Part shown: piece after piece, positions 1-64,000 of the stretch
How positions within the stretch are numbered: position 1 is the first letter of the stretch
Layout: every line of letters begins with the position of its first letter
Source: Escherichia coli
GTDB lineage: Bacteria > Pseudomonadota > Gammaproteobacteria > Enterobacterales > Enterobacteriaceae
Assembly: GCF_024502345.1 (NCBI RefSeq)
Contig: NZ_JALDNN010000001.1
Length of the DNA: 64,000 nucleotides
Direction: 5' to 3' (one strand)
Program-made: the position numbers and the translations under genes
Notes under the pieces: generated by a model
Database searches by the model: none
What the model saw: the letters and a program-made list of their open reading frames with translations, nothing else
What the model was told of the DNA's origin: nothing

Positions 1-170
1 GTCAGTATTGTGCTGTTCAAATTGATGACGAATGGCTGGAGTGGTTTCTACTTTCAGTGCTGTGTACTAAGCCTGGTATTCCTGACGGTTAGCTGGTTGT
101 TGAGTGGTGAATGGTTAGCAGGAAAGAGTAAGGCTGAACCTTCACGTTCAACCTTACTCTCATTTACACG

Positions 171-3100
171 TTACGCTTTTTTAAAGCGGGCAAAGAGATG
201 TTCCACTACAACGAAAAAGACCGGAACGAAGTAAATTGCCAGCACTGTTGCGGCAAACATCCCGCCCATCACGCCGGTACCTACCGCGTTTTGCGCGCCA
301 GAACCGGCACCATGACTGATAACCAGCGGCAGCACGCCGAGAATAAAGGCCAGAGAGGTCATCAGGATTGGGCGTAAACGCATCCGCGCCGCTTCGATGA
401 TTGCCTCTATCGGCGTTTTCCCTTCTTTCTGCATCATCTCAACGGCAAATTCGACAATCAGGATGGCGTTCTTGGCGGAAAGCCCGATGGTGGTCAGCAA
501 ACCAACCTGGAAGTAGACGTCATTACTTAAGCCGCGCAGATCGGTGGCCAGTAATGCGCCAACGACGCCTAACGGAACAACCAACATCACCGAGAACGGA
601 ATTGACCAGCTCTCATAAAGTGCGGCGAGGGCGAGGAACACCACGACCAGTGAAATCGCATACAGCGCAGGAGCCTGATTTGAGGATAACGCTTCCTGAT
701 ACGACAGTCCGGTCCATGAGTAGCCGACGCCTGCCGGAAGTTTAGCGACCAGGTCTGCCATAAATTTCATGGCGTCACCGGTACTTTTCCCGGCCGCCGC
801 TTCACCTAAAATCTCCATTGACGGGATGCCGTTGTAGCGTTCCAGTCGCGGTGAACCATAGGTCCATTCGGTAGACGAGTAGGCAGAAAGCGGTGCCATC
901 GTGCCAGAGGCGTTGCGTACATACCATTGATTGATGTTATCCGGCAACATACGGAACGGCGTGCCTGCCTGGACATACACTTTTTTCACCCGCCCCTGGT
1001 TGAGGAAGTCGTTCACGTAGCTGCTGCCGAAGGCGGTGGAAATTGTCTGGTTGATATCAGACAGCGCCACACCCATTGCCTCAGCTTTCGCGGCGTTGAC
1101 GTTCACTTTGAACATCGGCGTATCTTCCAGGCCGTTCGGGCGTACCCCGGTGACCTGATTCGGTGATTGCGCTGCCAGTGATAACAGCTCGTTTCGTGCC
1201 TGGGTTAGTTTTTCGTGCCCCAGGTTACCGTTGTCCAGCAGTTCCATATCAAAACCTGACGCGGTACCCAGTTCAGCCACCGCGGGTAAGTTGAACGGGA
1301 AGACGACGGCTTTATTGATACTGCTTAGCGCAATCATTGCCCGCTGAATGATCGCGGTAACCGAGTTTTCCTCACCGACACGTTCAGACCACGGCTTGAG
1401 ACTGATAAACGCCAGGCCGTTGTTTTGCCCCTGGCCGCTGAAGCCAAAGCCGCCAACGGTAAACACCGACTGGACATTATCTTTCTCTTTAGTCAGATAA
1501 TAATCCGTCACCTGTTGCAGCACTTTCGTGGTGTTAACCATGGTGGCACCGGAAGGTAACTGCGCGGTGGTCATAAATACCCCCTGATCCTCTTCTGGTA
1601 AGAAAGAGGTCGGCGTGCGCAGGAACAGCACCGCCATCCCGGCGCAAATCAGCAGGTAGACCACCATGTAGCGACCGGTACAACGCAACAGCGAGCGGGT
1701 GCTATCGGTATAGTGCTGAGTTGATTTTTCAAACAGCGTGTTGAAGCGTGCGAACAGGGCGTTAGGTTTATGACCGCCTTCCGGCGCGGCTTTCAGAATG
1801 GTGGCGCACAGGGCAGGTGTCAGGCTCATTGCCACAAATACTGAAAGCAGCATGGAGGAGATCAGCGTGATGGAGAACTGGCGGTAGATCTCCCCGGTTG
1901 CACCGCTCATAAAGGCCATCGGCATAAACACTGCGGAAAGAACAACGGCAATACCGACCAGCGCACGTTGGATCTGCCCCATCGATTTATGCGTCGCTTC
2001 CTTCGGCGGTAGCTTATCTTCCGCAATGACACGCTCGACGTTCTCCACCACCACGATGGCGTCATCCACCAGTAACCCTATCGCCAGTACCATCCCGAAC
2101 ATAGTCAACGTGTTGATGGTGAAACCGACCGCCGACAAGATCGCAAACGTCCCGAGAATAACCACCGGTACGGCAATCGTCGGGATGATTGTGGCACGGA
2201 AATTCTGCAAAAACAGATACATGACCAGGAAGACGAGGATGATAGCCTCAACCAGTGTTTTGAAAACTTCCTGAATAGAAATTTCGATAAACGGCGTGGT
2301 GTCGTAAGGATAAACCGTCTTCAGACTTGCCGGGAAATAGGCTGATAAGCGGTTCAGTTCCTCTTTGACTGCCCGCGAGGTATCCAGGGCGTTTGCTCCG
2401 GCAGCCAGTTTGATGGCGATCCCGGCAGCAGGTTTGCCGTTATAGCGCGCCACGGTGGAATAATCTTCCGCCCCAAGTTCGACGCGAGCGACATCACGCA
2501 GCAGCACTTGCGAACCATCTTGCTGAACTTTCAACAGGATTTTGCCAAATTCTTCCGGCGTTTGCAGACGCGTCTGCACAATGATCGAGGCGTTTAGCTG
2601 CTGGTCTGCCGCCTGTGGCATGCCACCCAGTTGACCACCGGAAATCTGGTTGTTCTGCACCTTAATCTGGGAAATAACATCGGAAGGTTCCAGGTTATAT
2701 TTATTGAGTTTTTGCGGATCCAGCCAGATCCGCATGGCGTACTCGGAACCAAAGAGCTGTACGCTACCAACGCCCGCGGTACGGCTTAGCGGGTCTTTGA
2801 TATTAGACGCTACATAGTCCGCGATATCGTACTGGTTTAGGCTGCCGTTATCAGAAATAAACGCCGCTACCATCAGGATATTACTGCTCGATTTATCGAC
2901 GCTAATCCCCTGCTGCTGCACTGCTTCAGGTAATGAAGGCATAGCGAGTTGCAGTTTATTTTGCACCTGAACCTGTGCGATATCAGGAGATGTCCCAGTT
3001 TCGAAGGTCAGAGTGATAGAGGCATTACCCGCCGCATCACTGGTTGAAGACATGTACATCAGGCCATCAAGCCCATTCATATTTTGCTCAATCACCTGAG

Positions 3101-3284
3101 TGACCGAGTCTTCTACCGTTTGCGCATCGGCACCCGGATAGGTAGCGCTGACGGTAATGGTCGGTGGCGCAATCTGCGGATACTGCGCAACCGGTAAGTT
3201 CATGATCGCCAGACCACCTGCAAGCATCATAATAATGGCAAGTACCCAGGCAAAAACCGGGCGATCAATAAAATAGTTAGCCAT
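171..3284 (-). CDS. mdtF: RND multidrug efflux pump, inner-membrane transporter (AcrB/MdtF family), 1037 aa
   Basis: Full-length ORF; translation has the RND permease architecture and an N-terminus ([24 protein letters not shown]) matching MdtF/YhiV; sits immediately downstream of a periplasmic adaptor gene. Confidence 0.95.
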
Positions 3285-3308
3285 GAAAGTCCCCTTAAGC
3301 CTGCAACG

Positions 3309-4466
3309 TTATTGTTTCGATTCGGTGCTGGCGTTTTCCTGGCTGGAGGAAATTGCTCGTGCTTTGATACCTGGACGAATGCGTTGCAAACCGGAAACGA
3401 TCACCCGATCGCCAGCCTGCAAGCCAGAGGTGACAACCCACTGGTCGCCGATGGCTTTGCTGGCTTCAATTTCGCGTAGCTGCACGACATCGTCTTTATC
3501 CAGAATGAGCGCCGTTGCTTTACCCTGGGCGTTGTGGGTGACGCCTTCCTGCGGCACCAGTAATACATTCTGGCGGCTACCTTCATCCACTAATGCCGTG
3601 ACATACATGCCAGGCAGCAAGTCACCATTTGGGTTGGGGAAAATCGCCCGTAACGTCACGGAGCCCGTGGTTTCATCAACCGTCGGGTCGGAGAATTTCA
3701 GCGTGCCGGTCTGGCTGTAACGTTTACCATTTTCCAGATTGAGCTGTACTGGCGTACTGCCCTGAACCTGTTTGATTTGCCCACTGGCGACCTCTTCTTT
3801 CATGCGTAAGAAATCTTGCACCGACTGCGTGAGATCGACATAAATCGGGTCCAGACGTTGTACGGTAACCAGCGAATCTGCCTGATTAGCGGTAACGAGT
3901 GCGCCGACGGTCACCGACGATTTCCCGCTGACGCCCGTAATCGGCGAGGTGACATTCGCGTATTGCAGATTGATCGTCGCCTGTTCAACAGCCGCTTTGG
4001 CGACGGTGACATTGGCTTCTGCTTCATTCAACTGGGTGCGCGCGGTGTCGTAATCCTGACGGCTAACGTAGTTGGTCTTCAGCAACGATGCCTGGCGGTT
4101 AAAGGTGATGCGGGCATTGCTGGCGGTAGAGAGCGCTTTCGCCAGCGAGCCTTTGGCGGAGTTTAGCTCGGCCTGTAAAGGTGCAGGATCAATCTGATAC
4201 AGCGAATCGCCCTGGTTCACTTTATCGCCTTCGATAAAGTTGCGTTTAATGATAATACCGCCCACCTGGGGACGTATCTCGGCAACTTCATAAGGAACGG
4301 TTCTACCGGGCAATTCGCTCAACACATTGACCGACCCAGGGGAGAGTGTGACGACACCGACCTCAGGCGTCATGGCGGCGGTGTTTTCCGCCGATTTGTC
4401 ATCGCAGGCGGTGAGCATCGCGCCGCAGAATAACAACGGTATTAACAGCTTTCTTCTTCTGTTCAT
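3309..4466 (-). CDS. mdtE: RND efflux periplasmic adaptor (membrane fusion) lipoprotein, 385 aa
   Basis: ORF with lipoprotein signal peptide and lipobox (LTAC); HlyD/AcrA-like sequence; 24 bp upstream of mdtF on the same strand. Confidence 0.95.
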   Translation of the reverse strand: MNRRRKLLIPLLFCGAMLTACDDKSAENTAAMTPEVGVVTLSPGSVNVLSELPGRTVPYEVAEIRPQVGGIIIKRNFIEGDKVNQGDSLYQIDPAPLQAELNSAKGSLAKALSTASNARITFNRQASLLKTNYVSRQDYDTARTQLNEAEANVTVAKAAVEQATINLQYANVTSPITGVSGKSSVTVGALVTANQADSLVTVQRLDPIYVDLTQSVQDFLRMKEEVASGQIKQVQGSTPVQLNLENGKRYSQTGTLKFSDPTVDETTGSVTLRAIFPNPNGDLLPGMYVTALVDEGSRQNVLLVPQEGVTHNAQGKATALILDKDDVVQLREIEASKAIGDQWVVTSGLQAGDRVIVSGLQRIRPGIKARAISSSQENASTESKQ

Positions 4467-4804
4467 TTTATTCCCTGAAAATTCTTGAGAAATAACGGTT
4501 CTTTAAATTGCGCGCGAGGAGAGATATGAGGGATTTACAGACCAGCGGCATAGTGGGGTTGTCAGCCAGTAAGGTGGGATACAGGCATAGTGATCGACAT
4601 GGTGAGGTCAACGACAAAAAAAATGTTGCCGTTCTGCCAACAGTTCCTGCCAGCATTCGGGCAACGAAGGGTTCGACTGGTGGATACACATACCAGGGGA
4701 ATAAAGTCGTTTTAGCCTCTCCTTTAGTAATCACCGGGGGTAATGAAATCAGCATCTGCATCCCTCGTCATGCCAGCCATCAATTTCAGTTGCTTATGTC
4801 CTGA

Positions 4805-5332
4805 CTAAAAATAAGATGTGATACCCAGGGTGACGATGTCGCTCATACGTCTTAGTTTCAGCTTGTACATAATGTTGAATTTCTGAATCTTTAATGTTTG
4901 TTGCGAAATATTAAGCGTCGACGTGATATTGCTTTCATTTTTATTTTTCAGAATCAATTGCATAATTTTGAACTGATTATGTGAAAAACATAATTGTGAA
5001 TTCTTATGGGGCAAGTGTTTACCATAAGTAATCTCAAGAAGATTTTTGATACTTTCTTTGCGGCTAACAAAATAAATAGGCGCTTTAGCTTTTAGTTTAC
5101 TGATGTGATAAGGTGCCAAAACAATAATTCTCTCGGCATCTAATTTCTCCAGAAATTTAATCGCTTCTTCATCAAGGATATGATTGTGATAGGTATCAAT
5201 GATAACCTTGAAGGGTTTATTGCCTACTTTTTTGATCTCTGACAGGGAATTGATTTTTATCATTTCGTGATTATCTTTCAACTGCCAAAAGCCCTGTAAA
5301 AGAAAAGAATCTTTCGTCATGAGAAAAATCAT
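4805..5332 (-). CDS. gadE: LuxR-family acid-resistance transcriptional activator GadE, 175 aa
   Basis: ORF 4805..5410 trimmed to the internal ATG giving MIFLMTKDSFLLQGFW..., the GadE N-terminus; C-terminal LuxR-type HTH; AT-rich gene. Confidence 0.9.
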   Translation of the reverse strand: MIFLMTKDSFLLQGFWQLKDNHEMIKINSLSEIKKVGNKPFKVIIDTYHNHILDEEAIKFLEKLDAERIIVLAPYHISKLKAKAPIYFVSRKESIKNLLEITYGKHLPHKNSQLCFSHNQFKIMQLILKNKNESNITSTLNISQQTLKIQKFNIMYKLKLRRMSDIVTLGITSYF

Positions 5333-6080
5333 AACTTGCTCCTTAGCCGTTATCGTTTCGAACATGTCATCCTTTTCATTATTTACATCCTTGTCCGAAT
5401 CGTTGTTCAATATAGTAAACGCCTATAAGAACTTTGCCCTTCGTGAACTAATACGTCTATTAACACTAATCAATACTTCAGATTTATCCATCACGCACTC
5501 CATATATTGATCCTAAGTAAGATCCCTGGTTGTTATCAGCTTGTAAATAGTAAACAAAAAGTTAACGTTTGCGGATTACTGCCCAAGAATAAGTTATCAA
5601 TAACCAGTTTGTGATCTCTGAAGAATATTACTAAAGTTAAAATGTAATCCGATTTAAATATCGAGTCTCCTTGTTTCGACTTAAGCTGGCAATTGGATTG
5701 CCAGCTTTCTTTTAACGCATTGAAATTACCTGAGTAAATAACGCATTCATGTCTTCAGGTTTTTATATAGCGTCTGGAGACATGGATATTTATGCAATGT
5801 AATCAACGCCAGTTGCAAAAAAATGAACCCGGATTACTTATTTAACCGCCCATAGCATCAACGCTTACGGAACTCTTTGTTCACTTTCCCACAGCACTTT
5901 TAAAACATTAAACCTGACTACGGAAAATATCAGCCATGATAATGTTTGAAATGGCTAATTTGCCATGGAGTGAAAAAAATTAGATGAAATTCAGTAGGTT
6001 GAAATAATCACTAGCAGGTAATTATTTCAATGATAGTGCGCAATTGATCTACAACACTGCGTAGCGGAGAGAGTATTAAT
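5333..6080 (-). promoter_or_regulatory. Long AT-rich gadE upstream regulatory region (multiple promoters expected; an antisense sRNA arrS is reported in this leader)
   Basis: About 750 bp non-coding AT-rich sequence upstream of gadE; knowledge of the gadE sensory-integration region; individual promoters not mapped here. Confidence 0.5.
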
Positions 6081-6113
6081 CGGATCATAGTCACATCAAG
6101 TGACTATGATCCG
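6081..6113 (-). terminator. Perfect 14-bp stem / 5-nt loop hairpin just downstream of hdeD (candidate hdeD terminator or binding site)
   Basis: cggatcatagtcac-atcaa-gtgactatgatccg read directly from the sequence; lies 18 bp past the hdeD stop codon. Confidence 0.5.
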
Positions 6114-6130
6114 GGTGACAACCGGGATAA

Positions 6131-6703
6131 TTATTGCTGCTTAACGAACAAACTGGCGAAGCTGAACAGGCTGGCGGCGCTAAATATCAGTTCAATTCCC
6201 ACCAGTGTGGAAACCAGCGTTACAGACACCATCGGCGTTGCACCAAGGAATATCCAGGCAATGACGATATCCAGCACACCAATAACGAGCTGTAGCCAGC
6301 TGCCTTTCATTGAACGCTGACGATACCAACTCATCAGGCGAATAACCCCTGCAACACAGAACAAACCGGCAATAAATGCCGCAATGGCAAAAATGCCCAG
6401 CTCCGGTGCGCGGATGAAGAAATAGCCGATCAATAAATAGGCGACTGCGACGAGGAAACCGGATAATACCGGCCAGAAATTATGACTGCGGTTGCTGAAT
6501 AATCCAACAATAAGCGCAATGCCCGAACAGATTAATAATGCACCTACTACTGTGCTTAAAATATCGCCAGAAACGAACGGGAAACTGATACACAGCAACC
6601 CGACGATAAACAGCAGCACGGCAATAAACTGGATTGCTCTGCGATGCTTTTTCAGCATCTCCAGATCAAACTTCAAAATTGTTGCCTTATCTATATATAA
6701 CAT
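6131..6703 (-). CDS. hdeD: Acid-resistance inner membrane protein HdeD, 190 aa
   Basis: ORF translation MLYIDKATILKFDLEMLKKHRRAIQF... with multiple TM segments; divergent from hdeAB. Confidence 0.93.
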   Translation of the reverse strand: MLYIDKATILKFDLEMLKKHRRAIQFIAVLLFIVGLLCISFPFVSGDILSTVVGALLICSGIALIVGLFSNRSHNFWPVLSGFLVAVAYLLIGYFFIRAPELGIFAIAAFIAGLFCVAGVIRLMSWYRQRSMKGSWLQLVIGVLDIVIAWIFLGATPMVSVTLVSTLVGIELIFSAASLFSFASLFVKQQ

Positions 6704-6957
6704 AGAACCACCCTATAAAATTAAGAAGAAAATCCCCTGCTATCAATCTATGCCAAAAACGCGTCTAAGAATGCAGTCGATTTAATAAAAATTTCCTAAT
6801 TGCAGTATCTGATGCATCTGTAACTCATTGTATTGAAATAAAAATATCTGATTTTGATATTTTCCATCAACATGACATATACAGAAAACCAGGTTATAAC
6901 CTCAGTGTCGAAATTGATTCGTGACGGCTCTTTCACTTTATAGTTGAGGATATTACG

Positions 6958-7290
6958 ATGAAAAAAGTATTAGGCGTTATTCTTGGTGGTCTGCTTCTTC
7001 TGCCAGTTGTGAGCAATGCAGCGGATGCGCAAAAAGCAGCTGATAACAAAAAACCGGTCAACTCCTGGACCTGTGAAGATTTCCTGGCTGTGGACGAATC
7101 CTTCCAGCCAACTGCAGTTGGTTTTGCTGAAGCGCTGAACAACAAAGATAAACCAGAAGATGCGGTTTTAGATGTTCAGGGTATTGCAACCGTAACCCCA
7201 GCTATCGTTCAGGCTTGTACTCAGGATAAACAAGCCAACTTTAAAGATAAAGTTAAAGGCGAATGGGACAAAATTAAGAAAGATATGTAA
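6958..7290 (+). CDS. hdeA: Periplasmic acid-stress chaperone HdeA, 110 aa
   Basis: ORF with signal peptide and sequence MKKVLGVILGGLLLLPVVSNAADAQKAADNKKPVNSWTCEDFL... matching HdeA. Confidence 0.96.
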   Translation: MKKVLGVILGGLLLLPVVSNAADAQKAADNKKPVNSWTCEDFLAVDESFQPTAVGFAEALNNKDKPEDAVLDVQGIATVTPAIVQACTQDKQANFKDKVKGEWDKIKKDM

Positions 7291-7405
7291 TTCCGGGAAT
7301 GCGTTACATCGTACTTCCTTGCATATTGAACAGGCCGGAATATCTTCTTTAAAAGCAGCTATTCCTCCTGTTCATATATAATCTCTATATTGAATGGGTT
7401 ACAAA

Positions 7406-7732
7406 ATGAATATTTCATCTCTCCGTAAAGCGTTTATTTTTATGGGCGCTGTAGCGGCTTTGTCACTGGTGAACGCACAATCTGCGCTGGCAGCCAATGA
7501 ATCCGCTAAAGATATGACCTGCCAGGAATTTATTGATCTGAATCCAAAAGCAATGACCCCGGTTGCATGGTGGATGCTGCATGAAGAAACAGTATATAAA
7601 GGTGGCGATACAGTTACTTTAAATGAAACCGATCTCACTCAAATTCCTAAAGTGATCGAATACTGTAAGAAAAACCCGCAGAAAAATTTGTATACCTTCA
7701 AAAATCAAGCATCTAATGACTTGCCGAATTAA
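7406..7732 (+). CDS. hdeB: Periplasmic acid-stress chaperone HdeB, 108 aa
   Basis: ORF 7394..7732 trimmed to ATG at 7406 (MNISSLRKAFIFMGAVAALS...); immediately downstream of hdeA. Confidence 0.93.
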   Translation: MNISSLRKAFIFMGAVAALSLVNAQSALAANESAKDMTCQEFIDLNPKAMTPVAWWMLHEETVYKGGDTVTLNETDLTQIPKVIEYCKKNPQKNLYTFKNQASNDLPN

Positions 7733-7749
7733 TGAGGTACAAGTAAAAA

Positions 7750-7785
7750 GGAGTAGCAAGTTGAGCCATCTTGCTGCTCCTTTTT
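7750..7785 (+). terminator. Candidate intrinsic terminator after hdeB
   Basis: Imperfect 11-bp stem (ggagtagcaag / cttgctgctcc) followed by a T-run directly after the hdeB stop. Confidence 0.5.
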
Positions 7786-7795
7786 GCATTTTTAT

Positions 7796-8443
7796 ATGAC
7801 AGCAGAATTTATTATACGTCTTATACTCGCGGCAATTGCCTGTGGCGCTATTGGCATGGAAAGGCAAATGCGCGGCAAAGGAGCAGGGTTACGCACACAT
7901 GTATTAATTGGCATGGGAAGCGCCCTGTTTATGATTGTTTCGAAATATGGTTTTGCTGACGTGCTGTCTTTAGATCACGTCGGACTGGACCCCAGCCGTA
8001 TTGCTGCTCAGGTGGTGACGGGCGTCGGGTTTATCGGTGCAGGTAACATTCTCGTTCGTAACCAAAATATTGTAGGTTTGACGACGGCAGCGGATATCTG
8101 GGTGACCGCCGCCATAGGTATGGTTATTGGCAGTGGTATGTACGAACTGGGTATTTATGGTTCAGTGATGACCTTGCTGGTGCTGGAAGTCTTCCATCAA
8201 TTAACCTTCCGCCTGATGAACAAAAATTACCATTTACAGCTGACATTAGTGAACGGTAATACGGTATCAATGCTCGACTGGTTTAAGCAGCAAAAAATAA
8301 AAACTGATTTAGTTTCGTTGCAGGAAAATGAAGATCATGAAGTGGTCGCCATTGATATCCAGCTTCATGCCACAACGTCGATAGAAGATCTGTTGCGATT
8401 ATTAAAAGGTATGGCAGGGGTGAAAGGCGTTTCAATTAGCTAA
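7796..8443 (+). CDS. yhiD: MgtC-family inner membrane protein YhiD, 215 aa
   Basis: ORF 7784..8443 trimmed to ATG at 7796 (MTAEFIIRLILAAIACGAIGMERQ...), MgtC/SapB-like. Confidence 0.9.
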   Translation: MTAEFIIRLILAAIACGAIGMERQMRGKGAGLRTHVLIGMGSALFMIVSKYGFADVLSLDHVGLDPSRIAAQVVTGVGFIGAGNILVRNQNIVGLTTAADIWVTAAIGMVIGSGMYELGIYGSVMTLLVLEVFHQLTFRLMNKNYHLQLTLVNGNTVSMLDWFKQQKIKTDLVSLQENEDHEVVAIDIQLHATTSIEDLLRLLKGMAGVKGVSIS

Positions 8444-8484
8444 TCTGTGTGGCAGCGTAGCCAGACTCACCGTAAGCCTGAAAT

Positions 8485-9015
8485 TCACACCAGATAATCA
8501 ATATGCTGATGGCGTACCAGCTCATTGATCCGCTTAAGATTGAGGATCATCATGATATTGTGTTTATGGCAGTAGAACGTTTTTAGCGATATTTTCAGTT
8601 TCTCCAGAATATCTTCCGTTGTCATTTGATTCGCAATGCAGCTCAGAACCTGATGTTGCTTGCGCGAAAGTGACACAGCCGCTTCAGGCACAGAGCAGTA
8701 ACTGCCATTGATGAGTGCGACAAAATCAATGATAGTGATAGTCCGCGGAACAAAGGTCACCGGCACTTTCCCCAGGCAGCGTTTAATATTAAAGGGGGAG
8801 AAAATAATCACATGGACAGGTTTTAATCGTTCAATTTGAGTGAGAAAATTAGAATGAAATACATTATTCATTAATGTATCAATAATGACGAAGGCATTCT
8901 GATGCAACATTACGTCGATCTCTTCTTCGTTCTGTATATGAACGACATTACCTTTACTCAGAATGTTTTTCATCGCGGTGAAGAACATCGTATCCCTGGT
9001 AATTATAAGAAACAT
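8485..9015 (-). CDS. dctR: LuxR-family regulator DctR (YhiF), 176 aa
   Basis: ORF translation MFLIITRDTMFFTAMKNILSKGNVVHIQNEEEIDV... with C-terminal HTH; downstream of slp on the same strand. Confidence 0.92.
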   Translation of the reverse strand: MFLIITRDTMFFTAMKNILSKGNVVHIQNEEEIDVMLHQNAFVIIDTLMNNVFHSNFLTQIERLKPVHVIIFSPFNIKRCLGKVPVTFVPRTITIIDFVALINGSYCSVPEAAVSLSRKQHQVLSCIANQMTTEDILEKLKISLKTFYCHKHNIMMILNLKRINELVRHQHIDYLV

Positions 9016-9170
9016 AACCGACTCCTGGTGCGGACATTAACTTTATAATCAGTTTGCCAAAGGTAATTAACAGGACAGGGCTTATAATAATAATAGTTAG
9101 CTTACTGTATATTAATTTTATGTAATACATGATGCAGATGCTGAGAAAGCATCTGCATCTTTCGGTGGTG

Positions 9171-9737
9171 TTATTTGACCAGCTCAGGTGTTACCTGACT
9201 CACCGCATTGGTGTAGTAAGGCGCACCCCAGCCCGGTTCCGGCCAGAATGCACCATAGCCGTAATCCCACAGGTTATAGGTGGTATTAACCACTTCTCTC
9301 AAATGCCACACCTGGATGCCCTGCATATTCACTTCCAGGAAGTTATACGGGACTTTATTGATAAAGCCTGGTTGTTCACCCTGAATGGTACCGAGGATGG
9401 TAACAAAGTGATTACGATAGTTCACTGGATCAAGGAAGCCGCTTTGTCTGGCGAGCAGTCGGCCCTGATAGTTGGCTTCAATATCAGGCTTCGCATAGCT
9501 ATCCAACGGTAATACAGCGATTTCTAACAACGTATCCGTTTTGCCATTGATAACGTTGATAACCTTCCCACCAAAGCGCGCTTGTTGACCAACATATAAC
9601 CCCGGCTGGTTATGAACAGCAACAAAACTTTTTTGAATATCAGGTTGGTTATTGCCTTTGATATTTTGCGGAATTGAACTACATGCGGCAAGCAAAAATG
9701 AAAGGCTGAGGATGAGTGCACCTTTTGTCATGTTCAT
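9171..9737 (-). CDS. slp: Starvation-inducible outer membrane lipoprotein Slp, 188 aa
   Basis: ORF 9171..9902 trimmed to the internal ATG giving MNMTKGALILSLSFLLAACSS (lipoprotein signal peptide with lipobox). Confidence 0.92.
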   Translation of the reverse strand: MNMTKGALILSLSFLLAACSSIPQNIKGNNQPDIQKSFVAVHNQPGLYVGQQARFGGKVINVINGKTDTLLEIAVLPLDSYAKPDIEANYQGRLLARQSGFLDPVNYRNHFVTILGTIQGEQPGFINKVPYNFLEVNMQGIQVWHLREVVNTTYNLWDYGYGAFWPEPGWGAPYYTNAVSQVTPELVK

Positions 9738-9983
9738 GTTACTATCCTTATCAACAAATATTAAAACCATAATAGATATTTCTTTATAGTTTTCATCTGA
9801 TTCTGAGGTGATATGCCTGATAGTAACGTAAACCTGTCTGATGTTTATATCCCTTCTGTTTAGTTCAATTCCGTTATTTTGGGGCGTGGTATGAGTATCC
9901 ATCGCCCAATAATATAACCCTTTGTTTTAAAATTACATAAAATCTATTTTTATTCAATGATTATAAAGTGCTAATAATCAATA

Positions 9984-11207
9984 TTATGGTATTATATTCT
10001 GATAATGATTTGATAAGCGAATTCTTTTGCCAGATGGTATTTCTATTTCCACCCCATAATTTATATCTTTTTCATTAGGCAGATCTCTCTTTAAATAAAA
10101 GGGGTATGAAATCTTTTCGGGTTGAAGTGTCTCGTAATGAAATGCTATGAATTCATTTTTAGACATTGTTGCCCATTTTTGAATTTTATTGTATAGAGAG
10201 GGTGTTGTAAACTCTTGAAGTTGTTTATAACATATTTTTTTGAACTCTTGCTTATATTTTAATATGTCATCAAATGAAAGATTCACTACCTTTGCCTCTA
10301 AGAAATCAATTATTCTCGAAGCAATTTCCGCTTTCGCGCGTAAAGAGTTGTCATTAATAGTTAACAATGTAGAAAACAAGCCATTGATTTGTTTGTCAAG
10401 ATGCTGTTCATATTTATGTAGTTTGGGGATGGGATTTTCCTTGTGTGAAAAAATAGTGTTAAATAAATTTGCGTCAGTGAAATTTATATTAAGTAGATCT
10501 TCAAAATAAAAATTTGATAAGGTTAGGACTAGCCTGGACATATCTTGCCCTGTCATGTTGAAATCAATAAAGTCGCATCCAGCAAGGGCTTCCATCCTAT
10601 TTTCATTTTCACTGTGCTCAATATACAGCTTCGCCATTTTTAAGTACAAGCTTTGAATGTCTCTTATATCAGTTGGTAAGTCAGCTCGTTGCCCAGCAAA
10701 ATTTTTATTATCGGAAGAAACGGTTTGGACACTGAATCTTTCGGGTATTCCTTCTTCTACGAGAATTTTAGTTATGATTGGATTGTTGGGTTCTGGATTA
10801 ACGACAACAATGATTTGACATACAGAATCCTTATCCTTTTCGTATCTAATGTTATGAATCTGATTAAGTATTGATTGTGTCTGTTGCGTAAGTGGTGTCG
10901 AACTTATCGTTTCAATGTTATTAATAAGACTTACAAGTTGAACCACAACTTTTGAGTAGTCTGCATTTGTATATGTGGTGTTCGTGTGGCATGCATTAAT
11001 TTGTTGGAGTTGTTGTTGCGCTAAATCAAATTGTTCAGGGTTGTATCCTTCTCCAGAGAATGTGGAATTAATGGGTTGTTGTTCTTCCCAATTATCACAA
11101 GGCCACTTCGGTGTGTCTGGCGTTTTAACATTATCGGTATTTGTTGTGCAGTTATAAATATCGCCGTGATATGTATTTATTATACCTGGGGTAAAGTCAA
11201 TTGACAT
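9984..11207 (-). CDS. yhiS: Uncharacterised AT-rich protein YhiS, apparently intact (407 aa)
   Basis: Uninterrupted 407-codon ORF in a strongly AT-rich segment between slp and arsC; N-terminus [20 protein letters not shown]...; assignment by position and recollection of YhiS. Confidence 0.75.
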
Positions 11208-11685
11208 AACATTCCTTATTCATCATCTGTTTTATGCTAAGGTTTTTAAATTGGATAATTAGAACAGGAATGGATTTTCTTCTACACACAATAAATATAA
11301 TGCGTTATATCTTCCTGATATAATTACCTTTAAATTCCCTTTCATTTCCACCCGGTAATATTTGTGTATAAAAAAAAGGGCAGTGATAGTATCGTAAAGG
11401 AAAACGTTAACAACTATCAAAAAGCGCTCATTTTAAAAAGTTATTATGTTCTCTGATAGTGTGTGAAATGATATTTTTGTGATGTTTTAGGTGTGTAATA
11501 ATAAAATGGGTTAAGGTATCTTATAATTATTTAATAATTTGTTGTGTAAATCACTGATAAATCATAATCCAGTACGTCTTTAAACTACTGCACTGTATCG
11601 CTGATAACTAAGCAGCTCACTGATACACCATGCTGGACGCGATAATTGGAATCTCACGCAGGGAGTACTGTGTAAATAGCAAAAT

Positions 11686-11787
11686 CGCCTGATGCGCTAC
11701 GCCTGTCAGACCTACAAATAACATACAATTCATCGAATTTTCATAACATTGTAGGTCGGATAAGACGCGCCAGCGTCGCATCCGACA
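11686..11787. repeat. REP/BIME-type extragenic palindromic elements (two REP units in opposite orientation)
   Basis: gcctgatgcgctacgcctgtcagacctaca and tgtaggtcggataagacgcgccagcgtcgcatccgac resemble the E. coli REP consensus. Confidence 0.7.
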
Positions 11788-11835
11788 TAAATAAAGCGCA
11801 CTTTTCTAACAACCTGTGGGGGGGATATAGCCGCT

Positions 11836-12261
11836 TTATTTCAGGCGCTTACCCGCTTCATCAACCACTTTCTCGCCATCTTCCTTGGTGAATGCGCCTT
11901 TTTGCGCATCTGGCAGAATTTCCAGCACCACTTCTGAAGGGCGGCACAGGCGAGTTCCCAGCGTCGTCACCACAATCGGGCGATTAATCAGAATCGGGTG
12001 CTGAAGCATAAAGTCGATTAACCGATCGTCAGTAAATTTATCTTCCGCAAGGCCCAGCTCCTCATACGGTTCGACGTTTTTACGCAGCAGCGCGCGTACG
12101 GAAATCCCCATATCGGCAATGAGTTTGACCAGTTCATCGCGCGTTGGCGGAGTTTCCAGATAATGGATAATGGTCGGTTCTGTGCCGCTGTTGCGGATCA
12201 TCTCCAGCGTATTACGCGACGTGCCGCAGGCCGGGTTGTGATAAATGGTAATGTTGCTCAT
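11836..12261 (-). CDS. arsC: Arsenate reductase ArsC, 141 aa
   Basis: ORF translation MSNITIYHNPACGTSRNTLEMIRNSG... (Spx/ArsC family, catalytic Cys in NPACGTS). Confidence 0.96.
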   Translation of the reverse strand: MSNITIYHNPACGTSRNTLEMIRNSGTEPTIIHYLETPPTRDELVKLIADMGISVRALLRKNVEPYEELGLAEDKFTDDRLIDFMLQHPILINRPIVVTTLGTRLCRPSEVVLEILPDAQKGAFTKEDGEKVVDEAGKRLK

Positions 12262-12273
12262 ATCAGTATCTCA

Positions 12274-13563
12274 TTACAAAGTGAAAGAGAGACGTAGCGC
12301 CAGCGCAGCCAGCGTCACAAACAGCACAGGCAGGGTCATGATAATCCCTGTACGGAAGTAATATCCCCAGCTGATAGTCATATTCTTCTGCGAAAGTACG
12401 TGCAGCCAGAGCAGCGTTGCCAGGCTACCAATCGGGGTGATTTTCGGCCCCAAATCGCAGCCAATCACGTTGGCATAAACCATCGCTTCTTTGATAACGC
12501 CAGATGCCGTGCTGCCATCAATGGACAACGCGCCAACCAGTACCGTCGGCATATTGTTCATAATAGAAGAGAGGAAGGCGGTGAGGAATCCGGTGCCGAG
12601 CGTCGCGGCCCACAGGCCGTTATCCGCCAGCACGTTGAGTACGCCAGAAAGATATTCCGTTAATCCGGCATTGCGCAGGCCATAAACCACCAGATACATG
12701 CCGAGCGAGAAGATGACAATCTGCCAGGGTGCACCGCGCAGGACTTTACCCGTATTAATCGCATGACCGCGTTTAGCGACGACAAACAAAATCAGCGCGC
12801 CCACAGCTGCAATGGCGCTCACCGGAATGCCGAGCGGTTCCAGGACGAAAAATCCCACCAACAGAAGCAGTAAAACAACCCAGCCAGTTTTGAACGTAGC
12901 AGGATCTTTAATCGCTTCTGCGGGAGATTTCAGCAGCGCCTTGTCGTAGTTCTGCGGAATATCTTTGCGGAAATAGAGATGCAGCATCACCAGCGTGGCA
13001 ACAATTGCGGCGATATCCACCGGCACCATCACCGAGGCATATTCGCGAAAGCCGAGGCCAAAGAAATCTGCGGAAACGATATTCACCAGGTTGGAGACAA
13101 TAAGCGGCAGGCTGGCGGTATCGGCAATGAATCCGGCCGCCATTACGAACGCAAGCGTCGTGCCTTTACTGAATCCTAAAGCCAGCAGCATGGCGATGAC
13201 TATCGGCGTCAAAATAAGCGCCGCGCCATCATTGGCAAACAGGGCCGCAACGGCGGCACCGAGCAGGACAATCCAGGTAAACAGCAAGCGACCGCGTCCA
13301 TTGCCCCAGCGTGAAACGTGCAGCGCTGCCCATTCAAAAAAGCCGGACTCATCCAGCAGCAGGCTGATGATAATAACGGCAATAAACGCAGCCGTCGCGT
13401 TCCAGACGATATTCCACACCACCGGAATATCACCCGGATGTACCACGCCCGTAACTAACGCCAGTACTGCGCCGAGCGTTGCACTCCAGCCGATGCCTAA
13501 ACCTTTCGGCTGCCAGATAACCAATACAATGGTCAGGACAAAGATAGCACCTGCCAGTAACAT
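12274..13563 (-). CDS. arsB: Arsenite/antimonite efflux permease ArsB, 429 aa
   Basis: Full-length polytopic membrane ORF directly upstream of arsC; ArsB-like sequence. Confidence 0.96.
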
Positions 13564-13616
13564 AATGCCTCCCGGAAAAACACATATGCAAATCCATATG
13601 TGTTTAGATAAATTTT

Positions 13617-13970
13617 TTAACTACAAGTGTTCTTACTGTCTACGGAACAATTTTGTCTGGCCAGGTTGCGGACAATCACCTGAACCTTTTCCTGTTCGCA
13701 TCGCCAGGCCTGCTCAATTATTTTCGCGGCCCATGATGGAATATGCGGTGATAAGCGGTAATGAACCCACTTACCCTGCTTGCGATCCAGCAACAAACCG
13801 CTTTCACGAAGAAGCGCCAGATGGCGGGAGATCTTGGGCTGCGACTGGTCGAGAGCAGTGCAGAGATCACAGACGCATAACTCTCCCAGCTCGCTGAGCA
13901 GTAAAACGATGCCCAGACGGGTTTCATCGGCAAGAATTTTGAACAGTTGGATGGGTAACAGAAATGACAT
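13617..13970 (-). CDS. arsR: ArsR/SmtB-family arsenic-responsive repressor ArsR, 117 aa
   Basis: ORF translation [37 protein letters not shown]... (metal-binding ELCVCDL motif, winged HTH). Confidence 0.95.
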
Positions 13971-14119
13971 ATTGCGCTCCTGATTGTTGCAGGTAGTGTC
14001 TCTCTTCGAAGCGGATAAGTCAAAAACATATATGGTTTAACGAATGTGTATGTGCAGAGGAAGGTAATAGGTGTGAATTAAGCGTTGGCTATTCATTTGA
14101 AAGGAGGTCTGAATCAGGA

Positions 14120-14205
14120 CGTAAAAAAACCGACTTTGCGTCGGTTTTTTACTTTCCAGCCCAGAGTTGGTGGCTCTGGCTGGAGTGAGAATGCCCACAT
14201 CTAAC
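14120..14205 (-). ncRNA. agrB: agrB-like small antisense RNA (repeat copy nearest arsR)
   Basis: Block shared with the dinQ leader (ctggctggagtgagaatgcc...) on the opposite strand to dinQ; putative -35 ttgcaa / -10 tagtat on the minus strand; hairpin plus U-run at 14123..14150. Ends approximate; agrA/agrB naming from recollection of K-12 order. Confidence 0.55.
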
Positions 14206-14351
14206 GGTTCAATACTATTAGCCAGTGGCTAACATTGCAAGCGTTAGCGATTTCTTCAGCTGGAGAAGGGACAGTTTGCTATACATGTTGGTGAAAGAGG
14301 ATTTATATACTTTCATCGGGTCGCTGCCGTACCAGGCTTTGTCCGAATCCG

Positions 14352-14442
14352 GATGTAAAAAAACCGACTTCGCGTCGGTTTTTTTACTGTTCAGCCCTGA
14401 GTTGGTGGCTCTGGCTGGAGTGAGAATGCCATCATCTAACGC
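14352..14442 (-). ncRNA. agrA: agrA-like small antisense RNA (repeat copy nearest dinQ)
   Basis: Second copy of the same repeat with its own putative -35 ttgcaa / -10 tagcat and terminator hairpin at 14355..14385; ends approximate. Confidence 0.55.
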
Positions 14443-14502
14443 ATCAATGCTAATACCATACTGAAACTATTGCAAGGACATGCTGGTTTTATAACCTGAA
14501 TA

Positions 14503-14522
14503 TACTGTATGATTATCCAGTT
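14503..14522 (+). promoter_or_regulatory. LexA operator (SOS box) in the dinQ promoter
   Basis: tactgtatgattatccagtt contains CTGT-N8-CCAG, one mismatch from the CTGT-N8-ACAG consensus, upstream of the dinQ peptide ORF. Confidence 0.8.
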
Positions 14523-14713
14523 AGCTCTGAGGCATTTTCACTCTGGTAATGCGCATAAACGCTTTCAAAGTCCTGGTCAGAAGTACGGGTGGTGCCGTTA
14601 ACTGATGCTCTGGCCGGAGTGAGAATGCCATTATCTAACAATAGGGCATGCACCGTGACAGGCAGTGGATGAGTAAGCGGATGCATTCTCACTCCATCGC
14701 ATGGAGAAAACGG

Positions 14714-14797
14714 GTGATTGATAAAGCAATCATCGTTCTTGGAGCGTTAATTGCGCTGTTGGAACTGATCCGCTTTCTGCTTCAGCTTCTGAACTGA
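14714..14797 (+). CDS. dinQ: DinQ small hydrophobic toxic peptide (27 aa, GTG start), type I toxin
   Basis: gtg att gat aaa gca atc atc gtt ctt gga gcg tta att gcg ctg ttg gaa ctg atc cgc ttt ctg ctt cag ctt ctg aac tga translates to VIDKAIIVLGALIALLELIRFLLQLLN; downstream of the LexA box; leader contains the sequence complementary to agrA/agrB. Confidence 0.8.
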   Translation: MIDKAIIVLGALIALLELIRFLLQLLN

Positions 14798-14850
14798 TAG
14801 CGGAAACGTAATTAAGGGCTAAGAGCACACTACTCTTAGCCCTTTAACAT

Positions 14851-16203
14851 TTAACGCATGGTCACGAACTCTTCTGCCGCCGTTGGGTGAATGGCGACGG
14901 TATTGTCGAAGTCTTTTTTGGTTGCCCCCATCTTCAGCGCCACCGCGAAGCCCTGCAACATTTCGTCCATACTAAAACCAATGCCGTGAATACCGACAAT
15001 CTTCTCTTCCGGCCCAACGCACACCAGCTTCATGCGGCACGGCTGGCGGTGAGTGGTGACGGCGGTATACATCGCGGTGAAAGAGGATTTATACACTTTC
15101 ACCTGATCGTCGCCGTACTGCTCGCGCGCCTGCGGTTCCGTTAAACCAACAGTACCAATCGGCGGATGGCTGAAGACCACGGTCGGAATGTTGCTGTAAT
15201 CCAGATGCTCATCCGGCTTGTTATTAAACAGGCGTTCAGAGAGACGGCGACCCGCTGCAACTGCTACCGGTGTCAGTTCTACTGCACCCGTGTTATCACC
15301 CACCGCGTAAATACCTTCAACGTTGGTGTTTTGATATTTATCGACGACGATATAGCCTTTTTCGTTAGTTTTAACGCCAGCGGCTTCCAGGTTGATGTTG
15401 TCATTGGCAGGCTCGCGACCAATCGCCCAAATCAGGCAATCCACCGTTTCACTGCGACCATCTTCCAGCTCCAGCGTCAGGCTACCATCGGCATTTTTCA
15501 CTACCGCTTTCGGGATGGCGTTGGTGTGCAACTGCGGGCCTTCGGCGTTCATCACTTCGACCAGCGTTTCAGAGATCATCGGGTCGAAGCTGCGCAGCGG
15601 CGCATGTTTACGCACAAACAGATGCGTTTTCGCGCCGAGGCCGTTAATCACGCCAGCCAGCTCAACGGCGATGTAACCCGCGCCAACAACCGCCACACGC
15701 TCTGGCAAAGCAGGAAGGGCAAAGAAACCATCAGAATCAATACCGTATTCCACGCCCGGAATATCCGGGTGGCTCGGACGACCGCCGGTGGCGATCAGAA
15801 TATGATCGGCTGTGATGGTTTCACCGTTAACTTCCAGCGTTTTGGCATCAACGAAGCGGGCAAAGCCTTTGATTACATCAACGTTATTTTTACCGAGCAC
15901 GTTTTCATAGGAAGTATGAATACGGTCGATATAGGCGGTACGGCTGGCGATCAACGTTTCCCAGTTGAATTTATTGATAGTGGTATCAAAACCATAATCC
16001 GGGCCGTACATATGGATCGCTTCACGGATTTGCGCCGCGTGCCACATCACTTTCTTCGGTACGCAACCGACGTTCACGCAGGTGCCGCCCAGCTCTTTGG
16101 CTTCAATCAGCGCGCATTTCTGGCCGTACATAGCCGCGCGGTTGATGGAGGCGATACCGCCGCTGCCGCCGCCGATGGCGATGTAATCATAGTGTTTAGT
16201 CAT
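14851..16203 (-). CDS. gor: Glutathione reductase, 450 aa
   Basis: ORF translation [51 protein letters not shown]... (FAD/NAD disulfide reductase with CVNVGC redox site). Confidence 0.97.
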
Positions 16204-16274
16204 GACAGAGTGTCCTTATCGTTGATTACCGCGATTGTAGCGCGAGACGTAATAGGTGCCAGCGATGGCTGCAA

Positions 16275-17117
16275 TTACTCCGGCACGATCCAGCTTACGG
16301 TGGCGTGCCCGGTACCTGCCGGAACCAGTTTGCTGTGCAGCCACGGCAGCACGTTATTCATCTGCTGTTCCAGCTTCCACGGCGGGTTAATCACAATCAT
16401 GCCGGAAGCGGTCATGCCACGGCGATCGCTGTCTGGCAGTACCGCCAGTTCAATTTGCAGAATTTTGCGAATACCGGTCGCTTCCAGATCGTGGATCATG
16501 CGCTTAATTTGCTGACGCAGCACCACCGGATACCACAGTGCGTAAGTACCAGTGGCGAAACGTTTGTAGCCTTCTGCTATCCCGCTGACCACCGCCTGAT
16601 AGTCGGTTTTCATTTCATACGGCGGGTCGATAAGGATTAAACCACGGCGGGAAACCGGTGGCAATTTGGCCTTAAGTTGCTGGAAACCGTCGGCTTTTTC
16701 GACGCGTGCACGGCTGTCTTTCTGAAATTCAGAACGCAACAACGGGTAATCGCTCGGGTGCAGCTCGGTCAGTTGCAGACTATCCTGCTCGCGCAGTAGC
16801 TGGCGAGCAATCAACGGTGATCCGGGGTAGTAACGCAACTGACCGCTACGGTTGAAGTGTTTTACCACATTGATGTACGGCTCCAGCTCCGCAGGCAAAT
16901 CGTCCTGCTGCCAGATACGGGCGATACCTTCGAGATATTCGCCGGTACGCTCGGCATGTTCGCTGCCTAACTGATAACGCCCGGCCCCTGCGTGGGTGTC
17001 GAGATAGAGAAACGGTTTATCTTTCTCTTTCAGCGACTCGATGATCAGGCTCTGAACGGTATGTTTAAGGACGTCGGCGTGGTTGCCAGCGTGAAAGCTG
17101 TGGCGATAACTGAGCAT
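16275..17117 (-). CDS. rlmJ: 23S rRNA m6A2030 methyltransferase RlmJ (YhiR), 280 aa
   Basis: ORF 16275..17168 trimmed to the ATG giving MLSYRHSFHAGNHADVLKH... Confidence 0.9.
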   Translation of the reverse strand: MLSYRHSFHAGNHADVLKHTVQSLIIESLKEKDKPFLYLDTHAGAGRYQLGSEHAERTGEYLEGIARIWQQDDLPAELEPYINVVKHFNRSGQLRYYPGSPLIARQLLREQDSLQLTELHPSDYPLLRSEFQKDSRARVEKADGFQQLKAKLPPVSRRGLILIDPPYEMKTDYQAVVSGIAEGYKRFATGTYALWYPVVLRQQIKRMIHDLEATGIRKILQIELAVLPDSDRRGMTASGMIVINPPWKLEQQMNNVLPWLHSKLVPAGTGHATVSWIVPE

Positions 17118-17319
17118 GGGTAAAGGTGTTCCGGTAAGTAAAAATCGGCCCGTATTCGGGGCGCACAAAAGCCTATCAGGACAGTATACCGAAAAGAGGC
17201 CGCCGCCGCGAAAGCGTAACGTTTCTCATTGAAATTCACTACACTTAACCCCATGCTACAAACATTATGTAAAGCGCCTGTTGAGCGCTTCCTTAACCTC
17301 TTTAACCAGGACTGCGCTA

Positions 17320-19362
17320 ATGACGAATCCGTTACTGACTCCCTTTGAATTGCCTCCGTTTTCTAAAATTCTCCCGGAACATGTCGTTCCAGCCGTGACT
17401 AAGGCATTGAATGACTGCCGCGAAAATGTGGAGCGCGTAGTAGCGCAAGGAGCACCGTACACCTGGGAAAATCTCTGCCAGCCGTTGGCGGAAGTGGACG
17501 ATGTGTTGGGGCGTATTTTCTCCCCGGTCAGCCACCTGAACTCGGTGAAAAATAGCCCGGAATTGCGCGAAGCGTACGAACAAACTCTGCCGCTGCTGTC
17601 GGAATACAGCACCTGGGTAGGGCAACATGAAGGGCTGTATAAAGCGTACCGCGACCTGCGCGATGGCGATCATTACGCCACGCTGAACACGGCTCAGAAA
17701 AAAGCGGTTGATAACGCACTGCGCGATTTTGAACTCTCAGGCATCGGTCTGCCGAAAGAGAAACAACAGCGTTACGGCGAAATTGCCACTCGTCTTTCTG
17801 AACTGGGCAACCAGTACAGCAACAACGTCCTTGATGCGACGATGGGCTGGACTAAACTCGTTACCGACGAAGCGGAACTGGCGGGGATGCCAGAAAGCGC
17901 GCTGGCTGCGGCAAAAGCCCAGGCCGAAGCGAAAGAGCTGGAAGGCTACCTGTTGACGCTGGATATCCCAAGCTACTTGCCGGTAATGACCTACTGCGAC
18001 AACCAGGCCTTGCGTGAAGAGATGTATCGTGCTTACAGCACCCGCGCTTCAGATCAAGGCCCGAACGCCGGTAAGTGGGACAACAGCAAGGTGATGGAAG
18101 AGATCCTCGCGCTGCGTCACGAACTGGCGCAACTGCTGGGCTTTGAAAACTACGCCTTCAAATCACTTGCCACTAAAATGGCAGAAAACCCGCAGCAGGT
18201 GCTGGATTTCTTAACCGATCTGGCAAAACGCGCACGTCCGCAAGGCGAAAAAGAGCTGGCGCAACTGCGTTCCTTCGCCAAAGCCGAATTTGGCGTCGAT
18301 GAGTTGCAGCCGTGGGATATCGCGTACTACAGCGAAAAACAAAAACAGCACCTCTACAGCATCAGTGACGAACAGCTGCGTCCGTACTTCCCGGAAAACA
18401 AAGCGGTTAACGGCTTGTTTGAAGTGGTAAAACGTATTTACGGCATCACCGCTAAAGAGCGTAAAGATGTTGATGTCTGGCACCCGGATGTACGTTTCTT
18501 CGAACTGTATGACGAGAACAACGAACTGCGCGGCAGTTTCTACCTCGACCTGTATGCCCGTGAAAACAAGCGCGGCGGGGCGTGGATGGATGACTGCGTA
18601 GGCCAGATGCGCAAAGCTGACGGTTCTCTGCAAAAACCGGTCGCGTATCTGACCTGTAACTTTAACCGTCCGGTAAATGGTAAACCGGCGCTGTTTACCC
18701 ATGACGAAGTGATCACCCTGTTCCACGAGTTCGGTCACGGCCTGCACCATATGCTGACCCGCATAGAAACCGCCGGTGTATCCGGGATCAGCGGGGTGCC
18801 GTGGGATGCGGTCGAACTGCCGAGCCAGTTTATGGAAAACTGGTGCTGGGAGCCTGAGGCGCTGGCGTTTATCTCCGGTCACTATGAAACCGGCGAACCG
18901 CTGCCGAAGGAGCTGCTGGATAAAATGCTGGCGGCGAAAAACTACCAGGCGGCGCTGTTTATTCTGCGCCAGCTGGAGTTCGGTCTGTTCGATTTCCGCC
19001 TCCATGCCGAGTTCCGTCCGGATCAGGGGGCGAAAATCCTCGAAACTCTGGCAGAAATCAAGAAACTGGTTGCCGTAGTACCGTCTCCATCCTGGGGCCG
19101 TTTCCCGCACGCTTTCAGCCATATTTTCGCCGGTGGTTATGCCGCAGGTTACTACAGCTACCTGTGGGCCGACGTGCTGGCGGCAGATGCCTTCTCGCGC
19201 TTTGAGGAAGAGGGCATTTTCAACCGTGAAACCGGACAGTCGTTCCTCGACAACATTCTGAGCCGTGGCGGTTCAGAAGAGCCGATGGATCTGTTCAAAC
19301 GCTTCCGTGGGCGTGAACCGCAGCTGGATGCGATGCTGGAGCATTACGGCATTAAGGGCTGA
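17320..19362 (+). CDS. prlC: Oligopeptidase A (M3 zinc metallopeptidase), 680 aa
   Basis: ORF 17281..19362 trimmed to ATG at 17320 ([15 protein letters not shown]...); HEFGH zinc-binding motif present. Confidence 0.95.
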
Positions 19363-19369
19363 TCATTCA

Positions 19370-20122
19370 GTGAAAATCTGCTTAATTGATGAAACAGGCA
19401 CCGGAGACGGTGCCTTATCTGTTCTGGCGGCTCGCTGGGGGCTGGAACATGATGAAGACAACCTGATGGCGCTGGTATTAACGCCGGAACATCTGGAATT
19501 GCGCAAGCGTGATGAGCCAAAACTTGGCGGCATCTTTGTTGATTTTGTTGGCGGAGCGATGGCGCATCGTCGCAAATTCGGCGGTGGTCGTGGTGAGGCG
19601 GTGGCGAAAGCGGTGGGCATTAAAGGCGATTATTTGCCGGATGTGGTGGACGCTACCGCAGGGCTGGGGCGCGATGCCTTTGTGCTGGCTTCGGTCGGCT
19701 GCCGCGTGCGGATGCTGGAGCGTAATCCAGTGGTTGCCGCGCTACTCGACGACGGCCTGGCGCGTGGTTATGCGGATGCGGAAATCGGCGGCTGGTTGCA
19801 GGAGCGGTTGCAGTTAATTCACGCCTCCAGCCTGACGGCGCTGACCGATATTACCCCGCGCCCGCAGGTGGTTTATCTCGACCCGATGTTCCCGCATAAG
19901 CAGAAAAGCGCGCTGGTGAAAAAAGAGATGCGTGTCTTTCAGTCGCTGGTGGGGCCGGATCTTGATGCCGATGGATTACTGGAGCCTGCACGCTTGCTGG
20001 CGACCAAACGCGTGGTGGTAAAGCGCCCGGACTACGCGCCACCGCTAGCGAATGTCGCCACGCCAAACGCGGTAGTCACTAAAGGGCATCGCTTTGATAT
20101 TTATGCCGGAACGCCAGTATAA
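19370..20122 (+). CDS. rsmJ: 16S rRNA m2G1516 methyltransferase RsmJ (YhiQ), about 250 aa
   Basis: ORF 19265..20122; conserved N-terminus (V/M)[18 protein letters not shown] begins at the in-frame GTG at 19370, 8 bp after the prlC stop. Confidence 0.85.
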
Positions 20123-20170
20123 AAGTAAAGCAGGGTAGCGATAACGCTACCCTGCTTTCTGCAAGAATAA

Positions 20171-21640
20171 TTAATGGCTTTCCGGCGTCGCAATCATGCG
20201 TTTCAGCCACGGGACCATCAACAGCATCACTACTGCAACGCCCAGCGTGACCAGACCAATCTTACCAAACACGTTGGTATAGACGGGCAACGTCTCAAGC
20301 GGATCGGTAATGTTGTCCGGCACCGCGGTAAATGTTGCCACATAGCCGCCCAGCAAGAACGCGGCAGCCTGCGTCAGGAACCACATCCCGAGAATAAAGC
20401 CCATCAAATGCTGCGGCACCAGGGCAGCAATCATCGCCAGGCCAAGGGCGCTAATAAACAGTTCACCTAAGCTCTGGAATAAGTACACCAGCACGATAAA
20501 CCATGGCGATGTCAGCCCTTGTGCATCCGCAAACCACATTCCCGCAGCTGCCGCCGTCAAAAAGCCCAGTGAGCACATAAACATGCCGAGAGTAAATTTC
20601 ATCGGCATCGAGAGGTCTTTGCCTTTGTTACCCAGATGCGTGTAAATGCCTGCCAGTATTGGGCTGGCGAGTACCACCCAGAACGGGTTAAGCGCCTGGA
20701 AGCTGACCGGGTTGATGGAAAAACCGAGAATTTCATGATGCACGTTGTTGATGGCAAAGAAGTTCAGCGATGTTGGCATCTGGGCGTAGAGAATGTAAAA
20801 CACCACCGCTTCGAGCATCAGGACAAAGGCGACAAACATTTTATTGCGCCCGGTTTTATCCAGCTTGAATGCCTGACGAAAGAAGATGATGGTGACGACG
20901 ATGGAGAGAACAATCAGCACCAGATTGGCGACTTCTACGTTGTGCATCAGCCATGCACAGACGAAGATCATCACCACGCTGCCAAGTAACACGTACAACA
21001 GTTTGCTGAAGCTCATCGGCCGGAAGTCGGGTTCAGAACCAATGTCTTTCACCATTCCACGACAGGCGATGTAAACCAGTAATGCGATAATTAACCCCGC
21101 CCCGCACAGGTTGTAGGTGACAGAATAACCGAATCTATCAGCGATCACAGGGGCCAGCGATAATGCTATCAACGAGCCGATATTGATCGACATATAGAAC
21201 AGGGTGAATGCGCCATCAAGGCGCGGATCTTTCGGCGGATAGCACTTCGAAAGCAAGCTGGCTGGGTTAGCTTTAAACAGGCCGTTACCGACAGCGATAG
21301 TCCCCAGGGCGATGAAAATCAGGTCAGGCTTAAGTAGCGACATGCCGGTCATGAAGTAGCCAATCGCCAGCACAAGTGCTCCAAGAACGATGGTGCGTTT
21401 GGTCCCCAGCAGGTGGTCGCCGACATAGCCGCCAATGGAAATGAGGCCATAGACCAGCGCAGCAAAAGCACCAAAAGTGACAAAAGCCTGCTCTTGCGAG
21501 AATCCAAGCTGTTTAACGAAGAAAACCGCCAGTACGCCCTGCACGCCGTAGTAGCCGAATCGCTCCCATAACTCGACAAAAAAGATCATGAAAAATGGGC
21601 GAGGTTGCTGCAGCATCCCCATGGGTGTTGTTGTATTCAT
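20171..21640 (-). CDS. dtpB: Proton-dependent di/tripeptide transporter DtpB (YhiP), 489 aa
   Basis: Full-length POT/PTR2-family membrane ORF, N-terminus [32 protein letters not shown]. Confidence 0.94.
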
Positions 21641-21956
21641 ATTTATTAACCTTCCAATACCATCCTGAAAAGTATGAACGCGTAAGGGATAACGCGCGAA
21701 AAAGTTTACATCTGTCAGAGATTCTTAATATTGATGCGGTGAATAGATTAATACACTATTACAACAGAAAATAACCAGCTGATCACACTAATGATGGAAA
21801 ATATGATGGTGTTAAATATTGTATTGGCTGGGGATTTTGATTGCGAACGCAGACCGTAGGCCAGATAAGGCGTTTACGCTAATCAGGTAACAAGGCGCGC
21901 CAAAAAGCAAAACGCCCGCATATGCGGGCGTTCAGGAACACGTCGTGGAGGGAAGA

Positions 21957-22391
21957 TTATTCTTCTTCGTCGCGCAGCGGAACAATCAGCATATCAACGT
22001 GAACGGTGTTGATCAGCTGACGTGCGGAAGACATCAGTTTGCTCCAGAAGTCCTGGTGGTGACCACAAACCACCAGATCCATATCGTATTTCTTGATTGC
22101 ATCGACCAGAACCTGGCCCAGGTCGCCGCTGCCGCTCAGGGTTTCAGTGATTGGGTATCCTGCATTAGTGGAAAGCTCGGTCAGTGCATGATGTGTCTCT
22201 TCAGAGATGCGTTTCTGCATATCACCCAGATTCACATCAATAAGCCCGGTGTATAGGTCAGAGTAGTTTACATCTACGTGGATCAGAGAAACTTTCGCAT
22301 TGTAGGGGCGAGCCATAGAGACTGCTTTCTCTACCAGAACTTTGCTTTCCGGGGAGAGATCGACCGCGATGAGAATGTGTTTATAAGCCAT
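21957..22391 (-). CDS. uspA: Universal stress protein A, 144 aa
   Basis: ORF translation [50 protein letters not shown]... Confidence 0.97.
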
Positions 22392-22781
22392 AGTGTTACT
22401 CCTTCCATAAAGTTGTCGATGACTGGCCAGCTAGCGTTTCTTGTGCCGTTACGTCACCCGCGTCCTGCGAACTACGTGCGCGGGGCTAACCCAGCCGTAA
22501 AGATTCAGTGTTAAGACCATCCTTACCTTATAGCGACCCGGATGATCCGTCAATCCGCCTTGCTTACCCGTTAGATAAACAAATTTTCGACATGAATATA
22601 TTGATAGTGGTTAACCTTCTGGAAAAAAAACAACCTGATCTCCTACACTATCTATAGAGCCGCTCGGATGTTGGTCACCACAAAAGCGGTTTCTCCAGGA
22701 CCTGGTGTTAACTGATTGGCAGCGTATCGGGAGCGGTAGCCCCGGGGTGGAACTCCGCGGGCAGGTCGCCGGGGAGGAGGT

Positions 22782-23117
22782 ATGATAAGCACCGTCGCAT
22801 TATTTTGGGCTTTATGTGTCGTTTGCATTGTTAACATGGCGCGCTATTTCTCATCACTACGCGCGTTGTTAGTGGTACTGCGTAACTGCGATCCATTGCT
22901 CTATCAATATGTTGATGGAGGGGGCTTTTTTACCTCACATGGCCAACCCAACAAACAGGTGCGTCTCGTTTGGTATATCTATGCCCAACGTTATCGCGAT
23001 CATCACGATGATGAGTTTATTCGCCGCTGTGAGCGGGTGCGTCGGCAGTTTATTCTGACCAGCGCATTGTGTGGTCTGGTGGTGGTCAGCCTGATTGCAT
23101 TGATGATTTGGCATTAA
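22782..23117 (+). CDS. uspB: Universal stress protein B (small membrane protein), 111 aa
   Basis: ORF translation [50 protein letters not shown]...; divergent from uspA. Confidence 0.95.
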
Positions 23118-23140
23118 GCTCTTCAGCAATAATAACGCAT

Positions 23141-23176
23141 AAAAAAAGCGGGCCAGTAAACTGACCCGCTCGTTTT
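23141..23176. terminator. Bidirectional intrinsic terminator between convergent uspB and pitA
   Basis: A-run, GC-rich near-palindrome gcgggccagt-aa-actgacccgc, then T-run. Confidence 0.7.
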
Positions 23177-23187
23177 GGTGCGTACGA

Positions 23188-36710: not shown

Positions 36711-37834
36711 TGCGCCATTTACGCAATATTTTTAATCTGGGTATCAAAGAGTTGCGCAGTCTACTCGGTGATAAAGCGATGCTGACATTGATTGTCTTCT
36801 CGTTTACGGTGTCGGTGTATTCGTCAGCGACCGTGACGCCAGGATCGTTAAACCTCGCGCCGATCGCCATTGCCGATATGGATCAATCGCAGTTATCGAA
36901 CCGGATCGTTAACAGCTTCTATCGCCCGTGGTTTTTGCCACCGGAGATGATCACCGCCGATGAGATGGATGCCGGACTGGACGCCGGGCGTTATACCTTT
37001 GCGATAAATATTCCGCCTAATTTTCAGCGTGATGTCCTCGCCGGACGCCAGCCGGATATTCAGGTGAACGTCGATGCCACGCGCATGAGCCAGGCATTTA
37101 CCGGCAATGGGTATATCCAGAATATTATCAACGGTGAAGTGAACAGCTTTGTCGCGCGCTACCGTGATAATAGCGAGCCGTTGGTATCGCTGGAAACCCG
37201 GATGCGCTTTAACCCGAACCTCGATCCCGCGTGGTTTGGCGGGGTGATGGCGATCATCAACAACATTACTATGCTGGCGATTGTATTGACCGGATCGGCG
37301 CTGATCCGCGAGCGTGAACACGGCACGGTGGAACACTTACTGGTGATGCCGATAACGCCGTTTGAGATCATGATGGCGAAGGTCTGGTCGATGGGGCTAG
37401 TGGTGCTGGTGGTATCGGGATTATCGCTGGTGCTGATGGTGAAAGGCGTGCTGGGCGTACCGATTGAAGGCTCGATCCCGCTGTTTATGCTGGGCGTGGC
37501 GCTCAGTCTGTTTGCCACCACGTCAATCGGCATTTTTATGGGGACGATAGCGCGTTCAATGCCGCAACTGGGGCTGCTGGTGATTCTGGTGCTGCTGCCA
37601 CTGCAAATGCTTTCCGGTGGATCCACGCCGCGCGAAAGTATGCCGCAGATGGTGCAGGACATTATGCTGACCATGCCGACGACACACTTTGTTAGCCTCG
37701 CGCAGGCCATTCTCTACCGGGGTGCCGGATTCGAAATCGTCTGGCCGCAGTTCCTGACGCTGATGGCAATTGGCGGCGCGTTTTTCACCATTGCGCTGCT
37801 GCGATTCAGGAAGACGATTGGGACAATGGCGTAA
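36710..37834 (+). CDS. yhhJ: ABC-2 family transporter permease YhhJ, about 374 aa
   Basis: ORF 36626..37834; tandem ATGATG at 36707..36712 overlapping the rbbA stop; conserved N-terminus [19 protein letters not shown]. Confidence 0.9.
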   Translation: MRHLRNIFNLGIKELRSLLGDKAMLTLIVFSFTVSVYSSATVTPGSLNLAPIAIADMDQSQLSNRIVNSFYRPWFLPPEMITADEMDAGLDAGRYTFAINIPPNFQRDVLAGRQPDIQVNVDATRMSQAFTGNGYIQNIINGEVNSFVARYRDNSEPLVSLETRMRFNPNLDPAWFGGVMAIINNITMLAIVLTGSALIREREHGTVEHLLVMPITPFEIMMAKVWSMGLVVLVVSGLSLVLMVKGVLGVPIEGSIPLFMLGVALSLFATTSIGIFMGTIARSMPQLGLLVILVLLPLQMLSGGSTPRESMPQMVQDIMLTMPTTHFVSLAQAILYRGAGFEIVWPQFLTLMAIGGAFFTIALLRFRKTIGTMA

Positions 37835-37842
37835 GGAAGGGA

Positions 37843-37900
37843 ACTTGACTTCATACTGTGATGTCATACTATTGATGTCATAAAGTGAAGTCATAAGGAC
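37843..37900 (+). promoter_or_regulatory. Candidate promoter/operator upstream of the hicA-like gene
   Basis: Inverted repeat tgacttca (37846..37853) / tgaagtca (37886..37893) bracketing tandem gtcata repeats; aagga RBS before ATG 37906. Confidence 0.45.
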
Positions 37901-37905
37901 ATGCC

Positions 37906-38181
37906 ATGAGAACCAAGGTACAGGCTTTACGGAAGAAACAAAAAAATACATTGGATCAAATATTTAAAACTCCTGTTCCTCAAGGGATCAAGTGGTCTGA
38001 TATAGAGTCACTGGTTAAAGCATTAGGCGGAGAAATTAAGGAAGGAAGAGGTTCGCGTTGTAAGTTCATACTAAATATGAGCGTTGCGTGTTTCCATCGG
38101 CCTCATCCGTCGCCAGATACCGATAAAGGCGCTGTAGAAAGCGTGCGTGACTGGTTACTAAGTATAGGGGTAAAACCATGA
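37906..38181 (+). CDS. HicA-like (YcfA family) type II toxin, putative mRNA interferase, 91 aa
   Basis: Small ORF with HicA-like pattern (KWSDIESLVKALGGEIKEGRGSRCKF...FHRPHP...KGAVESVRDWLLSIG); 4-bp ATGA overlap with the downstream antitoxin-like ORF. Confidence 0.7.
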   Translation: MRTKVQALRKKQKNTLDQIFKTPVPQGIKWSDIESLVKALGGEIKEGRGSRCKFILNMSVACFHRPHPSPDTDKGAVESVRDWLLSIGVKP

Positions 38182-38537
38182 TCAAACTGAAGACGCCAAA
38201 CTCTATGGAGATTGCCGGGCAACCTGCTGTTATCACTTACGTGCCAGAACTGAATGCATTTCGTGGCAAATTCCTGGGCTTGTCAGGTTATTGTGATTTT
38301 GTCTCTGACAGCATTCAGGGGCTGCAAAAAGAAGGGGAACTTTCCCTGCGAGAGTATCTTGAGGATTGTAAAGCTGCGGGTATTGAGCCGTATGCGCGTA
38401 CAGAAAAGATTAAGACCTTTACGTTACGCTATCCAGAATCGCTGAGTGAACGCCTTAATAATGCGGCTGCGCAGCAACAAGTCTCTGTTAATACCTATAT
38501 TATTGAAACACTGAATGAGCGTTTGAATCATTTATAA
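38178..38537 (+). CDS. HicB-like type II antitoxin with C-terminal ribbon-helix-helix DNA-binding tail, 119 aa
   Basis: N-terminal HicB-like fold signature (YxGxxxxxxELNAFRGKFLGLSGYCDFVSDSIQGL...EYLEDCKAAGIEP) and C-terminal RHH-like segment (FTLRYPESLSERLNNAAAQQQVSVNTYIIETLNERL). Confidence 0.75.
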   Translation: MIKLKTPNSMEIAGQPAVITYVPELNAFRGKFLGLSGYCDFVSDSIQGLQKEGELSLREYLEDCKAAGIEPYARTEKIKTFTLRYPESLSERLNNAAAQQQVSVNTYIIETLNERLNHL

Positions 38538-38591
38538 ATTTTAGCGGCGTACATTACGCAGAATATCTGCCTTTACAGGATCTATCTATGC

Positions 38592-38624
38592 AACTGAACT
38601 TAATTTTATAAATTAAGTTCAGTT
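38592..38624. terminator. Perfect 15-bp inverted repeat with 3-nt spacer (candidate hicAB terminator or recombination/binding site)
   Basis: aactgaacttaattt-tat-aaattaagttcagtt read directly; T-rich tract follows on the plus strand. Confidence 0.5.
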
Positions 38625-38656
38625 AATATCTTTTCTTTCCTCGTTTTAGAAATAAC

Positions 38657-41460
<2,804 letters not shown>

Positions 41461-41464
<4 letters not shown>

Positions 41465-42405
41465 GCGTGCGCTCCTTCATGACGACGAATGCGCGGGTCC
41501 AGCGCGGCGTTGAGCAAATCGACAATCAAATTACAGACCACAAAAACCACCACCATCATCAGCGTAAAGCACTGAATCACCGGATAGTCACGGTTAAAAA
41601 TCGCCGACACCGCATAGCGCCCGACGCCCGGCCAGGCAAAGATGTTTTCGATAATCATCGTCCCGCCAATCAGTTCGCCGATGTGCATCCCCACGGCGGT
41701 GATCATCGGCAGCGAGGCATTGCGCAGAATATGGCGGCGTTCGGTCTGTTTGTCGTTCAGGCCGCGCAGACGCGCCCAGGTGACGTGACGCTGACCGGCG
41801 ACGTCCAGCATACTGGCGCGCAGTAAACGCGCGTTAATCGCCAGCGACATAAAGGCAATGGAAACCGCAGGCAAAATGATGTGCTGCCAGCCGCCGTAGC
41901 CCATCGCGGGTAGCCATTGCAGATACACCGAAAACGCCATCACCAGTAAAAACGCCAGCCAGAAGTTAGGCATCGACACGCCAAGAAATGCGATGAAACG
42001 TACGGCGAAATCCGGCAGACGGTCGCGATGGCGCGCCGCCCAGATACCGAGCGGTACGGAAGTGAGCAGAATTAATACCAGCGCCGCACCTGCAAGTTCC
42101 AGCGTGGCGGGCAGGAAGTTCAGCATATCGTCCAGTACCGGGCGTTGGCTGGCGAATGAGATACCAAAGTCAAGATGCAGCGCCTTCCACAACCAGGTGC
42201 CGTACTGGACGTACAGCGGCTGATCCAGTCCCAGCATGGTGCGGGTAGAGGCCAGCATCTCCGGCGTCGGCGGCAGGTTAGACAGACGCAAATAATCGAG
42301 CGCCGGGTCGCCGGTACCGAGGCGCAGCATCAGAAAAATGATCACCGAGGCGGCGAGCACCATCGGGATCAGCAGCAGAAAGCGGCGTAATACGTAACGC
42401 AACAT
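41461..42405 (-). CDS. nikB: Nickel ABC transporter permease NikB, 314 aa
   Basis: Polytopic permease ORF of the OppB/DppB type, [24 protein letters not shown]... Confidence 0.93.
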
Positions 42406-43979
42406 TAAGGTTTCACCGGTTTAATCTGTTCGAACGGAATTTCGGTGGCGATCGGCGCGTAGGGGATGTTACCCAGCTCCGGTTTTGATACCACCATCAT
42501 TGAGATGTAACTGATAGGCAGATAAACCGCCTCGTCATGCAGACGGGTCAGAATGTCGCGATACAGCGCCTGACGTTGCGTTTCGTCATGGGTCGCCAGC
42601 ACTTCGCCGATCTCTTTATCAATCAGCGGTTTGTCGGCTAATCCTTGCTGTGCCTGGAAGTCAGCGTGTGACGGTACGCGCATTGAACTGAGGAAGGCGT
42701 GTGGATCGTATGGCGCGCCCCAGGTGCGGTGGAAAATCATGCCAAAACGACCGTCGCGCTGACGAGCATAGATACTGCTCTCTTCTTCGCCAATCAGCGA
42801 GACATCTGCGCCAATCTGGCGCATATCAGCCTGAATGATTTCCGCCATCGATTTGCTTAACGCATCGGTGCCGATGAACGACAGTTCAATGCGCAGCGGC
42901 TGACCATTTTTCTCGCGGATGTCTTTGCCCGCAGGCAGCGTCCAACCGGCTTTTTCCAGCAACTCTTTTGCTTTCTGCGGATCGTACTGGCGCGGTTTCA
43001 GGCCGAGGTTGGCGTAGGGCACAGAAGGGGCAAACAGGGTGTCGGCGACCTGCTGGGTGCCATACAACGCGTTATCAATCAGCGATTTTTTGTTTACCGC
43101 GTAATTAAGAGCTTCACGTACTGCCAGCTCGTTGGTGGGGGCTTTGGCGGTATTGAGCGCCAGCATCACGGTTTCGATCGGCTGTGACAGTTGGGTGTGG
43201 TAAGCCGGATTCTGGCTAAAGCGGGCGAAGGTATCGAGCGGTAATAACCCTTCGTTTCCGTACAGCAGGTCGATATCGCCAGTTTCAAACGCCACCGCGC
43301 GGGTAGTCGGGTCCGGGATGACGTTAAAAGTGATCTTCTTAATCGCCGGCTTTTCGCCCCAGTAGTTTTCGTTACGGACGAAGACATCGTACTGATTCAG
43401 TTTCGATTCCTGCAAAATCCACGGTCCGGTGCCAATCGGCGCTTTAATTCCGTTCATGGTTTCATGGTTTTTAAACTGCGAGGGGGCGATAAAACGGAAA
43501 GGGCGCGGCAGGGCCAGTTCTTGCAGGAAAGGATAGTAGGCGCTTTTCAGGGTGATTTGCAGCTCTGTTTTACTGAGTGCTTTAACATCAACAATCTGGT
43601 TTGCCAGCTCCAGCCAGGCGTGACGTTGACGGTTATCGAGCACTGCGCGGAAGTTTTCTGCCGCCGCCTCTGCATCAAACGGTTCGCCGTTAGAGAATTT
43701 CACGTCATCACGCAGGGTGAAGGTCCAGGTTTTACCATTTTCCGAATGGGTCCAGCTTTTTGCCAGCCACGGGATCACCGAACCGTCTGCCTGATACTTC
43801 ACCAATGGTTCATAAACCATGCTCTGGGCGAACATCTGGTTAGGCGTGTAAAGGTGCGGGTTTAGTGGCCCGACATTCACCGGCCAGGCGGTGGTGATTT
43901 CATCTGGTGCAGCGGCATGGACGATAAAAGACGCACAAGCCAGCAGCGCAAATAGAGTGCGGCGGAGTGTGGAGAGCAT
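42405..43979 (-). CDS. nikA: Periplasmic nickel-binding protein NikA, 524 aa
   Basis: ORF with signal peptide, family-5 solute-binding protein; first gene of the nik operon. Confidence 0.95.
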
Positions 43980-44016
43980 GGTAACCCCAATGGATTAAAA
44001 TAGATGGCGGAAATCA

Positions 44017-44044
44017 GTATGACGATTTTAAGTATTCGTCATAC
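44017..44044. promoter_or_regulatory. NikR operator in the nikA promoter (GTATGA-N16-TCATAC)
   Basis: gtatgacgattttaagtattcgtcatac located 38 bp upstream of the nikA start codon; matches the known NikR dyad. Confidence 0.85.
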
Positions 44045-44089
44045 TGATTACCTGTTCTGGATCAATAGATGGGCAGTCGGGTGGGCGGA

Positions 44090-44677
44090 TCAGTTAACTG
44101 AATCGATCCATTGCACACTGTCGGCGGAGAGCGTAAAGGGGGTAGGGGTGCAGATCGCCAGACTTAAATTTTCCAGCTGACAATGGCTGACTGACAGCGA
44201 GGAGTGATAGGTGCTATCTACGCTGACGATTTGCCAGGCGCTGCCGCCACGCTGTTTAACGATGGCTTCTTTGCGCGTCCAGATGCGCCAGAACATTTCC
44301 AGTTGCTGATCAGGATGCACGGCGTCCATTTCAGCGTGTTCCCCGAGGCTGAACACGGCGTTCGCCAGCCAGCGCCAGTTGGCGCGCGGGCGAATCACTT
44401 CGATATCGCAGCCGACTTCGCCTTCATCGCTCAACAGCAGAGCGATATCGTCACCGCTATGGCTTAAGTTGAACCATAGCGGCGTTTCCGGCGCGAATGC
44501 AGGTTTGCCTTGTTCGCCATAGATGATCTCCGGTAGCGGGGAAAGCGTGTGCGAAAGCAATGCACGCCCCGCCAGCCAGCGTTCGCGTCGTGGACCTTGC
44601 GGTGCTTGCTCGCGTAAACCCGGTGGCAGTGGAGCTGCGCTTAAGGTCGAAACTTTCCCCAGAACTATCCGATACAT
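44090..44677 (-). CDS. acpT: 4'-phosphopantetheinyl transferase AcpT, 195 aa
   Basis: ORF translation MYRIVLGKVSTLSAAPLPPGLREQAPQGPRRERWLAGRALLSHTLSPLPEIIYGEQGKPAF... Confidence 0.93.
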   Translation of the reverse strand: MYRIVLGKVSTLSAAPLPPGLREQAPQGPRRERWLAGRALLSHTLSPLPEIIYGEQGKPAFAPETPLWFNLSHSGDDIALLLSDEGEVGCDIEVIRPRANWRWLANAVFSLGEHAEMDAVHPDQQLEMFWRIWTRKEAIVKQRGGSAWQIVSVDSTYHSSLSVSHCQLENLSLAICTPTPFTLSADSVQWIDSVN

Positions 44678-44731
44678 ATCAGGGCCAACGTTTAATGGAA
44701 AATGAAAGTGCGTATCGTATCACTTGTCGCC

Positions 44732-45781
44732 TCATCCCGGTAACCGACTTTTCGGTCTGCCTGGCCCCAGTAAAATCGCCAGTTTGCTACCGCCTTTGGT
44801 GGTTTCCATCCAGATTTTACACACGCTGGTTAATGGCACCGAAAGTAGCATCCCTACCGGGCCGAGCAGCCATCCCCAAATTAACAATGAAAGAAATACC
44901 ACCATGGTGGACATCCCCAGGCGATGGCCCATCATCCGTGGTTCTAAAATATTGCCGATGACCATATGGACCACTAAAAACAATGCGCCGACCAGAATAC
45001 ATTCGTAAACACCATTAAACAGCAGCACCTGAATCATTGGCGGTACGGCGGAAATTACCGCGCCGATATTGGGCACGTAGTTGAGCAAAAACGCCAGTAC
45101 TGCCCACATCAGCGCAAACTGCACCCCCATCAGCTCCAGCCCCAGCCAGACGATGACACCTGTCCATAAACTGAGTAGCGTCTTCAATGCAAGATAGTGC
45201 GAAACGCCTTTAAGTGCGCGGTGTAATCCTGCGATGTGAATCTGTGGGTTATTCAGCGCAAAACGCATTTTGTAAGGGACGTGGCGCACTTCAAACAGCA
45301 TAAAAACTACGGTCATCACCAGCAAAAGCACGCTCGCCATTGCCCCGGAAAGCCCGGTCATTAGCGCTGTGGTGAAGGTAACCACTTTTTCCGAGTCCAT
45401 CCGCTGCAGCATTCGCTCCGGCGACATATGCAAATTAAGAAAAGGCAACATCTCCTGCAATTTAAAAAGTTTGCGCGTCAGCTCCTTATTAAACTTCGGC
45501 AGCATAGAGATAAATTCGTTAAACGATGCCGCCAGTACGCCGACCAGCGCGGTTAGTGCGATCAGCATCACCACCACTACAATCGTAATGGCAACGGGGC
45601 GTTGTACTCCCCGACGAATAAACCAGGTAACGAGCGGGTTGAGGACGATGGCAAAAAACAGCGCCAGTAACAGCTGCACAATGATATCTGCCGCTGCGTG
45701 AATGCCCGCGAGGATCACTACCAGCGAGGCCAACTTGAGCAGAATGTGCATGCCCGTTTTATCGGGTTGAGGGGTTTCCAT
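44732..45781 (-). CDS. yhhT: AI-2E family transporter YhhT, 349 aa
   Basis: ORF 44732..45862 trimmed to the ATG giving METPQPDKTGMHILLKLASLVVILAG... Confidence 0.88.
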   Translation of the reverse strand: METPQPDKTGMHILLKLASLVVILAGIHAAADIIVQLLLALFFAIVLNPLVTWFIRRGVQRPVAITIVVVVMLIALTALVGVLAASFNEFISMLPKFNKELTRKLFKLQEMLPFLNLHMSPERMLQRMDSEKVVTFTTALMTGLSGAMASVLLLVMTVVFMLFEVRHVPYKMRFALNNPQIHIAGLHRALKGVSHYLALKTLLSLWTGVIVWLGLELMGVQFALMWAVLAFLLNYVPNIGAVISAVPPMIQVLLFNGVYECILVGALFLVVHMVIGNILEPRMMGHRLGMSTMVVFLSLLIWGWLLGPVGMLLSVPLTSVCKIWMETTKGGSKLAILLGPGRPKSRLPG

Positions 45782-45912
45782 TGGGGCTTCCTTGTGACTT
45801 TTTGTGTTAAGTGTAGCGGGAGTCACGCCAGCAATATTCTGATTCTTACTGCTGATTTTCACGTCAGCACGTGGTAAAAATGAAACACTGTTGTAAAAAT
45901 GTGGTGATCCTC

Positions 45913-47130
45913 ATGCCCGAACCCGTAGCCGAACCCGCGCTAAACGGATTGCGCCTGAATTTGCGCATTGTCTCTATAGTCATGTTTAACTTCGCCAGCT
46001 ACCTCACCATCGGGTTGCCGCTCGCTGTATTACCGGGCTATGTCCATGATGTGATGGGCTTTAGCGCCTTCTGGGCAGGATTGGTTATCAGCCTGCAATA
46101 TTTCGCCACCTTGCTGAGCCGCCCTCATGCCGGACGTTACGCCGATTTGCTGGGACCCAAAAAGATTGTCGTCTTCGGTTTATGCGGCTGCTTTTTGAGC
46201 GGTCTGGGATATCTGACGGCAGGATTAACCGCCAGTCTGCCCGTCATCAGCCTGTTATTACTTTGCCTGGGACGCGTGATCCTTGGGATTGGGCAAAGTT
46301 TTGCCGGAACGGGATCGACCCTGTGGGGTGTTGGCGTGGTTGGCTCGCTGCATATCGGGCGGGTGATTTCGTGGAACGGTATTGTCACTTACGGGGCGAT
46401 GGCGATGGGTGCGCCGTTAGGCGTCGTGTTTTATCACTGGGGCGGCTTGCAGGCGTTAGCGTTAATCATTATGGGCGTGGCGCTGGTGGCCATTTTGTTG
46501 GCGCTCCCGCGTCCGACGGTAAAAGCCAGTAAAGGCAAACCGCTGCCGTTTCGCGCGGTGCTTGGGCGCGTCTGGCTGTACGGTATGGCGCTGGCACTGG
46601 CTTCCGCCGGATTTGGCGTCATCGCCACCTTTATCACGCTGTTTTATGACGCTAAAGGTTGGGACGGTGCGGCTTTCGCGCTGACGCTGTTTAGCTGTGC
46701 GTTTGTCGGTACGCGTTTGTTATTCCCTAACGGCATTAACCGTATCGGCGGCTTAAACGTAGCGATGATTTGCTTTAGCGTTGAGATAATCGGCCTGCTA
46801 CTGGTTGGCGTGGCGACTATGCCGTGGATGGCGAAAATCGGCGTCTTACTGGCGGGGGCCGGGTTTTCGCTGGTGTTCCCGGCATTGGGTGTAGTGGCGG
46901 TAAAAGCGGTTCCGCAGCAAAATCAGGGGGCGGCGCTGGCAACTTACACCGTATTTATGGATTTATCGCTTGGCGTGACTGGACCACTGGCTGGGCTGGT
47001 GATGAGCTGGGCGGGCGTACCGGTGATTTATCTGGCGGCGGCGGGACTGGTCGCAATCGCGTTATTACTGACGTGGCGATTAAAAAAACGGCCTCCGGAA
47101 CACGTCCCTGAGGCCGTCTCATCATCTTAA
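45913..47130 (+). CDS. yhhS: MFS transporter YhhS, 405 aa
   Basis: ORF 45871..47130 trimmed to ATG at 45913 (MPEPVAEPALNGLRLNLRIVSIVMFNF...); 12-TM MFS topology. Confidence 0.88.
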   Translation: MPEPVAEPALNGLRLNLRIVSIVMFNFASYLTIGLPLAVLPGYVHDVMGFSAFWAGLVISLQYFATLLSRPHAGRYADLLGPKKIVVFGLCGCFLSGLGYLTAGLTASLPVISLLLLCLGRVILGIGQSFAGTGSTLWGVGVVGSLHIGRVISWNGIVTYGAMAMGAPLGVVFYHWGGLQALALIIMGVALVAILLALPRPTVKASKGKPLPFRAVLGRVWLYGMALALASAGFGVIATFITLFYDAKGWDGAAFALTLFSCAFVGTRLLFPNGINRIGGLNVAMICFSVEIIGLLLVGVATMPWMAKIGVLLAGAGFSLVFPALGVVAVKAVPQQNQGAALATYTVFMDLSLGVTGPLAGLVMSWAGVPVIYLAAAGLVAIALLLTWRLKKRPPEHVPEAVSSS

Positions 47131-47133
47131 AAC

Positions 47134-47691
47134 TTACTGAATAACCAGCGTATTAATGATGTTTTCTGCAGTGGTCTGCGCTTTTTGCTGATCGTCAGCG
47201 GGCAGAGTAATTTGCATGGTCAGCAGTTGATTACCCACGTTACCCAGAATAACGGAAGAGTACGCCGTCTGGCCTTTCGCGGAGATAATACTGTCTAACT
47301 GCTGCATTTTGTGACCTTTCAGCTCAATGGCTTTATTGGTTACCACTTGCAGCTGCGGATCGCGGCTACGTTGCTGATCTTCAAGACGCTTCGCCAACAC
47401 CGCCAGATCTTCTTTCGGATCATCGCCCATGATGACGATGACTGCTTTCTGCCCGGTGGCGTCGGACCAGACATGCATGTTATTGGCCTGCGTTCCCAGC
47501 TTACCGCTCTGGTCGGTCATATCCGCTGGCAGCGAGAAACTTAACTTGCCATCAAGCAGGTTGACGGGATTCCCGGTAGCGTTACTTTCCGCGACCGAAC
47601 CCTGCGCCGTAGCGTTAGTGTCTTTATCATCACAGGCCGCAAGCCCCATAACCAGCAGGCCAATTCCGACATATTTAACCAGATTGCGCAT
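47134..47691 (-). CDS. dcrB: Periplasmic lipoprotein DcrB, 185 aa
   Basis: ORF 47134..47745 trimmed to the ATG giving [22 protein letters not shown] (lipoprotein signal). Confidence 0.9.
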
Positions 47692-47763
47692 TGACTTCTT
47701 CCTTTCGATAAACGGCCATAACGGCTCATTCATCCATCTTATCACAACTCTGATAACGAACCT

Positions 47764-48429
47764 TTAACTCGCCTGCAAAGCGTTGATTTCGGATTTATCT
47801 GCCAGTCTTTTCAACAGCATATTGAGTAATACGCCATACATTGGCAGGAAGAAAACGATACTGATTAACACTTTGAAACAGTAATCGACCAGCGCGATTT
47901 CCATCCAGTGTTCAGCCATAAAGGCATCCGGGCTACGCCAGAAGGCAATGAAGAAAAAGGCCAGCGTGTCGCTGACGTTACCGAACAGTGTGGACGCTGT
48001 CGGTGCCAGCCACCAGCGGCGACTCTGACGCAGGCGGTTAAAAACGTGCACGTCGAGGATCTGTCCCAGCGCGTAGGCCATGAAACTGGCGGTGGCGATA
48101 CGGGCGACAAACAGGTTGAAGTGGGCGAGTGCGCCGAATCCCTGCCATGAACCCATATAGAATAGCGACGAGATGACGTAGGAGATCAGCAATGCCGGGA
48201 TCATCACCGCAAAGATGATACGACGGGCCAGCGGTGCGCCAAAAATACGTACGGTCAGGTCGGTAGCGAGAAAGATAAACGGAAAGCTAAACGCGCCCCA
48301 GGTGGTATGGAAACCAAAAATGGAGACGGGAAGCTGAACCAGATAGTTACTGGAGGTGATCACCAGAAGATGAAATAACGATAACCAGAACAACGCCTTA
48401 TAGCGTTGCGTTTGCGAGAAAACGTTCAT
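47764..48429 (-). CDS. yhhQ: Queuosine-precursor transporter YhhQ, 221 aa
   Basis: ORF translation MNVFSQTQRYKALFWLSLFHLLVITSSNYLVQLPVSIFGFHTTWGAFSF... Confidence 0.93.
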   Translation of the reverse strand: MNVFSQTQRYKALFWLSLFHLLVITSSNYLVQLPVSIFGFHTTWGAFSFPFIFLATDLTVRIFGAPLARRIIFAVMIPALLISYVISSLFYMGSWQGFGALAHFNLFVARIATASFMAYALGQILDVHVFNRLRQSRRWWLAPTASTLFGNVSDTLAFFFIAFWRSPDAFMAEHWMEIALVDYCFKVLISIVFFLPMYGVLLNMLLKRLADKSEINALQAS

Positions 48430-48649
48430 ATTGTACCTTTTTGATTAACCATTGGGGTGAGGGAACCCAATACGTACGACACGTCTGTTACCTTAACATA
48501 ATAACGTGCTTACCCTTTTTTCGAGCCGCCGCATGATACTGCTTTACGTTGACAATGCAATGGTTAATTTTCACGCAATCGTTAACCTGGTTTGCTTACG
48601 GACTCACAGGGCGTAAACTAGCGCCGTTTTTTTATGTGATGAGAAGAAA

Positions 48650-48895
48650 ATGACCGATCTCTTTTCCAGCCCTGACCACACACTCGACGCACTTGGCCTG
48701 CGCTGCCCGGAACCAGTCATGATGGTGCGCAAAACAGTGCGCAATATGCAGCCAGGTGAAACGTTGCTGATTATTGCTGACGATCCGGCGACGACCCGCG
48801 ATATTCCTGGGTTTTGTACCTTTATGGAACACGAACTGGTTGCTAAAGAGACGGATGGACTGCCTTATCGTTATTTGATTCGTAAAGGCGGTTGA
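48650..48895 (+). CDS. tusA: Sulfurtransferase TusA, 81 aa
   Basis: ORF translation [53 protein letters not shown]... (CPxP active site). Confidence 0.97.
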
Positions 48896-48929
48896 TGGGG
48901 AAAGATTGGCTTCGATGCCGCCTTTTCCC

Positions 48930-48990
48930 CTCACCCTAACCCTCTCCCCAGAGGAGCGAGGGGACCGATCGCGCTCAATGTTGCGATCGG
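48930..48990. repeat. GC-rich structured intergenic element between convergent tusA and zntA
   Basis: cctcaccctaaccctctccccagaggagcgagggga followed by an 8-bp stem ccgatcgc ... gcgatcgg; no flanking T-run; family not identified. Confidence 0.4.
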
Positions 48991-48996
48991 TTTGCC

Positions 48997-51195
48997 TTAT
49001 CTCCTGCGCAACAATCTTAACGCATTCGCTGTCACCAGCACCGTCGCACCCGTATCTGCCAGCACCGCCAGCCATAGTCCGGTCATTCCTAACAGCGTGG
49101 TGACGAGGAAGATCCCTTTCAGCCCCAGCGCAATAGTGATGTTCTGGCGGATATTGGCGTGAGTGGCGCGTGCCAGTTCGATCATTTGCACCAGACCGCG
49201 CAGGTGGTTATGGGTTAATGCTGCGTCGGCGGTTTCCAGCGCCACGTCTGTGCCGCTGCCCATTGCAATCCCGATGGCGGCAGCTTTCATCGCTGGCGCG
49301 TCGTTAATACCGTCACCGACCATCGCCAGCGGCGCATGTTGATTCAGCTCGGTCACCGCTTTGACTTTATCTTCCGGCAACAGGCCCGCTTTAAACTCCA
49401 GCCCCAGCTCCCCGGCAATTGCCGCCGCTGCGCGTGGATTATCGCCGGTGAGGATCACCCCTTTGACGCCCAGCGCGTTCAGTTCACTGATGGCAGTTGC
49501 AGCATCGGCGCGCAGGGTATCCTGTAACGCAATGACACCAAGCACGTCATCGTTACGTACTACCAGCACTACCGTTTGCCCGGCGCTTTCCAGTTCGTTA
49601 ATTAAACCAGCAAATGCATCAGCGGGATGTTTCCCGGCAGCGCAAATCAATACGCGCTCACCGTTAACCTGCGCTTCAATGCCAGACCCGACCAGCGCCC
49701 GCTGTGATTCGGCGGCGGGAATGGCGAGTGCAGCAACCTGTGCTTCGCGCACGATGGCCTGCGCCAGTGGATGCGTCGCGCCTTGCTCGACCGCCGCCGC
49801 CAGTGTCAGCAGTTCAGATTCACTAATACCCGTTGCCGGATGAATCGCGGTAACGCGCGGTTTACCGACGGTCAGCGTACCGGTTTTATCAAACGCCACC
49901 TGTGTAACACGACCTAGCTGCTCCAGCGCCGCACCGCCTTTAATTAACGCCCCACGACGTGCCGCTGCTGCCAGCCCGGAGGTAATCGCCGCGGGCGTGG
50001 AGATAACTAACGCACACGGGCAGCCAATCAGCAGCAGCGTCAGCCCTTTATAAATCCACTCTTGCCAGCTGGCGGCAAATAGCAGCGGCGGCACCAGCGT
50101 TACCAGCAGGGCGACGGCCATAATTGCTGGCGTATAAATACGGCTGAAACGGTCGATAAACCGCTCAATGGGGGCGCGGCGCTCTTCGGCTTCTTCGATC
50201 AGTTTCAGAATCCGGTCAATGGCGCTGGCACCCGGTTCTGACAGCACTTCCAGCGTTACCAGACGGTCTACGCTGGTGGCTCCTGCAGGAACTTTATCGC
50301 CCGTCGCGCGCTCCACCGGAATGGATTCTCCGGTCAGGGCGCTTTCATCAAAACTGGCAAACGGTGAGAGCAGTTTACCGTCGGCAGGCAAACGCCCACC
50401 TGCGGCGACTTCAATCACATCGCCAGGCCGCAGGCTGTTAATCGCCACCTCTTCCCGCTCACCGTTACGCAGGCGCGTGGCGGTTTCTGGTTTCAGCGCC
50501 ATTAACGCGCTAACGCCCTGACGCGCGCGGCTGGCGGCCCAGCCTTCCAGTCGTTCACCAATCAAAAACAGCAGCAACACCATCGCAGCTTCAGCCGTTG
50601 CGCCAATAAACAGTGCACCAATAGCGGCTACGCTCATTAAGGTTTCAATGGCGAAGTAGCTGCCGGATTTGATCAGCCGTAATGCCTGACGAGCAATCGG
50701 GTACAGCCCAACCAGCGTGGTCGCGATAAACGCCAGTTGCCCAAACGGATGATTAAATTGCTCCAGACCCCAGCTGATTGCCATCATCACGATTAGCGTA
50801 ATCAGCGGCAGATTCTCTTTCAGGCGCGATGCTTGTGGCTCGTCGGCGGCCTGCTCATCGCGCAGGGAATAGCCCGCTTTTTGCACCGCAGATTCAACCT
50901 GGGCACGGATGTCATTGTCGGCATCGACCACCAGTTTTTCGGTGGCGAACAGTACCTGCACCTGATTCACACCTGCAAGCTGGCGCACGGCATTTTCTAC
51001 CTTGCGCGCACAGGCGGCGCAGTCCATGCCGCTGACTTTCCAGCTATAGCGGGTGCCGGAGACGTTTTCAGAGAGCGTTGGCGAGCTGGAACATGCGCCG
51101 TCGCAGCAACAGTCGTTGGCGTTCTGTACCGTGGTTAGCGGTTTGAACGCAGCAAATTGAGGGGCTTTCTTGCCGTGATTGTCAGGAGTCGACAT
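48997..51195 (-). CDS. zntA: Zn/Cd/Pb-exporting P1B-type ATPase ZntA, 732 aa
   Basis: ORF with N-terminal GMDCAAC metal-binding motif, CPC transmembrane motif and DKTGT phosphorylation site. Confidence 0.97.
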   Translation of the reverse strand: MSTPDNHGKKAPQFAAFKPLTTVQNANDCCCDGACSSSPTLSENVSGTRYSWKVSGMDCAACARKVENAVRQLAGVNQVQVLFATEKLVVDADNDIRAQVESAVQKAGYSLRDEQAADEPQASRLKENLPLITLIVMMAISWGLEQFNHPFGQLAFIATTLVGLYPIARQALRLIKSGSYFAIETLMSVAAIGALFIGATAEAAMVLLLFLIGERLEGWAASRARQGVSALMALKPETATRLRNGEREEVAINSLRPGDVIEVAAGGRLPADGKLLSPFASFDESALTGESIPVERATGDKVPAGATSVDRLVTLEVLSEPGASAIDRILKLIEEAEERRAPIERFIDRFSRIYTPAIMAVALLVTLVPPLLFAASWQEWIYKGLTLLLIGCPCALVISTPAAITSGLAAAARRGALIKGGAALEQLGRVTQVAFDKTGTLTVGKPRVTAIHPATGISESELLTLAAAVEQGATHPLAQAIVREAQVAALAIPAAESQRALVGSGIEAQVNGERVLICAAGKHPADAFAGLINELESAGQTVVLVVRNDDVLGVIALQDTLRADAATAISELNALGVKGVILTGDNPRAAAAIAGELGLEFKAGLLPEDKVKAVTELNQHAPLAMVGDGINDAPAMKAAAIGIAMGSGTDVALETADAALTHNHLRGLVQMIELARATHANIRQNITIALGLKGIFLVTTLLGMTGLWLAVLADTGATVLVTANALRLLRRR

Positions 51196-51237
51196 GGCAT
51201 CCTCCGGTTAAGTTTTTTCTCATTAACCGAAGGATAC

Positions 51238-51259
51238 ACTCTGGAGTCGACTCCAGAGT
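51238..51259. promoter_or_regulatory. ZntR (MerR-family) operator within the zntA promoter
   Basis: Perfect 22-bp palindrome actctggagtcgactccagagt between a -35-like TTGACT and -10-like TATCCT (minus-strand sense) with the long spacer typical of MerR-type promoters. Confidence 0.85.
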
Positions 51260-51268
51260 CAAGTTTTA

Positions 51269-51895
51269 TCAGAGATACAGCGAGCGGACGATGAGGAAAT
51301 GACCGGCAAAGTAGCAGGCCGCAGCAATCGCGTTATCTGCCCGGAAGCGGCGGCGATAGTGGCTACCCAGCCAGACAAAGTTACTGATAAACAGCAATGA
51401 AGCGCCAACAAACGCAGAGAGTGCCGGAGCGGTCGGACGGAAGAACCACAGTTCACCTGCCAGCCACACCATCACCAGCGTCATGCCGATAAACGTGCAG
51501 ATAGGCCAACGATACTCTTCCAGCCGCGTCCAGATAATCGCCAGTAACAGCGCGCCCAGAACCAGCAACACCAGTGGCAGAGGCCAGAAGAAAGAGAGCG
51601 TCATCTGACTGGCGAAATAGATGGTGTACAGCAGGTGCGAGAGGAAAAACGCGCCGATGGCGTACATCAGACGTTGACGTGGCAACAGGGTTAGCGCATC
51701 GCCCAGCAGTGAGGCGCACAGCCCTGCCAGCACCAGATAGCTAATGGCGTCGAACATCGGCGCTTGCCAGGCCAGTAACAGCAGGAGAAGAAGGGTTAAC
51801 GGTTTAAACACCCAGCGTTGCCAGGTTGGCCCACGATACGATGCATCCACAGATAGCCATGCGGAAAGACAGACAGCGATAAACGACCAAAGCAT
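51269..51895 (-). CDS. yhhN: Inner membrane protein YhhN (lysoplasmalogenase-like family), 208 aa
   Basis: ORF translation [51 protein letters not shown]... Confidence 0.9.
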
Positions 51896-52035
51896 CTTAG
51901 TTCCTTGAATTCGTTATTTTTTCGTAAGCGGAATGCCTACGGTCTTGCTTCCAGTTTAGTGGCGAGGGTGGACGGATGACAACACCATAACTGGCAGGGT
52001 ATGCTTATTTCCGCATTTTCCGATGAGGGATAAAG

Positions 52036-52395
52036 ATGAGCAAACCACCTCTTTTCTTTATTGTTATCATTGGCTTAATTGTCGTCGCCGCATCGTTTCG
52101 TTTTATGCAACAGCGACGGGAAAAAGCTGATAATGATATGGCTCCGCTCCAGCAAAAGCTGGTGGTGGTGAGCAACAAGCGGGAAAAACCGATTAACGAT
52201 CGCCGTTCGCGCCAGCAGGAAGTGACTCCGGCAGGCACCAGTATGCGCTATGAGGCAAGCTTCAAACCGCAAAGCGGAGGAATGGAGCAGACGTTTCGCC
52301 TCGACGCCCAGCAGTACCACGCCCTGACAGTGGGCGATAAAGGTACGCTGAGCTATAAAGGAACGCGCTTTGTTAGCTTTGTTGGCGAACAATAA
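52036..52395 (+). CDS. yhhM: Uncharacterised protein YhhM, 119 aa
   Basis: ORF translation MSKPPLFFIVIIGLIVVAASFRFMQQRREKADNDMAPLQQKLVVVSNKREK... Confidence 0.88.
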   Translation: MSKPPLFFIVIIGLIVVAASFRFMQQRREKADNDMAPLQQKLVVVSNKREKPINDRRSRQQEVTPAGTSMRYEASFKPQSGGMEQTFRLDAQQYHALTVGDKGTLSYKGTRFVSFVGEQ

Positions 52396-52397
52396 GG

Positions 52398-52667
52398 TTA
52401 TTTTTTAACTTTAAATTTCTTCTGCCAGACCAGCAGTTCAAACACGCCGAAAAGGAAAATCCGCACCTTTTCGGCGGTGGTCATCTGCGGGCCATCTTTC
52501 GGTAAAGTGGATTTCAATAGCGCCAGCTGCATACCATGCATCAGCACGGTAAAAATCAGCGCCACGTTAACGAAAATATTCAGCGGGCGCGGGAAGGGAT
52601 GCACCAGATTGAGGATTAAAAATCCCCAAACGCAGAGCATTAACAAACGACCAATATTAATCAGCAT
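52398..52667 (-). CDS. yhhL: Small membrane protein YhhL (DUF1145), 89 aa
   Basis: ORF 52398..52790 trimmed to the ATG giving MLINIGRLLMLCVWGFLILNLVHPF...; start overlaps the rsmD 3' end. Confidence 0.8.
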   Translation of the reverse strand: MLINIGRLLMLCVWGFLILNLVHPFPRPLNIFVNVALIFTVLMHGMQLALLKSTLPKDGPQMTTAEKVRIFLFGVFELLVWQKKFKVKK

Positions 52668-53253
52668 CACTTTCTCCTTGTGCTTCGCGTTGATACAGCC
52701 GATAAGCCACCTGACCCGCCACTTTTTCCCGATGTAATGACCAGTTTGCCGGAACAGTGGGCAGACCGTTTTCGACTTCGCTTTCGACATAAATCAGGGC
52801 TTCGTCAGCCAGCCAGCCGTTATCTTCCAGTAAATTTATCGTCTCTTCTAACAAGCCACGGCGGAACGGTGGATCGACAAACACGATATTATGCGGTGTG
52901 CCTTTTTGCGCCAGGAATGACATTGCGTTGCTGTTCACCACGCGTGCATTGCCTGCTTTTAGTGTCGCCAGATTCTTAATTAACTGCTGAGAAACCGCGC
53001 GATCCATCTCAATCAACGTTGCCCCCGCAGCATAGCGCGACAACGCTTCCAGCCCCAGCGCGCCGCTTCCGGCGAAGCAATCCAGACATTGGGCGTCAAC
53101 AATGACCGGAGCCAGCCAGTTAAACAACGTTTCGCGTACGCGGTCGGTGGTGGGGCGCAGACCTGGGCTATCAGGAACCGGGAGTTTACGGCCTCGCCAC
53201 TGCCCGCCAATAATGCGGATTTGGCCGCTGCCGGAATGATTCGGTTTTTTCAT
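52657..53253 (-). CDS. rsmD: 16S rRNA m2G966 methyltransferase RsmD (YhhF), 198 aa
   Basis: ORF translation MKKPNHSGSGQIRIIGGQWRGRKLPVPDSPGLRPTTDRVRETLFNWL... (DPPF motif). Confidence 0.95.
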   Translation of the reverse strand: MKKPNHSGSGQIRIIGGQWRGRKLPVPDSPGLRPTTDRVRETLFNWLAPVIVDAQCLDCFAGSGALGLEALSRYAAGATLIEMDRAVSQQLIKNLATLKAGNARVVNSNAMSFLAQKGTPHNIVFVDPPFRRGLLEETINLLEDNGWLADEALIYVESEVENGLPTVPANWSLHREKVAGQVAYRLYQREAQGESDAD

Positions 53254-53402
53254 GATAAATTGCTCAATCCGCCAGATAACACATACTTGCAGGCGGTGAT
53301 GTGAATTAAGTTAAGTGATAGACTATTTCATCATTTTTTTAGCTGCTATGTACATAGCGTTAACGCTGTGCCATGAAGCAACAGCGAGGAGTGTAGTCGC
53401 AA

Positions 53403-54899
53403 ATGGCGAAAGAAAAAAAACGTGGCTTTTTTTCCTGGCTGGGCTTTGGTCAAAAAGAGCAGACCCCGGAAAAAGAGACAGAAGTTCAGAATGAACAACC
53501 GGTTGTAGAAGAAATCGTTCAGGCGCAAGAGCCTGTGAAGGCTTCGGAACAAGCCGTTGAAGAGCAGCCGCAGGCGCATACTGAAGCCGAGGCGGAAACT
53601 TTTGCTGCCGACGTTGTGGAAGTCACTGAACAGGTAGCTGAAAGTGAAAAAGCGCAGCCTGAAGCGGAAGTCGTTGCACAGCCGGAACCGGTCGTAGAAG
53701 AAACGCCGGAGCCAGTGGCTATCGAACGTGAAGAACTGCCGTTGCCGGAAGACGTCAACGCCGAAGAGGTTTCGCCAGAAGAGTGGCAGGCTGAAGCGGA
53801 AACCGTAGAGATTGTCGAAGCGGCGGAAGAAGAAGCGGCTAAAGAAGAAATCACCGACGAAGAGCTGGAAACACAGGCGCTGGCTGCCGAAGCGGCAGAA
53901 GAGGCGGTGATGGTGGTTCCTCCGGCAGAAGAAGAGCAGCCGGTGGAAGAAATCGCTCAGGAGCAGGAAAAACCGACCAAAGAAGGTTTTTTCGCGCGCC
54001 TGAAACGCAGCCTGTTAAAAACCAAAGAAAATCTCGGTTCCGGATTTATCAGCCTGTTCCGCGGTAAAAAAATCGACGATGATCTGTTTGAAGAGCTGGA
54101 AGAGCAGCTGTTGATCGCCGATGTGGGCGTGGAAACCACACGTAAAATAATCACCAATCTGACGGAAGGCGCATCCCGCAAGCAGCTTCGTGATGCCGAG
54201 GCGCTCTATGGCCTGCTGAAAGAAGAGATGGGCGAGATTCTGGCGAAAGTCGATGAGCCGCTGAATGTTGAAGGCAAAGCGCCGTTTGTGATCCTGATGG
54301 TGGGCGTCAACGGTGTGGGTAAAACCACGACGATTGGTAAGCTGGCACGTCAGTTTGAGCAGCAGGGTAAATCGGTGATGCTGGCGGCGGGCGATACTTT
54401 CCGTGCAGCAGCGGTTGAACAGCTTCAGGTCTGGGGTCAGCGCAACAATATTCCGGTGATTGCCCAGCATACCGGTGCGGATTCCGCCTCTGTTATCTTC
54501 GACGCCATTCAGGCAGCTAAAGCGCGTAATATCGACGTCCTGATTGCCGATACCGCCGGACGTCTGCAGAACAAATCGCATCTGATGGAAGAGTTGAAGA
54601 AAATCGTCCGCGTGATGAAGAAACTCGACGTTGAAGCGCCGCATGAAGTTATGCTGACTATTGATGCCAGCACCGGGCAGAACGCGGTAAGCCAGGCCAA
54701 ACTGTTCCACGAAGCTGTTGGTTTAACCGGCATCACGCTAACGAAACTGGACGGCACGGCGAAAGGCGGGGTAATTTTCTCGGTGGCTGACCAGTTTGGT
54801 ATCCCTATCCGCTACATTGGTGTCGGCGAACGTATTGAGGATTTGCGTCCGTTTAAGGCGGACGACTTTATAGAGGCACTTTTTGCCCGAGAGGATTAA
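53403..54899 (+). CDS. ftsY: Signal recognition particle receptor FtsY, 498 aa
   Basis: ORF with acidic low-complexity N-terminal domain and C-terminal SRP GTPase domain (GVNGVGKTT, DTAGR). Confidence 0.97.
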   Translation: MAKEKKRGFFSWLGFGQKEQTPEKETEVQNEQPVVEEIVQAQEPVKASEQAVEEQPQAHTEAEAETFAADVVEVTEQVAESEKAQPEAEVVAQPEPVVEETPEPVAIEREELPLPEDVNAEEVSPEEWQAEAETVEIVEAAEEEAAKEEITDEELETQALAAEAAEEAVMVVPPAEEEQPVEEIAQEQEKPTKEGFFARLKRSLLKTKENLGSGFISLFRGKKIDDDLFEELEEQLLIADVGVETTRKIITNLTEGASRKQLRDAEALYGLLKEEMGEILAKVDEPLNVEGKAPFVILMVGVNGVGKTTTIGKLARQFEQQGKSVMLAAGDTFRAAAVEQLQVWGQRNNIPVIAQHTGADSASVIFDAIQAAKARNIDVLIADTAGRLQNKSHLMEELKKIVRVMKKLDVEAPHEVMLTIDASTGQNAVSQAKLFHEAVGLTGITLTKLDGTAKGGVIFSVADQFGIPIRYIGVGERIEDLRPFKADDFIEALFARED

Positions 54900-54901
54900 C
54901 A

Positions 54902-55570
54902 ATGATTCGCTTTGAACATGTCAGCAAGGCTTATCTCGGTGGGAGACAGGCGCTGCAGGGCGTTACGTTCCATATGCAGCCGGGTGAGATGGCGTTTCTG
55001 ACCGGTCATTCCGGCGCAGGGAAAAGTACCCTCCTGAAGCTGATCTGTGGGATTGAGCGGCCCAGCGCCGGGAAAATCTGGTTTAGCGGCCATGACATCA
55101 CGCGTCTGAAAAACCGTGAAGTTCCGTTTCTGCGCCGCCAGATTGGCATGATTTTCCAGGATCACCATCTACTGATGGACCGTACTGTCTACGATAACGT
55201 GGCGATCCCGCTGATTATCGCTGGTGCCAGCGGTGACGATATTCGTCGCCGGGTGTCGGCGGCACTGGATAAAGTCGGGCTACTGGACAAAGCGAAGAAC
55301 TTCCCTATTCAGCTTTCCGGCGGTGAACAACAGCGTGTTGGCATTGCCCGCGCGGTGGTGAATAAGCCCGCGGTACTGCTGGCGGACGAACCGACCGGTA
55401 ACCTGGACGACGCGTTGTCGGAAGGGATTCTACGTCTGTTTGAAGAGTTTAACCGCGTTGGGGTAACCGTATTGATGGCAACGCACGACATCAACCTGAT
55501 TTCACGGCGTTCCTATCGCATGCTCACCCTGAGCGATGGTCACTTGCATGGAGGCGTGGGCCATGAATAA
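54902..55570 (+). CDS. ftsE: Cell-division ABC ATPase FtsE, 222 aa
   Basis: ORF translation [48 protein letters not shown]... Confidence 0.97.
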
Positions 55571-56621
55571 GCGCGATGCAATCAATCATATTCGGCAGTT
55601 TGGTGGGCGTCTGGATCGCTTCCGTAAATCGGTCGGCGGCTCAGGCGACGGCGGTCGTAACGCACCGAAACGCGCGAAATCCTCGCCAAAACCGGTAAAT
55701 CGCAAAACCAACGTTTTCAACGAACAGGTGCGCTATGCCTTCCACGGCGCATTGCAGGATCTGAAAAGCAAACCGTTCGCCACGTTTTTAACGGTGATGG
55801 TTATCGCCATCTCCCTGACGCTGCCCAGCGTCTGTTATATGGTGTACAAAAACGTTAATCAGGCGGCGACGCAGTATTATCCGTCACCGCAAATCACTGT
55901 TTACTTGCAAAAAACGCTGGACGATGACGCCGCTGCGGGCGTGGTGGCACAGTTGCAGGCCGAGCAAGGCGTGGAGAAAGTGAACTATCTTTCTCGTGAA
56001 GACGCACTGGGCGAGTTCCGTAACTGGTCTGGTTTTGGTGGTGCGCTGGATATGCTGGAAGAAAACCCGCTTCCGGCAGTGGCGGTGGTGATCCCGAAAC
56101 TCGATTTTCAGGGGACGGAATCACTCAATACGCTGCGTGATCGTATCACGCAGATTAACGGCATTGACGAAGTGCGGATGGATGACAGCTGGTTTGCCCG
56201 TCTGGCGGCGTTGACCGGGCTGGTCGGGCGCGTTTCGGCGATGATCGGCGTGTTGATGGTGGCGGCAGTGTTCCTCGTCATCGGCAACAGCGTACGTCTG
56301 AGCATCTTTGCTCGCCGTGACTCCATCAACGTGCAGAAACTGATTGGTGCGACGGATGGTTTCATCCTTCGCCCGTTCCTGTATGGTGGCGCACTGCTGG
56401 GATTTTCTGGCGCATTGTTGTCATTAATTTTGTCAGAAATTCTGGTGCTGCGATTGTCATCGGCGGTTGCGGAAGTGGCACAGGTTTTCGGAACGAAGTT
56501 TGATATCAATGGTTTATCGTTCGATGAATGCCTGCTATTGCTGCTGGTATGCTCGATGATTGGCTGGGTGGCAGCGTGGCTTGCCACGGTACAACATTTA
56601 CGCCACTTTACGCCTGAATAA
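55563..56621 (+). CDS. ftsX: Cell-division ABC transporter permease-like protein FtsX, 352 aa
   Basis: ORF 55536..56621 trimmed to ATG at 55563 ([15 protein letters not shown]...), overlapping the ftsE stop. Confidence 0.93.
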
Positions 56622-56865
56622 TAAAAGCGTGTTATACTCTTTCCCTGCAATGGGTTCCGTAGCAGGGAAAGAGATCCCGTTGTCTCTTCCCGGTATTTCA
56701 TCTCTATGTCACATTTTGTGCGTAATTTATTCACAAGCTTGCATTGAACTTGTGGATAAAATCACGGTCTGATAAAACAGTGAATGATAACCTCGTTGCT
56801 CTTAAGCTCTGGCACAGTTGTTGCTACCACTGAAGCGCCAGAAGATATCGATTGAGAGGATTTGA

Positions 56866-57720
56866 ATGACTGACAAAATGCAAAGTTTAGCTTTAGCCCC
56901 AGTTGGCAACCTGGATTCCTACATCCGGGCAGCTAACGCGTGGCCGATGTTGTCGGCTGACGAGGAGCGGGCGCTGGCTGAAAAGCTGCATTACCATGGC
57001 GATCTGGAAGCAGCTAAAACGCTGATCCTGTCTCACCTGCGGTTTGTTGTTCATATTGCTCGTAATTATGCGGGCTATGGCCTGCCACAGGCGGATTTGA
57101 TTCAGGAAGGTAACATCGGCCTGATGAAAGCAGTGCGCCGTTTCAACCCGGAAGTGGGTGTGCGCCTGGTCTCCTTCGCCGTTCACTGGATCAAAGCAGA
57201 GATCCACGAATACGTTCTGCGTAACTGGCGTATCGTCAAAGTTGCGACCACCAAAGCGCAGCGCAAACTGTTCTTCAACCTGCGTAAAACCAAGCAGCGT
57301 CTGGGCTGGTTTAACCAGGATGAAGTCGAAATGGTGGCCCGTGAACTGGGCGTAACCAGCAAAGACGTTCGTGAGATGGAATCACGTATGGCGGCACAGG
57401 ACATGACCTTTGACCTGTCTTCCGACGACGATTCCGACAGCCAGCCGATGGCACCGGTGCTCTATCTGCAGGATAAATCATCTAACTTTGCCGACGGCAT
57501 CGAAGATGATAACTGGGAAGAGCAGGCGGCAAACCGTCTGACCGACGCGATGCAAGGTCTGGACGAGCGTAGCCAGGACATCATCCGCGCGCGCTGGCTG
57601 GACGAAGACAACAAGTCCACGTTGCAGGAACTGGCTGACCGTTACGGCGTTTCCGCTGAGCGTGTGCGCCAGCTGGAAAAGAACGCGATGAAAAAATTGC
57701 GTGCTGCTATAGAAGCGTAA
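56866..57720 (+). CDS. rpoH: RNA polymerase heat-shock sigma factor sigma-32 (RpoH), 284 aa
   Basis: ORF translation [51 protein letters not shown]... Confidence 0.98.
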
Positions 57721-57741
57721 TTTCCGCTATTAAGCAGAGAA

Positions 57742-57773
57742 CCCTGGATGCGAGTCCGGGGTTTTTGTTTTTT
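57742..57773 (+). terminator. Intrinsic terminator downstream of rpoH
   Basis: GC-rich hairpin ccctgga-tgcgag-tccgggg followed by tttttgtttttt. Confidence 0.75.
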
Positions 57774-57990
57774 GGGCCTCTGTAATAATCAATTTCCCCT
57801 CCGGCAAAACGCCAATCCCCACGCAGATTGTTAATAAACTGTCAAAATAGCTATTCCAATATCATAAAAATCGGGTATGTTTTAGCAGAGTATGCTGCTA
57901 AAGCACGGGTAGTCATGCATAAAACGAAATAAAGTGCTGAACAACAACATCACAACACACGTAATAACCAGAAGAATGGGGATTCTCAGG

Positions 57991-59094
57991 ATGAACATAA
58001 AGGGTAAAGCGTTACTGGCAGGATGTATCGCGCTGGCATTCAGCAATATGGCTCTGGCAGAAGATATTAAAGTCGCGGTCGTGGGCGCAATGTCCGGTCC
58101 GGTTGCGCAGTACGGTGACCAGGAGTTTACCGGCGCAGAGCAGGCGGTTGCGGATATCAACGCTAAAGGCGGCATTAAAGGCAACAAACTGCAAATAGTA
58201 AAATATGACGATGCCTGTGACCCGAAACAGGCGGTTGCGGTGGCGAACAAAGTCGTTAACGACGGCATTAAATATGTGATTGGTCACCTCTGTTCTTCAT
58301 CAACGCAGCCTGCGTCTGACATCTACGAAGACGAAGGCATTTTAATGATCACCCCAGCGGCAACCGCGCCGGAGCTGACCGCCCGTGGCTATCAGCTGAT
58401 CCTGCGCACCACCGGCCTGGACTCCGACCAGGGGCCGACGGCGGCGAAATATATTCTTGAGAAAGTGAAACCGCAGCGTATTGCTATCGTTCACGACAAA
58501 CAGCAATACGGCGAAGGTCTGGCGCGAGCGGTGCAGGACGGCCTGAAGAAAGGCAATGCTAACGTGGTGTTCTTTGATGGTATCACCGCCGGGGAAAAAG
58601 ATTTCTCAACGCTGGTGGCGCGTCTGAAAAAAGAGAATATCGACTTCGTTTACTACGGCGGTTATCACCCGGAAATGGGGCAAATCCTGCGTCAGGCACG
58701 CGCGGCAGGGTTGAAAACTCAGTTTATGGGGCCGGAAGGCGTGGCTAACGTCTCGCTGTCTAACATTGCGGGCGAATCAGCGGAAGGGCTGCTGGTGACC
58801 AAGCCGAAGAACTACGATCAGGTTCCGGCGAACAAACCCATTGTTGACGCCATCAAAGCGAAAAAACAGGATCCAAGTGGCGCGTTCGTCTGGACCACCT
58901 ACGCCGCGCTGCAATCTTTGCAGGCGGGCCTGAATCAGTCTGACGATCCGGCTGAGATCGCCAAATACCTGAAAGCGAACTCGGTTGATACCGTGATGGG
59001 TCCGCTGACGTGGGATGAGAAAGGTGATCTGAAAGGCTTTGAGTTCGGTGTGTTTGACTGGCACGCCAACGGCACGGCGACCGATGCGAAGTAA
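57991..59094 (+). CDS. livJ: Leu/Ile/Val-binding periplasmic protein LivJ, 367 aa
   Basis: ORF 57934..59094 trimmed to ATG at 57991 ([37 protein letters not shown]...). Confidence 0.93.
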
Positions 59095-59152
59095 TCATTA
59101 ATCGGCAACTTTGGGTTGCCGCCAAATTGCTAATATCGAGTACGTTGCTTCA

Positions 59153-59253
<101 letters not shown>

Positions 59254-59292
59254 ATTTCTCGTTGGTCATCACTTTTGAAATCAACTTGACGA

Positions 59293-59676
59293 TTAACGCT
59301 TCTCCCAGCCGCCCTGTTGCGCCGTAAACCCCAGCGCCTGCATAAACGCCGTCATCACACCGCGATCTTCCAAGCCTGCATCCGCCATCCACCAGCATGA
59401 AACGGCAGGATTGTTACGCAAAACCTCTTCCAGCAGATATTGCCCCACACCGCGACGGCGGGTGACTTCCCGCACGCGCAGGGAATCCAGTGCTCCCTCG
59501 GTGCCGCTTAAGGTTACCCGCACGGCCGCTAGCAGGCGCTCGTTAAAACGCGCGGCGTAGATGCGGTGGTTATCGTCAACCTGTAAAGAGGAAGGGGAAT
59601 ACTCCGGCCAGATCTTTTGCAGGTCAATCCGGTCCTGGTCGCTAAAGTTTTCTAATCGAATGATGGTCAGCTTCAT
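59293..59676 (-). CDS. panM: GNAT-fold PanD maturation/regulatory factor PanM (PanZ, YhhK), 127 aa
   Basis: ORF translation MKLTIIRLENFSDQDRIDLQKIWPEYSPSSLQVDDNHRIYAARFNERLLAAVRV... Confidence 0.9.
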   Translation of the reverse strand: MKLTIIRLENFSDQDRIDLQKIWPEYSPSSLQVDDNHRIYAARFNERLLAAVRVTLSGTEGALDSLRVREVTRRRGVGQYLLEEVLRNNPAVSCWWMADAGLEDRGVMTAFMQALGFTAQQGGWEKR

Positions 59677-60099
59677 GGGTAACCCGTGTAAATCACAAAA
59701 GTGGAACCAGTGTAGCGAAATAATTTAATCGGAGGCTTTCTCTTTTTTATTTCTTTTGGCAGGTGATTAATTTTTTAACAGCAATAATTACAAAGTTAAA
59801 ACATTATAGAATGAAAAATACCCAGCATAATCCCCTGAATGATAGTGAATTATTCCGCCCTTTGTGCCGTTATTTTATGCTGACAACGGCGCTTTTTTCT
59901 GTTTATCTATCAATAAATTCAGAATATTATCTGTTCTTAATCGACTGAAAAATAGGGATTTTAATCGCTATTATCACAAAATACTGCGCTAAACCCTTAA
60001 TCAGACAGGCAAAAACAGTGCAGTATAAAAAAAGAACAGTCTGATTTGTTAACACATAAAAACAAAGCAACACAACATCACGAATGGGGATTTTTGACT

Positions 60100-64000: not shown

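Follow-up and report, generated by a model that had tools for sequence, protein, structure and literature searches.

Does the low GC content of the acid fitness island of Escherichia coli mark it as acquired DNA kept silent by H-NS, and does it also mark where the island begins and ends? We have addressed this question in a 64-kb window of the E. coli chromosome (the whole stretch of DNA analysed), for which an earlier note had proposed that positions 171–11207 form an AT-rich, horizontally acquired and H-NS-silenced block. This is partly confirmed, in that an AT-rich block is real and far from random, but its coordinates differ. Entropic segmentation of the whole window places it at 4779–11753 (with no strand) with a GC content of 0.382, between neighbours of 0.527 (1–4778) and 0.519 (11754–28628), and an independent scan statistic returns 4751–11750 (log-likelihood ratio 239). 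Core 7-kb chunks have a dinucleotide distance delta* of no more than 46, and the block has one of 83. Within the span proposed earlier, the initial 4.3 kb, containing mdtF and mdtE, is host-typical, and the right edge does not hold at 11207 because the block runs 550 bp further, reaching a REP-like element immediately downstream of arsC. This element, a GC-rich palindromic pair recognized by alignment at 11686–11787 (no strand), contains an inverted repeat (11706–11717 and 11749–11760) and coincides with the switch in composition; we describe it as REP-like from our own reading of the letters. The window also contains a second AT-rich block, absent from the earlier note, at 28629–32766 (GC 0.355).

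The genes of the region are readily assigned from E. coli annotation, and all lie on the minus strand except hdeA, hdeB and yhiD. The RND efflux permease gene mdtF (171–3284, GC 0.531) and the RND adaptor gene mdtE (3309–4466, GC 0.541) are island members, identified as open reading frames with near-identical E. coli annotations, and are GC-typical (together, 171–4466, GC 0.534 and GC3 0.615). The spacer between mdtE and gadE contains an ES205 small RNA at 4616–4687 on the minus strand (Rfam RF02754; 101 bits, with a gathering score of 86), which is probably GadF, the small RNA from the gadE 3' UTR; a gadEF operon and GadF have been named (bioRxiv 10.1101/2024.06.20.599902). The LuxR-type master activator gene gadE (4805–5332, with a Pfam GerE domain) has the lowest GC content of any canonical island gene (GC 0.326, GC2 0.230), and is preceded by a 798 bp regulatory region (5333–6130, no strand, GC 0.362, delimited by composition); a '750 bp sensory integration region' is attributed to gadE in a passage of PMC4918353 that cites earlier work. 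The acid-resistance membrane protein gene hdeD (6131–6703, GC 0.462) is separated by a divergent promoter region (6704–6957, no strand, GC 0.331, also defined by composition and within a stretch of at least 70% AT at 6660–6981) from the periplasmic acid chaperone genes hdeA (6958–7290, plus strand, GC 0.429) and hdeB (7406–7732, plus strand, GC 0.401), which are followed by yhiD (7796–8443, plus strand, MgtC/SapB family, GC 0.452). The LuxR-type regulator gene dctR (yhiF; 8485–9015, GC 0.397, Pfam GerE) and the outer-membrane lipoprotein gene slp (9171–9737, GC 0.459) complete the canonical island at its right-hand end. To the right of slp lie yhiS with its AT-rich spacers (9738–11835, minus strand, yhiS itself at 9984–11207), the GC-typical arsC, arsB and arsR (11836–13970, GC 0.50–0.54), two antisense AgrB small RNA copies of the dinQ-agrAB locus in the arsR-gor interval (14121–14204 and 14355–14439, minus strand; 107 and 92 bits against Rfam RF02891), and gor (14851–16203), the first conserved core gene across 80 species loci and the right-hand edge of the insertion site described below.

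The AT-richness of the eight genes named in the earlier note (gadE, hdeD, hdeA, hdeB, yhiD, dctR, slp and yhiS) is borne out (GC 0.326–0.462, GC3 0.300–0.534) relative to 38 core genes (GC 0.545 +/- 0.033, GC3 0.627; Mann-Whitney p = 5e-8 for GC and 1.5e-5 for GC3), and the genes that it took to be GC-typical (gor, prlC, dtpB, nik and liv) are indeed so. The long AT-rich intergenic regions it described are also evident, with 32% of the block being non-coding versus 10.6% elsewhere in the window, and a mean intergenic GC of 0.364 versus 0.435. Codon usage gives a more divided answer. Measured against the pooled core genes, Karlin codon bias is 0.54 for block genes and 0.32 for core genes (p = 3.5e-6), and still 0.517 versus 0.391 (p = 0.005) when matched for length. 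Codon bias and GC3 do deviate, but the codon adaptation index barely differs (0.294 versus 0.352, p = 0.04; the weights are reportedly those of Sharp and Li, 1987) and hdeA is codon-adapted, with an index of 0.53.

Acquisition was examined using loci anchored on Gor from 80 Enterobacteriaceae species, comprising two Escherichia lineages and 78 others. The order uspA-(dtpB)-rsmJ-prlC-rlmJ-gor is kept across these loci, some of which span only part of the block, whereas E. albertii and E69, a divergent Escherichia strain, are alone in having slp and dctR beside gor. Island genes adjoin gor in none of the 78 non-Escherichia loci, 72 of which extend 4.7 kb or more downstream, and arsRBC is not beside gor in E. 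albertii or in any of the 78 other species. The gene following gor is instead ccp, at a distance of 87 bp, in one Citrobacter locus, and treF, at 185–300 bp, in eight species; treF is within 10 kb of gor in 43 loci. Because several other species have gor next to ccp or treF and none has island genes there, Escherichia carries an insertion between gor and ccp, and the proposal of horizontal acquisition is thus upheld by a site that is free of island genes in 78 non-Escherichia species, with gor within 87–300 bp of ccp or treF in nine. A published xenoGI reconstruction agrees with this empty site, and the same study reports a non-syntenic copy of the island in E. fergusonii (PMC5799925). The interval between gor and ccp/treF is an intergenic hotspot with different cargo in different genera.

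The insertion is a compositional mosaic. The gadE, hdeD, hdeAB, yhiD, dctR, slp and gadXW genes are AT-rich, while mdtEF, arsRBC and gadA are inserted yet GC-typical; values for the adjoining genes come from a 98.5%-identical genome, in which the GC contents of gadA, gadX and gadW are 0.540, 0.411 and 0.421 respectively. Judged by composition, only about half of the insertion would be recognized, and AT-richness is an unreliable guide to the limits of the island. As in tRNA-linked islands such as SPI-2 and LEE, there is a phyletically restricted insertion at a conserved site, with deviant composition, a multi-step mosaic structure and nested later insertions (chu, yhiS and IS elements), but the Escherichia borders differ in having no tRNA, integrase or direct repeats. 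ARAGORN finds no tRNA genes in the 64-kb window, nor any at the loci of E. albertii and E69, there are no integrase or other mobility open reading frames between gor and mdtF, and searches for flanking direct repeats yield none that are convincing, with only short, chance-level repeats around yhiS.

The locus corresponds closely to the acid fitness island of K-12, defined as extending from slp to gadA (PMC5799925) and attributed, in the passages of PMC5799925 and PMC4918353 that cite them, to Hommais et al. 2004, Mates et al. 2007 and Tramonti et al. 2008. The order slp-dctR-yhiD-hdeB-hdeA / hdeD / gadE-mdtE-mdtF is the same, with nine intact open reading frames in the window, as is the chromosomal site between gor/ars and ccp/treF, and gadW-gadX-gadA continue just outside the window, as judged from the 98.5%-identical genome; the span 171–11207 hence leaves out gadWXA. 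The proteins are identical or near-identical to those of K-12, and there is no difference among phylogroups in GadE, Slp or HdeB. No chu haem locus separates dctR from yhiD in this strain, and its yhiS is intact, whereas that of K-12 is disrupted by IS5. An IS5 copy does lie elsewhere in the window, at 26174–27368, unrelated to the island.

The yhiS gene had been listed with the island, but it falls outside the slp-gadA definition (PMC5799925) and is missing from the E. albertii and E69 loci, even though both have slp and dctR. About 1.75 kb of 9738–11835 is an insert between slp and arsC that is specific to E. coli and Shigella, and all named yhiS homologues are from these two. With a GC content of 0.339 and flanking spacers of 0.289 and 0.349, yhiS appears to be an adjoining, younger AT-rich orphan gene with a later history of its own. 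Its dN/dS is 0.39, and it occurs as two deeply diverged, recombining allele classes (dS ~0.29).

The canonical genes behave quite differently from newly arrived foreign DNA. Of 5426 complete E. coli genomes, 5425 contain a match to the island. Across nine E. coli lineages dN/dS of the canonical genes is 0.00–0.15, a sign of strong purifying selection, with no amino acid changes in GadE or Slp (dN = 0 for gadE). The acquisition is therefore ancient rather than a strain-level event, and the island genes are well integrated in E. coli.

Silencing of AT-rich acquired DNA by H-NS was reportedly described in 2006 by Navarre, by Lucchini and by Oshima (the last is cited in PMC2984483 and PMC3708157), and the block has an H-NS-permissive composition, with 80 TpA steps per kb (versus 38–45), 6.9 A/T tracts per kb (versus 1.9–3.4) and 41% of 100-bp windows at 65% AT or more (versus 0–2%). 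It shows no clear enrichment, beyond what base composition predicts, for the H-NS 10-mer tCG(t/a)T(a/t)AATT, which Lang et al. are said to have described in 2007 as a high-affinity nucleation motif: there are 39 sites with up to two mismatches versus 44.8 +/- 6.7 in composition-matched shuffles, and three sites within one mismatch, at 7527, 8827 and 11727. Direct evidence comes from K-12, where the island is repressed by H-NS and RpoS-dependent, H-NS shifts DNA of the gadE promoter, of gadW and of slp-dctR in gels, and ChIP places it at hdeABD (PMC2984483; further evidence is in PMC3708157). An H-NS/StpA-dependent occupancy domain of ~5 kb covers gadE-hdeD-hdeAB-yhiD in K-12 (bioRxiv 10.1101/2024.06.20.599902), and at hdeAB, H-NS ChIP-qPCR and a 3C hairpin have been reported (bioRxiv 10.64898/2026.02.10.705075). 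The block shares with xenogeneically silenced DNA its AT-, TpA- and A-tract-richness and long promoter regions, together with published H-NS binding and derepression and the counter-silencers GadE/RcsB, GadX/W, RpoS and ArcA. However, the island is ancient, species-wide and strongly constrained by purifying selection, and AT-richness is missing from half of what was inserted. The term domesticated, conditionally silenced stress module (a 'dynamic EPOD') suits the island better than fresh foreign DNA.

Related genes are present elsewhere in the family. Diverged gadE-hdeD-hdeA cassettes with 43–77% amino acid identity to the E. coli proteins are found in Citrobacter amalonaticus, Kluyvera, Yokenella, Kosakonia and Pluralibacter, with GC contents of 0.34–0.43 for GadE-like genes, 0.42–0.47 for hdeA, 0.43–0.49 for hdeD and 0.42–0.50 for AraC regulators, next to decarboxylase and antiporter genes of 0.54–0.58; the pump genes vary (MdtEF-like at 0.48 in C. 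amalonaticus, MdtF-like at 0.64 in Pluralibacter). The cassettes are non-syntenic: the one in C. amalonaticus lies by a P4-like element, and those of Kluyvera have tRNA-Ser or an integrase as a neighbour. Pfam domains and gene order suggest that the decarboxylase loci of Kluyvera, Yokenella, Kosakonia and Pluralibacter are adiA-adiY-adiC arginine-dependent acid resistance loci. They share GadE-like, HdeD, HdeA/B and GadX/W-type AraC proteins with the Escherichia island, an MdtF-like pump in one case, and the same arrangement of AT-rich regulators and chaperones beside GC-typical enzymes, but differ in encoding a 755-residue OKR_DC-family decarboxylase and an amino acid permease instead of GadA, in their 43–71% identity to the E. 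coli proteins, and in their chromosomal sites.

Several explanations of the AT-rich block should be considered. That it is ordinary chromosomal composition noise has next to no probability: single E. coli intergenic regions are often AT-rich (panM-livK has a GC of 0.331), but none of 200 shuffles of 300-bp blocks reaches the log-likelihood ratio of 239 (maximum 75), the block lies at z = -11.9 relative to 136 other 7-kb windows (mean GC 0.535, sd 0.013), and the coding sequence deviates at all three codon positions (GC1/GC2/GC3 of 0.473/0.319/0.413 in block genes versus 0.613/0.411/0.634 in core genes). We also consider it very improbable that this is native DNA whose low GC arose without horizontal transfer, through weak expression, relaxed constraint or a mutational bias confined to this locality. 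The absence of a tRNA, integrase or flanking repeats, the presence of the island in essentially all E. coli, and an adaptation index only slightly below that of core genes would fit such a history, but the gor-ccp/treF site is empty in other genera, the related cassettes occupy non-syntenic sites (with mobile-element, tRNA or integrase neighbours in C. amalonaticus and Kluyvera), and their proteins show ~50% amino acid divergence where Gor is 95% identical in the same genera. Moreover, dN/dS values of at most 0.15 exclude relaxed constraint for the canonical genes, and the boundaries are sharp, with GC-typical mdtEF and ars directly adjoining.

A different type of alternative accepts acquisition but holds that AT-richness is maintained by selection, such that gadE-hdeD-hdeA is a portable cassette with its own H-NS gate and its composition is not mainly a fading donor fingerprint, the low GC also reflecting proteins rich in residues with AT-rich codons. 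We regard this as a possibility, although an unlikely one. The recurrence of the same mosaic in the diverged cassettes of five genera speaks for it, but repeated transfer from AT-rich donors would yield an identical pattern. Polarised polymorphisms in the AT-rich genes of nine E. coli lineages include 32 AT-to-GC and 54 GC-to-AT changes and so reveal no net movement towards GC, with an AT-to-GC share of 0.37 where 0.47 is expected from core per-site rates, but the test falls short of significance (p = 0.067) with 86 informative sites polarised by allele frequency only, and an excess of GC-to-AT polymorphism is usual in all gene classes. The very low GC2 (0.23 in gadE) also speaks for this alternative.

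We therefore favor, with considerable confidence, the interpretation that 4779–11753 comprises yhiS and the AT-rich core of the Escherichia acid fitness island, with its regulatory and chaperone genes, within an ancient, multi-step insertion between gor and ccp/treF. All the DNA from the dinQ and ars genes to gadA lies in this insertion between core genes, a mosaic with AT-rich regulators, small chaperones and long promoter regions, in which the mdtEF pump, the arsenic operon and gadA are host-like. Extrapolating from the K-12 studies, H-NS/StpA filaments and bridges would coat the AT-, TpA- and A-tract-rich DNA and turn the genes off, and acid or stationary-phase signals would act through RpoS, GadE/RcsB, GadX/GadW, EvgA-YdeO or ArcA, which would displace or override H-NS. 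The low GC has persisted without drifting to host composition because it is partly fixed in regulatory DNA and in the proteins, as the low GC1 and GC2 show.

Although real, the finding is an ordinary one, as the GC difference, the acquired status and H-NS silencing in K-12 are already known from published work. The modest addition comes from five other genera, whose diverged gadE-hdeD-hdeA modules likewise have AT-rich regulators beside GC-typical enzymes. A speculative idea, which we consider unlikely, is that of a portable 'gated' cassette of GadE-type, HdeD and HdeA/B proteins, usually with an AraC-type partner, that is plugged into differing acid-defence systems and whose AT-richness is actively maintained. 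If so, the cassette would serve glutamate decarboxylase in Escherichia. Its partner would be a locus of the arginine-decarboxylase type in Kluyvera, Yokenella, Kosakonia and Pluralibacter, while in C. amalonaticus it would be a cluster of pump and urease genes, and AT-richness would provide H-NS-dependent conditional silencing wherever the cassette lands, rather than a decaying signature of the donor.

By gene content, gene order, and site, the cluster at the left of the window belongs to the E. coli acid fitness island. Megablast comparison with 5,426 complete E. coli genomes, together with the RefSeq annotation of the best matches, places mdtF (171-3284), mdtE (3309-4466), gadE (4805-5332), and hdeD (6131-6703) on the minus strand, hdeA (6958-7290), hdeB (7406-7732), and yhiD (7796-8443) on the plus strand, and dctR (8485-9015), slp (9171-9737), an intact 407-residue yhiS (9984-11207), arsC, arsB, and arsR (11836-13970), and gor (14851-16203) again on the minus strand. 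Rfam matches place the ES205 sRNA between gadE and mdtE (4616-4687) and two copies of AgrB at 14121-14439. The left end of the window falls just within the island, with gadW, gadX, and gadA lying directly leftward in related genomes, and the remainder is the usual rlmJ-prlC-rsmJ-dtpB-uspAB-pitA-yhiN ... nik ... fts-rpoH-liv region. We also note that RefSeq genomes annotate a 92-residue 'hypothetical protein' at 4526-4804 (plus strand) between gadE and mdtE, antisense to ES205; it has no Pfam or NCBIfam match and probably represents a spurious annotation.

The earlier note had described an AT-rich island spanning 171-11207, and the anomaly itself is strongly supported, although both ends of that span are wrong. 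A 1-kb GC profile, the check that had been proposed, has two troughs, at about 5-12 kb and 28-33 kb, with the remainder of the window at 0.50-0.61. Recursive entropic segmentation places the first trough at 4779-11753 (GC 0.382), between segments of 0.527 (1-4778) and 0.519 (11754-28628), and an independent single-interval scan statistic chose 4751-11750 with a log-likelihood gain of 239, against a maximum of 75 in 200 shuffles of 300-bp blocks. Relative to 136 other 7-kb windows (mean GC 0.535 +/- 0.013) the block has a z of -11.9. The proposed span opens with 4.3 kb of host-typical DNA, namely mdtF and mdtE (GC 0.534, GC3 0.615), and at the other end the AT-rich DNA continues 550 bp past 11207, reaching a REP-like pair of palindromes immediately downstream of arsC.

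Within the block, the eight genes that had been named as AT-rich are indeed so, with GC contents of 0.326-0.462 compared to 0.545 +/- 0.033 for 38 core genes in the window (p = 5e-8), and the long AT-rich intergenic regions are likewise present; 32% of the block is non-coding versus 10.6% elsewhere, with spacers of 798, 628, 254, and 246 bp at GC 0.29-0.36. GC3 is 0.424 in the named genes and 0.627 in the core (p = 1.5e-5), and GC1 and GC2 are lower too, the pooled values for the three codon positions being 0.473, 0.319, and 0.413 versus 0.613, 0.411, and 0.634. The dinucleotide distance delta* is 83 in the block and at most 46 in core 7-kb chunks. The proposed codon adaptation index comparison (weights after Sharp & Li 1987) gave a marginally lower value (0.294 versus 0.352, p = 0.04), with hdeA well adapted at 0.53, but we give this little weight. 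In its place we used Karlin codon bias measured against the pooled core genes, which is independent of those weights and is 0.54 versus 0.32 (p = 3.5e-6), or 0.517 versus 0.391 among genes of up to 260 codons (p = 0.005). Codon-position regressions (Lawrence & Ochman) imply donor GC contents of 33, 19, and 43%, and as the three positions are mutually inconsistent we claim no donor GC.

Horizontal acquisition, which had also been proposed, is borne out by the state of the locus in other species. Gor is the first conserved gene beside the island, and a Gor-anchored scan with 10-kb flanks lists loci from 80 Enterobacteriaceae species, in which uspA-(dtpB)-rsmJ-prlC-rlmJ-gor is kept save where loci end early; ccp, treF, yhjB, rcdB, yhjD, and yhjE were added to the comparison for the far side. 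Among the loci listed, only two place slp and dctR after gor, that of E. albertii and that of 'E. coli E69', a diverged branch of Escherichia that serves as its own species representative. None of the other 78 has an island gene beside gor, and in 72 of these the sequence extends at least 4.7 kb downstream. In nine species gor abuts ccp or treF: in eight of them treF begins 185-300 bp beyond gor, and in one Citrobacter locus ccp starts 87 bp after gor, followed by treF. Across the listed loci, treF lies within 10 kb of gor in 43. The site being empty in the other genera listed, the DNA from dinQ/agrAB and arsRBC to gadA is an Escherichia insertion between gor and ccp. This agrees with the published xenoGI reconstruction, in which the island dates from after E. 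fergusonii had split off but before E. albertii did; the same study describes a non-syntenic copy in E. fergusonii (PMC5799925), a species not among the loci listed. Unlike classical tRNA-linked islands with their mobility hallmarks, the borders have no tRNA, integrase, or convincing flanking repeat, and only chance-level repeats are seen around yhiS. In other genera as well, the gor-treF junction acts as a hotspot for cargo, with unrelated 10-kb AT-rich inserts downstream of gor in Citrobacter sp. FP75 (GC 0.396) and Buttiauxella massiliensis (GC 0.391), the former including an AraC regulator with 34% identity to GadW.

The insertion is a nested mosaic. The AT-rich parts are gadE to slp (0.33-0.46), gadX (0.411), gadW (0.421), and the spacers (0.286 between ccp and gadA), whereas gadA (0.540), mdtEF (0.534), and arsRBC (0.50-0.54) are host-like, as is the 9-kb chu haem locus (0.502) found between dctR and yhiD in strains carrying it. 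Composition therefore marks only about half of the inserted DNA, with edges internal to the island and not at the insertion borders, which is a caution for composition-based island calling. In the window the yhiD-dctR gap is 41 bp (8444-8484), so the chu/shu locus is absent, although it is present in PapRG-04-4 (98.7% identical, the closest complete genome over 1-20200), E. albertii, and E69; its puzzling distribution has been noted (PMC5799925). The ars/dinQ segment (11836-14850) is highly variable among strains: the window has arsRBC, ST69 has arsRDABC, B2 strains have only arsC, and many strains have an additional permease and ArsR/SmtB pair between yhiS and arsC.

Inclusion of yhiS in the island does not hold, as it has a separate history. 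It is missing in E. albertii and E69, where the arsC or gor side runs directly to the conserved slp promoter, and a search of 5.8 billion proteins returned 135 homologues at 71-99% identity, of which the named ones are all from E. coli or Shigella; yhiS is an orphan, confined by these matches to the two. The intact copies form two deeply diverged and apparently recombining allele classes (dS ~0.29, dN ~0.115, dN/dS ~0.4), and in many strains the gene is frameshifted, truncated, or IS-disrupted. YhiS has no Pfam, NCBIfam, or PADLOC family, residues 203-254 have weak pentapeptide-repeat similarity to PDB 2f3l (E = 0.0055), AlphaFold2 modelling based on 15 alleles gave no usable structure (mean pLDDT 36.4, pTM 0.24), and a literature search on the gene name found nothing on function. 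These odd population genetics are one of only two leads here with some novelty. The regional IS5 of K-12 lies in yhiS, but in the window a complete 1195-bp IS5 (26174-27368; transposase ORF of 338 residues at 26206-27222) sits between yhiN and yhiM, ending in 16-bp inverted repeats and flanked by a target duplication of CTAA.

As to the suggestion of H-NS silencing, the sequence alone makes the block permissive for H-NS and says nothing beyond permissiveness. TpA steps number 80/kb versus 38-45 elsewhere, A/T tracts of at least five bases 6.9/kb versus 1.9-3.4, and 41% of 100-bp windows are at least 65% AT versus 0-2%; the high-affinity H-NS 10-mer is not enriched in the block beyond base composition. 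Direct evidence is published for K-12, and H-NS silencing is therefore the accepted mechanism. About 5 kb spanning hdeAB-yhiD, hdeD, arrS, and gadEF form an extended protein occupancy domain that disappears in an stpA hns double mutant as local regulators take over (bioRxiv 10.1101/2024.06.20.599902), hdeAB has H-NS ChIP-qPCR signal and a 3C hairpin that opens on acid shock (bioRxiv 10.64898/2026.02.10.705075), and ArcA is a published H-NS antagonist at gadE-mdtEF. The literature already describes the island along with its deviant GC, acquired status, and H-NS repression (PMC3708157, PMC2984483, PMC5799925), and this is a textbook H-NS-controlled acquired cluster; the finding as first stated thus matters little. 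The coordinates, the mosaic insertion, and the exclusion of yhiS are corrections, and what is added is the caution on island calling, the clean empty site over the 78 species with loci listed, and the AT-rich regulators and chaperones in diverged cassettes of five other genera described below.

The window contains other compositionally deviant DNA. A second AT-rich block (28629-32766, GC 0.355), which the earlier note did not mention, covers the yhiM (DUF2776) 5' end and promoter, the latter an H-NS target (PMC2984483), yhiJ (557 residues, DUF6860 and DUF4049, GC 0.339), and yhiL (540 residues, DUF4049, GC 0.373), and has no match to defence-system families; yhiL differs from its closest match at 25 non-synonymous and 27 synonymous codons. 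A hicA/hicB toxin-antitoxin pair between yhhJ and nikR (37906-38537, GC 0.42-0.44), with strongly deviant codon usage and an AT-rich spacer (0.303) to nikR, looks like a further small accessory insert. The panM-livK intergenic region (59677-60099, GC 0.331, at least 70% AT over 59736-59983) is as AT-rich as the island spacers, yet is flanked by core genes.

The region is matched in 5425 of the 5426 complete genomes, and in the window and eight diverse lineages (the nine genomes used for diversity and polarisation analyses) dN/dS is 0.00-0.15 for the canonical AT-rich genes, with zero amino-acid changes in GadE and Slp; these substitution patterns indicate functional, conserved genes and not decaying imports. 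Synonymous diversity within E. coli is two- to three-fold lower in the island (4805-9737 with mdtEF, mean dS 0.02-0.07) than in the gor-rlmJ-prlC-rsmJ flank (14851-20122, 0.12-0.18), whereas slp and dctR, the only island genes with outgroup data, have about twice the flank dS between E. coli and E. albertii or E69 (0.6-0.9 versus 0.2-0.64). An HKA-like 2x2 table gives 40 polymorphic and 141 divergent sites against 416 and 348 (p = 1e-15), and separate acquisitions, interspecies allele replacement, or a sweep within E. coli are possible causes. The best identity of the window to any complete E. coli genome is ~98.4-98.7% over 14-25 kb. An artificially mutated sequence is ruled out, as 778 of 914 differences fall at the third position of a codon and the change is synonymous in 801 of 893 altered codons. 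The differences are strongly mosaic (nikB through dcrB are 99.9-100% identical to one reference; nikE, livM, and arsR are at 92-96%, with arsR the most diverged gene against the nearest genomes at 92.4%), which points to a recombinant lineage missing among the complete genomes.

Retention of the AT-rich composition is partly explained by a GC deficit that lies partly at codon positions 1 and 2 (gadE GC2 is 0.23), where it is frozen by purifying selection. At third positions, polymorphisms polarised by frequency among nine lineages show no sign of drift toward host GC, with 32 AT-to-GC and 54 GC-to-AT changes in the AT-rich genes, an AT-to-GC share of 0.37 versus 0.47 expected at core per-site rates (p = 0.067), although this test is underpowered. 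The published xenoGI analysis handles the island as Escherichia-specific (PMC5799925), and diverged cassettes with GadE homologues (43-52% identity) are found in five other genera. Citrobacter amalonaticus has slp, a gadE-like gene, crcB, mdtE-like (63%) and mdtF-like (77%) genes, hdeD, hdeA, and hdeB, adjoining a P4-like satellite element and a urease cluster. Kluyvera (two loci), Yokenella, Kosakonia, and Pluralibacter have a gadE-like gene, hdeA, an AraC regulator, and, except in Kosakonia, a called hdeD, lying between a 755-residue OKR_DC decarboxylase and an amino-acid permease, a locus that by its Pfam domains and gene order looks like adiA-adiY-adiC; in Kluyvera a tRNA-Ser or an integrase lies next to the module.

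Regulators and chaperones are AT-rich in every cassette (0.34-0.50), whereas the decarboxylase and antiporter neighbours are host-like (0.54-0.58) and the MdtF-like pump of Pluralibacter is at 0.64. The persistence of AT-rich regulators and chaperones across these genera fits an AT-rich composition kept by selection, and the same pattern also fits repeated transfer from AT-rich sources. It is a lead with some novelty, and if the composition is selected, then the regulatory architecture, an H-NS gate, would travel with the stress module.

Follow-up and report, generated by a model that had tools for sequence, protein, structure and literature searches.

Does the perfect inverted repeat that lies between hdeD and gadE in Escherichia coli belong to the hdeD mRNA, to the gadE control region or to neither of them? 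The gadE promoter has been defined as the whole 798-bp intergenic region (e.g. PMC3708157), and fusions described as full-length thus include the hairpin, which is given no role in the studies that used these 798-bp fusions (e.g. PMC3708157). The MG1655 annotation lists no feature between hdeD and arrS. We examined the hairpin in a 64,000-nucleotide (64-kb) stretch of E. coli DNA, referred to as the window in the rest of the text, which closely matches E. coli O157:H7 (99.9% identity) and in which the acid fitness island is inverted relative to MG1655. The features that matter for the argument are listed in Table 1.

Table 1. Coordinates of the hairpin and of neighbouring features, numbered along the window unless marked MG1655.
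Feature	Position	Strand	Remarks
hdeD CDS (190 aa)	6131-6703	-	Stop codon 6131-6133; RefSeq annotation; gene whose transcript the hairpin very probably ends
Perfect 14-bp stem with 5-nt loop	6081-6113	- (hdeD sense)	MG1655 3657585-3657617
hdeD 3′ UTR, 54 nt	6077-6130	-	From the first base past the stop codon as far as the position of the Term-seq 3′ end published by Adams et al. (2021)
C-rich, G-poor untranslated stretch, candidate Rho loading/termination zone	5921-6076	-	Composition and published Rho-region peak
ArrS	5644-5713	+	MG1655 3657985-3658054; ends at the terminator-like hairpin 5683-5707
gadE	annotated ATG at 5332	-	
GadF/ES205	4616-4687	-	Rfam match
hdeAB	from 6958	+	

The stem-loop and the RNA 3′ end behind it

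A first-pass annotation, made from the sequence alone, had described a perfect 14-bp stem-loop placed 18 bp past the hdeD stop codon and about 750 bp upstream of gadE, and our measurements agree with this description. The two arms (6081-6094, CGGATCATAGTCAC, and 6100-6113, GTGACTATGATCCG) are 14 nt each, 100% complementary and separated by a 5-nt gap. The stop codon and the hairpin are 17 nt apart, the hairpin beginning at the 18th nucleotide past the stop, and the distance from the hairpin to the gadE ATG is 748 nt. On the hdeD-sense RNA the hairpin reads CGGAUCAUAGUCAC-UUGAU-GUGACUAUGAUCCG. Six of its 14 pairs are GC (43%), and the energy of the isolated hairpin is −25.0 kcal/mol. Folding of a 101-nt context gave z-scores of −4.6 for the hdeD-sense strand and −4.95 for the antisense strand, the full 14-bp stem being present in both the MFE and the centroid structures. 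When the 64-kb window was shuffled 100 times with its dinucleotides preserved, a perfect hairpin of at least 14 bp with a loop of 3 to 10 nt arose in only one shuffle, so the hairpin exceeds what chance would produce. Other perfect hairpins of 12 to 15 bp in the window are found at 38592-38624 (15 bp and very AT-rich), 44012-44049 (with a 10-nt loop), 9131-9159, 14355-14387 and 20127-20158; the last two carry A and T runs on their flanks and resemble bidirectional terminators.

The stem is not followed by a classical U-run, as had already been remarked. On the hdeD-sense strand the 8 nt past the stem (AUUAAUAC) contain 3 U and no run longer than 2, and the corresponding 8 nt on the antisense strand (GGUGACAA) contain no U-run either. 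The sequence that precedes the stem (UUGUCACC) has no A-tract, and a terminator scan did not call the hairpin on either strand. The same scan flagged as terminator-like a small + strand hairpin with an AU-rich tail at 6110-6126. We considered this second hairpin as a conserved element and rejected it, as it overlaps the main stem, is absent from the MFE structure and is destroyed in B2 strains.

Mapping of hdeD 3′ ends, which the first-pass annotation had proposed as a check, proved to be contained in a published supplementary table. The Term-seq data of Adams et al. (2021, eLife, PMC7815308; Supplementary file 1, sheet M63 0.4) place a 3′ end at MG1655 3657621 on the + strand, which is hdeD sense there, with an average of 1150 reads, a modest count obtained for an end that was called in one of three growth conditions; the sequence context quoted for this end contains the hairpin. 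Position 3657621 corresponds to window 6077, 4 nt past the stem (…GAUCCG-AUUA). Its ‘orphan’ label stems only from its distance of 54 nt from the hdeD stop codon, the cut-off for ‘primary’ ends being 50 nt (PMC7815308). It is now assignable to hdeD, thereby defining an hdeD 3′ UTR of 54 nt. On the opposite strand, the same tables contain no 3′ end near the hairpin among the three conditions (PMC7815308). The TERMITe supplements contain no hdeD entry, and the literature on hdeD terminators, bicyclomycin or ProQ yielded nothing specific to the hairpin.

An RNA end immediately behind a very stable hairpin with an AU-rich tail could also result from a weak, non-canonical intrinsic terminator releasing some polymerases at AUUAAUAC, perhaps with the assistance of NusA/NusG and with Rho as a back-up, and mixed or transitional cases have been discussed by Dar & Sorek (2018, PMC6061677). 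We regard this explanation as unlikely, although it deserves to be weighed. The first 8 nt hold only 3 U, with no run above 2, and an A-tract before the stem is lacking; the stem itself is long with a GC content of just 43%, it escaped the consensus scan, and the U-poor tail is kept in all lineages. The intrinsic terminators of ArrS and GadF, which appear in the same Term-seq table, have their ends at +6 and +8 inside U-tracts (PMC7815308), compared to +4 for hdeD, and carry 5 to 7 U compared to 3 U behind the hdeD hairpin.

Alternatively, the 3′ end might be made by an endonuclease, for example by RNase E cutting between AUUA and AUAC in read-through RNA, in which case the hairpin would stabilise the upstream product. 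RNase E prefers a U two nucleotides after the cut. The mapped end does fall in an AU-rich single-stranded stretch with a U two nucleotides past the presumed cut. We assign a low probability to this route, which would alter only how the end arises and not the role of the hairpin.

The sequence between the hairpin and gadE

A region of Rho-dependent termination has been reported on the hdeD-sense strand, with its peak at MG1655 3657733 (Supplementary file 2, PMC7815308). This peak corresponds to window 5965 and is located 116 nt past the stem. It derives from DirectRNA-seq carried out with and without bicyclomycin (PMC7815308), in which upstream and downstream reads amounted to 101 and 28 without the drug and to 251 and 475 with it, resulting in a Rho score of 6.83 (p 2e-20) that is confounded, as the 800-nt downstream window takes in the gadE promoters (T3 start at about 3657800) and leader. 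Given that downstream reads outnumber upstream reads in the presence of bicyclomycin, part of the Rho signal must be gadE transcription and not hdeD read-through.

The composition of the RNA past the stem was also examined. C outnumbers G by 27 to 15 in the first 120 nt and by 35 to 20 in 160 nt (5921-6080), and this downstream C:G ratio of 1.7-1.75 ranks at the 97th to 98th percentile of same-size windows taken on both strands of the 64-kb window. C exceeds G downstream of the hairpin in all eight Escherichia lineages examined, though the sequence itself is poorly conserved. Rho dependence of the hdeD 3′ end is, on these data, only suggestive.

From about 120 nt past the hairpin, beyond an intervening 120 nt that are divergent, a near-identical block is found in all Escherichia species (approximately 5880-5960). 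The block reads AATTAGCCATTTCAAACATTATCATGGCTGATATTTT…GTCAGGTTTAATGTTTTAAAAGTGCTGTG, and with it the conserved gadE P3 control region begins. It sits at the P3 start (−566, window 5898) and holds the inverted repeats 5899-5910/5940-5951 and 5929-5937/5951-5959. Closer to gadE, a 3′ end has been mapped at MG1655 3658019 on the + strand, inside the long gadE T3 leader (Adams 2021, PMC7815308). This end corresponds to window position ~5679 on the - strand, opposite the hairpin that terminates ArrS (5683-5707). The ArrS hairpin may act bidirectionally, ending some gadE leader transcripts prematurely. In the O157 clinical isolate 180-PT54 (NZ_CP015832.1), the control region is interrupted by an IS1 element about 100 bp before the gadE ATG.

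The first-pass annotation had also considered a protein-binding dyad and had attached the repeat to the regulatory region of gadE. As a DNA site, the repeat would be recognised by a dimeric regulator of gadE, in the distal part of its 798-bp control region, or of hdeD. The dyad is perfect and its upper-stem sequence, TCATA(G/A)TCAC/GTGACTATGA, is kept as sequence and not merely as pairing across Escherichia; moreover, a P3 fragment of the gadE region has been reported to bind ArcA-P in a low-resolution EMSA. Nevertheless, we consider such a site very unlikely. Of the mapped gadE starts the most distal one (T3, −566) is about 180 nt downstream of the hairpin, and the 120 nt that separate the hairpin from the conserved P3 block are poorly conserved. 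A search for a second copy as a regulator site found no related dyad in the 64-kb window at up to 3 mismatches, and none was found in E. coli genomes; nothing is annotated at this position in MG1655, and the gadE literature consulted assigns no regulator site to it. In addition, a protein site does not predict paired changes in both half-sites, which the hairpin displays (see below). The dyad proposal is not supported, and the link to gadE regulation reduces to one of position: the element belongs to the hdeD 3′ end. In practical terms, the ‘798-bp gadE promoter’ comprises, in its distal ~50 bp, the end of the neighbouring hdeD transcript, and reporter and deletion constructs of hdeD or gadE should retain or drop the hairpin deliberately.

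Variation of the hairpin within and beyond E. coli

Sensitive BLAST searches found the hairpin in 5412 of 5426 complete E. coli genomes, at a single locus per genome; the ‘2 places’ per genome returned by BLAST are the palindrome matching itself on both strands. The K-12/O157 form was matched in 3934 genomes, and a second, B2-type form, whose typical carriers include SaT040 and ATCC 25922, was matched in 1307. The B2-type form has U-A in place of the basal C-G pair, and an extra C-G pair lengthens the stem to 15 bp. Variants were surveyed in 60 genomes, sampled at even intervals from the 5412 that carry the hairpin: 39 are identical to the window, 14 have the 15-bp B2-type form, 4 differ at the outermost pair alone, 2 have one internal difference (a loop change in one and an A.C at pair 2 in the other), and the remaining one (E7-1N7) retains pairing via G.U pairs. 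The central 12 bp are untouched by any variant in this sample.

The B2 loop differs at 3 of its 5 positions. Free drift through three substitutions was rejected as an explanation, since the TTAAT loop of related lineages, when reverse-complemented, gives exactly the hdeD-sense loop of the B2 lineage, ATTAA, which calls for one event. This change is a single inversion at the perfect palindrome, probably brought about by template switching, and it shows that DNA-level palindrome events do happen at the hairpin.

In a laboratory stock of ATCC 43894 (NZ_CP194055.1), a deletion extending from inside hdeD to inside mdtE has taken away gadE together with its entire control region, the hairpin and GadF; all that is left is a truncated mdtE and the initial ~70 nt of hdeD. 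An E. coli-type hdeD (98% aa) accompanied by the hairpin is also present on an 8.6-kb contig (NZ_JAUFQN010000010.1) deposited under ‘Flavobacterium paronense CECT 8460’, almost certainly because E. coli DNA contaminated the assembly.

Among the GTDB representatives carrying hdeD, the hairpin is also present in E. albertii, E. whittamii, Escherichia sp. E1V33, strain E69 and two more Escherichia lineages. The spacer between the stop codon and the hairpin diverges across the genus in sequence as well as in length (17 nt compared to more than 40 nt), and the flanks diverge among species while the structure of the hairpin persists. The U-poor tail after the stem is likewise kept in all Escherichia lineages. 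In the lower stem of the non-coli lineages, GGAU/AUCC is replaced by GCCU/AGGC, i.e., two adjacent pairs are altered on both sides, and across Escherichia three pairs are altered in this manner (UA/CG, GC/CG and AU/CG). In nine distinct Escherichia sequences, 94.4% of the pair cells are paired, compared to 25-46% when the 3′ partners are slid by 1 to 3 columns. The covariation score of these nine sequences is above that of all 500 shuffles, with the caveat that the double-sided changes trace to few independent events and that perfect palindromes can regain pairing through template switching. Judged from these comparisons the hairpin is under selection, though comparative pairing identifies neither the strand nor whether the hairpin acts as RNA or as DNA.

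In E69 and E7-1N7 pairing is kept by G.U on the hdeD-sense strand, whereas in the albertii/whittamii/E1V33 group a mid-stem pair is mismatched as A.C when the sense strand is read and would become U.G on the antisense strand. Because the lineages disagree, this asymmetry does not assign the functional strand. An opposite-strand function would make the hairpin an end or a stabiliser for antisense transcripts that run into the hdeD 3′ end, ArrS read-through being one example. The antisense RNA folds just as well, its hairpin is the stabler one in the albertii/whittamii/E1V33 group (−22 to −24 compared to −18 to −20 kcal/mol), and the small second hairpin with an AU-rich tail is on the antisense strand (6110-6126). 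That second hairpin is destroyed in B2 strains, however, and E69 and E7-1N7 favour the sense strand. Moreover, no 3′ end was called near the hairpin on the antisense strand in the three conditions, and ArrS stops at its own strong terminator about 370 nt away, which makes a function on this strand highly improbable in our estimation.

Outside Escherichia, the HdeD homologue of Kluyvera cryocrescens is 57% identical, and straight after the stop codon of its gene there is an unrelated 11-bp hairpin (−19 kcal/mol; positions 2082-2107 of the locus examined) that is without a U-run and sits between convergent genes. The gene downstream of this hairpin, on the opposite strand, codes for 176 aa. An exact-pattern scan of public metagenomes found the E. 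coli hairpin only behind hdeD, plus 4 unrelated chance matches, one of which is an ordinary U-tailed terminator.

A candidate protective 3′ stem-loop and its relation to known systems

By a modest balance of probability, we favour the hypothesis that a monocistronic hdeD mRNA carries the hairpin as its protective 3′ stem-loop and that Rho stops read-through before the gadE promoters. One part of this hypothesis is more secure: the hairpin very probably acts within the hdeD-strand RNA and determines where the mRNA ends. RNA polymerase would pass through the hairpin because no U-tract follows it. Rho would then load on the untranslated C-rich, G-poor RNA just past the hairpin and halt transcription within roughly 100 to 200 nt, ahead of the gadE P3 promoter. 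The heterogeneous tails would be trimmed to the base of the stem by 3′-to-5′ exonucleases (PNPase, RNase II), leaving a stable end 4 nt past the stem. In this manner the hairpin would both fix and protect the end of the hdeD mRNA, and Rho would exclude hdeD transcription from the gadE control region. We infer Rho dependence, exonucleolytic trimming and the stabilising effect of the hairpin alike. The trp operon provides a precedent, as the end at the trp t hairpin arises by trimming after Rho-dependent termination at trp t′.

The first-pass annotation had raised the possibility that the hairpin is an RNA processing or stability element and not just a simple terminator. The Term-seq end at +4 and the lack of a U-tract speak for this reading, and the compensatory changes across Escherichia, together with the C-rich, G-poor stretch and the reported Rho-termination region downstream, strengthen it further. 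As a protective 3′ stem-loop, the hairpin would mark where hdeD transcription is insulated from gadE, and it provides a clean example of a U-less element of this type, with compensatory changes in Escherichia and a non-homologous counterpart in Kluyvera. Beyond annotation its significance is little: the hairpin is an ordinary, individually undescribed member of a well-known kind of element, whose 3′ end had already been published without being assigned.

A more far-reaching reading, to which we give only a slender chance, is that the hairpin and the Rho site together constitute a conditional insulator between hdeD and gadE. If this were true, relaxed Rho activity under stress would allow hdeD transcription to enter the 750-nt gadE leader, and since hdeD is itself activated by GadE, this would create a transcriptional positive-feedback arm. 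Expression of hdeD and gadE in single cells is heterogeneous and correlated (rho = 0.78, PMC9769608), and read-through of the insulator would contribute to this correlation. In a remoter variant, the mid-stem A.C of E. albertii, E. whittamii and E1V33 could form A+.C at low cytoplasmic pH and render the stability of the hairpin pH-dependent.

How does the hairpin compare with known systems? A scan of 4400-7400 against Rfam 15 ruled out a known RNA family, with no match at the hairpin at E ≤ 1; its sole real match was ES205 (GadF). A sub-threshold match to CRISPR-DR32 inside gadE (window 5154-5190, - strand; 22.7 bits compared to a gathering score of 48, E 0.83) is almost certainly due to chance. 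A repeated or mobile element (REP, MITE or IS end) was also ruled out, given that the hairpin is single-copy in 5412 genomes and that its metagenome copies are linked to hdeD. The hairpin resembles REP/BIME sequences in being an extragenic palindrome behind a gene, of a kind found with Rho-dependent ends and able to stop 3′ exonucleases, but unlike them it occurs once per genome, bears no REP annotation and has no similarity to other loci. With operator-type dyads, such as might be expected in the 798-bp control region of gadE, it shares a symmetric sequence in the hdeD-gadE intergenic region; it differs in lying outside the mapped promoters, in having no known cognate regulator or second site, and in evolving by paired changes. 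Like an intrinsic terminator, it is a stable hairpin directly behind a gene with an RNA 3′ end just after it. In contrast to such terminators, it is followed by 3 U in 8 nt and not by a U-tract of 7 to 8 nt, its stem is 43% GC and longer than usual, and its RNA end is at +4, compared to about +6 to +9.

Rho-ended transcripts have been reported to possess precise steady-state 3′ ends just past stable stem-loops that lack a U-tract (Dar & Sorek 2018, NAR, PMC6061677). The stem-loops of this class guard against PNPase and RNase II, and a rut-like excess of C over G is found just downstream of them (PMC6061677). The hdeD hairpin differs from this class in the unusual length and perfection of its stem (14-15 bp) and in a Rho signal that is blurred here by the gadE promoters. 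It shares with the class a stable stem-loop right before a precise 3′ end, with neither U- nor A-tract, followed by an excess of C over G and by a reported bicyclomycin-sensitive region just beyond.

Follow-up and report, generated by a model that had tools for sequence, protein, structure and literature searches.

An intact allele of yhiS, an AT-rich and weakly constrained orphan gene at the edge of the acid-fitness island of Escherichia coli

Nearly all studies of gene function in E. coli are carried out in K-12, which is unable to reveal the function of yhiS because its copy of the gene is dead. What, then, is the gene that stands intact at this locus in other strains, and has it been kept for anything? 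The window analysed here, 64,000 nucleotides of E. coli chromosome, carries yhiS as an intact coding sequence at 9984..11207 on the minus strand. The frame runs uninterrupted from an ATG start through 407 codons to a stop, as an earlier sequence-only reading of this DNA had reported, and it is preceded by a Shine-Dalgarno sequence, AAGGA (11213..11217, minus strand), 5 nt ahead of the ATG. A 407-codon open frame in DNA of 34% GC is not a chance occurrence, because the probability of 407 stop-free codons, estimated from base composition with about 7% stops per codon, is roughly 1e-13. The gene lies between arsC (11836..12261, minus strand), its upstream neighbour, and slp (9171..9737, minus strand, annotation transferred), its downstream neighbour. 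Both are on the same strand as yhiS and both served as control genes, slp as a conserved one. The gene order in the window, hdeA (6958, plus strand), hdeB, yhiD, dctR (minus), slp (minus), yhiS, arsC, arsB, arsR and gor, agrees with the hdeA-hdeB-yhiD-dctR-slp-yhiS-arsCBR-gor order annotated in MG1655, BL21 and other loci. Over 100% of its length the protein was 71-99% identical to database entries from E. coli and Shigella, among which one bears the name YhiS, and the gene occupies the arsC-slp position of its orthologues; the exact protein sequence is already present in public E. coli records. Overall, yhiS, an AT-rich orphan at the edge of the acid-fitness island, is present here as an intact allele. 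As for the neighbouring slp, the mechanically called ORF (9171-9902) has 243 aa against 188 aa for annotated slp in related loci, and its upstream extension is probably untranslated because annotated slp in those loci starts at 9737.

Alignment to the MG1655 locus agreed with the earlier statement that K-12 carries a disrupted yhiS. The gene is annotated there as two pseudogene pieces flanking an IS5 transposase, and the insertion, 1195 bp of IS5 together with a CTAA duplication, falls at the window equivalent of 10459/10464. At this position (10459..10464, without strand) the window has ATAA in place of the CTAA target of K-12 and BL21. Over 10455-10462 the window allele reads TTAAATAA and the K-12/BL21 allele reads TCACCTAA; therefore, the K-12 CTAA target tetranucleotide is absent from the window allele. 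When IS5 was removed, K-12 yhiS differed from the intact BL21 gene by one substitution in 1400 bp, that is, the K-12 copy is the BL21 allele plus IS5, the CTAA duplication and this substitution. The window does have an IS5 of its own, located elsewhere as had been stated, at 26174..27368 (transposase ORF on the plus strand), with CTAA duplications on either side and 99.6% identity to the K-12 copy. It sits between an HI0933-like ORF (24964-26121) and a DUF2776 ORF (27638-28789), at a site where K-12 is not known to carry IS5. The contrast between an intact yhiS here and an IS5-split yhiS in K-12 is a strain difference already annotated and published. In other papers the gene figures solely as a K-12 pseudogene that has not been characterised and among the eleven IS5 sites, and the presumed O157 locus tags Z4907 and ECs4376 yielded no papers. 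Studies of yhiS are better done in BL21 or IAI1, both of which have intact copies, than in K-12.

The window gene is nevertheless not the K-12 gene minus IS5. The allelic difference is far larger, which the sequence-only reading overlooked. K-12 yhiS (b3504) and its intact RefSeq orthologues, for example WP_000020596.1 of BL21, represent the same gene and share its locus and its length of 407 aa, but the window copy falls into another allele class. It was 86.6% identical to K-12/BL21 yhiS in nucleotides and 76% in protein, thus differing by 13% and 24%, respectively, while it was 99.8% identical to the IAI1 copy and to the copies of other genomes. Sliding identity to K-12 was 99-100% from hdeA through slp and in arsC, and fell to 78-85% across 10103-10902. 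This hyper-divergent core of yhiS (10103..10902, minus strand) was evident in both sliding and segment identities. The divergence peak lay inside the coding sequence and decayed to both sides, and the adjoining non-coding spacer was 3-6.5% diverged, less than the gene core. The allele patch measures roughly 1.7 kb. In a conserved neighbourhood, a local peak of divergence within a species could hardly be expected to be much sharper.

A megablast search with the window coding sequence against 5,426 complete E. coli genomes found some match in 5,413. Identity to the window sequence was at least 99% in 398 genomes, including IAI1 and E110019, 95-99% in 27, 90-95% in 1053 and 80-90% in 3935. The distribution is multimodal and the classes are discrete. 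Among the YhiS proteins of the species identity ranged between 71% and 99%, and almost every full copy had exactly 407 aa. All divergent alleles that we examined occupied the same slot between arsC and slp.

The strongly AT-rich character noted from the letters held up in the composition check. The yhiS coding sequence had a GC content of 0.339 and a GC3 of 0.301, the second lowest among the 44 long ORFs of the window, compared with ORF medians of 0.542 and 0.621 and a GC content of 0.505 for the window as a whole. In a 500-nt profile, GC was 0.29-0.36 over 9500-11750 and 0.50-0.55 in the ars/gor flank. The AT-rich region of some 630 bp ahead of the gene was likewise found: the spacer at 11208-11835 measured 628 bp with a GC content of 0.349, or 0.315 without the REP elements beside arsC. 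It includes an AT-rich non-coding region (11208..11690, minus strand, GC 0.315) that is presumed to bear the promoter, and REP-type palindromic elements just downstream of arsC (11690..11790, minus strand), recognised from the sequence and from sub-threshold, partial matches to naRNA4 and the REP-derived ES036. Promoter-like hexamers upstream of yhiS were not enriched in a consensus scan (11 against 9.6 in shuffled sequence), a consensus scan for terminators at yhiS found none, and no Rfam family matched in the upstream spacer. Two other AT-rich ORFs of the window (29010-30662 and 30923-32545; GC 0.34-0.37, GC3 0.29-0.33) both matched DUF4049, and the first also DUF6860. When a relation of yhiS to these DUF4049 proteins was tested, no sequence relation was found.

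An AT content well above the genome average, a mark of DNA silenced by H-NS or StpA, was thus found for yhiS. The island neighbours slp-dctR and hdeAB are xenogeneically silenced and AT-rich; yhiS is likewise AT-rich and adjoins the island. A sentence in a 2026 preprint, citing earlier ChIP data, names yhiS together with the slp-dctR genes beside it among the high-affinity StpA sites of K-12. On the strength of that sentence, yhiS is therefore probably silent in laboratory culture. The probable silencing proposed in the earlier reading gains indirect support here, although the binding named in the preprint sentence was measured in K-12 and not in the present strain.

Could the block be a recent, strain-specific horizontal acquisition? 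Its GC3 of 0.30 against 0.62 in the window and its orphan status would suit such an origin. When 1.84 billion representative proteins were searched exhaustively with phmmer, all 35 matches were yhiS or yhiS fragments. Among 5.8 billion clusters, queried through a word index, every match bore the name of E. coli or Shigella. There was no yhiS match in 50,697 phage records and none in true plasmids, the three 'plasmid' matches being mislabelled chromosomes of 4.8-4.9 Mb. A contig scan across 100,044 species representatives returned one contaminant contig only, but its sensitivity is doubtful, as no E. coli representative was returned either. If the GTDB E. coli representative is a phylogroup B2 strain, it would be expected to carry a yhiS remnant like that of ST131. 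The single contig, NODE_179 of Ensifer sp. MPMI2T (409 bp, coverage 0.77), contained a fragment of the 3' end of E. coli yhiS, which almost certainly reflects contamination of the assembly with E. coli DNA. Judged by these searches, yhiS appears to be an orphan with no homologue detected beyond E. coli and Shigella; its absence from other Escherichia species is only tentative, the contig scan across species being of doubtful sensitivity.

The distribution of the gene within the species already contradicts a recent acquisition, which we consider very improbable. yhiS lies at the same locus in 5413 of the 5426 complete genomes, and all its allele classes are syntenic. No mobility genes and no donor sequence were found for it, nor were there mobile-element relatives. 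No integrase, tRNA or direct-repeat boundary was detected at yhiS, and only REP elements lay on the arsC side; the patchy presence and mobile borders of a horizontal island were both missing. Its presence in the same arsC-slp slot in nearly every complete genome therefore marks it as an old resident and not a strain-specific import, and any acquisition must have been ancient, predating the diversification of the species. The earlier claim of horizontal acquisition thus survives only in part: the AT-rich composition and the phyletic restriction speak for it, but there is no donor, and a recent event is at odds with the presence of the gene throughout the species.

Old residence has not protected the gene from loss. 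yhiS is dispensable and has been inactivated repeatedly, by IS5, IS1, frameshift or deletion. The K-12 lesion consists of IS5 and one substitution. Several genomes with a window-type allele carry an IS1 insertion in the gene, and O157:H7 has either a 371-aa truncation or a frameshift. In ST131 about 920 bp were deleted (window 9917-10835), and the remnant, which contains a frameshift, retains the GDIYNCTTN pattern. At least 80% of the coding sequence was kept in 3995 of the 5426 complete genomes, and about 26% keep less than 80%.

These independent inactivations and shortened copies raise the view that yhiS is a decaying relic, by now effectively neutral, in which intact copies have not yet been hit and diversity reflects drift and recombination. 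The StpA site named for K-12 yhiS in the preprint sentence, suggesting silencing, points the same way. So does the finding that neither deletion of K-12 yhiS nor the ASKA clone affected the chlorhexidine MIC, although the K-12 gene is already broken. We examined the substitution pattern with Nei-Gojobori estimates on nine alleles, two of which (O157) are frameshifted and yield less reliable values. For yhiS, mean dS was 0.32, mean dN 0.12 and dN/dS about 0.38. The corresponding values were 0.036, 0 and 0 for slp, 0.07, 0.007 and 0.10 for dctR, 0.13, 0.016 and 0.12 for arsC, and 0.12, 0.0045 and 0.04 for arsB. The island neighbours are thus near-invariant within the species (slp dN 0, dS 0.036), while divergence in yhiS is about tenfold higher and the gene is often broken. 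Between the window allele and the other allele classes, dS was 0.26-0.61. Omega was below 1 in yhiS, with Fisher p values from 1e-4 to 1e-19 and 1e-6 or lower for most pairs. In sliding windows of 30 codons, computed on the six intact alleles only, pN/pS was 0.2-0.9 in every window, lowest around codons 177-296 and highest at codons 327-371 (0.86-0.89).

The openness of the frame was compared with simulation. With random substitutions up to 13% divergence the yhiS frame stayed open in 0.08% of trials, and at 20% it never did, while the six alleles, 13-20% apart in nucleotides, were all open. Omega below 1 and the openness of the frame against this simulation therefore indicate that the protein is maintained by selection, though weakly. 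The gene genuinely codes for a protein, and the purifying selection on it is weak. The same results weigh against a neutral relic, namely the overall omega of 0.38 with its low p values in most pairs, and the retention of a 407-aa frame in alleles 13-20% apart in nucleotides, a state reached by chance in 0.08% of simulations or less. Drift, moreover, cannot account for a dS in yhiS that exceeds the values of slp and dctR many times over, and the adjoining spacer (3-6.5%) is less diverged than the core. As dS in yhiS is far above that of the adjacent genes, it is not explicable by relaxed constraint. That the high dS stems from local hypermutability of AT-rich DNA bound by nucleoid proteins is also unlikely: slp and dctR, likewise AT-rich and named with yhiS as a StpA site, are near-invariant, and the adjoining spacer is less diverged than the gene core. 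Weighing these points, we regard the relic as rather unlikely, even though the near-neutral pN/pS at codons 327-371 favours it, and the combination of this value with frequent pseudogenisation would be in keeping with an ongoing loss of function.

The diversity of yhiS also has an internal structure. The alleles are mosaic: the four-gamete test was failed by 26% of informative site pairs, the Hudson-Kaplan Rmin was 43, and the nearest neighbour of an allele changed from segment to segment. A few deeply diverged allele classes exist in the species and recombine with each other. The pattern is that of old allele lineages shuffled by intragenic recombination, and the lineages may have been kept by balancing selection or may derive from unsampled relatives. 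This deep mosaic polymorphism is the only part of the yhiS finding worth follow-up. The gene is a reasonable candidate for screens of E. coli orphans with conflict-related or niche-specific functions.

A stronger form of the balancing-selection argument would make yhiS a single-gene conflict locus under long-term balancing or frequency-dependent selection, acting for example in phage sensing, abortive infection, immunity or host interaction. The allele classes would then be older than the surrounding chromosome and reshuffled by intragenic recombination, and the repeat surface described below would recognise a fast-evolving partner; we think it rather improbable that this account is correct. 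Discrete and deep classes (dS 0.26-0.61) set inside flanks that are 99-100% identical agree with it, as do the divergence peak within the coding sequence, decaying on both sides, and the extensive reshuffling of alleles. Presence/absence and loss polymorphism is, in addition, typical of defence genes. Yet YhiS had no PADLOC or PHROGs match, no window of the gene had a pN/pS above 1, and yhiS is a single gene, with neither a partner gene nor a mobile context, that is probably silenced under laboratory conditions. The conflict locus as a whole seems improbable to us.

What the protein itself might do was examined through family searches, sequence and profile searches of the PDB, and structure prediction. 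The earlier statement that it has no recognisable enzymatic motif was upheld, as Pfam, NCBIfam, PADLOC and PHROGs all lacked a family above threshold for YhiS, and the PADLOC defence HMMs gave zero families at E up to 10. YhiS is acidic (pI 5.2) and hydrophilic, with an N-terminus rich in T, N, P and D; no transmembrane segment and no signal peptide were found. Its sole recognisable feature, overlooked earlier, appears to be a putative pentapeptide-repeat segment of ten consecutive units at residues 207-256 (10440..10589, minus strand), with (D/N)(L/F/M) recurring at period 5. The periodicity score of this segment was 17/20, which none of 20000 shuffles reached and none of which exceeded 13. 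The window protein scored 12.5 bits against PF00805 (E=0.12), below the gathering threshold of 20.2, and a sub-threshold match was obtained in 19 of 21 alleles, the best with E=0.037. A PDB search with the single sequence reached E of about 0.1 at best, and a family profile improved this to 0.0057. The five matches of the profile search were all pentapeptide-repeat proteins aligned to residues 202-256: Rfr23 (2f3l), which was the best with E=0.0057, TL15 (3n90) and three QnrB1 entries. In IMG, the identical protein carries the name 'YjbI with pentapeptide repeats'.

YhiS thus shares ten units, with (D/N)(L/F/M) in register, with PF00805 pentapeptide-repeat proteins such as Rfr23 (2f3l), TL15 (3n90) and QnrB1 (2xtw). 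It differs from them in that its match is sub-threshold, its tract amounts to about 2.5 helical turns, and the other 350 of its 407 residues match nothing. AlphaFold2 gave no usable model. The mean pLDDT was 37.4 for the full-length protein with 21 alleles and 41.8 for residues 180-407 with 12 alleles. The models had no β-helix in the repeat stretch, where pLDDT was 21-31, and residues 1-56 were modelled with low pLDDT and without secondary structure.

Effectors are typically encoded by AT-rich silenced genes, and the order of parts in YhiS, a low-confidence N-terminus followed by pentapeptide repeats and a C-terminal domain, resembles that of NleL/SopA-type effectors. YhiS might on these grounds be taken for a type III secretion substrate with an unstructured-looking N-terminus and a pentapeptide module. 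In NleL, an unstructured N-terminus precedes a pentapeptide β-helix (PMC3013003), and the YhiS N-terminus, rich in T, N, P and D, has no signal peptide and, over residues 1-56, low pLDDT and no predicted secondary structure. However, YhiS has no sequence similarity to any effector family, including NleL and SopA, no HECT-like domain and no link to a secretion system, and its repeat tract is four times shorter than that of NleL. The gene is intact in IAI1 and BL21, commensal and laboratory strains, yet truncated in O157:H7, and its fixed chromosomal position between arsC and slp is unlinked to LEE, ETT2 or prophage. An effector role is accordingly most unlikely.

Taken together, we consider it probable, with moderate confidence, that yhiS is an old, real, weakly constrained and dispensable orphan of E. 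coli and Shigella. The product would tentatively be a soluble, acidic protein of 47 kDa. Its residues 207-256 are predicted, with low confidence, to form about 2.5 turns of a pentapeptide-repeat β-helix. It may act by binding a macromolecular partner through the rigid surface of the repeat and not by catalysis, again with low confidence, and the allele diversity might then reflect selection on the interface with this partner. Against this explanation stand the PF00805 match, which is sub-threshold and spans only 50 residues, and the AlphaFold2 models, in which the repeat stretch forms no β-helix.

Further variation was seen on the arsC side of the locus. Some E. coli strains have an extra, divergent pair of genes for an HTH_20 regulator and an ArsP_1 permease between arsC and yhiS (around window 11523). 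The pair is missing from the window, K-12 and BL21. A class of locus matches with 84% coverage arose because some strains carry this pair. Beyond arsC, the stretch at 12900-14700, comprising the 5' part of arsB, arsR and the dinQ/agrAB spacer, was only 86-97% identical to K-12 and VREC0864, compared with 99-100% on the slp-hdeA side. From its identity profile, this stretch looks like a second, independent recombinant patch. For arsB, dS against K-12/BL21 was about 0.12. The arsR-gor spacer contained two full-length matches to AgrB-family antisense RNAs, at 14121-14204 and 14355-14439 (107 and 92 bits), which adjoin the dinQ toxin gene annotated in related loci.

Follow-up and report, generated by a model that had tools for sequence, protein, structure and literature searches.

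What occupies the spacers at the 3′ ends of arsC, livJ and panM in Escherichia coli, and does it act on the DNA, on the transcripts that run through it, or not at all? We took up this question in a 64-kb segment of the E. coli chromosome (64,000 nucleotides; hereafter, the window), in which an earlier note, made from the letters alone, had read two intergenic stretches as REP/BIME clusters that mark operon boundaries. REPs and BIMEs have reportedly been described since 1984, by Stern in that year and by Gilson and Bachellier. Taking identity and 3′-end role together, we consider it very probable that both stretches are ordinary E. coli REP pairs, that is, single-copy 'atypical' BIMEs which most E. 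coli have inherited at the orthologous place and whose hairpins define mRNA 3′ ends.

REP pairs at the arsC and livJ-panM junctions

The window runs in reverse relative to K-12. It carries, in order, the chu haem-uptake cluster, dctR-slp-yhiS, arsCBR, gor, prlC, dtpB, uspA, pitA, nik, zntA and ftsYEX-rpoH-livJ, with panM-livKHMG at its far end, and its own open reading frames bear out the names yhiS, arsC, livJ and panM that had been given to the genes on either side of the two stretches. The window and K-12 have a three-gene arsRBC operon; arsD and arsA are present in some strains, giving arsRDABC (strain LP5-1, L005 4520-8346). We rejected the yhiS-arsC spacer as the boundary of a chu island, because the chu edge (about 8426) lies 3.3 kb away and has no REP; the description of this spacer as 'near the island boundary' is thus a loose one.

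Short-query BLAST of three REP consensus sequences (Y, Z1 and Z2) against the 64-kb window returned five REP units, four of them in two pairs (Table 1). The consensus sequences were cross-checked with the three that Durrant et al. published in 2024 (PMC11208160). All four paired units matched a consensus with 38-52 bits, far above the best score of 19-25.3 bits per window obtained with 30 first-order shuffles. The pairs occupy exactly the positions that the earlier note had assigned to paired REP units in opposite orientation, 11686-11787 between yhiS and arsC (site 1) and 59153-59253 between livJ and panM (site 2). Each site holds one inverted pair, however, so that the word 'cluster' does not apply, nor would 'array'.

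Table 1. REP units, linkers, IS621 targets and flanking genes. Positions are those of the window except in the last row; consensus matches are BLAST hits to the Y, Z1 or Z2 consensus, and published matches are to the sequences in PMC11208160.
Feature	Positions	Strand	Consensus match	Published match	Remarks
yhiS	9984-11207	-			window ORFs
REP1, decayed Z2-type, GCCTGATGCGCTACGCCTGTCAGACCTAC	11687-11715	+	Z2, 26/29, 37.9 bits (11687-11715)	Z2, 26/30	site 1
Site-1 linker	11716-11750	.			35 nt, single copy per genome
REP2, Z1-like, small subfamily, GTCGGATGCGACGCTGGCGCGTCTTATCCGACCTAC	11751-11786	-	Z1, 30/32, 45.7 bits (11751-11782)	Z1, 32/37	site 1
IS621-type 11-nt target ATCCGACCTAC, CT core, in REP2	11751-11761	-			occupied in other strains
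arsC	11836-12261	-			window ORFs
Solitary decayed Y-like REP	21856-21889	-	Y, partial, 22/24, 33.1 bits (21856-21879)	Y, 29/34
livJ	ends at 59094	+			window ORFs
Y-type REP	59153-59187	+	Y, 33/34, 52.0 bits (59154-59187)	Y, 35/35	site 2; hairpin -21.3 kcal/mol, z -4.8
Site-2 linker	59188-59223	.			36 nt, locus-specific
Z2-type REP	59224-59252	-	Z2, 29/29, 47.3 bits (59224-59252)	Z2, 29/30	site 2; hairpin -13.2 kcal/mol, z -4.0
Wild-type IS621 target ATCAGGCCTAC, perfect, in site-2 Z2 REP	59224-59234				sequence match
Equivalent of K-12 livJ mRNA 3′ end	~59257	+			predicted by orthology
panM	59293-59676	-			window ORFs
Variant-guide IS621 copies in other strains	L005 2724-4001; L013 1345-2622; L014; L015				target = window 11751-11761

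Other routes to these elements returned less. A search with a fixed-spacing REP pattern gave no match, because loop lengths differ among the three REP types, and the K-12 RefSeq record carries no annotated REP features. Rfam has no family that matches REPs; its only gathering-score matches lie elsewhere in the window, namely two AgrB-family antisense RNAs (agrA and agrB, adjoining dinQ, at 14121-14204 and 14355-14439 on the minus strand) and the ES205 sRNA, on the shuT side of the chu cluster (4616-4687, minus strand).

The GTAG/CTAC foot is present in all four paired units (CTAC at 11712-11715 and 59184-59187; GTAG at 11751-11754 and 59224-59227). The partners in each pair are on opposite strands and face each other as CTAC...GTAG across linkers of 35 nt (site 1) and 36 nt (site 2), which is the generic BIME arrangement of opposite-strand units plus a linker. 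Three of the four fold into strong hairpins (-13.2 to -21.3 kcal/mol; z -4.0 to -5.3), each with one 1x1 internal loop, and the sequences are multicopy, a site-2 query giving at least 40 matching pieces in 2742 records. A common foot, an imperfect palindrome of 30-40 nt that forms a hairpin with one internal mismatch, an extragenic 3′ location and a high copy number are all traits of the E. coli REP family (Y, Z1 and Z2); site 1 differs from the family in that REP1 has decayed and REP2 is a hybrid subtype.

All REP units are intergenic, and the pairs lie 40-59 nt past the stop codons of arsC (REP2 starts 49 nt downstream, on the arsC strand), livJ (the Y unit begins 59 nt past it) and panM (the Z2 unit follows after 40 nt, on the panM strand). 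The pairs thus sit at the 3′ ends of arsRBC, livJ and panM, which are transcription-unit ends, and the proposed association with operon boundaries holds.

At site 1, the 3′ arm of REP1 bears three substitutions, and the unit forms only a weak hairpin (-6.6 kcal/mol; z -1.8). The K-12 copy has one mismatch fewer than the window's, and a haplotype of the F467 type has an 8-nt deletion in this unit. The REP2 hairpin is strong (-20.8 kcal/mol; z -5.3) and has one internal mismatch. REP2 combines a Z1 loop with a Y-like stem, in which one pair is changed on both sides, from GCCGG...CCGGC to GTCGG...CCGAC (C-G to T-A, compensated), and the median genome has near-identical copies of it at 7 places. 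The linker between the two units is a single-copy sequence, present in 3179 of 5426 genomes, while that of the F467 allele is dispersed (median 14 places per genome) and is one that we take to be the L motif of BIME-1. The two linkers are equal in length and identical at 21 of 35 positions, a level equaled by 6 of 20,000 shuffles; on this ground, the site-1 linker appears to be related to the repeated BIME-1 L motif but decayed.

The site-2 linker is single copy as well and was found in 3792 of 5426 genomes. The site-2 BIME of K-12 is identical to that of the window; the two sequences differ solely by an indel of 12 nt immediately outside the Z2 unit. When six strains were aligned, about 5 of the 101 columns of the site-2 BIME varied, and most of the variation lay outside the BIME. 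The 12-nt segment itself (TTCTCGTTGGTC, 59256-59267, directly past the Z2 REP) is shared by the window with two of the compared strains; K-12 and two others lack it. Both elements are known biology, orthologous to elements of K-12.

The fifth unit, which the earlier note had missed, stands alone at 21.86 kb, beyond the uspA terminator (hairpin at about 21909-21935), and it no longer forms the REP hairpin. In the closest genome, PapRG-04-4, two 17-aa 'hypothetical proteins' are annotated across this solitary REP (21803-21887); these open reading frames are probably annotation artefacts.

Alternative alleles of the two junctions

Comparison across strains showed that both junctions are polymorphic, mostly not through the REPs. 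The site-1 arrangement of the window is common to 3175 genomes. Roughly 27% of genomes have a permease gene and a gene for an ArsR/SmtB-family regulator between yhiS and the site-1 BIME, and in this allele the stop codon of the regulator (GCC TGA) falls inside REP1. What is left of the regulator gene in the window and K-12 is its final ~65 nt (about 11627-11692 in the window); the window form is therefore a deletion derivative, with a breakpoint that lies about 65 nt from the REP and outside it.

The livJ-panM spacer likewise exists in two forms. About 70% of genomes have the 199-nt BIME spacer (59095-59292). The other ~30%, O157:H7 among them, have a toxin-antitoxin cassette, ataRT, of about 950 nt together with a classical livJ terminator (L007 3058-4003), which replace the whole spacer and leave no REP. 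The breakpoints of the ataRT allele fall at the stop codons of livJ and panM, and ataT overlaps the panM stop codon. A REP-mediated origin of the ataRT/BIME and permease/regulator alleles was considered and rejected, since the breakpoints lie at stop codons or in the regulator remnant and not in REPs. The suggestion that the pairs are plausible rearrangement hotspots was right in part: the junctions are polymorphic and IS621 has inserted into the REPs (see below), but the allele breakpoints lie outside them.

These alleles also bear on whether the pairs do anything for the host. They could be relics, selfish or neutral, left behind when the REP-associated tyrosine transposase spread REPs and BIMEs, with no host function and kept by descent. 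TnpA-REP does cleave and recombine BIMEs in vitro (Ton-Hoang et al.), decay is evident in REP1 and in the solitary REP at 21.86 kb, the site-1 linker is 40% diverged from the L motif, and the ~30% of genomes that lack the site-2 BIME have ataRT and a classical terminator in its place. On the other hand, the site-2 BIME is nearly invariant among the six aligned strains, linker included, three of the four paired units keep their full hairpin strength, and there is a strong RNA 3′ end at the site-2 BIME of K-12. A history of this kind without a host function is possible but doubtful, and we hold to the reading in which the REP hairpins define mRNA 3′ ends.

Possible protein sites on DNA and a probable role of the hairpins at mRNA 3′ ends

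BIMEs have been divided into BIME-1 (RIP/RIB), in which Y and Z1 units surround an L linker, BIME-2, in which Y and Z2 units form tandem arrays with short linkers, and an 'atypical' remainder (Ton-Hoang et al.). Neither site in the window has the Y + Z1 composition of BIME-1, as site 1 combines a Z2-like with a Z1-like unit and site 2 a Y with a Z2 unit. Neither is a BIME-2 tandem array with short S linkers: site 2 consists of a single pair around a unique linker of 36 nt, and a Y unit is missing from site 1. Judged by sequence, neither is a canonical BIME-1 or BIME-2, and both belong with the 'atypical' BIMEs of the Ton-Hoang et al. scheme. They resemble BIME-1 in being single inverted pairs with long linkers (43-44 nt, counted from CTAC to GTAG), of which that at site 1 appears L-derived, and in that the alternative site-1 allele carries a dispersed linker of the L type; they differ from it in REP composition, in that both window linkers are single copy, and in that any IHF sites within these would be putative. 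BIME-2 shares its Y + Z2 composition with site 2, which differs from it in being single copy, with a long unique linker and no tandem array.

The elements might act mainly on DNA as protein sites, with IHF bound to the linker, as in BIME-1, or gyrase to the REPs, as in BIME-2. According to the literature, L linkers often contain an IHF site, and published gyrase work has found cleavage to be enriched in BIME-2, mainly at Y units. The site-2 linker contains an IHF-consensus-like site with one mismatch (AATCAGTAAATTG, 59200-59212), and at site 1 there are the apparently decayed L motif of the window and the L-type linker of the alternative allele, so that IHF may bind to the linkers. Such one-mismatch matches are nevertheless common and at chance level: the window has 83 (about 1 per 770 bp), where chance alone would give 58.7, and the site-2 match is thus weak evidence; the site-1 linker has matches with two mismatches only. 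Furthermore, both linkers are single copy and not a conserved L motif. With respect to gyrase, neither site has the tandem Y/Z2 array with short linkers that the enzyme prefers, and the gyrase Topo-seq supplements consulted make no mention of these loci. The label 'gyrase-binding', which had been attached to these elements, would fit poorly with single long-linker pairs as opposed to BIME-2 arrays, and since both are single, long-linker, atypical BIMEs, the generic label should not be copied onto the two pairs. We consider a role mainly as protein sites on DNA unlikely, and turn to the REP hairpins as 3′-end structures in mRNA.

REPs were reportedly described as stabilisers by Newbury in 1987. 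A terminator scan of both sites found no hairpin followed by a T-run, and hence no intrinsic terminator, which leaves the REPs as the only strong 3′ structures after arsC, livJ and panM. That these hairpins are classical Rho-independent terminators and not REPs, as G+C-rich hairpins at the 3′ ends of genes might suggest, is refuted by the sequence and is scarcely credible, given that no T-run follows any REP hairpin, that the units match REP families in full, and that the genuine livJ terminator in the ataRT allele is a hairpin followed by TTTTTTT.

Published Term-seq tables for K-12 (Adams et al., 2021) record a 3′ end with 39,091 reads at position 3598392 (minus strand), on the livJ strand. 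Mapped onto the K-12 sequence, this end lies 5 nt beyond the paired stem of the distal Z2 REP. The livJ 3′ UTR thus includes both REPs, with the end of the transcript at the base of the outer hairpin. No 3′ end was found near arsC in the published K-12 Term-seq, as expected, because the ars operon was uninduced in those conditions. Rho-dependent transcripts are known to end just past stable stem-loops without U-tracts, which shield them from PNPase and RNase II, and 24% of these protective stem-loops are REPs (Dar and Sorek, 2018; PMC6061677). A 3′ end just past a hairpin without a U-tract was found in the present case for the K-12 orthologue of site 2 only.

In the mechanism that we propose, the REP pairs would be transcribed as part of 3′ UTRs, that of arsRBC at site 1 and those of livJ and panM, on opposite strands, at site 2, and their hairpins would define and stabilise the mature mRNA 3′ end as a barrier to exonucleases. 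The REP hairpins, rather than a U-tract terminator, most likely set the end of the livJ mRNA, and they probably set those of the arsRBC and panM mRNAs also. The site-2 3′ end fits an exonuclease barrier, but the K-12 end may come from termination and not from trimming. Site 2 is like the known REP stabilisers and protective 3′ stem-loops (PMC6061677) in having a stable hairpin without a U-tract and a 3′ end a few nucleotides downstream; the Rho dependence and exonuclease trimming of the known protective stem-loops are putative for livJ and arsC. Because REP1 has decayed and barely folds, site 1 would act, if at all, through REP2 alone. Exonuclease protection would be expected in this strain, and an effect on arsC may be expected as well. 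The description of these elements as mRNA-stabilising is thus supported at site 2, by orthology with K-12 and by the Term-seq 3′ end without a U-tract, and would apply to site 1 by extension.

IS621 insertions and a matched guide variant

The targeting of REPs by IS621 is said to go back to Choi in 2003. The natural REP target of this IS110-family element, ATCAGGCCTAC, is recognised by its bridge RNA (Durrant et al., 2024; PMC11208160). REP feet (ATC.G.CCTAC) are the natural targets of bridge-RNA-guided IS621, which makes occasional points of insertion of both sites in the window. Each site has an 11-nt sequence that matches a guide and contains the CT core, and copies of IS621 are present at both in other strains. 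The two targets differ, however: the Z2 REP of site 2 has the natural ATCAGGCCTAC, whereas REP2 at site 1 has ATCCGACCTAC, which is occupied only by a rare variant of the element.

At site 1, a 1277-bp IS621 lies exactly at the CT core of REP2 (TTATCCGACCT / IS / CTAC) in strains LP5-1, PT62, ET201 and MB53. These represent two haplotypes, the regulator type (LP5-1, PT62 and ET201) and a K-12-like type (MB53). The full junction was found in 4 of 5426 genomes, and at least 4 more have a copy with a 72-nt deletion. To search site 2, we built an in-silico junction from the panM flank, up to ...ATCAGGCCT, and the left end of wild-type IS621; 7 genomes matched it with 100% identity, and 8 of 5426 with a coverage of ≥80%. 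In strain E110019, an IS621 transposase is annotated between panM and livJ. Insertions of IS621 are therefore rare, each site being occupied in about eight of the 5426 genomes.

The deleted copies, in LHM10-1 and three other strains (L012 2420-2650), are IS621 elements at arsC that lack 72 nt of their left end. The lost segment lies between an internal copy of the guide, CCAAGGTCGGATA, and the flanking REP sequence, ACAAGGTCGGATA. Such a loss, bounded by the guide and the sequence that it targets, would take away the beginning of the bridge RNA.

The 1277-bp copies at the arsC REP have a bridge-RNA left target guide that reads ATCCGACCT, versus ATCGGGCCT in the wild type. The same guide, ATCCGACCT, is found in an IS621 at the aga locus of strain C9, and all copies with this guide at arsC and aga sit in REPs that read ATCCGACCT then CTAC. 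The IS621 of E. coli W, with the wild-type guide ATCGGGCCT, sits in ATCAGGCCT then CTAC, as published. The variant loop is rare: only 10 of 5426 genomes have it at ≥99% identity and 18 at 95-99%, while a wild-type-like loop is found in about 2100. Two haplotypes show this guide-target pattern at the arsC REP, and a third strain shows it at aga. On balance, we lean toward the view that the REP2 subfamily, with its foot ATCCGACCTAC, is a dedicated landing site of a rare IS621 lineage with two matching guide substitutions. If this is true, it would be a natural retargeting of a bridge recombinase within one species, from the abundant Z-type REPs to a class with few copies per genome.

A separate IS110-family copy was seen in strain CUVET18-565 (L016 160-2717), between rrf (5S rRNA) and kgtP, where it is frameshifted and lies beside a frameshifted IS1397; both elements target REPs. 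The guide of this copy, ATCCGGCCT, is a third loop variant, and its target reads ATCCGACCT.

The value of these results lies mainly in correct annotation, with REP hairpins rather than a U-tract terminator most likely setting the livJ end. For the comparison of strains, both sites are real, if rare, insertion points of IS621, and both junctions have common alternative alleles. Covariation of guide and target has already been reported in the literature for IS110 elements, so the IS621 guide variant, a natural case in which both have changed in step inside a single species, is a new example and not a new kind. With that said, the matched guide variant is a small natural illustration of the programmability of bridge RNAs.

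Follow-up and report, generated by a model that had tools for sequence, protein, structure and literature searches.

The sequence supports identification of the arsR–gor intergenic locus in the window (the whole 64,000-nt stretch of Escherichia coli DNA analyzed here) as the E. coli chromosomal dinQ-agrAB type I toxin-antitoxin system. We give a probability of roughly 93% to the joint explanation that this is a dinQ-agrAB locus, that it operates by the K-12 mechanism as judged from homology, and that the dinQ-proximal Agr copy probably serves as this strain's main antitoxin. The locus matters little as a discovery because both its components and the way they work are already known, having been published for K-12 in 2013 and 2016. 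The statement that ‘agrB is the antitoxin, agrA is non-functional’ is nonetheless a strain-specific conclusion, and positional transfer of annotation therefore mislabels the cognate antitoxin in many E. coli strains, probably including this one.

The K-12 system has been characterized by northern blots, primer extension, UV sensitivity of an agrB mutant, demonstration of the GTG start and membrane depolarization (Weel-Sneve et al. 2013, PMC3567139), and by SHAPE, S30 translation, gel shift and RNase III experiments (Kristiansen et al. 2016, PMC5066626). SOS induction, +44 processing, constitutive Agr expression, RNase III cleavage and depolarizing toxicity are all results obtained in K-12 only (PMC3567139, PMC5066626), and the mechanism described below is transferred to this strain by homology. 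The features of the locus are as follows.

13617..13970, minus strand: arsR, the left flank; a 117-aa ORF, named as RefSeq annotates the aligned stretch of K-12 and other strains
14121..14204, minus strand: Agr sRNA copy 1 (Rfam RF02891), arsR-proximal, positional orthologue of K-12 agrB
14121..14152, minus strand: Rho-independent terminator of copy 1, AAAAAACCGAC-GCAAA-GUCGGUUUUUUU, -14.7 kcal/mol, matching the terminator stem of the Rfam model
14212..14240, minus strand: copy 1 promoter, with -35 TTGCAA (14240-14235), a 17-nt spacer and -10 TAGTAT (14217-14212)
14280..14332, minus strand: relic of an internal piece of gor, between the agr copies, ending where the second repeat unit starts
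14355..14439, minus strand: Agr sRNA copy 2 (Rfam RF02891), dinQ-proximal, positional orthologue of K-12 agrA
14447..14475, minus strand: copy 2 promoter, with -35 TTGCAA (14475-14470), a 17-nt spacer and -10 TAGCAT (14452-14447)
14503..14522, plus strand: LexA operator TACTGTATGATTATCCAGTT, a 20-mer identical to that of K-12
14520..14850, plus strand: dinQ primary transcript, about 331 nt, +1 at 14520, both ends placed by K-12 homology
14531..14547, plus strand: element 1 of the dinQ 5′ UTR; the published U16-C28 corresponds to 14535-14547, and the pairing here reaches nt 12
14563, plus strand: +44 processing site of the dinQ RNA, transferred from K-12
14607..14638, plus strand: Agr target G88-A119 (defined in PMC5066626), holding element 2 (G94-G106, 14613-14625)
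14683..14697, plus strand: element 3 (published U167-U178, 14686-14697), whose partner is element 2 or the Shine-Dalgarno sequence (SD)
14701..14706, plus strand: element 4, including the SD GGAG (14703-14706)
14714..14797, plus strand: dinQ coding sequence for a 27-aa single-transmembrane toxin, GTG start (NCBIfam NF041472)
14814..14844, unstranded: hairpin shared by the convergent dinQ and gor (bidirectional terminator), a 12-nt perfect inverted repeat
14851..16203, minus strand: gor (gorA, glutathione reductase), the right flank; a 450-aa ORF, named from RefSeq annotation

The position between arsR and gor is one of the defining features of dinQ-agrAB and is evident both from the ORFs and from the annotation of aligned genomes; of the 5426 complete E. 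coli genomes in RefSeq, 5422 have dinQ annotated there. The locus is 92.6% identical to that of K-12, dinQ aligns without indels, and the K-12 dinQ numbering thus carries over directly, with the published anchor residues (U16, G88, G94, A119, U167, U178, A182 and G184-G187; PMC5066626) all in place. The DinQ product, VIDKAIIVLGALIALLELIRFLLQLLN, has the same translation as K-12 DinQ and matches the NCBIfam NF041472 toxin_DinQ equivalog at 54 bits (cut-off 30); the SD lies 7 nt upstream of the GTG, a suitable spacing, and use of the GTG start has been shown experimentally in K-12 (PMC3567139). A hydrophobic peptide, sRNAs and complementarity between them, the general attributes of a type I toxin-antitoxin system, thus lie together at one locus, where we infer their antagonism. 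Beyond the coding region, the dinQ/gor hairpin folds at -19.0 kcal/mol on the plus strand and -22.0 on the minus strand, on which a generic terminator scan picked it up.

Upstream of dinQ, the pattern TACTGT-N9-CAGT occurs once in the 64 kb, at 14503-14522, where 0.04 sites are expected. This predicted LexA binding site overlaps the likely dinQ -10 (TATGAT, 14508-14513, a putative assignment) and the +1, as expected of an operator over the dinQ promoter. Its K-12 counterpart has been described as the dinQ LexA operator, with an HI of 4.83 (PMC3567139), and a second, weak LexA operator with an HI of 13.82 has been reported in K-12.

The two minus-strand repeat units (14107-14220 and 14341-14455) are 88-91% identical and lie 234-235 nt apart. 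CTGGCYGGAGTGAGAATGCC is present in exactly three copies on the plus strand, at 14176, 14411 and 14610 (0.01 expected by chance), within a wider 33-nt block at 14173-14205, 14408-14440 and, in the dinQ leader, 14607-14639. Both units match Rfam RF02891 (AgrB) over its full length, copy 1 at 107.2 bits and copy 2 at 91.9 bits (gathering threshold 40), and both sRNAs begin with UUAGAU, at 14204 and 14439 respectively, the antisense segment of copy 1 being nt 1-33 (14172-14204). Copy 1 folds at -34.7 kcal/mol (z -6.1) and its nt 7-20 form a hairpin, whereas copy 2 (z -4.7) has a free 5′ tail, the first 22 nt being unpaired in the centroid structure. In the curated MG1655 record agrB is arsR-proximal and begins UUAGAU, and agrA is dinQ-proximal; the first-pass annotation had given no copy assignment, and by position copy 1 is agrB and copy 2 is agrA.

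Each agr -10 hexamer sits 7 nt upstream of its sRNA 5′ end, the promoter hexamers of both copies are the same as in K-12, whose agr transcription starts are known from primer extension (PMC3567139), and the copy 2 promoter stretch (14447-14475) is wholly identical to K-12. The terminators (AAAAAAACCGAC-loop-GTCGGTTTTTTT) fold at -14.7 and -19.5 kcal/mol. A generic scanner called neither agr promoter because both match 8 of 12 consensus positions, below its 9/12 cut-off, and it missed the terminators because A/T pairs extend the stem into the T-run; we assigned these elements from identity with the mapped K-12 elements and by explicit folding.

Nearly all of what the first-pass annotation proposed from the letters was borne out. 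It had laid out two near-identical minus-strand units, each with a promoter-like element, a terminator hairpin and a block recurring in the leader of a plus-strand transcript, itself having a LexA box and encoding a 27-aa hydrophobic peptide; every part described is present where it was placed within 14100-14800, including the few differences between the copies in the pairing block, of which there are two (CAC in copy 1, 14196-14197, versus ATC in copy 2, 14431-14432). Its naming of the toxin as DinQ agrees with the flanks, the NCBIfam equivalog, the two Rfam hits, the LexA box, the complementarity and the 5′-UTR switch, and the comparison with K-12 that it had proposed returns the same peptide, LexA box and agr promoter hexamers. 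The dinQ/gor terminator hairpin is the sole part of the locus beyond 14100-14800.

The relationship between the Agr copies and the dinQ target is not that of K-12. The system is characterized by antisense complementarity of about 31-34 nt between the Agr 5′ end and dinQ G88-A119; here copy 2 matches at 31 of 33 positions and copy 1 at 29 of 33, and the duplex calculation that the first-pass annotation had proposed predicts pairing for both. Copy 2 has two differences from perfect pairing (one C-A mismatch and one G-U), a duplex energy of -58.1 kcal/mol and a cofold gain of -39.7, and copy 1 has four differences, -52.3 kcal/mol and -21.6. The same calculations for K-12 return the experimental order, with agrB (one difference, -58.2 kcal/mol, cofold gain -39.5) stronger than agrA, which has seven differences, a duplex of -42.7 kcal/mol and a cofold gain of -25.3. 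The near-perfect agrB and mismatched agrA of K-12 are therefore not reproduced; the better match here is at the agrA position and in K-12 at the agrB position. The agrB-best arrangement is a property of the K-12 allele and not of the dinQ-agrAB locus.

From these predictions, copy 2 (14355-14439) is the best-matched and most accessible antisense RNA and probably the main antitoxin in this strain, and copy 1 (14121-14204) is predicted to be an intermediate binder that may contribute. The margin between them is modest, at two versus four differences and about 6 kcal/mol of duplex energy. Copy 1 retains a perfect 14-bp helix over dinQ nt 97-110, far better than K-12 agrA, and thus may be fully functional. 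That differences in the block decide which sRNA is effective, as the first-pass annotation suggested, is the published conclusion for K-12 (PMC3567139, PMC5066626), but its corollary that only one copy is effective is less certain here because the gap between copies (2 vs 4) is smaller than in K-12 (1 vs 7).

The strongest competitor, less probable than the swap but carrying appreciable weight, holds that no swap has occurred, with the arsR-proximal copy (14121-14204) acting as the effective antitoxin as in K-12, or with both copies redundant. The predicted duplex of copy 1 is well stronger than that of the inactive K-12 agrA (-42.7 kcal/mol), its unbroken helix spans the RNase III cleavage region, it outscores copy 2 on the Rfam model (107 vs 92 bits), and in the nearest genome, OkiPb01695, both agr alleles are the same but the dinQ target matches copy 1. 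Against this, copy 2 has fewer differences, the stronger duplex, the free 5′ tail and the larger cofold gain, and the functional threshold is known only as lying between -42.7 and -58.2 on the duplex scale.

If the K-12 mechanism applies, as homology argues, LexA bound at 14503-14522 would repress dinQ, and DNA damage would free a primary transcript of about 331 nt from 14520. This RNA should be translationally inert, with element 1 (14531-14547) holding element 2 (14613-14629) and the free element 3 (14686-14697) locking the SD (14703-14706) in a hairpin. Loss of the first 43 nt would yield the +44 mRNA, in which elements 2 and 3 pair and the SD opens, and the 27-aa DinQ made from the GTG at 14714 would then insert into the inner membrane and depolarize it. 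The opposite strand would give rise to two constitutive sRNAs of 82-85 nt, whose first 33 nt are complementary to G88-A119 in the dinQ leader; Agr binding would displace element 3, let the SD hairpin re-close and create an RNase III substrate.

The published switch between 1:2, 2:3 and 3:4 pairings is reproduced in silico for this allele by minimum free energy (MFE) structures and pairing probabilities. The +1 fold joins nt 12-28 to nt 94-110 in a 17-bp duplex, where K-12 has 13 contiguous bp (nt 16-28 with 94-106). The potential 2:3 duplex is also longer (13 versus about 9 complementary bp in K-12), 14616-14628 and 14683-14695 forming a 13-nt perfect inverted repeat, and it is present in the +44 MFE structure (97-109 with 164-176). 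The SD hairpin (173-178 with 182-187) is present both in the +1 fold and in the RNA whose target is blocked. The mean probability that the SD is unpaired is 0.04 for the +1 RNA, 0.38 for the +44 RNA and 0.03 for the +44 RNA with G88-A119 blocked, although some pairing of the SD with nt 47-54 persists in the +44 MFE structure, so that the ‘open’ state is open only in a relative sense.

That this strain carries an inactive remnant, with similarity kept and expression or toxicity lost, is very improbable. Collapsed loci are known in E. coli: among 30 evenly spaced genomes, about 4 have a 199-bp deletion that fuses agr to dinQ and removes both promoters and the LexA box, and one genome has an IS481-family element between agr and dinQ. 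Here the agr promoters, terminators, LexA box, four switch elements, SD and GTG start are all intact, and the three substitutions in the dinQ coding sequence relative to K-12 are all synonymous, leaving the peptide unchanged. We give virtually no credence to a reading in which the minus-strand units are just repeated terminators or intergenic repeats, play no part as RNA antitoxins and share the block by coincidence. In its favour, both units escaped the generic promoter and terminator scan; against it, the block is seen three times against 0.01 expected, both units match a curated sRNA covariance model at full length far above threshold and fold much better than shuffled sequences, and their K-12 orthologues are RNAs detected by experiment (PMC3567139). 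We rejected explanations resting on chance repeats, decay of the locus or REP-like elements.

This locus shares with K-12 dinQ-agrAB the sRNA 5′ ends, the terminators, the four 5′-UTR elements with their numbering and the G88-A119 target, as well as its position, peptide, LexA box and agr promoter hexamers. Among other systems, the SOS-induced tisB-istR-1 of E. coli is alike in having a LexA-controlled toxin mRNA that is inert until 5′ processing, a divergent, non-overlapping antisense sRNA leading to RNase III cleavage, and a depolarizing inner-membrane peptide (PMC3567139), but its sequences are unrelated, it has one antitoxin sRNA rather than two paralogous copies, and IstR-1 blocks a ribosome standby site whereas Agr re-closes the SD hairpin. 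The dql (dinQ-like) genes of Enterobacteriaceae have related 5′ UTRs with elements 1-4 and related peptides (PMC5066626; PMC8594479); they are paralogous or xenologous loci elsewhere on chromosomes and plasmids and encode different peptides, whereas the window has the orthologous dinQ. In hok/sok and zorO-orzO the mRNA is likewise inert through long-range 5′-UTR pairing, activated by processing and repressed by antisense RNA, but Sok overlaps its target in cis and hok is activated by 3′ trimming, and the Zor/Orz peptides and sRNAs have no homology to DinQ/Agr by the tests run here. A 2024 survey reported that a zor 5′-UTR segment resembles plasmid dinQ-like leaders in sequence (PMC11264685).

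All three repeats differ from K-12 in the 8-nt core of the pairing block: the dinQ core is ATGCCATT here and GAGTTCTT in K-12, the arsR-proximal agr core ATGCCCAC versus GAGTTCTT, and the dinQ-proximal agr core ATGCCATC versus TAGCCATC. In a set of 23 intact Escherichia loci, the three repeats carry the core alleles in shuffled combinations and each genome has one matched copy, whose position flips; in two haplotype pairs both agr alleles are held in common and the dinQ target alone differs. The reversed arrangement, with the agrA position better matched, occurs in about 9 of 30 evenly spaced E. coli genomes. K-12 agrA has four differences, and a duplex of -52.9 kcal/mol, against TAGTCGTC, the target allele of E. 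albertii, E. whittamii and some E. coli; in the same comparison its own K-12 target gives seven differences and -40.7 kcal/mol.

We lean slightly towards reading these patterns jointly as two Agr copies with two specificities, a dinQ target that switches between them, and cores that undergo gene conversion with one match kept per genome. Neither copy would then be a degenerate relic beside a single antitoxin; the cognate copy would be at the agrA position here and in about one third of the E. coli sampled, K-12 agrA would keep a near-ancestral specificity, and the dinQ target and agrB would have moved together in the K-12 lineage. We found no earlier account of the allele shuffling or positional flip in the literature searched, the coverage of which was incomplete; in T1TAdb, the more stable of two candidate asRNAs was chosen (PMC8594479). 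The haplotype pairs in which the dinQ target core is the sole difference offer a natural test of the complementarity that an sRNA antitoxin needs, and also inform why a second agr copy persists. Because of the direct repeats the system is often lost, either by deletion of a single agr copy or by the 199-bp agr/dinQ fusion, which is relevant to scoring toxin-antitoxin content across strains.

A scan for the block motif GGAGTGAGA-N8-ATCTAAC gave one match each in Citrobacter amalonaticus, a Serratia sp., Pantoea and another enterobacterium. Most other single matches (in cyanobacterial, archaeal and other MAGs, and in Streptococcus suis) were set aside as chance, the pattern specifying 16 bases, and in two assemblies from outside the enterobacteria the match is to the E. 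coli locus itself, which looks like contamination.

The gor relic between the agr copies aligns locally to gor 15066-15118 with a score of 61 (shuffles: mean 19.4, maximum 31), and its translation was compared with the matching 17-residue stretch of Gor. A possible relic of the dinQ 3′ end at 14254-14274 (71% identity over 21 nt, with only an 8-nt seed) is not significant alone and was discarded. The gor relics beside agr copies suggest that the pair may have arisen by an old duplication or insertion involving the whole agr-dinQ-gor′ module; in E. albertii, colinear gor relics are also present upstream of its single agr copy.

The locus between arsR and gorA is the known dinQ-agrAB system, and the first-pass annotation was correct in reading it as an SOS-inducible DinQ toxin gene with antisense RNAs. 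The region 13950-14860 is present by megablast in 5422 of 5426 complete Escherichia coli genomes, always on the chromosome, where the annotation under the match is dinQ, "damage-inducible type I toxin DinQ". Rfam AgrB (RF02891; gathering score 40) matches at full length at both 14121-14204 (minus strand, 107.2 bits) and 14355-14439 (minus strand, 91.9 bits), and the peptide is identical to K-12 DinQ and scores 54 bits against NCBIfam equivalog NF041472 (cut-off 30 bits). The window and K-12 loci share 92.6% identity (megablast); their alignment is free of indels between the dinQ promoter and the terminator, the LexA box and agr promoter hexamer pairs are the same, and the three substitutions in the dinQ coding sequence are all synonymous; function here is taken over from K-12. 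In the curated MG1655 record the order is gor - dinQ - agrA - agrB - arsR, with UUAGAU beginning both sRNAs; because of this order, the arsR-proximal copy (14121-14204; copy 1) is the positional agrB and the dinQ-proximal copy (14355-14439; copy 2) the positional agrA.

Features of the locus
13617-13970, minus: left flanking ORF, 117 aa, arsR by annotation of aligned E. coli genomes
14107-14220 and 14341-14455: direct repeat units
14173-14205, 14408-14440 and 14607-14639, plus: 33-nt block, three occurrences (repeat search)
First repeat unit, minus: copy 1 promoter-like element TTGCAA-17 nt-TAGTAT, 7 nt before UUAGAU
Second repeat unit, minus: copy 2 promoter-like element TTGCAA-17 nt-TAGCAT, 7 nt before UUAGAU
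Both repeat units, minus: hairpin AAAAAACCGAC-loop-GUCGGUUUUUUU, -14.7 (copy 1) and -19.5 kcal/mol (copy 2)
14503-14522: LexA box TACTGTATGATTATCCAGTT, upstream of the third block; the sole TACTGT-N9-CAGT site in the window (0.04 expected)
14703-14706, plus: GGAG, the Shine-Dalgarno sequence (SD), downstream of the third block
14714-14797, plus: dinQ ORF, GTG start, product VIDKAIIVLGALIALLELIRFLLQLLN
14851-16203, minus: right flanking ORF, 450 aa, gorA by annotation of aligned E. coli genomes

All of the elements originally described were recovered. The two near-identical repeat units are 88-91% identical at a spacing of 234-235 nt (repeat search), and each carries on the minus strand, in order, a promoter-like element, the block and the hairpin. 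The third block lies, as had been claimed, in the leader of a plus-strand gene, dinQ, that has a LexA box and encodes a 27-aa hydrophobic peptide; the 64 kb contains three occurrences of the block core CTGGCYGGAGTGAGAATGCC, where 0.01 would be expected. In the agr promoter of copy 2, the -35 hexamer (TTGCAA, 14470-14475) is its own reverse complement, and just ~30 bp separate it from the LexA box of the dinQ promoter; the two promoters diverge and stand back to back. A 59-aa minus-strand ORF (14513-14692) antisense to the dinQ 5' UTR is a RefSeq 'hypothetical protein' in some genomes (864-1037 of one fetched locus; 23530-23703 of the XH990 locus), and another such call, in a further fetched locus (569-784), covers the gor relic; both overlap established non-coding features and are likely to be false gene calls.

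In K-12, dinQ is LexA-regulated and only the +44 processed transcript is translated, from the GTG; its 27-aa product is an inner-membrane peptide and depolarises the cell; both agr RNAs are constitutive, but only agrB, whose complementarity to dinQ covers 30 of 31 positions (25 of 31 for agrA), counters toxicity (PMC3567139). The leader has four pairing elements (1, U16-C28; 2, G94-G106; 3, U167-U178; 4, A182-G187, including the SD); 1:2 and 3:4 pairings close the SD in the +1 RNA, 2:3 pairing opens it in the +44 RNA, and AgrB on G88-A119 restores 3:4, blocks translation and forms an RNase III substrate (PMC5066626). This numbering carries over to the window with +1 at 14520, and all published anchor residues fit. 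Folding of the window allele with ViennaRNA (MFE, and mean probability that the SD is unpaired) gave the same switch.

Predicted folds of the window dinQ leader
+1 RNA: nt 12-28 with nt 94-110, 17 bp; SD hairpin 173-178/182-187 present; SD P(unpaired) 0.04
+44 RNA: nt 97-109 with nt 164-176, 13 bp; SD hairpin gone; SD P(unpaired) 0.38
+44 RNA with G88-A119 blocked: SD hairpin back; SD P(unpaired) 0.03

The 2:3 duplex is a 13-nt perfect inverted repeat (14616-14628/14683-14695). On these folds, the K-12 mechanism is fully compatible with the window sequence, with expression, processing and toxicity in this strain extrapolated from K-12.

The window differs from K-12 in the 8-nt core that follows GGAGTGAGA, and does so in all three repeats. 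We scored pairing as duplex energy and as net cofold gain with +44 dinQ, with K-12 as a positive control.

Core alleles and predicted pairing with dinQ (kcal/mol)
K-12 cores: dinQ target GAGTTCTT; arsR-proximal (agrB) GAGTTCTT; dinQ-proximal (agrA) TAGCCATC
Window cores: dinQ target ATGCCATT; arsR-proximal (copy 1) ATGCCCAC; dinQ-proximal (copy 2) ATGCCATC
K-12 dinQ with agrB: duplex -58.2; net cofold gain -39.5
K-12 dinQ with agrA: duplex -42.7; net cofold gain -25.3
Window dinQ with copy 2 (agrA position): duplex -58.1; net cofold gain -39.7
Window dinQ with copy 1 (agrB position): duplex -52.3; net cofold gain -21.6

The control reproduces the experimental hierarchy of agrB over agrA, and in the window the predicted order by position is the reverse. 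Because copy 2 pairs better and has a free 5' end (nt 1-22 unpaired in the centroid structure), these K-12-calibrated energies predict that the main antitoxin of this strain is at K-12's agrA position. Pairing across strains is weaker, at -41.3 kcal/mol for the window target with K-12 agrB and -45 to -46 kcal/mol for the K-12 target with the window copies. The proposal that differences within the block leave just one copy effective holds in part: the copies do differ and copy 2 is the predicted better one, but the margin is smaller than in K-12, and over dinQ nt 97-110 copy 1 can still form an uninterrupted 14-bp helix. That copy 1 is an effective antitoxin too, or just as effective a one, is thus a possibility of some weight, if the less favoured one, given its poorer pairing by both measures and the predicted small hairpin that its GUG variant forms from nt 7-20, with a tighter first stem. 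Even cognate copies have a near-universal C-A mismatch with their target (dinQ GGCCGG at 14615; agr GGCTGG at 14181 and 14416), the exceptions among all compared loci being Escherichia sp. E1V33 (dinQ GGCTGG) and E. whittamii copy 1 (GGCCGG).

The reversal in the window has parallels in other E. coli. We sampled 20 E. coli loci at evenly spaced ranks of the megablast list, XH990 (the best match to the first 25 kb), and Escherichia loci from a block scan (one genome per species), scoring each dinQ target against that genome's own agr copies. The 23 intact loci represent 17 distinct haplotypes, with cores ATGCCATT, GAGTTCTT, ATGCCCAC, ATACCATT and TAGTCGTC in the dinQ target, ATGCCCAC, GAGTTCTT and GAGCTCTT (and ATGCCATC in E. 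whittamii) in the arsR-proximal copy, and ATGCCATC, TAGCCATC, TAGTCATC and ATGCCATT in the dinQ-proximal copy. Every intact locus has a copy with one to three differences from its own target (-49 to -61 kcal/mol); the second copy is usually poor (-39 to -51 kcal/mol), with the sole exception of E. whittamii, where both tie at about -56 kcal/mol. Mean pairing is -55.8 for own pairs vs -49.0 for cross pairs (a target with agr copies from a haplotype whose own target differs), and 19% of cross pairs reach the own-pair mean, kinship being ignored.

Two comparisons isolate the target. The window and OkiPb01695 have the same agr alleles (ATGCCCAC/ATGCCATC) and differ only in the dinQ target, with ATGCCATT in the window fitting copy 2 and ATGCCCAC in OkiPb01695 fitting copy 1; they are 99.1% identical over 911 nt, with three clustered target changes among the few differences. 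Likewise, LCP30S3_I5 and GN03139/AH50 share agr cores GAGCTCTT/ATGCCATC, and only the target differs (GAGTTCTT in LCP30S3_I5, fitting copy 1; ATGCCATT in GN03139/AH50, fitting copy 2). The target changes are clustered, involve several bases and reproduce the sequence of a nearby repeat, a pattern that gene conversion generates, which suggests that it acted here. A single dinQ-proximal agr copy with a good match is present in E. albertii and Escherichia sp. E1V33, and two copies in E. whittamii; target TAGTCGTC is common to E. albertii, E. whittamii and some E. coli. Against this target, K-12 agrA (core TAGCCATC, one flank A for G) has four differences and a duplex of -52.9; in other strains the TAGCCATC copy also matches in the flank, with three differences and -55.6. 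The published view is that agrA "has partly degenerated"; since K-12 agrA is close to the TAGTCGTC target, the alleles may be better explained by the K-12 dinQ target and agrB having changed together. Neither allele shuffling nor the positional flip is described in PMC3567139, PMC5066626, T1TAdb or a few other papers mentioning the locus, and what is added here is limited to the allele-level prediction of a cognate at the agrA position and evidence for shuffling of cores among three repeats across Escherichia.

Structural variation was counted in 30 evenly spaced megablast rows, unfetched rows being assigned by identical score to a verified neighbour (an assumption checked on rows H9, H13, H19, H23 and H27).

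Locus types among the 30 rows
arsR-proximal copy the better match: 12
dinQ-proximal copy the better match: 9
One agr copy only, in each case 305 nt from the start of dinQ: 4
199-bp deletion joining agr block to dinQ block: 4
agr and dinQ separated by an IS481-family element: 1

The 199-bp deletion (e.g. DEF2, LS4) takes out the agr and dinQ promoters, the LexA box and ~110 nt from the 5' end of the leader, and what is left looks promoterless and devoid of antitoxin; the RefSeq dinQ annotation persists at these loci. Where one agr copy is missing, a 235-bp deletion from repeat to repeat presumably removed it. In EC12, the gene lying between the agr copy and dinQ encodes an IS481-family transposase. 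The ars flank also varies, with arsC instead of arsR adjoining the locus in some strains.

Between the agr copies, 14280-14332 (minus strand) is a relic of an internal gor piece. Its alignment to gor at 15066-15118 scores 61, where shuffled sequences reach at most 31; its translation still reads ...KVYKSSFT, and it stops where the second repeat unit begins. In E. albertii, two colinear relics of gor lie directly upstream of the single agr copy, at -446..-381 relative to the dinQ start (gor 3' end, 26/30 identical; the same internal segment, 17/19), so the gor'-agr-dinQ-gor layout was in place before the two species diverged. These relics fit two histories: an agr-dinQ-gor' module was duplicated in tandem long ago and the upstream toxin was lost, or an agr-dinQ cassette was inserted into gor, within its 3' part.

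Outside Escherichia, single block copies of the form GGAGTGAGA-N8-ATCTAAC are present in Citrobacter amalonaticus, Serratia sp. H1w, Pantoea gossypiicola and Enterobacteriaceae MGYG-HGUT-00110, with further core alleles AACACCAT, CAGCCTTC, AACATCAT and AACATTAT among them. The C. amalonaticus copy has an agr-type terminator upstream; the other three look like dinQ-like (dql) leaders. E. coli agr/dinQ blocks are also found on a 424-nt contig of Acinetobacter haemolyticus KCRI-348C and, with an intact dinQ ORF, on a 1061-nt contig of the 'Lachnospiraceae' MAG HGM12015, both most simply explained as E. coli contamination.

Over its first 25 kb the window shares 98.8% identity with E. coli chromosomes, and in the nearest complete genomes (98.8%, e.g. 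XH990) the stretch corresponding to these 25 kb is 34 kb long. The additional ~9 kb is probably the chu/shu haem-uptake cluster (the yhiD-dctR interval in XH990), which would then be absent from the window. Only three records are at least 99% identical over the first 25 kb, and the source lineage is therefore poorly represented in the collection.

What the first reader, a model, noticed from the sequence alone, without database searches (positions are those of the whole stretch)
37835..38656. HicA/HicB-like toxin-antitoxin pair between yhhJ and nikR
Two small overlapping ORFs (91 aa and 119 aa, ATGA overlap) sit alone in an 820-bp gap between core genes. The first has a HicA/YcfA-like pattern (GS..KF...FHRPHP...G). 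The second has a HicB-like N-terminus plus a C-terminal ribbon-helix-helix tail. From memory, K-12 has the rhsB element at this position and nothing like this pair, so this looks like a strain-variable islet carrying an uncharacterised TA module.
Basis: partly seen in the sequence, partly recalled or inferred. Interest (0 to 1): 0.55.

Follow-up and report, generated by a model that had tools for sequence, protein, structure and literature searches.

The report
HicAB toxin-antitoxin pair beside nikR
The two small overlapping genes between yhhJ and nikR are a real, self-regulated HicA/HicB toxin-antitoxin module that databases already annotate in about 38% of complete E. coli genomes; the one unusual point is that its toxin belongs to a large, apparently untested branch in which the usual catalytic histidine is replaced by arginine.

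Summary
hicA (37906-38181, 91 aa) and hicB (38178-38537, 119 aa) overlap by ATGA in the 822-bp yhhJ-nikR gap. Pfam gives HicA_toxin (E=3.7e-9) and HicB (E=3.5e-15). AlphaFold models match solved HicA and HicB structures best.

PGAP already names the pair HicA/HicB in 2075 of 5426 complete E. coli genomes. Close homologues sit in Class 4 of Gerdes' 2024 HicA catalogue (HicB with a ribbon-helix-helix tail). So the module is catalogued, although I found no experiment on this branch.

- **Regulation.** Four TGAnnTCA boxes overlap a sigma-70-like promoter and recur upstream of hicA in many genera. They are the likely HicB operator.
- **Active site.** The histidine essential in every tested HicA is an invariant arginine here (R51). 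Two other histidines, H64 and H67, are conserved nearby.
- **Locus history.** K-12 carries the rhsB element at exactly this slot. Citrobacter has hicAB in the same place, so the pair looks like an old resident of a variable slot rather than a recent islet.
- **Toxin decay.** Many E. coli lineages carry hicA null alleles while keeping hicB intact. The window's copy is intact.

Interest is modest.

The parts
37835..38650 (.). Whole hicAB cassette, bounded by its homology breakpoints with E. coli K-12
   Evidence: blastn of window 37500-39000 against the K-12 nikR-yhhJ region. Homology stops exactly at the yhhJ stop codon (37834) and resumes at 38651, six bases beyond the nikR stop. K-12 has 6.7 kb of rhsB-yhhH-yrhC-yhhI in between. 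GC is 42-46% here against 54-60% in the flanks.
37845..37872 (+). Sigma-70-like promoter, TTGACT - 16 nt - TACTAT (predicted)
   Evidence: Consensus scan, 9 of 12 matches. An equivalent TTGACT plus -10 arrangement is visible in Citrobacter, the L009 lineage and the Serratia prophage copy. It is not tested experimentally.
37846..37893 (+). Putative HicB operator. Four 8-bp boxes: TGACTTCA (37846-53), TGATGTCA (37859-66), TGATGTCA (37873-80) and TGAAGTCA (37886-93). They form two pairs with 13-bp spacing.
   Evidence: The pattern TGANNTCA-N5-TGANNTCA occurs only twice in the 64-kb window, both times here; 0.01 are expected by chance. The same paired boxes lie upstream of hicA in Citrobacter, Xenorhabdus, Photorhabdus, Pectobacterium, Prodigiosinella, Cedecea, Buttiauxella and a Serratia P2-like prophage, with fewer exact boxes in Leminorella, Brenneria, Sodalis, Erwinia, Pantoea and Serratia silvae, although the spacer sequences differ. 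Binding by HicB is inferred.
37906..38181 (+). hicA, a 91-aa HicA-family toxin homologue with an extra N-terminal helical extension (about residues 1-29). The copy here is intact.
38050..38058 (+). Codons G49-S50-R51, the position of the canonical G-x-H catalytic motif at the start of strand beta-2. Arginine stands where the histidine should be.
   Evidence: A profile search against PDB aligns GSR with GSH of HicA 9svk_A. hhalign to a canonical GSH HicA aligns G49-S50-R51 with G22-S23-H24. R51 is invariant in 26 homologues and present in 142 of 147 cluster representatives.
38095..38106 (+). Codons H64-R65-P66-H67 of the FHRPHP motif, a candidate replacement active site
   Evidence: H64 is present in 145 of 147 and H67 in 143 of 147 representatives. 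In the model beta-2 spans 51-56 and beta-3 spans 59-64, so H64 is inferred to be the cross-strand neighbour of R51. H67 aligns with the P-H-P histidine of canonical HicA.
38178..38537 (+). [quoted passage not shown]
   Evidence: Pfam HicB PF05534 E=3.5e-15 over residues 60-112, with weak Arc/CopG/FitA ribbon-helix-helix hits. phrog_9151 'HicB-like antitoxin' E=6e-13 and Arc-like repressor families. AlphaFold pLDDT 85. Foldseek top hits are 6g26_A/B, 6u0i, 4p78_A, 2dsy, 6hpb_B and Arc 1bdv. The protein is identical to WP_000593555.1.
38592..38634 (+). Perfect 15-bp-stem hairpin (AACTGAACTTAATTT / AAATTAAGTTCAGTT) followed by a T-rich tail; probable hicAB terminator
   Evidence: Terminator scan and inverted-repeat search. 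RNA fold of 38538-38656 gives -24.1 kcal/mol, z=-3.7. The hairpin belongs to the cassette and is absent from K-12.

Best explanation
This is a chromosomal type II toxin-antitoxin operon of the hicA-then-hicB kind, Gerdes Class 4 (HicB carries a ribbon-helix-helix domain).

- **Expression.** One promoter (37845-37872) drives both genes. The ATGA overlap couples hicB translation to hicA.
- **Toxin.** HicA is a small protein with a double-stranded-RNA-binding fold. It most likely arrests growth by binding and cutting RNA.
- **Antitoxin.** HicB's N-terminal domain binds and neutralises HicA. Its C-terminal ribbon-helix-helix domain dimerises and binds the four TGAnnTCA boxes that overlap the promoter, so the operon represses itself.
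- **Active site.** This branch is not canonical. The beta-2 histidine required in every tested HicA is an invariant arginine (R51). I infer that H64, its cross-strand neighbour, and H67 take over or share the chemistry.

Shown here: the gene pair, family and fold membership, the conserved operator pattern, the His-to-Arg replacement and the population distribution. Inferred: toxicity, RNase activity, neutralisation, operator binding and the biological role (addiction or phage defence).
For: - **Family and fold.** Pfam hits for both proteins and PHROG toxin/antitoxin families. High-confidence models whose best structural matches are solved HicA and HicB proteins.
- **Conserved pairing.** The same HicA type sits next to the same HicB type in 75 of 80 species, usually within a few bases of each other or overlapping.
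- **Operator.** The box pattern is unique in the window (2 found, 0.01 expected). It recurs upstream of hicA across many genera.
- **Mobile contexts typical of TA modules.** A P2-like prophage in Serratia, Burkholderia phage ST79 and Ralstonia phages, and 223 plasmid records.
- **Asymmetric decay.** At least three independent hicA null alleles exist in E. coli: R2*, Q26* and a frameshift. hicB stays identical at the protein level. That pattern is expected if the toxin is harmful without its antidote.
- **Use as a warhead.** A GSR-type HicA domain forms the C-terminus of a 2052-aa haemagglutinin-repeat protein, as toxin warheads do.
- **Published basis.** HicB autorepression through ribbon-helix-helix domains, and HicA RNase activity, are described for Class 3/4 modules (PMC10865869, PMC11594946).
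Against: - No experiment on any member of this branch was found in the searchable literature.
- The residue that is essential for toxicity or RNase activity in the HicAs of E. coli K-12, Y. pestis, B. pseudomallei, S. pneumoniae and N. gonorrhoeae, and conserved in S. meliloti HicA (PMC11594946, PMC12297915, PMC6327479), is missing.
- NCBIfam and PADLOC give no hit.
- Neither protein has detectable sequence similarity to K-12 HicA or HicB or, by phmmer, to any solved HicA.
- The Foldseek E-values are individually weak.
- Null hicA alleles could also reflect neutral decay.
Confidence: 0.75

Rival explanations
1. The HicA-like protein is catalytically inert. It would bind RNA or act only as a co-repressor, and the pair would be a domesticated regulatory module rather than a toxin-antitoxin system.
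For: The canonical catalytic histidine is replaced by arginine throughout the branch. No toxicity data exist. The pair appears to have been stably resident next to nikR in Escherichia and Citrobacter.
Against: H64 and H67 are almost invariant over more than 140 diverse representatives, which suggests a preserved active site rather than a relaxed one. The branch is frequent on plasmids and in prophages, like addiction or defence modules. hicA, not hicB, is repeatedly knocked out in E. coli. The domain is fused to the C-terminus of a haemagglutinin-repeat giant protein, like a toxin warhead.
Confidence: 0.12
2. The module's main role is phage defence by abortive infection, not genome or plasmid stabilisation. 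Infection would free HicA from HicB, and HicA would shut down translation.
For: Homologues occupy a variable cargo position of a P2-like prophage, between the replication gene/Dam methylase and ogr, and occur in phages ST79 and Dina. PHROGs files both families as 'moron/host takeover'. Gerdes 2024 argues for a defence role of HicA modules in general (PMC10865869).
Against: PADLOC has no model that matches. In E. coli the pair sits between housekeeping operons, not in a defence island. About 38% of E. coli carriers have a nonsense codon at position 2 of hicA, so any defence function is dispensable. No phage data exist.
Confidence: 0.2
3. The two ORFs are a decaying, functionless remnant in this strain.
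For: Many E. coli lineages carry null hicA alleles. The window has a 1-bp deletion just upstream of the -35 box.
Against: In this window both reading frames, the promoter hexamers, all four boxes, both ribosome-binding sites and the terminator are intact. The proteins are identical to the commonest intact alleles, WP_001259385.1 and WP_000593555.1. The 1-bp deletion lies outside the promoter elements.
Confidence: 0.08

Closest known systems
[quoted passage not shown]
   Same: Gene order is toxin first. HicA has the small double-stranded-RNA-binding fold. HicB has an N-terminal HicB-type domain plus a ribbon-helix-helix domain. Repeated operator sites lie at the promoter. Structural best hits are 6g26, 4p78 and 5yrz. 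An orthologous Klebsiella variicola pair and other GSR-type pairs are listed in that paper's Class 4 table.
   Different: HicA has a 29-residue N-terminal helical extension. It has arginine in place of the catalytic beta-2 histidine, and a conserved FHRPHP motif. HicB is shorter (119 aa against 133-145) and does not match Pfam PF15919. The operator is four 8-bp TGAnnTCA boxes rather than the two 15-bp inverted repeats described for Y. pestis (PMC11594946). phmmer finds no sequence similarity to the solved proteins.
E. coli K-12 HicA/HicB (b4532/b1438, PDB 6HPB), Class 3
   Different: BLASTP and hhalign find no similarity. K-12 HicB uses a helix-turn-helix domain, not ribbon-helix-helix. K-12 HicA is 58 aa with catalytic His23. 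The chromosomal locus is different (1.51 Mb). Cross-neutralisation is therefore unlikely (inference).
Haemophilus influenzae hicAB, the locus that gave the family its name and, as I recall, the seed of Pfam PF05534 'HicB family'
   Same: The HicB here matches PF05534 at E=3.5e-15. Pasteurellaceae carry homologues 60% identical in HicA and about 50% in HicB.
   Different: That the H. influenzae pair itself belongs to this GSR branch rests on memory of the Pfam description. It was not checked here.

Membership tests
HicA toxin family (Pfam PF07927 / COG1724) | Significant match to the family profile | tested here: met
   HicA_toxin E=3.7e-9, 37 bits, residues 30-80 matching model positions 1-52 of 58. 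PGAP names it a HicA family toxin.
HicA toxin family (Pfam PF07927 / COG1724) | [quoted passage not shown] | tested here: met
HicA toxin family (Pfam PF07927 / COG1724) | Catalytic histidine at the start of strand beta-2 (G-x-H motif), essential in every HicA tested so far | tested here: not met
   G49-S50-R51 aligns with G-S-H. Arginine occupies this position in 142 of 147 representatives of the branch. The requirement for the histidine is documented in PMC11594946 and PMC12297915.
HicA toxin family (Pfam PF07927 / COG1724) | Growth arrest on expression; RNA cleavage independent of the ribosome | not testable with these tools
   No experimental data were found for this branch.
HicB antitoxin family (Pfam PF05534; Gerdes Class 4) | Significant profile match and position immediately downstream of hicA | tested here: met
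   PF05534 E=3.5e-15. The genes overlap by ATGA. The adjacency is conserved in 75 of 80 species.
HicB antitoxin family (Pfam PF05534; Gerdes Class 4) | N-terminal HicB-type (partial RNase H) domain | tested here: inconclusive
   The model shows four strands and a long helix at residues 9-67. Foldseek top hits are HicB structures with probability up to 1.00, but E-values are only 0.01-0.2 and whole-chain rmsd is large. Pfam PF15919 gives no hit.
HicB antitoxin family (Pfam PF05534; Gerdes Class 4) | C-terminal ribbon-helix-helix DNA-binding domain | tested here: met
   Weak Arc, CopG and FitA Pfam hits over residues 76-116. Arc-like repressor PHROGs down to E=1.3e-6. The model has helices 87-99 and 104-118. 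Foldseek matches Arc and NikA. Gerdes' table marks the orthologue as ribbon-helix-helix.
Type II toxin-antitoxin operon | Autoregulation through antitoxin binding sites in the promoter | tested here: inconclusive
   Four conserved boxes overlap the predicted promoter. Binding itself was not tested.
Known anti-phage defence systems (PADLOC-DB v2) | Match to a defence-system protein model | tested here: not met
   Neither protein matches any family at E<=1.

The most novel reading that the evidence does not exclude
The 'GSR/FHRPHP' HicA proteins form a large, unrecognised branch: at least 1000 clusters at 50% identity, found in more than 500 species, on plasmids and in P2-like phages. In this branch the catalytic histidine has moved from strand beta-2 to the neighbouring strand beta-3 (H64, with H67 and R51), or the protein works through a different chemistry or target from the HicA RNases studied so far. 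The E. coli yhhJ-nikR pair would be a convenient model, because natural null alleles and module-free strains such as K-12 are available.
Probability: 0.35. Interest if true: 0.5.

Novelty: new variant of a known kind. Interest (0 to 1): 0.3.

Why it matters
As a gene call this is routine. PGAP already labels the pair, and the class is described. The value lies in three side results.

1. Every mechanistic statement about HicA rests on proteins that have the beta-2 histidine. This branch lacks it, yet it is very widespread, so it tests whether 'HicA = histidine-dependent RNase' is general.
2. The conserved four-box operator gives a ready, testable model of HicB ribbon-helix-helix recognition.
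3. The yhhJ-nikR slot shows clean alternative states (hicAB, hicAB plus a sugar island, the sugar island alone, rhsB). It also shows repeated loss of the toxin with retention of the antitoxin. Both are useful for studying how chromosomal toxin-antitoxin modules persist and decay.

Tried and rejected
- **No-hit searches.** NCBIfam and PADLOC scans gave nothing for either protein. phmmer against all PDB sequences gave no HicA hit and only a marginal Arc hit for HicB. BLASTP to K-12 HicA and hhalign to K-12 HicB gave no alignment.
- **Literature.** Searches for the RefSeq accessions, for hicAB with nikR, for the motif strings and for Piscirickettsia HicA found nothing relevant. One search failed on syntax. 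A search for P2-like hotspot papers mentioning HicA found none.
- **Characterised HicAB systems checked and excluded.** The IncI2 plasmid p45 HicAB belongs to a different subfamily: its HicB has PF15919. The S. meliloti and gonococcal HicAs are canonical, histidine-containing proteins. The ExPEC strain PPECC42 hicAB study cited in PMC11594946 is not in the library, so I could not tell which E. coli hicAB locus it used.
- **Link to NikR.** I considered that the TCATAC strings in the hicA promoter might be NikR half-sites. From memory the NikR operator is GTATGA-N16-TCATAC. That operator occurs exactly only at 44017-44044, upstream of nikA, so I rejected the idea.
- **Non-coding RNA.** Rfam finds no RNA family in 37800-38700.
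- **Fused HicA domain.** I looked for a HicB-like immunity gene next to the giant protein that carries the fused HicA domain and found none.

Full report
**1. Observation.**
The ORF list shows a 91-aa ORF at 37906-38181 and a 119-aa ORF at 38178-38537, both on the plus strand. They overlap by ATGA. yhhJ, preceded by rbbA, ends at 37834. nikR lies on the minus strand at 38657-39058, followed by nikEDCB. The flanking genes were identified from a 99.9% identical annotated E. coli genome. Each ORF has a plausible ribosome-binding site: AAGGA six bases before the hicA ATG, and GGGGT six to seven bases before the hicB ATG.

**2. Family assignment.**
- *Profiles.* Pfam gives HicA_toxin PF07927 for the first protein (E=3.7e-9, residues 30-80). 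It gives HicB PF05534 for the second (E=3.5e-15, residues 60-112), with weak Arc, CopG and FitA ribbon-helix-helix hits over 76-116. PHROGs gives a 'toxin' family (E=7e-27), a 'HicB-like antitoxin' family (E=6e-13) and several Arc-like repressor families. NCBIfam and PADLOC give nothing.
- *HicB model.* The model has pLDDT 85. It shows a four-stranded sheet plus a long helix, then two helices of a ribbon-helix-helix domain. Its best Foldseek hits are B. pseudomallei, E. coli and Y. pestis HicB, TTHA0281 and Arc.
- *Distance from K-12 hicAB.* Neither protein shows sequence similarity to the K-12 HicA/HicB pair.

**3. It is already catalogued.**
A megablast of the 822-bp interval finds it in 2075 of 5426 complete E. 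coli genomes, always on the chromosome. PGAP annotates it as 'type II toxin-antitoxin system HicA family toxin / HicB family antitoxin'. Gerdes (2024, PMC10865869) divides HicA contexts into 14 classes. Class 4 is hicAB with a ribbon-helix-helix HicB. His supplementary table lists a Klebsiella variicola pair of 91 and 119 aa with a -4 overlap, clearly orthologous to this one, and further members of the same branch. I found no experimental work on any member. The characterised systems I could check are canonical: S. meliloti, N. gonorrhoeae and IncI2 plasmid p45. I could not check the ExPEC study cited in PMC11594946.

**4. The non-canonical active site.**
- *Conserved residues.* In an alignment of 26 homologues, G49, S50, R51, H64, P66, H67 and P68 are invariant.
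- *Alignment to canonical HicA.* A profile search of the PDB aligns GSR with the GSH of HicA 9svk_A. hhalign to a canonical E. coli plasmid HicA aligns G49-S50-R51 with G22-S23-H24, and P66-H67-P68 with P-H-P.
- *Why this matters.* The histidine at the start of beta-2 is required for toxicity or RNase activity in the tested HicAs (PMC11594946; PMC12297915).
- *Size of the branch.* A full HMMER search of 1.84 billion cluster representatives finds 2470 proteins at E<=1e-3 and 1018 at E<=1e-10. Among the top 147, R51 occurs in 142, H64 in 145, H67 in 143 and W30 in 141.
- *Inference.* Strands beta-2 (51-56) and beta-3 (59-64) form a hairpin in the model. H64 should therefore sit across from R51. 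The gonococcal paper notes that the post-beta-3 histidine lies close in space to the catalytic one.

**5. Regulation.**
- *Promoter.* A promoter-like site, TTGACT-16-TACTAT, lies at 37845-37872.
- *Boxes.* Four 8-bp boxes overlap and follow the promoter: TGACTTCA, TGATGTCA, TGATGTCA and TGAAGTCA. They form two pairs with 13-bp spacing.
- *Specificity.* The paired pattern TGANNTCA-N5-TGANNTCA occurs nowhere else in the 64-kb window; 0.01 matches are expected by chance.
- *Conservation.* Paired boxes occur upstream of hicA in Citrobacter, an unnamed enterobacterial lineage, a Serratia prophage, Xenorhabdus, Photorhabdus, Pectobacterium, Prodigiosinella, Cedecea and Buttiauxella, and in reduced number in Leminorella, Brenneria, Sodalis, Erwinia, Pantoea, Serratia silvae and Pasteurellaceae. 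The surrounding sequence differs. This footprint is the best evidence that the boxes are the HicB operator.
- *Terminator.* A perfect 15-bp hairpin with a T-rich tail at 38592-38634 is the likely terminator.
- *Excluded.* Rfam finds no RNA family in the interval. The NikR operator is upstream of nikA, not here.

**6. The locus in the population.**
- *K-12.* rhsB-yhhH-yrhC-yhhI (6.7 kb) replaces window 37835-38650 exactly. The K-12-type junction is in 2118 genomes.
- *O157:H7.* It has the same intact hicAB plus a 5.8-kb PTS/aldolase island between hicB and nikR.
- *Nissle 1917.* It has that island alone, with no hicAB remnant.
- *Strain A30.* It has an IS1-associated deletion.
- *Other genera.* Citrobacter has rbbA-yhhJ-hicAB-nikR in the same order, with HicA 86% identical. 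Another enterobacterial lineage has hicAB next to nikR but a different upstream flank. Elsewhere the pair is not near nikR.
- *Composition.* GC is 42-46% in the cassette against 54-60% in the flanks.
- *Reading.* The module is of mobile origin, has been resident next to nikR for a long time, and sits in a slot whose content is often exchanged.

**7. Toxin decay.**
I probed the genomes with the first 95 bases of the hicA region.
- 573 genomes are identical to the window.
- 705 are 95-99% identical.
- 791 carry an 83%-identical allele. In O104:H4 this allele has a 14-bp deletion that removes one operator box and the -10 hexamer. It also has a TAA at codon 2; PGAP rescues a 76-aa ORF from an internal CTG.
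- A B2-type strain (MS14385) has Q26* and is flagged as a pseudogene.
- A frameshift variant truncated at the GSR motif occurs on 588 contigs.

HicB is WP_000593555.1 in all sampled genomes. It shows 6 synonymous and 0 non-synonymous changes between lineages. The O104:H4 allele has hicB DNA identical to the window but 15% divergence in the first 153 nt of hicA, which points to a recombination breakpoint inside hicA. The window's own copy is intact in every element. Its only peculiarity is one missing A upstream of the -35 box.

**8. Mobile contexts.**
- A Serratia proteamaculans copy lies in a P2-like prophage between the replication gene/Dam methylase and ogr.
- Homologues about 50% identical occur in Burkholderia phage ST79 and Ralstonia phages.
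- They also occur in 223 plasmid records from Piscirickettsia, Sinorhizobium, Rhizobium, Deinococcus and others.
- A genome scan found the FHRPHPSP motif protein in more than 500 species, from Proteobacteria to Cyanobacteria and Deferribacteres.
- One metagenomic 2052-aa haemagglutinin-repeat protein ends in a GSR-type HicA domain. This hints that the domain is used as a toxin warhead, although no HicB-like gene follows it.

**9. Verdict.**
The module is a known kind, already annotated and catalogued, so surprise is low. Three things keep it from being wholly ordinary: its HicA lacks the family's catalytic histidine and belongs to a very large untested branch; its operator is unusually clear; and the E. 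coli population offers natural toxin-null alleles and alternative cargoes at the same slot. I rate it a new variant of a known kind, interest 0.3.

Noticed in passing
window 37841-37842: The window lacks one A (GGGAAAC becomes GGGAAC) compared with the close E. coli sequences aligned base by base (88-3493, O104:H4, O157:H7). The site is just upstream of the -35 hexamer of the hicA promoter. It is probably neutral or a sequencing difference.
   Followed up: partly
L007 1496-1590 (E. coli O104:H4), equivalent to window 37846-37950: A common E. coli allele, in 791 of 2071 carrier genomes, has a 14-bp deletion that removes one operator box and the -10 hexamer. It also has a TAA at codon 2 of hicA. 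PGAP nevertheless calls a 76-aa 'HicA' from an internal CTG.
   Followed up: yes
L012 373-648 (E. coli MS14385); protein P0094: Two further independent hicA null alleles exist: Q26* (flagged as a pseudogene by PGAP) and a frameshift at the GSR motif that gives a 55-aa product seen on 588 contigs. The HicB protein is unchanged in the genomes sampled.
   Followed up: partly
window 37906-38537 compared with L007: hicB DNA is identical between the window and O104:H4, but the first 153 nt of hicA differ at 23 positions (15%). This suggests a recombination breakpoint inside hicA.
   Followed up: no
yhhJ-nikR slot: L002 (K-12), L008 (O157:H7), L015 (Nissle 1917), L013 (A30): The same intergenic slot holds at least five alternative contents: hicAB; hicAB plus a 5.8-kb GntR/PTS/FGGY-kinase/aldolase island; that island alone; the rhsB element; or an IS1-bounded deletion reaching yhiN.
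   Followed up: partly
L006 747-7670 (Serratia proteamaculans): A homologous hicAB pair sits in a P2-like prophage, between the gpA-like replication gene/Dam methylase and ogr. Similar pairs occur in Burkholderia phage ST79 and Ralstonia phage Dina.
   Followed up: partly
P0340 (L096 3001-9159) and P0310: A GSR-type HicA domain forms the C-terminus of a 2052-aa haemagglutinin-repeat (Fil_haemagg_2) protein and of a 337-aa protein. The arrangement resembles that of polymorphic toxins. No HicB-like gene follows P0340; a YafQ/ParE-type pair does.
   Followed up: partly
proteins P0052, P0055, P0058, P0077, P0102, P0162: Public records name homologues of this HicA 'hexulose-6-phosphate synthase' or 'uracil DNA glycosylase', and homologues of this HicB 'DNA repair protein'. 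These names are evidently propagated misannotations.
   Followed up: no
window 14121-14204 and 14355-14439 (minus strand); 4616-4687 (minus strand): Rfam finds two AgrB antisense RNAs and the ES205 sRNA elsewhere in the window. As I recall, AgrB belongs to the dinQ-agrAB type I toxin-antitoxin region.
   Followed up: no
window 44017-44044: There is an exact match to GTATGA-N16-TCATAC upstream of nikA. I recall this as the NikR operator. No such site lies at the hicA promoter.
   Followed up: yes

Follow-up and report, generated by a model that had tools for sequence, protein, structure and literature searches.

The ribbon–helix–helix (RHH) HicB antitoxins that have been characterized repress their own promoters from operators placed at the −10 element (PMC11594946). 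HicB3 of Yersinia pestis binds two 15 bp inverted repeats, the main one lying over the −10 element, and the HicB tetramer of Burkholderia pseudomallei binds a palindrome that overlaps the −10 element; an excess of HicA destabilizes the latter complex, and the HicB–DNA complex of Escherichia coli K-12 is likewise destabilized (PMC11594946). HicA family proteins are RNases, and hicAB modules with an RHH HicB form class 4 of the Gerdes classification.

We describe here a chromosomal hicAB module of E. coli in which positions 37845–37895 very probably form the promoter–operator, with four short boxes as putative binding sites of the HicB RHH domain and the operon under negative autoregulation. With HicA3–HicB3 of Y. 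pestis (BS1/BS2) it has in common the hicA–hicB gene order and a HicB with an N-terminal domain and a C-terminal RHH, HicB or HicAB being the repressor in that system, as well as more than one operator site at a single upstream promoter, where the main Y. pestis site lies over the −10 element (PMC11594946). Y. pestis HicB3 (PDB entry 4p78) is also among the top fold matches of our HicB model, although a search of solved relatives found no match between the two at the sequence level. The operators differ, with two 15 bp inverted repeats in Y. pestis and four 8 bp boxes in pairs spaced by 13 bp here, and the hicA3 and hicB3 genes are 174 bp apart, whereas the two genes here overlap by 4 nt (ATGA). 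HicB of B. pseudomallei is the best fold match of all (6g26_B; probability 1.00, E = 9e-3), with 11% identity in the structural alignment, but a single palindromic region has been reported for it in place of a four-box array. HicAB of E. coli K-12 (hicO at promoter P2) shares the species and the toxin family; there the operator from which HicB acts as a repressor is an inverted repeat, and an excess of HicA derepresses. K-12 HicB, however, is a helix-turn-helix protein, and its genes have two promoters and lie at a different locus, whereas the present HicB is modelled as an RHH protein and no second promoter was found.

The array lies in the 71 bp gap between the stop codon of yhhJ (an ABC-2 permease; ORF 36626–37834) and hicA, within the 64 kb stretch of DNA that was analysed as a whole and is referred to below as the window. 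The hicB start codon overlaps the hicA stop codon, and the two genes are on the same strand in one operon; nikR comes next and is convergent (Table 1). The hairpin in the gap between hicB and nikR is terminator-like and could work in both directions. Another terminator-like hairpin is found at 37758–37775, inside the 3′ end of yhhJ and ∼70 bp before the hicAB promoter, where it might limit read-through into hicAB.

Table 1. Features of the hicAB locus, in coordinates of the window
Feature	Position	Strand	Basis or remark
Predicted −35 element TTGACT (T plus the first 5 nt of box 1)	37845..37850	+	Promoter scan
Box 1, TGACTTCA (family consensus form), then TA	37846..37853	+	Top enriched upstream 8-mer in relatives
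Box 2, TGATGTCA, in the promoter spacer	37859..37866	+	Extra with respect to most other genera; missing in three-box E. coli
Predicted −10 element TACTAT, with boxes 2 and 3 directly on either side	37867..37872	+	Promoter scan
Box 3, TGATGTCA, directly after the −10 element	37873..37880	+	Sequence; layout in relatives
Box 4, TGAAGTCA (consensus box reversed), in the predicted 5′ UTR	37886..37893	+	Ends 2 nt before the Shine–Dalgarno sequence
Shine–Dalgarno-like AAGGA, 5 nt before the hicA ATG (37906)	37896..37900	+	Sequence
hicA-like toxin gene, 91 amino acids	37906..38181	+	Pfam HicA_toxin PF07927, 2.2e-9, 37.7 bits against a cutoff of 27
hicB-like antitoxin gene, 119 amino acids	38178..38537	+	Pfam HicB PF05534, 2.1e-15, residues 60–112
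AT-rich perfect hairpin with a 15 bp stem, hicB/nikR gap	38592..38624	.	Terminator scan; arms AACTGAACTTAATTT/AAATTAAGTTCAGTT

The initial annotation had named the first gene hicA-like and its partner an RHH-type antitoxin; the Pfam matches to HicA and HicB bear this out, with the HicB C-terminus modelled as an RHH. PGAP names the two products of identical loci HicA family toxin and HicB family antitoxin, and neither protein matched a family in NCBIfam. We classify the module as a type II toxin–antitoxin HicAB system of class 4, with the RHH assignment made at the level of models; the gene order, the HicA domain, the partial RNase H-like N-terminal domain of HicB and its modelled C-terminal RHH are all features of this class. 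hicA lies 5′ of and adjacent to hicB in 42 of the 49 related loci considered below, and HicA in other genera mostly aligns from residue 1, which supports the start codon of the 91-residue form. In BpsHicA the catalytic histidine belongs to a G-x-H motif (Gly22/His24). The invariant residues of the present HicA subfamily are G49-S50-R51 and H64/P66/H67/P68 (H64-x-P-H67-P), so that G-S-R stands where the characterized HicAs have G-x-H; the equation of R51 with the catalytic histidine is our own reading, and the active site may differ. Searching HicA against solved structures by sequence gave no match, even at E ≤ 10 and with the family profile. The module is carried by 2070 of 5426 complete E. 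coli genomes (∼38%), O157:H7 included, and is always chromosomal; E. coli K-12 MG1655 lacks it and matches the end of yhhJ only.

The array had been described at the outset as an inverted repeat, tgacttca and tgaagtca, bracketing tandem gtcata repeats with the ribosome-binding site directly after. Each of these strings is present: tgacttca at 37846–37853, its reverse complement tgaagtca at 37886–37893, gtcata at 37863–37868, 37877–37882 and 37890–37895, and then the ribosome-binding site. The parse itself did not hold, as four 8 bp boxes fit better. A repeat search returned a 24 nt direct repeat (37845–37868 and 37872–37895; 79%) and also a 21 nt imperfect inverted repeat, and both reduce to four copies of TGAnnTCATA with starts spaced by 13, 14 and 13 bp, each an 8 bp TGA/TCA pseudo-palindrome with a trailing TA. 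In order, the boxes read TGACTTCA, TGATGTCA, TGATGTCA and TGAAGTCA. What had been taken for a long inverted repeat is box 1 against box 4, which has the opposite orientation, and the gtcata copies are the right halves of boxes 2–4 plus the TA. The functional unit is the 8 bp box, present four times, rather than one long inverted repeat around tandem hexamers. The array holds four of the six matches to TGAnnTCATA in the whole window, for which 1.8 would be expected. The shorter form TGAnnTCA has 23 sites in the window; in 300 first-order Markov sequences of the same length as the window no 50 bp span held more than two, against four here.

On the basis of an alignment of 31 HicB homologues, 49 loci were retrieved from other species. 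In a test that presupposed no motif, all 8-mers were counted in the 110 bp upstream of hicA at 38 non-Escherichia loci (other Enterobacterales). The pair TGACTTCA/TGAAGTCA ranked first; it was present at every one of the 38 loci and occurred 87 times, compared with six times in 122 kb of flanking sequence (418-fold enrichment). The usual layout is box-N5-box-N18-box-N5-box, at about −71, −58, −32 and −19 from the ATG, and the dominant spacings are 13 bp (43 instances) and 26 bp (16 instances). Among 115 boxes the central dinucleotide is CT in 82, CG (a perfect palindrome) in 15 and AG (the flipped form) in seven. The family consensus of the box is TGACTTCA/TGACGTCA, i.e. TGAC(T/G)TCA, in pairs 13 bp apart, and boxes 2 and 3 of E. 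coli (TGATGTCA) deviate from it at the centre. The reversed last box also occurs in Xenorhabdus, Cedecea davisae and Citrobacter sedlakii. The yhhJ flank is found only at the Escherichia and C. sedlakii loci, and nikR at those and at two others (L007 and L008); at the remaining loci the module sits in unrelated contexts. The same box, spacing and promoter overlap accompany the module in ∼40 species, mostly in such contexts, and the boxes are thus a property of the module rather than of its surroundings.

Buttiauxella gaviniae (L038:1379–1842) has lost hicA except for its first five codons (MGYGK), which follow the four boxes and run in frame into hicB; the product is an orphan antitoxin that keeps its operator. 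Other hicB homologues are found without hicA and boxes, or are frameshifted or truncated (L028 and L047, both from Photorhabdus, and L045, L049, L051, L052 and L057), which suggests frequent decay of the module. More distant homologues have sites of their own. In a Salmonella IncFII plasmid pair, whose HicB is 52% identical and has the strand KSFTLRY, all four boxes are perfect TGACGTCA copies and the layout is unchanged; a HicB of 45% identity with the strand KRLTLRV, from an E. coli entry of the plasmid collection, goes with two tgacacca-N5-TGACGTCA pairs; and the homologue in the Ralstonia phage Dina (42%; strand GKFVLRV) has no such boxes and a palindrome GATACT-N7-AGTATC directly before hicA. 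The reading strand and the site thus appear to co-vary across distant homologues, on what is so far an anecdotal set of sequences. The hicAB pair of Dina (L056:300–1033) sits between tail genes, and ∼48 other Ralstonia phage records are alike.

Within E. coli the array exists in two forms. The usual far-upstream box is absent, since only 11 bp separate the yhhJ stop codon from box 1, and E. coli instead has an extra box (box 2) in the promoter spacer. The 13/14/13 spacing recurs in C. sedlakii, where the place of box 2 is taken by tgctgtca, a box with one mismatch. Among the complete E. coli genomes 1258 have four boxes and 787 (∼38% of carriers) have three. The three-box form is short by exactly 14 bp (window 37859–37872), as seen in L002 and L004 compared with the four-box L001 and L003. 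The 14 bp indel falls between two perfect 10 bp TGATGTCATA repeats and turns the predicted −10 element from TACTAT into TAAAGT, giving the promoter TTGACT-16-TAAAGT. We considered a recent duplication as the origin of the four-box form and rejected it: it would need three later substitutions in the 4 nt tail, and the 13/14/13 layout is shared by C. sedlakii. For these reasons a deletion between the TGATGTCATA repeats is the more likely origin of the three-box form.

A second polymorphism affects hicA itself. The start of hicA is ATGTAA in 790 E. coli genomes (window 37906–37911; L002:1159, L003:1173), with a stop at codon 2 and with an identical HicB; for this allele PGAP gives a 76-residue HicA that begins further on, at a codon that is CTG in the alignment. 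The toxin may be crippled in this lineage. The ATGTAA genomes are approximately the same set as the three-box genomes. The linkage is not strict: L003 combines four boxes with ATGTAA and L004, from Escherichia sp., combines three boxes with an intact start, so that all four combinations occur.

The boxes overlap the predicted promoter. A promoter scan gave TTGACT-16-TACTAT (9/12) as the sole σ70-like site upstream of hicA. Box 1 holds the predicted −35 element, box 2 fills the spacer, box 3 adjoins the predicted −10 element and should cover the transcription start as placed from that element, and box 4 comes before the Shine–Dalgarno sequence. The best σ70 match at nearly every related locus is arranged in the same way, with TTGAC(T/G) within a box as the −35 element and the −10 element ending at the next box. 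The scan found no promoter-like site inside hicA or upstream of hicB, and its only other match on the plus strand falls close to the end of the hicB gene, on the 3′ side; nothing thus points to an additional promoter for the antitoxin alone, unlike in K-12 hicAB.

HicB is the only protein of the module that is of a DNA-binding type. The Pfam Arc model matches it weakly, just below the cutoff, and with a profile of the HicB family the best solved relatives are the RHH proteins AmrZ and Arc (E ≃ 0.04; residues 77–118), with KTFTLRYP of HicB aligned to the Arc strand PQFNLRWP, the residues that read DNA. In this β-strand (KTFTLRY) residues Lys79, Thr82, Leu83, Arg84 and Tyr85 are invariant among the 31 homologues, and Thr80 and Phe81 are conserved in at least 90% of them. 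The AF2 model of the HicB monomer (pLDDT 82) has an N-terminal domain of four strands and a helix (pLDDT ∼90) followed by two C-terminal helices. Its top Foldseek matches are all HicB or TTHA0281 (6g26, 6u0i, 4p78, 6hpb and 2dsy; probability 0.98–1.00, E = 0.009 or worse), by protein B. pseudomallei HicB, Y. pestis HicB3, E. coli HicB and TTHA0281, with Arc lower. An artificial construct of two HicB C-terminal domains joined by a flexible linker was also modelled with AF2. It folds as β-α-α twice (E7–15/H16–28/H33–47) with a pTM of 0.71 and pLDDT > 90 in the folded blocks, and the model matches the permuted single-chain Arc 1u9p, AvtR and chains of the F-plasmid relaxosome, which we take to be the tandem-RHH protein TraY. 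An RHH at the HicB C-terminus is supported at the level of models; the sequence statistics for it are marginal, with Arc and AmrZ matched at E ≃ 0.04 and Pfam Arc below its cutoff, and one of the AF2 models is of an artificial dimer.

Operators of the RHH repressors Arc, MetJ and CopG are short sites of twofold symmetry that are read by a β-ribbon, take up several dimers and overlap the promoter. The present array resembles them in these respects, and the HicB strand aligns with the DNA-reading residues of Arc. It differs in the sequence of the box, in the 13 bp spacing and in a repressor that has an extra, toxin-binding N-terminal domain.

In the model that we favour, RHH dimers of HicB would sit on the boxes, one dimer to each box. 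With the boxes filled, RNA polymerase would be excluded at the −35 element, the spacer, the −10 element and the start, resulting in negative autoregulation. By analogy with characterized HicAB systems, an excess of HicA would probably loosen HicB from the DNA and derepress the operon. We infer that HicB is the binder, in what stoichiometry it binds, how a HicB tetramer would span boxes 13 bp apart, where transcription starts and what HicA does; repeated sites that overlap the promoter, and the inheritance of these sites with the module across unrelated contexts, are the features of an antitoxin operator that are found here. The initial annotation expected autoregulation by an RHH-type antitoxin, and the promoter overlap, the co-inheritance with the module and the RHH model all argue for it, with HicB as the presumed binder. 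With 13 bp from centre to centre, neighbouring boxes are about a quarter of a turn apart, a geometry that does not obviously favour cooperative binding. More tentatively, the four-box array with its 13 bp spacing might be a HicB operator unlike those described, which could hold two HicB tetramers across the promoter, and the E. coli alleles might form a natural series in repression strength or in decay.

The repeats could instead be reiterated promoter elements (overlapping TTGACT −35 hexamers) or the debris of duplications, with no repressor involved, which we regard as unlikely. A T followed by the box does give TTGACT, five of the six positions of a −35 hexamer, and E. coli genomes differ by the gain or loss of a 14 bp unit. 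In the set of 115 boxes, however, the TCA arm is no less invariant than the TGA arm, although a −35 element has no need of it, and two of the boxes lie 3′ of the −10 element, at 16–35 bp from the ATG, a position from which a −35 element for hicA could not act. Flips of orientation (TGAAGTCA) and perfect palindromes (TGACGTCA) likewise speak against promoter hexamers and point to a binder with twofold symmetry. As the T before the box gives TTGAC, part of the conservation could nevertheless reflect promoter function.

It is also quite improbable that the boxes are sites of a host factor other than HicB, either a CRP/Sxy-type activator, as at P1 of K-12 hicAB, or a MetJ-like RHH repressor. Known hicAB promoters do carry CRP-S sites (PMC11594946). 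There is a TGTGA at 37857–37861, but it is the only one and is followed after 6 nt by ACTAT; this best alignment, TGTGA-N6-ACTAT, has four mismatches in the right half, and a CRP or CRP-S site of the form TGTGA-N6-TCACA was rejected. The met-box AGACGTCT resembles TGACGTCA, and the plasmid and Buttiauxella boxes share their GACGTC centre with it. Met-boxes are contiguous tandem 8 bp AGACGTCT units, whereas the TGAnnTCA boxes are 13–14 bp apart and non-contiguous, and a MetJ met-box array was rejected as well. Against any host factor, the boxes accompany the module through many genera, onto plasmids and into the majority of the unrelated chromosomal contexts sampled, which fits a binder encoded by the module itself.

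An element that acts in RNA, be it a 5′ UTR structure, a HicA cleavage site or a site of translational control, is very improbable. The predicted 5′ UTR near the Shine–Dalgarno sequence includes box 4 and probably some of box 3, and the RNase activity of the HicA family would suit such a role, but boxes 1 and 2 precede the predicted transcription start, and the orientation of the boxes differs from locus to locus, a variation not to be expected of an RNA motif. An Rfam search of 37600–38800 gave no match and the predicted fold of the leader is no better than that of shuffled sequences (z = −1.03), and the RNA element was rejected on these two results. Finally, chance repeats in an AT-rich intergenic spacer, which the shortness of the boxes and the number of TGAnnTCA sites in the window might suggest, are refuted by the Markov simulation, in which such a cluster was never reached, and by the 8-mer enrichment at 38 of 38 independent loci; the pattern of the array is real.

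The reading of the array as an autorepressive HicB operator follows a principle that is well known, and the understanding of toxin–antitoxin autoregulation is unchanged by it. Searches for TGACTTCA or TGACGTCA together with antitoxin or HicB, and for hicA or hicB together with yhhJ or nikR, returned nothing relevant in the searchable literature; the consensus of the box, the four-box architecture with its 13 bp spacing and the operator of this subfamily are new with respect to the literature searched. The analysis provides an operator consensus for a widespread and uncharacterized subfamily of RHH-type HicAB modules in the Enterobacterales, and the three-box and four-box alleles of E. coli are natural material for comparing repression.

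What the first reader, a model, noticed from the sequence alone, without database searches (positions are those of the whole stretch)
38592..38624. Perfect 15-bp inverted repeat at the junction between the hicAB-like islet and nikR
aactgaacttaattt-tat-aaattaagttcagtt is a perfect AT-rich palindrome between the convergent hicB-like and nikR genes. It may be a terminator for the TA operon, but perfect long palindromes at variable-region boundaries can also be recombination or protein-binding sites.
Basis: seen in the sequence. Interest (0 to 1): 0.3.

Follow-up and report, generated by a model that had tools for sequence, protein, structure and literature searches.

The report
AT-rich hairpin between hicB and nikR
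A real, perfect 33-base palindrome sits in the gap between a toxin-antitoxin operon (hicAB) and the nickel regulator gene nikR in about a quarter of E. coli strains; it is most likely an ordinary RNA stem-loop marking the ends of the two converging transcripts, not a recombination site.

Summary
38592-38606 and 38610-38624 are perfectly complementary 15-nt arms around a 3-nt loop. This is the longest perfect hairpin repeat in the window and beyond chance.

The window is E. coli: yhhJ, hicA, hicB, a 119-bp spacer, then nikR on the opposite strand. The palindrome is single-copy. It occurs in 1,490 of 5,426 complete E. coli genomes, always at this locus and always in the hicAB-only allele. It is absent from:
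- empty-site alleles;
- rhsB (K-12) alleles;
- hicAB plus sugar-PTS-island alleles, which have a canonical GC-rich terminator after hicB instead;
- Klebsiella, Enterobacter and Citrobacter, where hicAB also abuts nikR. hicAB is therefore ancestral here, not a recent islet.

No allele breakpoint coincides with the palindrome. It has no partner copy, no Rfam match, no HicB-operator or NikR-box motif, and no occurrence in other contexts.

The arms showed no change where sequences were read; the surrounding spacer carries 10-13 variable sites (p about 0.01-0.04). IS1 has inserted into it at two sites.

Best reading (confidence about 0.5): a 3'-UTR RNA stem-loop (-14.5 kcal/mol), acting as a weak, non-canonical terminator for hicAB and a 3'-end barrier for both transcripts. 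Low interest.

The parts
38592..38606 (.). Left arm of the palindrome (AACTGAACTTAATTT)
   Evidence: Unchanged in all 37 spacer sequences read. The 49-bp region around it is identical or has one mismatch in all 1,490 genomes.
38607..38609 (.). 3-nt loop (TAT on +, ATA on -)
38610..38624 (.). Right arm of the palindrome (AAATTAAGTTCAGTT). Contains the IS1 target AATTAAGTT (38611-38619) that is duplicated in strain G3/10.
38625..38640 (+). T-rich tail on the hicAB strand (AATATCTTTTCTTTCC). This is the only U-rich side of the hairpin, and the U run starts 6 nt after the stem.
   Evidence: flags a terminator-like site on the + strand only. T-tail score 0.92 on + and 0.24 on -.
38549..38650 (.). 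Spacer segment specific to the E. coli hicAB-only allele. It carries the palindrome and resembles neither the PTS-island allele, the rhsB allele, nor the spacers of other genera.
   Evidence: Breakpoints. BLAST of the spacer against the other alleles found nothing longer than 15 bp. Present in 1,490 of 5,426 genomes.
38538..38548 (+). ATTTTAGCGGC: homologous to the start of the left arm of the canonical terminator that follows hicB in the O157-type allele (CTTATAGCGGCC...). It looks like a truncated remnant.
   Evidence: Metagenome haplotype L051 reads CTTATAGCGGC here.
38178..38537 (+). hicB antitoxin gene (119 aa), the last gene of the + strand operon whose 3' UTR contains the palindrome
   Evidence: Pfam PF05534; RefSeq WP_000593555.1.
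37906..38181 (+). hicA toxin gene (91 aa)
   Evidence: Pfam PF07927.
38657..39058 (-). nikR, convergent with hicB. On its strand the palindrome starts 33 nt after the stop codon.
   Evidence: Pfam NikR_C + RHH_1; RefSeq WP_001190062.1.
37846..37898 (+). Four 13-bp tandem repeats with TGAnnTCA cores overlapping the promoter-like site of hicA. This is the probable HicB operator; the palindrome is not a copy of it.
   Evidence: The repeat PWM scores 16-18 bits here and at most 7.8 bits in the palindrome.

Best explanation
The palindrome is transcribed from both sides and folds as a 15-bp A/U-rich RNA stem-loop in two 3' untranslated regions. One belongs to the hicAB mRNA (+ strand), where the stem starts 55 nt after the hicB stop. 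The other belongs to the nikR / nikABCDE-nikR mRNA (- strand), where it starts 33 nt after the nikR stop.

On the hicAB strand a U-rich stretch follows (AAUAUCUUUUCUUUCC), so the stem-loop probably acts as a weak, non-canonical intrinsic terminator. On both strands it would also block 3'-to-5' exonucleases. That would fix and stabilise the transcript 3' ends and limit read-through into the opposing gene.

It belongs to a 102-bp spacer segment (38549-38650) peculiar to the E. coli 'hicAB-only' allele of the multi-allelic yhhJ-nikR locus. It stands where other alleles have a different hairpin or none.

Shown: the structure, its non-random nature, its allele-specific single-copy distribution and its conservation. 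Inferred: transcription through it, RNA folding in vivo, and the effects on termination and stability.
For: - It lies in the gap between two convergent genes.
- The hairpin appears in both the MFE and the centroid folds on both strands. The stem-loop alone is -14.5 kcal/mol. Context z-scores are -4.3 (+ strand) and -3.2 to -3.9 (- strand).
- The consensus scan calls it terminator-like on the + strand only.
- It is strictly linked to hicAB. It occurs in 1,490 genomes, and 1,489 genomes carry the full yhhJ-hicAB-spacer-nikR stretch. No genome lacking hicAB has it intact.
- In the roughly 580 hicAB genomes without it, a canonical GC-rich terminator with a T tail follows hicB (-19.4 kcal/mol, tail TTTTTG). 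The window keeps only 11 bases of that terminator's left arm. A hairpin therefore fills the same functional slot in both alleles.
- Other alleles also carry a hairpin without a U tail just after nikR: the K-12/rhsB allele (-16 kcal/mol), the CFT073 allele, and a REP-like one in Enterobacter.
- Across 8 spacer haplotypes, all 10-13 segregating sites fall outside the 33 bp (p 0.036-0.012). The common C38591T variant lengthens the stem to 16 bp.
- Established knowledge, recalled and not tested here: many E. coli 3' ends produced by Rho-dependent termination are trimmed back to a protective stem-loop that lacks a U tract.
Against: - It is a poor intrinsic terminator by the usual criteria. Only 3 of 15 pairs are G-C, and the first 8 nt after the stem are AAUAUCUU. 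There is no U tract on the nikR strand (tail GCAUAGAUAGAUCC).
- It is dispensable. Klebsiella has a 27-bp hicB-nikR spacer without it, and empty-site E. coli has 8 bp between yhhJ and nikR.
- No transcript data were available.
- The polymorphism deficit is only nominally significant. It rests on 8 haplotypes of closely related sequences.
Confidence: 0.5

Rival explanations
1. It is a neutral by-product with no function. The 102-bp segment is a leftover from an old rearrangement at this hypervariable locus. The palindrome arose by a local inverted duplication, or was perfected by intrastrand template switching (quasipalindrome correction). It looks conserved only because the allele is young and the sequences are closely related.
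For: - The locus is highly rearranged, with at least four alleles.
- The spacer has no homologue outside E. coli.
- Both flanking operons work without it in other alleles and genera.
- The evidence for constraint is weak (p about 0.01-0.04 from 8 haplotypes).
- It is a poor canonical terminator.
Against: - The arms are unchanged in all 37 sequences read, including deep E. coli lineages (E69, L040) that differ at 4-5 of the other 88 spacer positions.
- Template switching alone would allow symmetric double changes, and none is seen.
- It sits exactly where a transcript-end hairpin is expected.
Confidence: 0.3
2. It is a DNA-level site: a symmetric binding site for a dimeric protein (a regulator or a nucleoid protein such as H-NS), or a hairpin/cruciform recombination site that promotes exchange of the variable cassette between yhhJ and nikR.
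For: - It has perfect two-fold symmetry over 33 bp and lies inside a variable segment.
- IS1 has used it as a target at two different positions in three genomes: a 9-bp duplication AATTAAGTT in G3/10, and junctions at 38610|38611 and 38596|38597.
- The centre, TTTATAAATT, resembles the AT-rich motifs that H-NS prefers. This resemblance is recalled, not tested.
Against: - No allele breakpoint coincides with it. They lie at 37834|37835, 38548|38549 and 38650-38659.
- There is no second copy at the other end of the segment, elsewhere in the window, or in any E. coli genome.
- It was not found in other contexts in viral or metagenome contigs.
- No recombinase gene lies among the adjacent genes (yhhJ, hicA, hicB, nikR, nikE).
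- It is not a copy of the hicA-promoter repeats, and it has no NikR box.
- IS1's known preference for AT-rich DNA explains the insertions.
- Convergent transcription puts positive supercoiling here, which disfavours cruciform extrusion.
Confidence: 0.12
3. It is the terminator hairpin of a small RNA of about 100 nt (roughly 38538-38640, + strand). The sRNA would either start at a promoter-like site in the hicB 3' end or be processed from the hicAB 3' UTR. The stem-loop plus U-rich tail would serve as an Hfq-type 3' module.
For: - A promoter-like site (TTGAAA-17-AATCAT) ends at 38531.
- A hairpin followed by a U-rich tail exists on the + strand only.
- The segment is allele-specific and conserved.
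Against: - The promoter match is only 9/12, and such matches are as frequent in shuffles (3 found against 1.8 expected).
- There is no Rfam match, even at E-value 1.
- The common C38591T variant and several other substitutions fall in the would-be sRNA body.
- There are no expression data.
Confidence: 0.06

Closest known systems
Rho-independent (intrinsic) terminators, including bidirectional ones between convergent genes
   Same: It is a stem-loop placed shortly after stop codons in a convergent gap. It has a U-rich stretch on one strand and a hairpin energy of -14.5 kcal/mol, which is in the usual range.
   Different: The stem is unusually long (15 bp) and A/U-rich (3 G-C pairs). The U run starts 6 nt after the stem. 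There is no U tract at all on the nikR strand. The sister allele shows what a canonical terminator looks like at this locus: ATAGCGGCC...GCGCCGCTAT followed by ATTTTT.
3'-end protective stem-loops of Rho-terminated or processed mRNAs (the role also ascribed to REP elements)
   Same: It is a stable hairpin without an adjacent U tract in a 3' UTR, able to block 3'-to-5' exonucleases. Other alleles of this locus have functionally analogous hairpins after nikR, including REP-like ones in Enterobacter and Citrobacter.
   Different: It is single-copy and AT-rich. It does not have the G+C-rich REP consensus and is not a member of a dispersed family.
Terminal inverted repeats or hairpin recombination sites of mobile elements (MITEs, IS ends, attC-like sites)
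   Same: It is a palindromic sequence inside a strain-variable segment.
   Different: There is no partner copy and no flanking target duplication. It is not at the segment ends, no recombinase gene is adjacent, and it is not dispersed. It is a target of IS1, not part of an element.

Membership tests
Intrinsic (Rho-independent) terminator | Stable RNA stem-loop downstream of a stop codon | tested here: met
   15-bp stem with a 3-nt loop, -14.5 kcal/mol. The stem starts 55 nt after the hicB stop and 33 nt after the nikR stop.
Intrinsic (Rho-independent) terminator | G+C-rich stem | tested here: not met
   3 G-C pairs out of 15; 18% G+C overall.
Intrinsic (Rho-independent) terminator | U tract of about 7-9 nt immediately 3' of the stem | tested here: inconclusive
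   + strand: AAUAUCUUUUCUUUC (9 U in 15, but only 4 in the first 8; T-tail score 0.92, against 3.8-4.1 for the O157-type terminator). - strand: GCAUAGAUAGAUCCU (0.24), which does not meet the criterion.
Intrinsic (Rho-independent) terminator | Transcript 3' ends map to the tail; read-through drops | not testable with these tools
   No transcript data were available. This needs Term-seq, 3' RACE or reporter assays.
REP/BIME and other dispersed intergenic repeats (ERIC/IRU, BoxC, RSA) | Many copies per genome sharing a consensus | tested here: not met
   One locus per genome in 1,490 genomes and none in the other 3,930. The 'second places' reported are the palindrome matching itself on the other strand.
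MITE / IS terminal inverted repeat | A partner repeat at the other end of the element, flanked by a target-site duplication | tested here: not met
   No copy at the left end of the variable segment or elsewhere. Only a 6-bp TTTTAG recurs, at 38539 and 38644, and no terminal inverted repeats lie inside it (read).
HicB operator | Match to the repeated TGAnnTCA-type motif of the hicA promoter | tested here: not met
   The PWM built from the four promoter repeats scores 16-18 bits at 37846-37897 and at most 7.8 bits in the palindrome. 83 window positions score as well or better.
NikR operator | GTATGA-N16-TCATAC | tested here: not met
   The only match in the window is at 44017, upstream of nikA.
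Any curated RNA family (Rfam 15) | Covariance-model match | tested here: not met
   No match at E-value up to 1 in 37000-39500 on either strand.

The most novel reading that the evidence does not exclude
The AT-rich perfect palindrome acts at the DNA level. It would be a structure-prone or bent site that attracts IS1 (and perhaps a nucleoid protein such as H-NS). By doing so it would drive deletions and cassette turnover at the yhhJ-nikR hypervariable locus, rather than serving transcription.
Probability: 0.1. Interest if true: 0.4.

Novelty: new member of a known kind. Interest (0 to 1): 0.15.

Why it matters
It matters little beyond annotation. It adds one lineage-specific, non-canonical 3'-end hairpin to E. 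coli. It also corrects the picture of the locus: hicAB next to nikR is ancestral in Enterobacteriaceae, and the yhhJ-nikR gap is a multi-allelic site (empty, hicAB, hicAB plus PTS island, rhsB). Each allele brings its own transcript-end hairpin. If the hairpin proved to terminate or stabilise despite its A/U-rich stem, it would be a useful natural test case for terminator-prediction rules. Strain G3/10 offers a ready-made natural disruption mutant.

Tried and rejected
- **Dispersed repeat or mobile-element end.** Rejected. The 15-mer has no other copy in the window. There is none elsewhere in 5,426 E. coli genomes, none in viral contigs and none in metagenome contigs in another context. That metagenome pattern required a pyrimidine after the palindrome, so about a quarter of possible contexts were not sampled. 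Plasmid and phage collections gave nothing beyond chromosomes mislabelled as plasmids.
- **Scar of the PTS-island or rhsB alleles.** Rejected. BLAST of the spacer against those alleles gives no match longer than 15 bp. Only the first 11 bases after the hicB stop are shared with the O157-type terminator.
- **HicB operator copy or NikR box.** Rejected by the PWM and pattern scans.
- **Known RNA family.** No Rfam match.
- **7-codon mini-ORF** (ATG 38588 to TAA 38611, preceded by AGGA). Rejected, because the common C38591T variant (135 genomes) turns codon 2 into a stop.
- **13-bp identity between spacer 38555-38567 and nikR 38947-38959.** Judged to be chance (E about 0.09 within the window).
- **d'Aubenton-Carafa d-score.** I computed it from constants recalled from memory. 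It came out negative even for obvious terminators in the window, so I did not use it. Only the tail composition is cited.
- **Fixed-length hairpin finder.** The finder tried only fixed lengths and missed the 33-nt palindrome itself. Only its results for the other loci are used.
- **'90-95% identity' records.** The three such records disappeared at a stricter E-value. They are not palindrome variants.

Full report
**Observation**

The sequence at 38592-38624 reads AACTGAACTTAATTT-TAT-AAATTAAGTTCAGTT. The repeat finder gives arms 38592-38606 and 38610-38624: 15 nt, 100% complementary, 3 nt apart. The 15-mer occurs twice in the window, once per strand, against 0.12 expected from shuffles. A scan of my own shows it is the longest perfect short-loop inverted repeat in the 64 kb. 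None of 100 first-order Markov simulations reached 15-bp arms.

**Setting**

The window is Escherichia coli. The genes are:
- yhhJ, + strand, ending at 37834;
- hicA, 37906-38181, + strand;
- hicB, 38178-38537, + strand;
- a 119-bp spacer, 38538-38656;
- nikR, 38657-39058, - strand, followed by nikEDCB on the same strand.

Pfam confirms HicA_toxin, HicB, and NikR_C with RHH_1. RefSeq annotation of near-identical genomes agrees. On the hicAB strand the palindrome starts 55 nt after the hicB stop. On the nikR strand it starts 33 nt after the nikR stop.

**Distribution within E. coli**

The search covered 5,426 complete genomes.
- The yhhJ-hicAB-spacer-nikR stretch is present at 80% coverage or more in 1,489 genomes.
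- The 119-bp spacer is present in 1,490 genomes, and the 49 bp centred on the palindrome in 1,490.
- It is always chromosomal and always at this one locus. The 'second place' per genome is the palindrome matching itself on the other strand, and it disappears at a stricter E-value.
- hicAB itself is in 2,073 genomes, so about 580 genomes carry hicAB without the palindrome.

The locus has at least four alleles:
1. Empty: 8 bp between the yhhJ and nikR stop codons (L001).
2. hicAB-only, with the palindrome. This is the allele in the window.
3. hicAB followed by a sugar PTS / aldolase / kinase island, seen in an O157:H7 strain (L002). The nikR-proximal end of the same island is seen in CFT073 (L004), where hicAB was not checked.
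4. The rhsB element of K-12-type strains (L003). The nikR-yhhJ gap is a catalogued rhs locus (PMC2935791).

**hicAB is not a recent islet**

hicAB lies next to nikR, in the same convergent arrangement, in several other genera:
- Klebsiella aerogenes and K. pneumoniae and an uncultured Klebsiella (L014);
- Enterobacter sp. (L015);
- Citrobacter sedlakii, which also has yhhJ on the other side (L034).

The pair is therefore ancestral at this position, and its absence in some E. coli is a loss or a replacement.

The spacer, in contrast, is not conserved between genera:
- Klebsiella: 27 bp with no hairpin.
- Enterobacter and C. sedlakii: REP-like G+C-rich hairpins.
- O157-type E. coli: a textbook terminator starting 3 nt after the hicB stop (TATAGCGGCCCAACAATTTCTGTTGCGCCGCTATA followed by TTTTTG; -19.4 kcal/mol).

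The window shares only the first 11 bases of that terminator (ATTTTAGCGGC against CTTATAGCGGC). One metagenome haplotype even reads CTTATAGCGGC there. The allele-specific segment is therefore about 38549-38650. It resembles neither the island nor the rhsB allele. It was found in no plasmid or phage record apart from two E. coli chromosomes filed as plasmids.

**Is it a boundary or recombination site?**

The allele breakpoints are:
- 37834|37835, directly after the yhhJ stop;
- 38548|38549, against the island allele;
- 38650|38651, against the rhsB allele;
- about 38656-38659, against the empty and CFT073-type alleles.

None touches the palindrome, which lies 43 bp and at least 26 bp inside them. 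There is no partner copy at the other end of the segment. No recombinase gene lies among the adjacent genes. The palindrome was not found in other contexts in viral contigs or metagenome contigs. The metagenome pattern was designed to exclude the E. coli context, so it would miss about a quarter of other contexts.

The one sign of DNA-level activity is IS1:
- Strain G3/10 has a simple IS1 insertion in the right arm, with a 9-bp duplication AATTAAGTT (38611-38619).
- Strain A30 has the same right junction plus a leftward deletion reaching the DNA just downstream of yhiN.
- Strain GDSC2227PM has a different junction (38596|38597) and a different deletion endpoint.

That makes two insertion sites in 33 bp. 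No further junctions were found in either search. IS1 is known to favour AT-rich targets, so I read this as a consequence of base composition, not as a dedicated site.

**Is it a protein-binding site?**

The hicA promoter region carries four 13-bp tandem repeats with TGAnnTCA cores (37846-37898). These overlap a promoter-like site (TTGACT-16-TACTAT) and are the probable HicB operator. A PWM built from them scores 16-18 bits there and at most 7.8 bits in the palindrome; 83 window positions score as well or better. The NikR box GTATGA-N16-TCATAC occurs only at 44017, upstream of nikA. Neither neighbouring ribbon-helix-helix protein has an evident site in the palindrome. Binding by some other protein cannot be excluded with these tools.

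**RNA-level reading**

- The hairpin dominates the predicted folds of the spacer on both strands. The stem-loop alone is -14.5 kcal/mol. Context z-scores are -4.3 (+ strand) and -3.2 to -3.9 (- strand).
- Only the + strand has a U-rich sequence after it (AAUAUCUUUUCUUUCC). The consensus scan flags a terminator-like site on + only.
- It is a weak candidate by the usual rules. It has 3 G-C pairs of 15, and only 4 U in the first 8 nt. The T-tail score is 0.92, against 3.8-4.1 for the O157-type and Enterobacter hairpins. On the nikR strand the tail is GCAUAGAUAGAUCC (0.24).
- Other alleles also put a hairpin without a U tail just after nikR: the K-12/rhsB allele (-16 kcal/mol), CFT073, and Enterobacter.
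- From general knowledge, recalled and not tested here, this pattern fits 3' ends that are made by Rho-dependent termination or processing and then trimmed back to a protective stem-loop.

**Conservation**

I compared 37 spacer sequences: the window, genomes, and 31 metagenome contigs retrieved with anchors in hicB and nikR. They form 8 haplotypes with 10-13 segregating sites. All of these sites lie outside the 33 bp (hypergeometric p = 0.036 to 0.012).

Across the 1,490 genomes, the 49-bp region is either identical to the window or carries a single mismatch, the latter in 135 genomes. In the five such sequences read (three genomes, a MAG and one metagenome contig) the mismatch is C38591T. This change lies just outside the arms and extends the stem to 16 bp.

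This hints at constraint. It rests on few, closely related haplotypes, so it is not decisive.

**Conclusion**

The palindrome is real, non-random, single-copy and allele-specific.
- **Best supported (about 0.5):** an RNA stem-loop shared by the 3' UTRs of the two convergent transcripts. It would be a weak, non-canonical terminator for hicAB and a 3'-end barrier for both, occupying the slot that a canonical terminator or REP-like hairpins fill in other alleles and genera.
- **Neutral relic of a rearrangement, perhaps perfected by template switching (about 0.3).**
- **DNA-level binding or recombination site (about 0.12).**
- **sRNA terminator (about 0.06).**

It is a new member of a known kind and of low general interest.

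Noticed in passing
window 37846-37898: There are four tandem 13-bp repeats (TGACTTCATACTG / TGATGTCATACTA / TGATGTCATAAAG / TGAAGTCATAAGG) with TGAnnTCA cores. They overlap the hicA promoter-like site and are probably the HicB operator. The copy number varies: strain SCU-152 (L007) lacks one unit through a 14-bp deletion and has a shorter annotated HicA (231 bp).
   Followed up: partly
L008 about 520-545 (strain OkiPb01683), corresponding to window about 37900-37915: A 13-bp unit spanning the hicA start codon (read as CATGCCATGAGAA or ACATGCCATGAGA, depending on phase) is tandemly triplicated. This adds about 27 bp and creates extra in-phase ATGs.
   Followed up: no
window 37835-38656 and loci L001-L004: The yhhJ-nikR gap is a multi-allelic site whose variable DNA starts directly at both stop codons. 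The alleles are: empty (8 bp), hicAB-only, hicAB plus a PTS/aldolase/FGGY-kinase/GntR island, and rhsB. Even the nikR stop codon differs between alleles (TGA in the window and K-12 type; TAA in the empty and CFT073 types).
   Followed up: partly
L009, L010, L014, L015, L034: hicAB-nikR synteny is conserved in Klebsiella, Enterobacter and Citrobacter sedlakii. This hicAB is therefore an old resident of the nik locus, not a recent E. coli acquisition. In K. pneumoniae (L010) only hicB is annotated.
   Followed up: partly
L071 1760-2540; L005 about 1735-2500; L070 about 1744-2500: IS1 has inserted into the palindrome at two different positions. G3/10 has a simple insertion with the 9-bp duplication AATTAAGTT. 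A30 and GDSC2227PM have IS1-adjacent deletions that removed rbbA-yhhJ-hicAB and more.
   Followed up: yes
window 38588-38611: A 7-codon mini-ORF (ATG CAA CTG AAC TTA ATT TTA TAA) sits 7 nt after an AGGA and runs through the left arm into the loop. The common C38591T variant makes codon 2 a stop, so it is probably meaningless.
   Followed up: partly
window 38555-38567 and 38947-38959: There is an exact 13-bp identity (TACGCAGAATATC) between the spacer and the nikR coding sequence, on the same strand. E is about 0.09 within the window, so it is probably chance.
   Followed up: no
window 44017: A perfect NikR operator, GTATGA-N16-TCATAC, lies upstream of nikA. This is the known nik promoter site.
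   Followed up: no
window 6081-6113, 14355-14387, 20127-20158, 9131-9159, 14814-14844: There are other perfect 12-14-bp hairpin palindromes in the window. Most are G+C-richer. Two (14124-14150 and 14355-14387) share the core AAAAAACCGAC...GTCGGTTTTTT, typical of bidirectional terminators.
   Followed up: no
L009 about 2160-2185 (Klebsiella hicB 3' end): A perfect 12-bp hairpin (TTGAGACGCTCA-ATG-TGAACGTCTCAA type) lies inside the last codons of Klebsiella hicB, just before the 27-bp spacer. It could serve as the transcript-end hairpin there.
   Followed up: no
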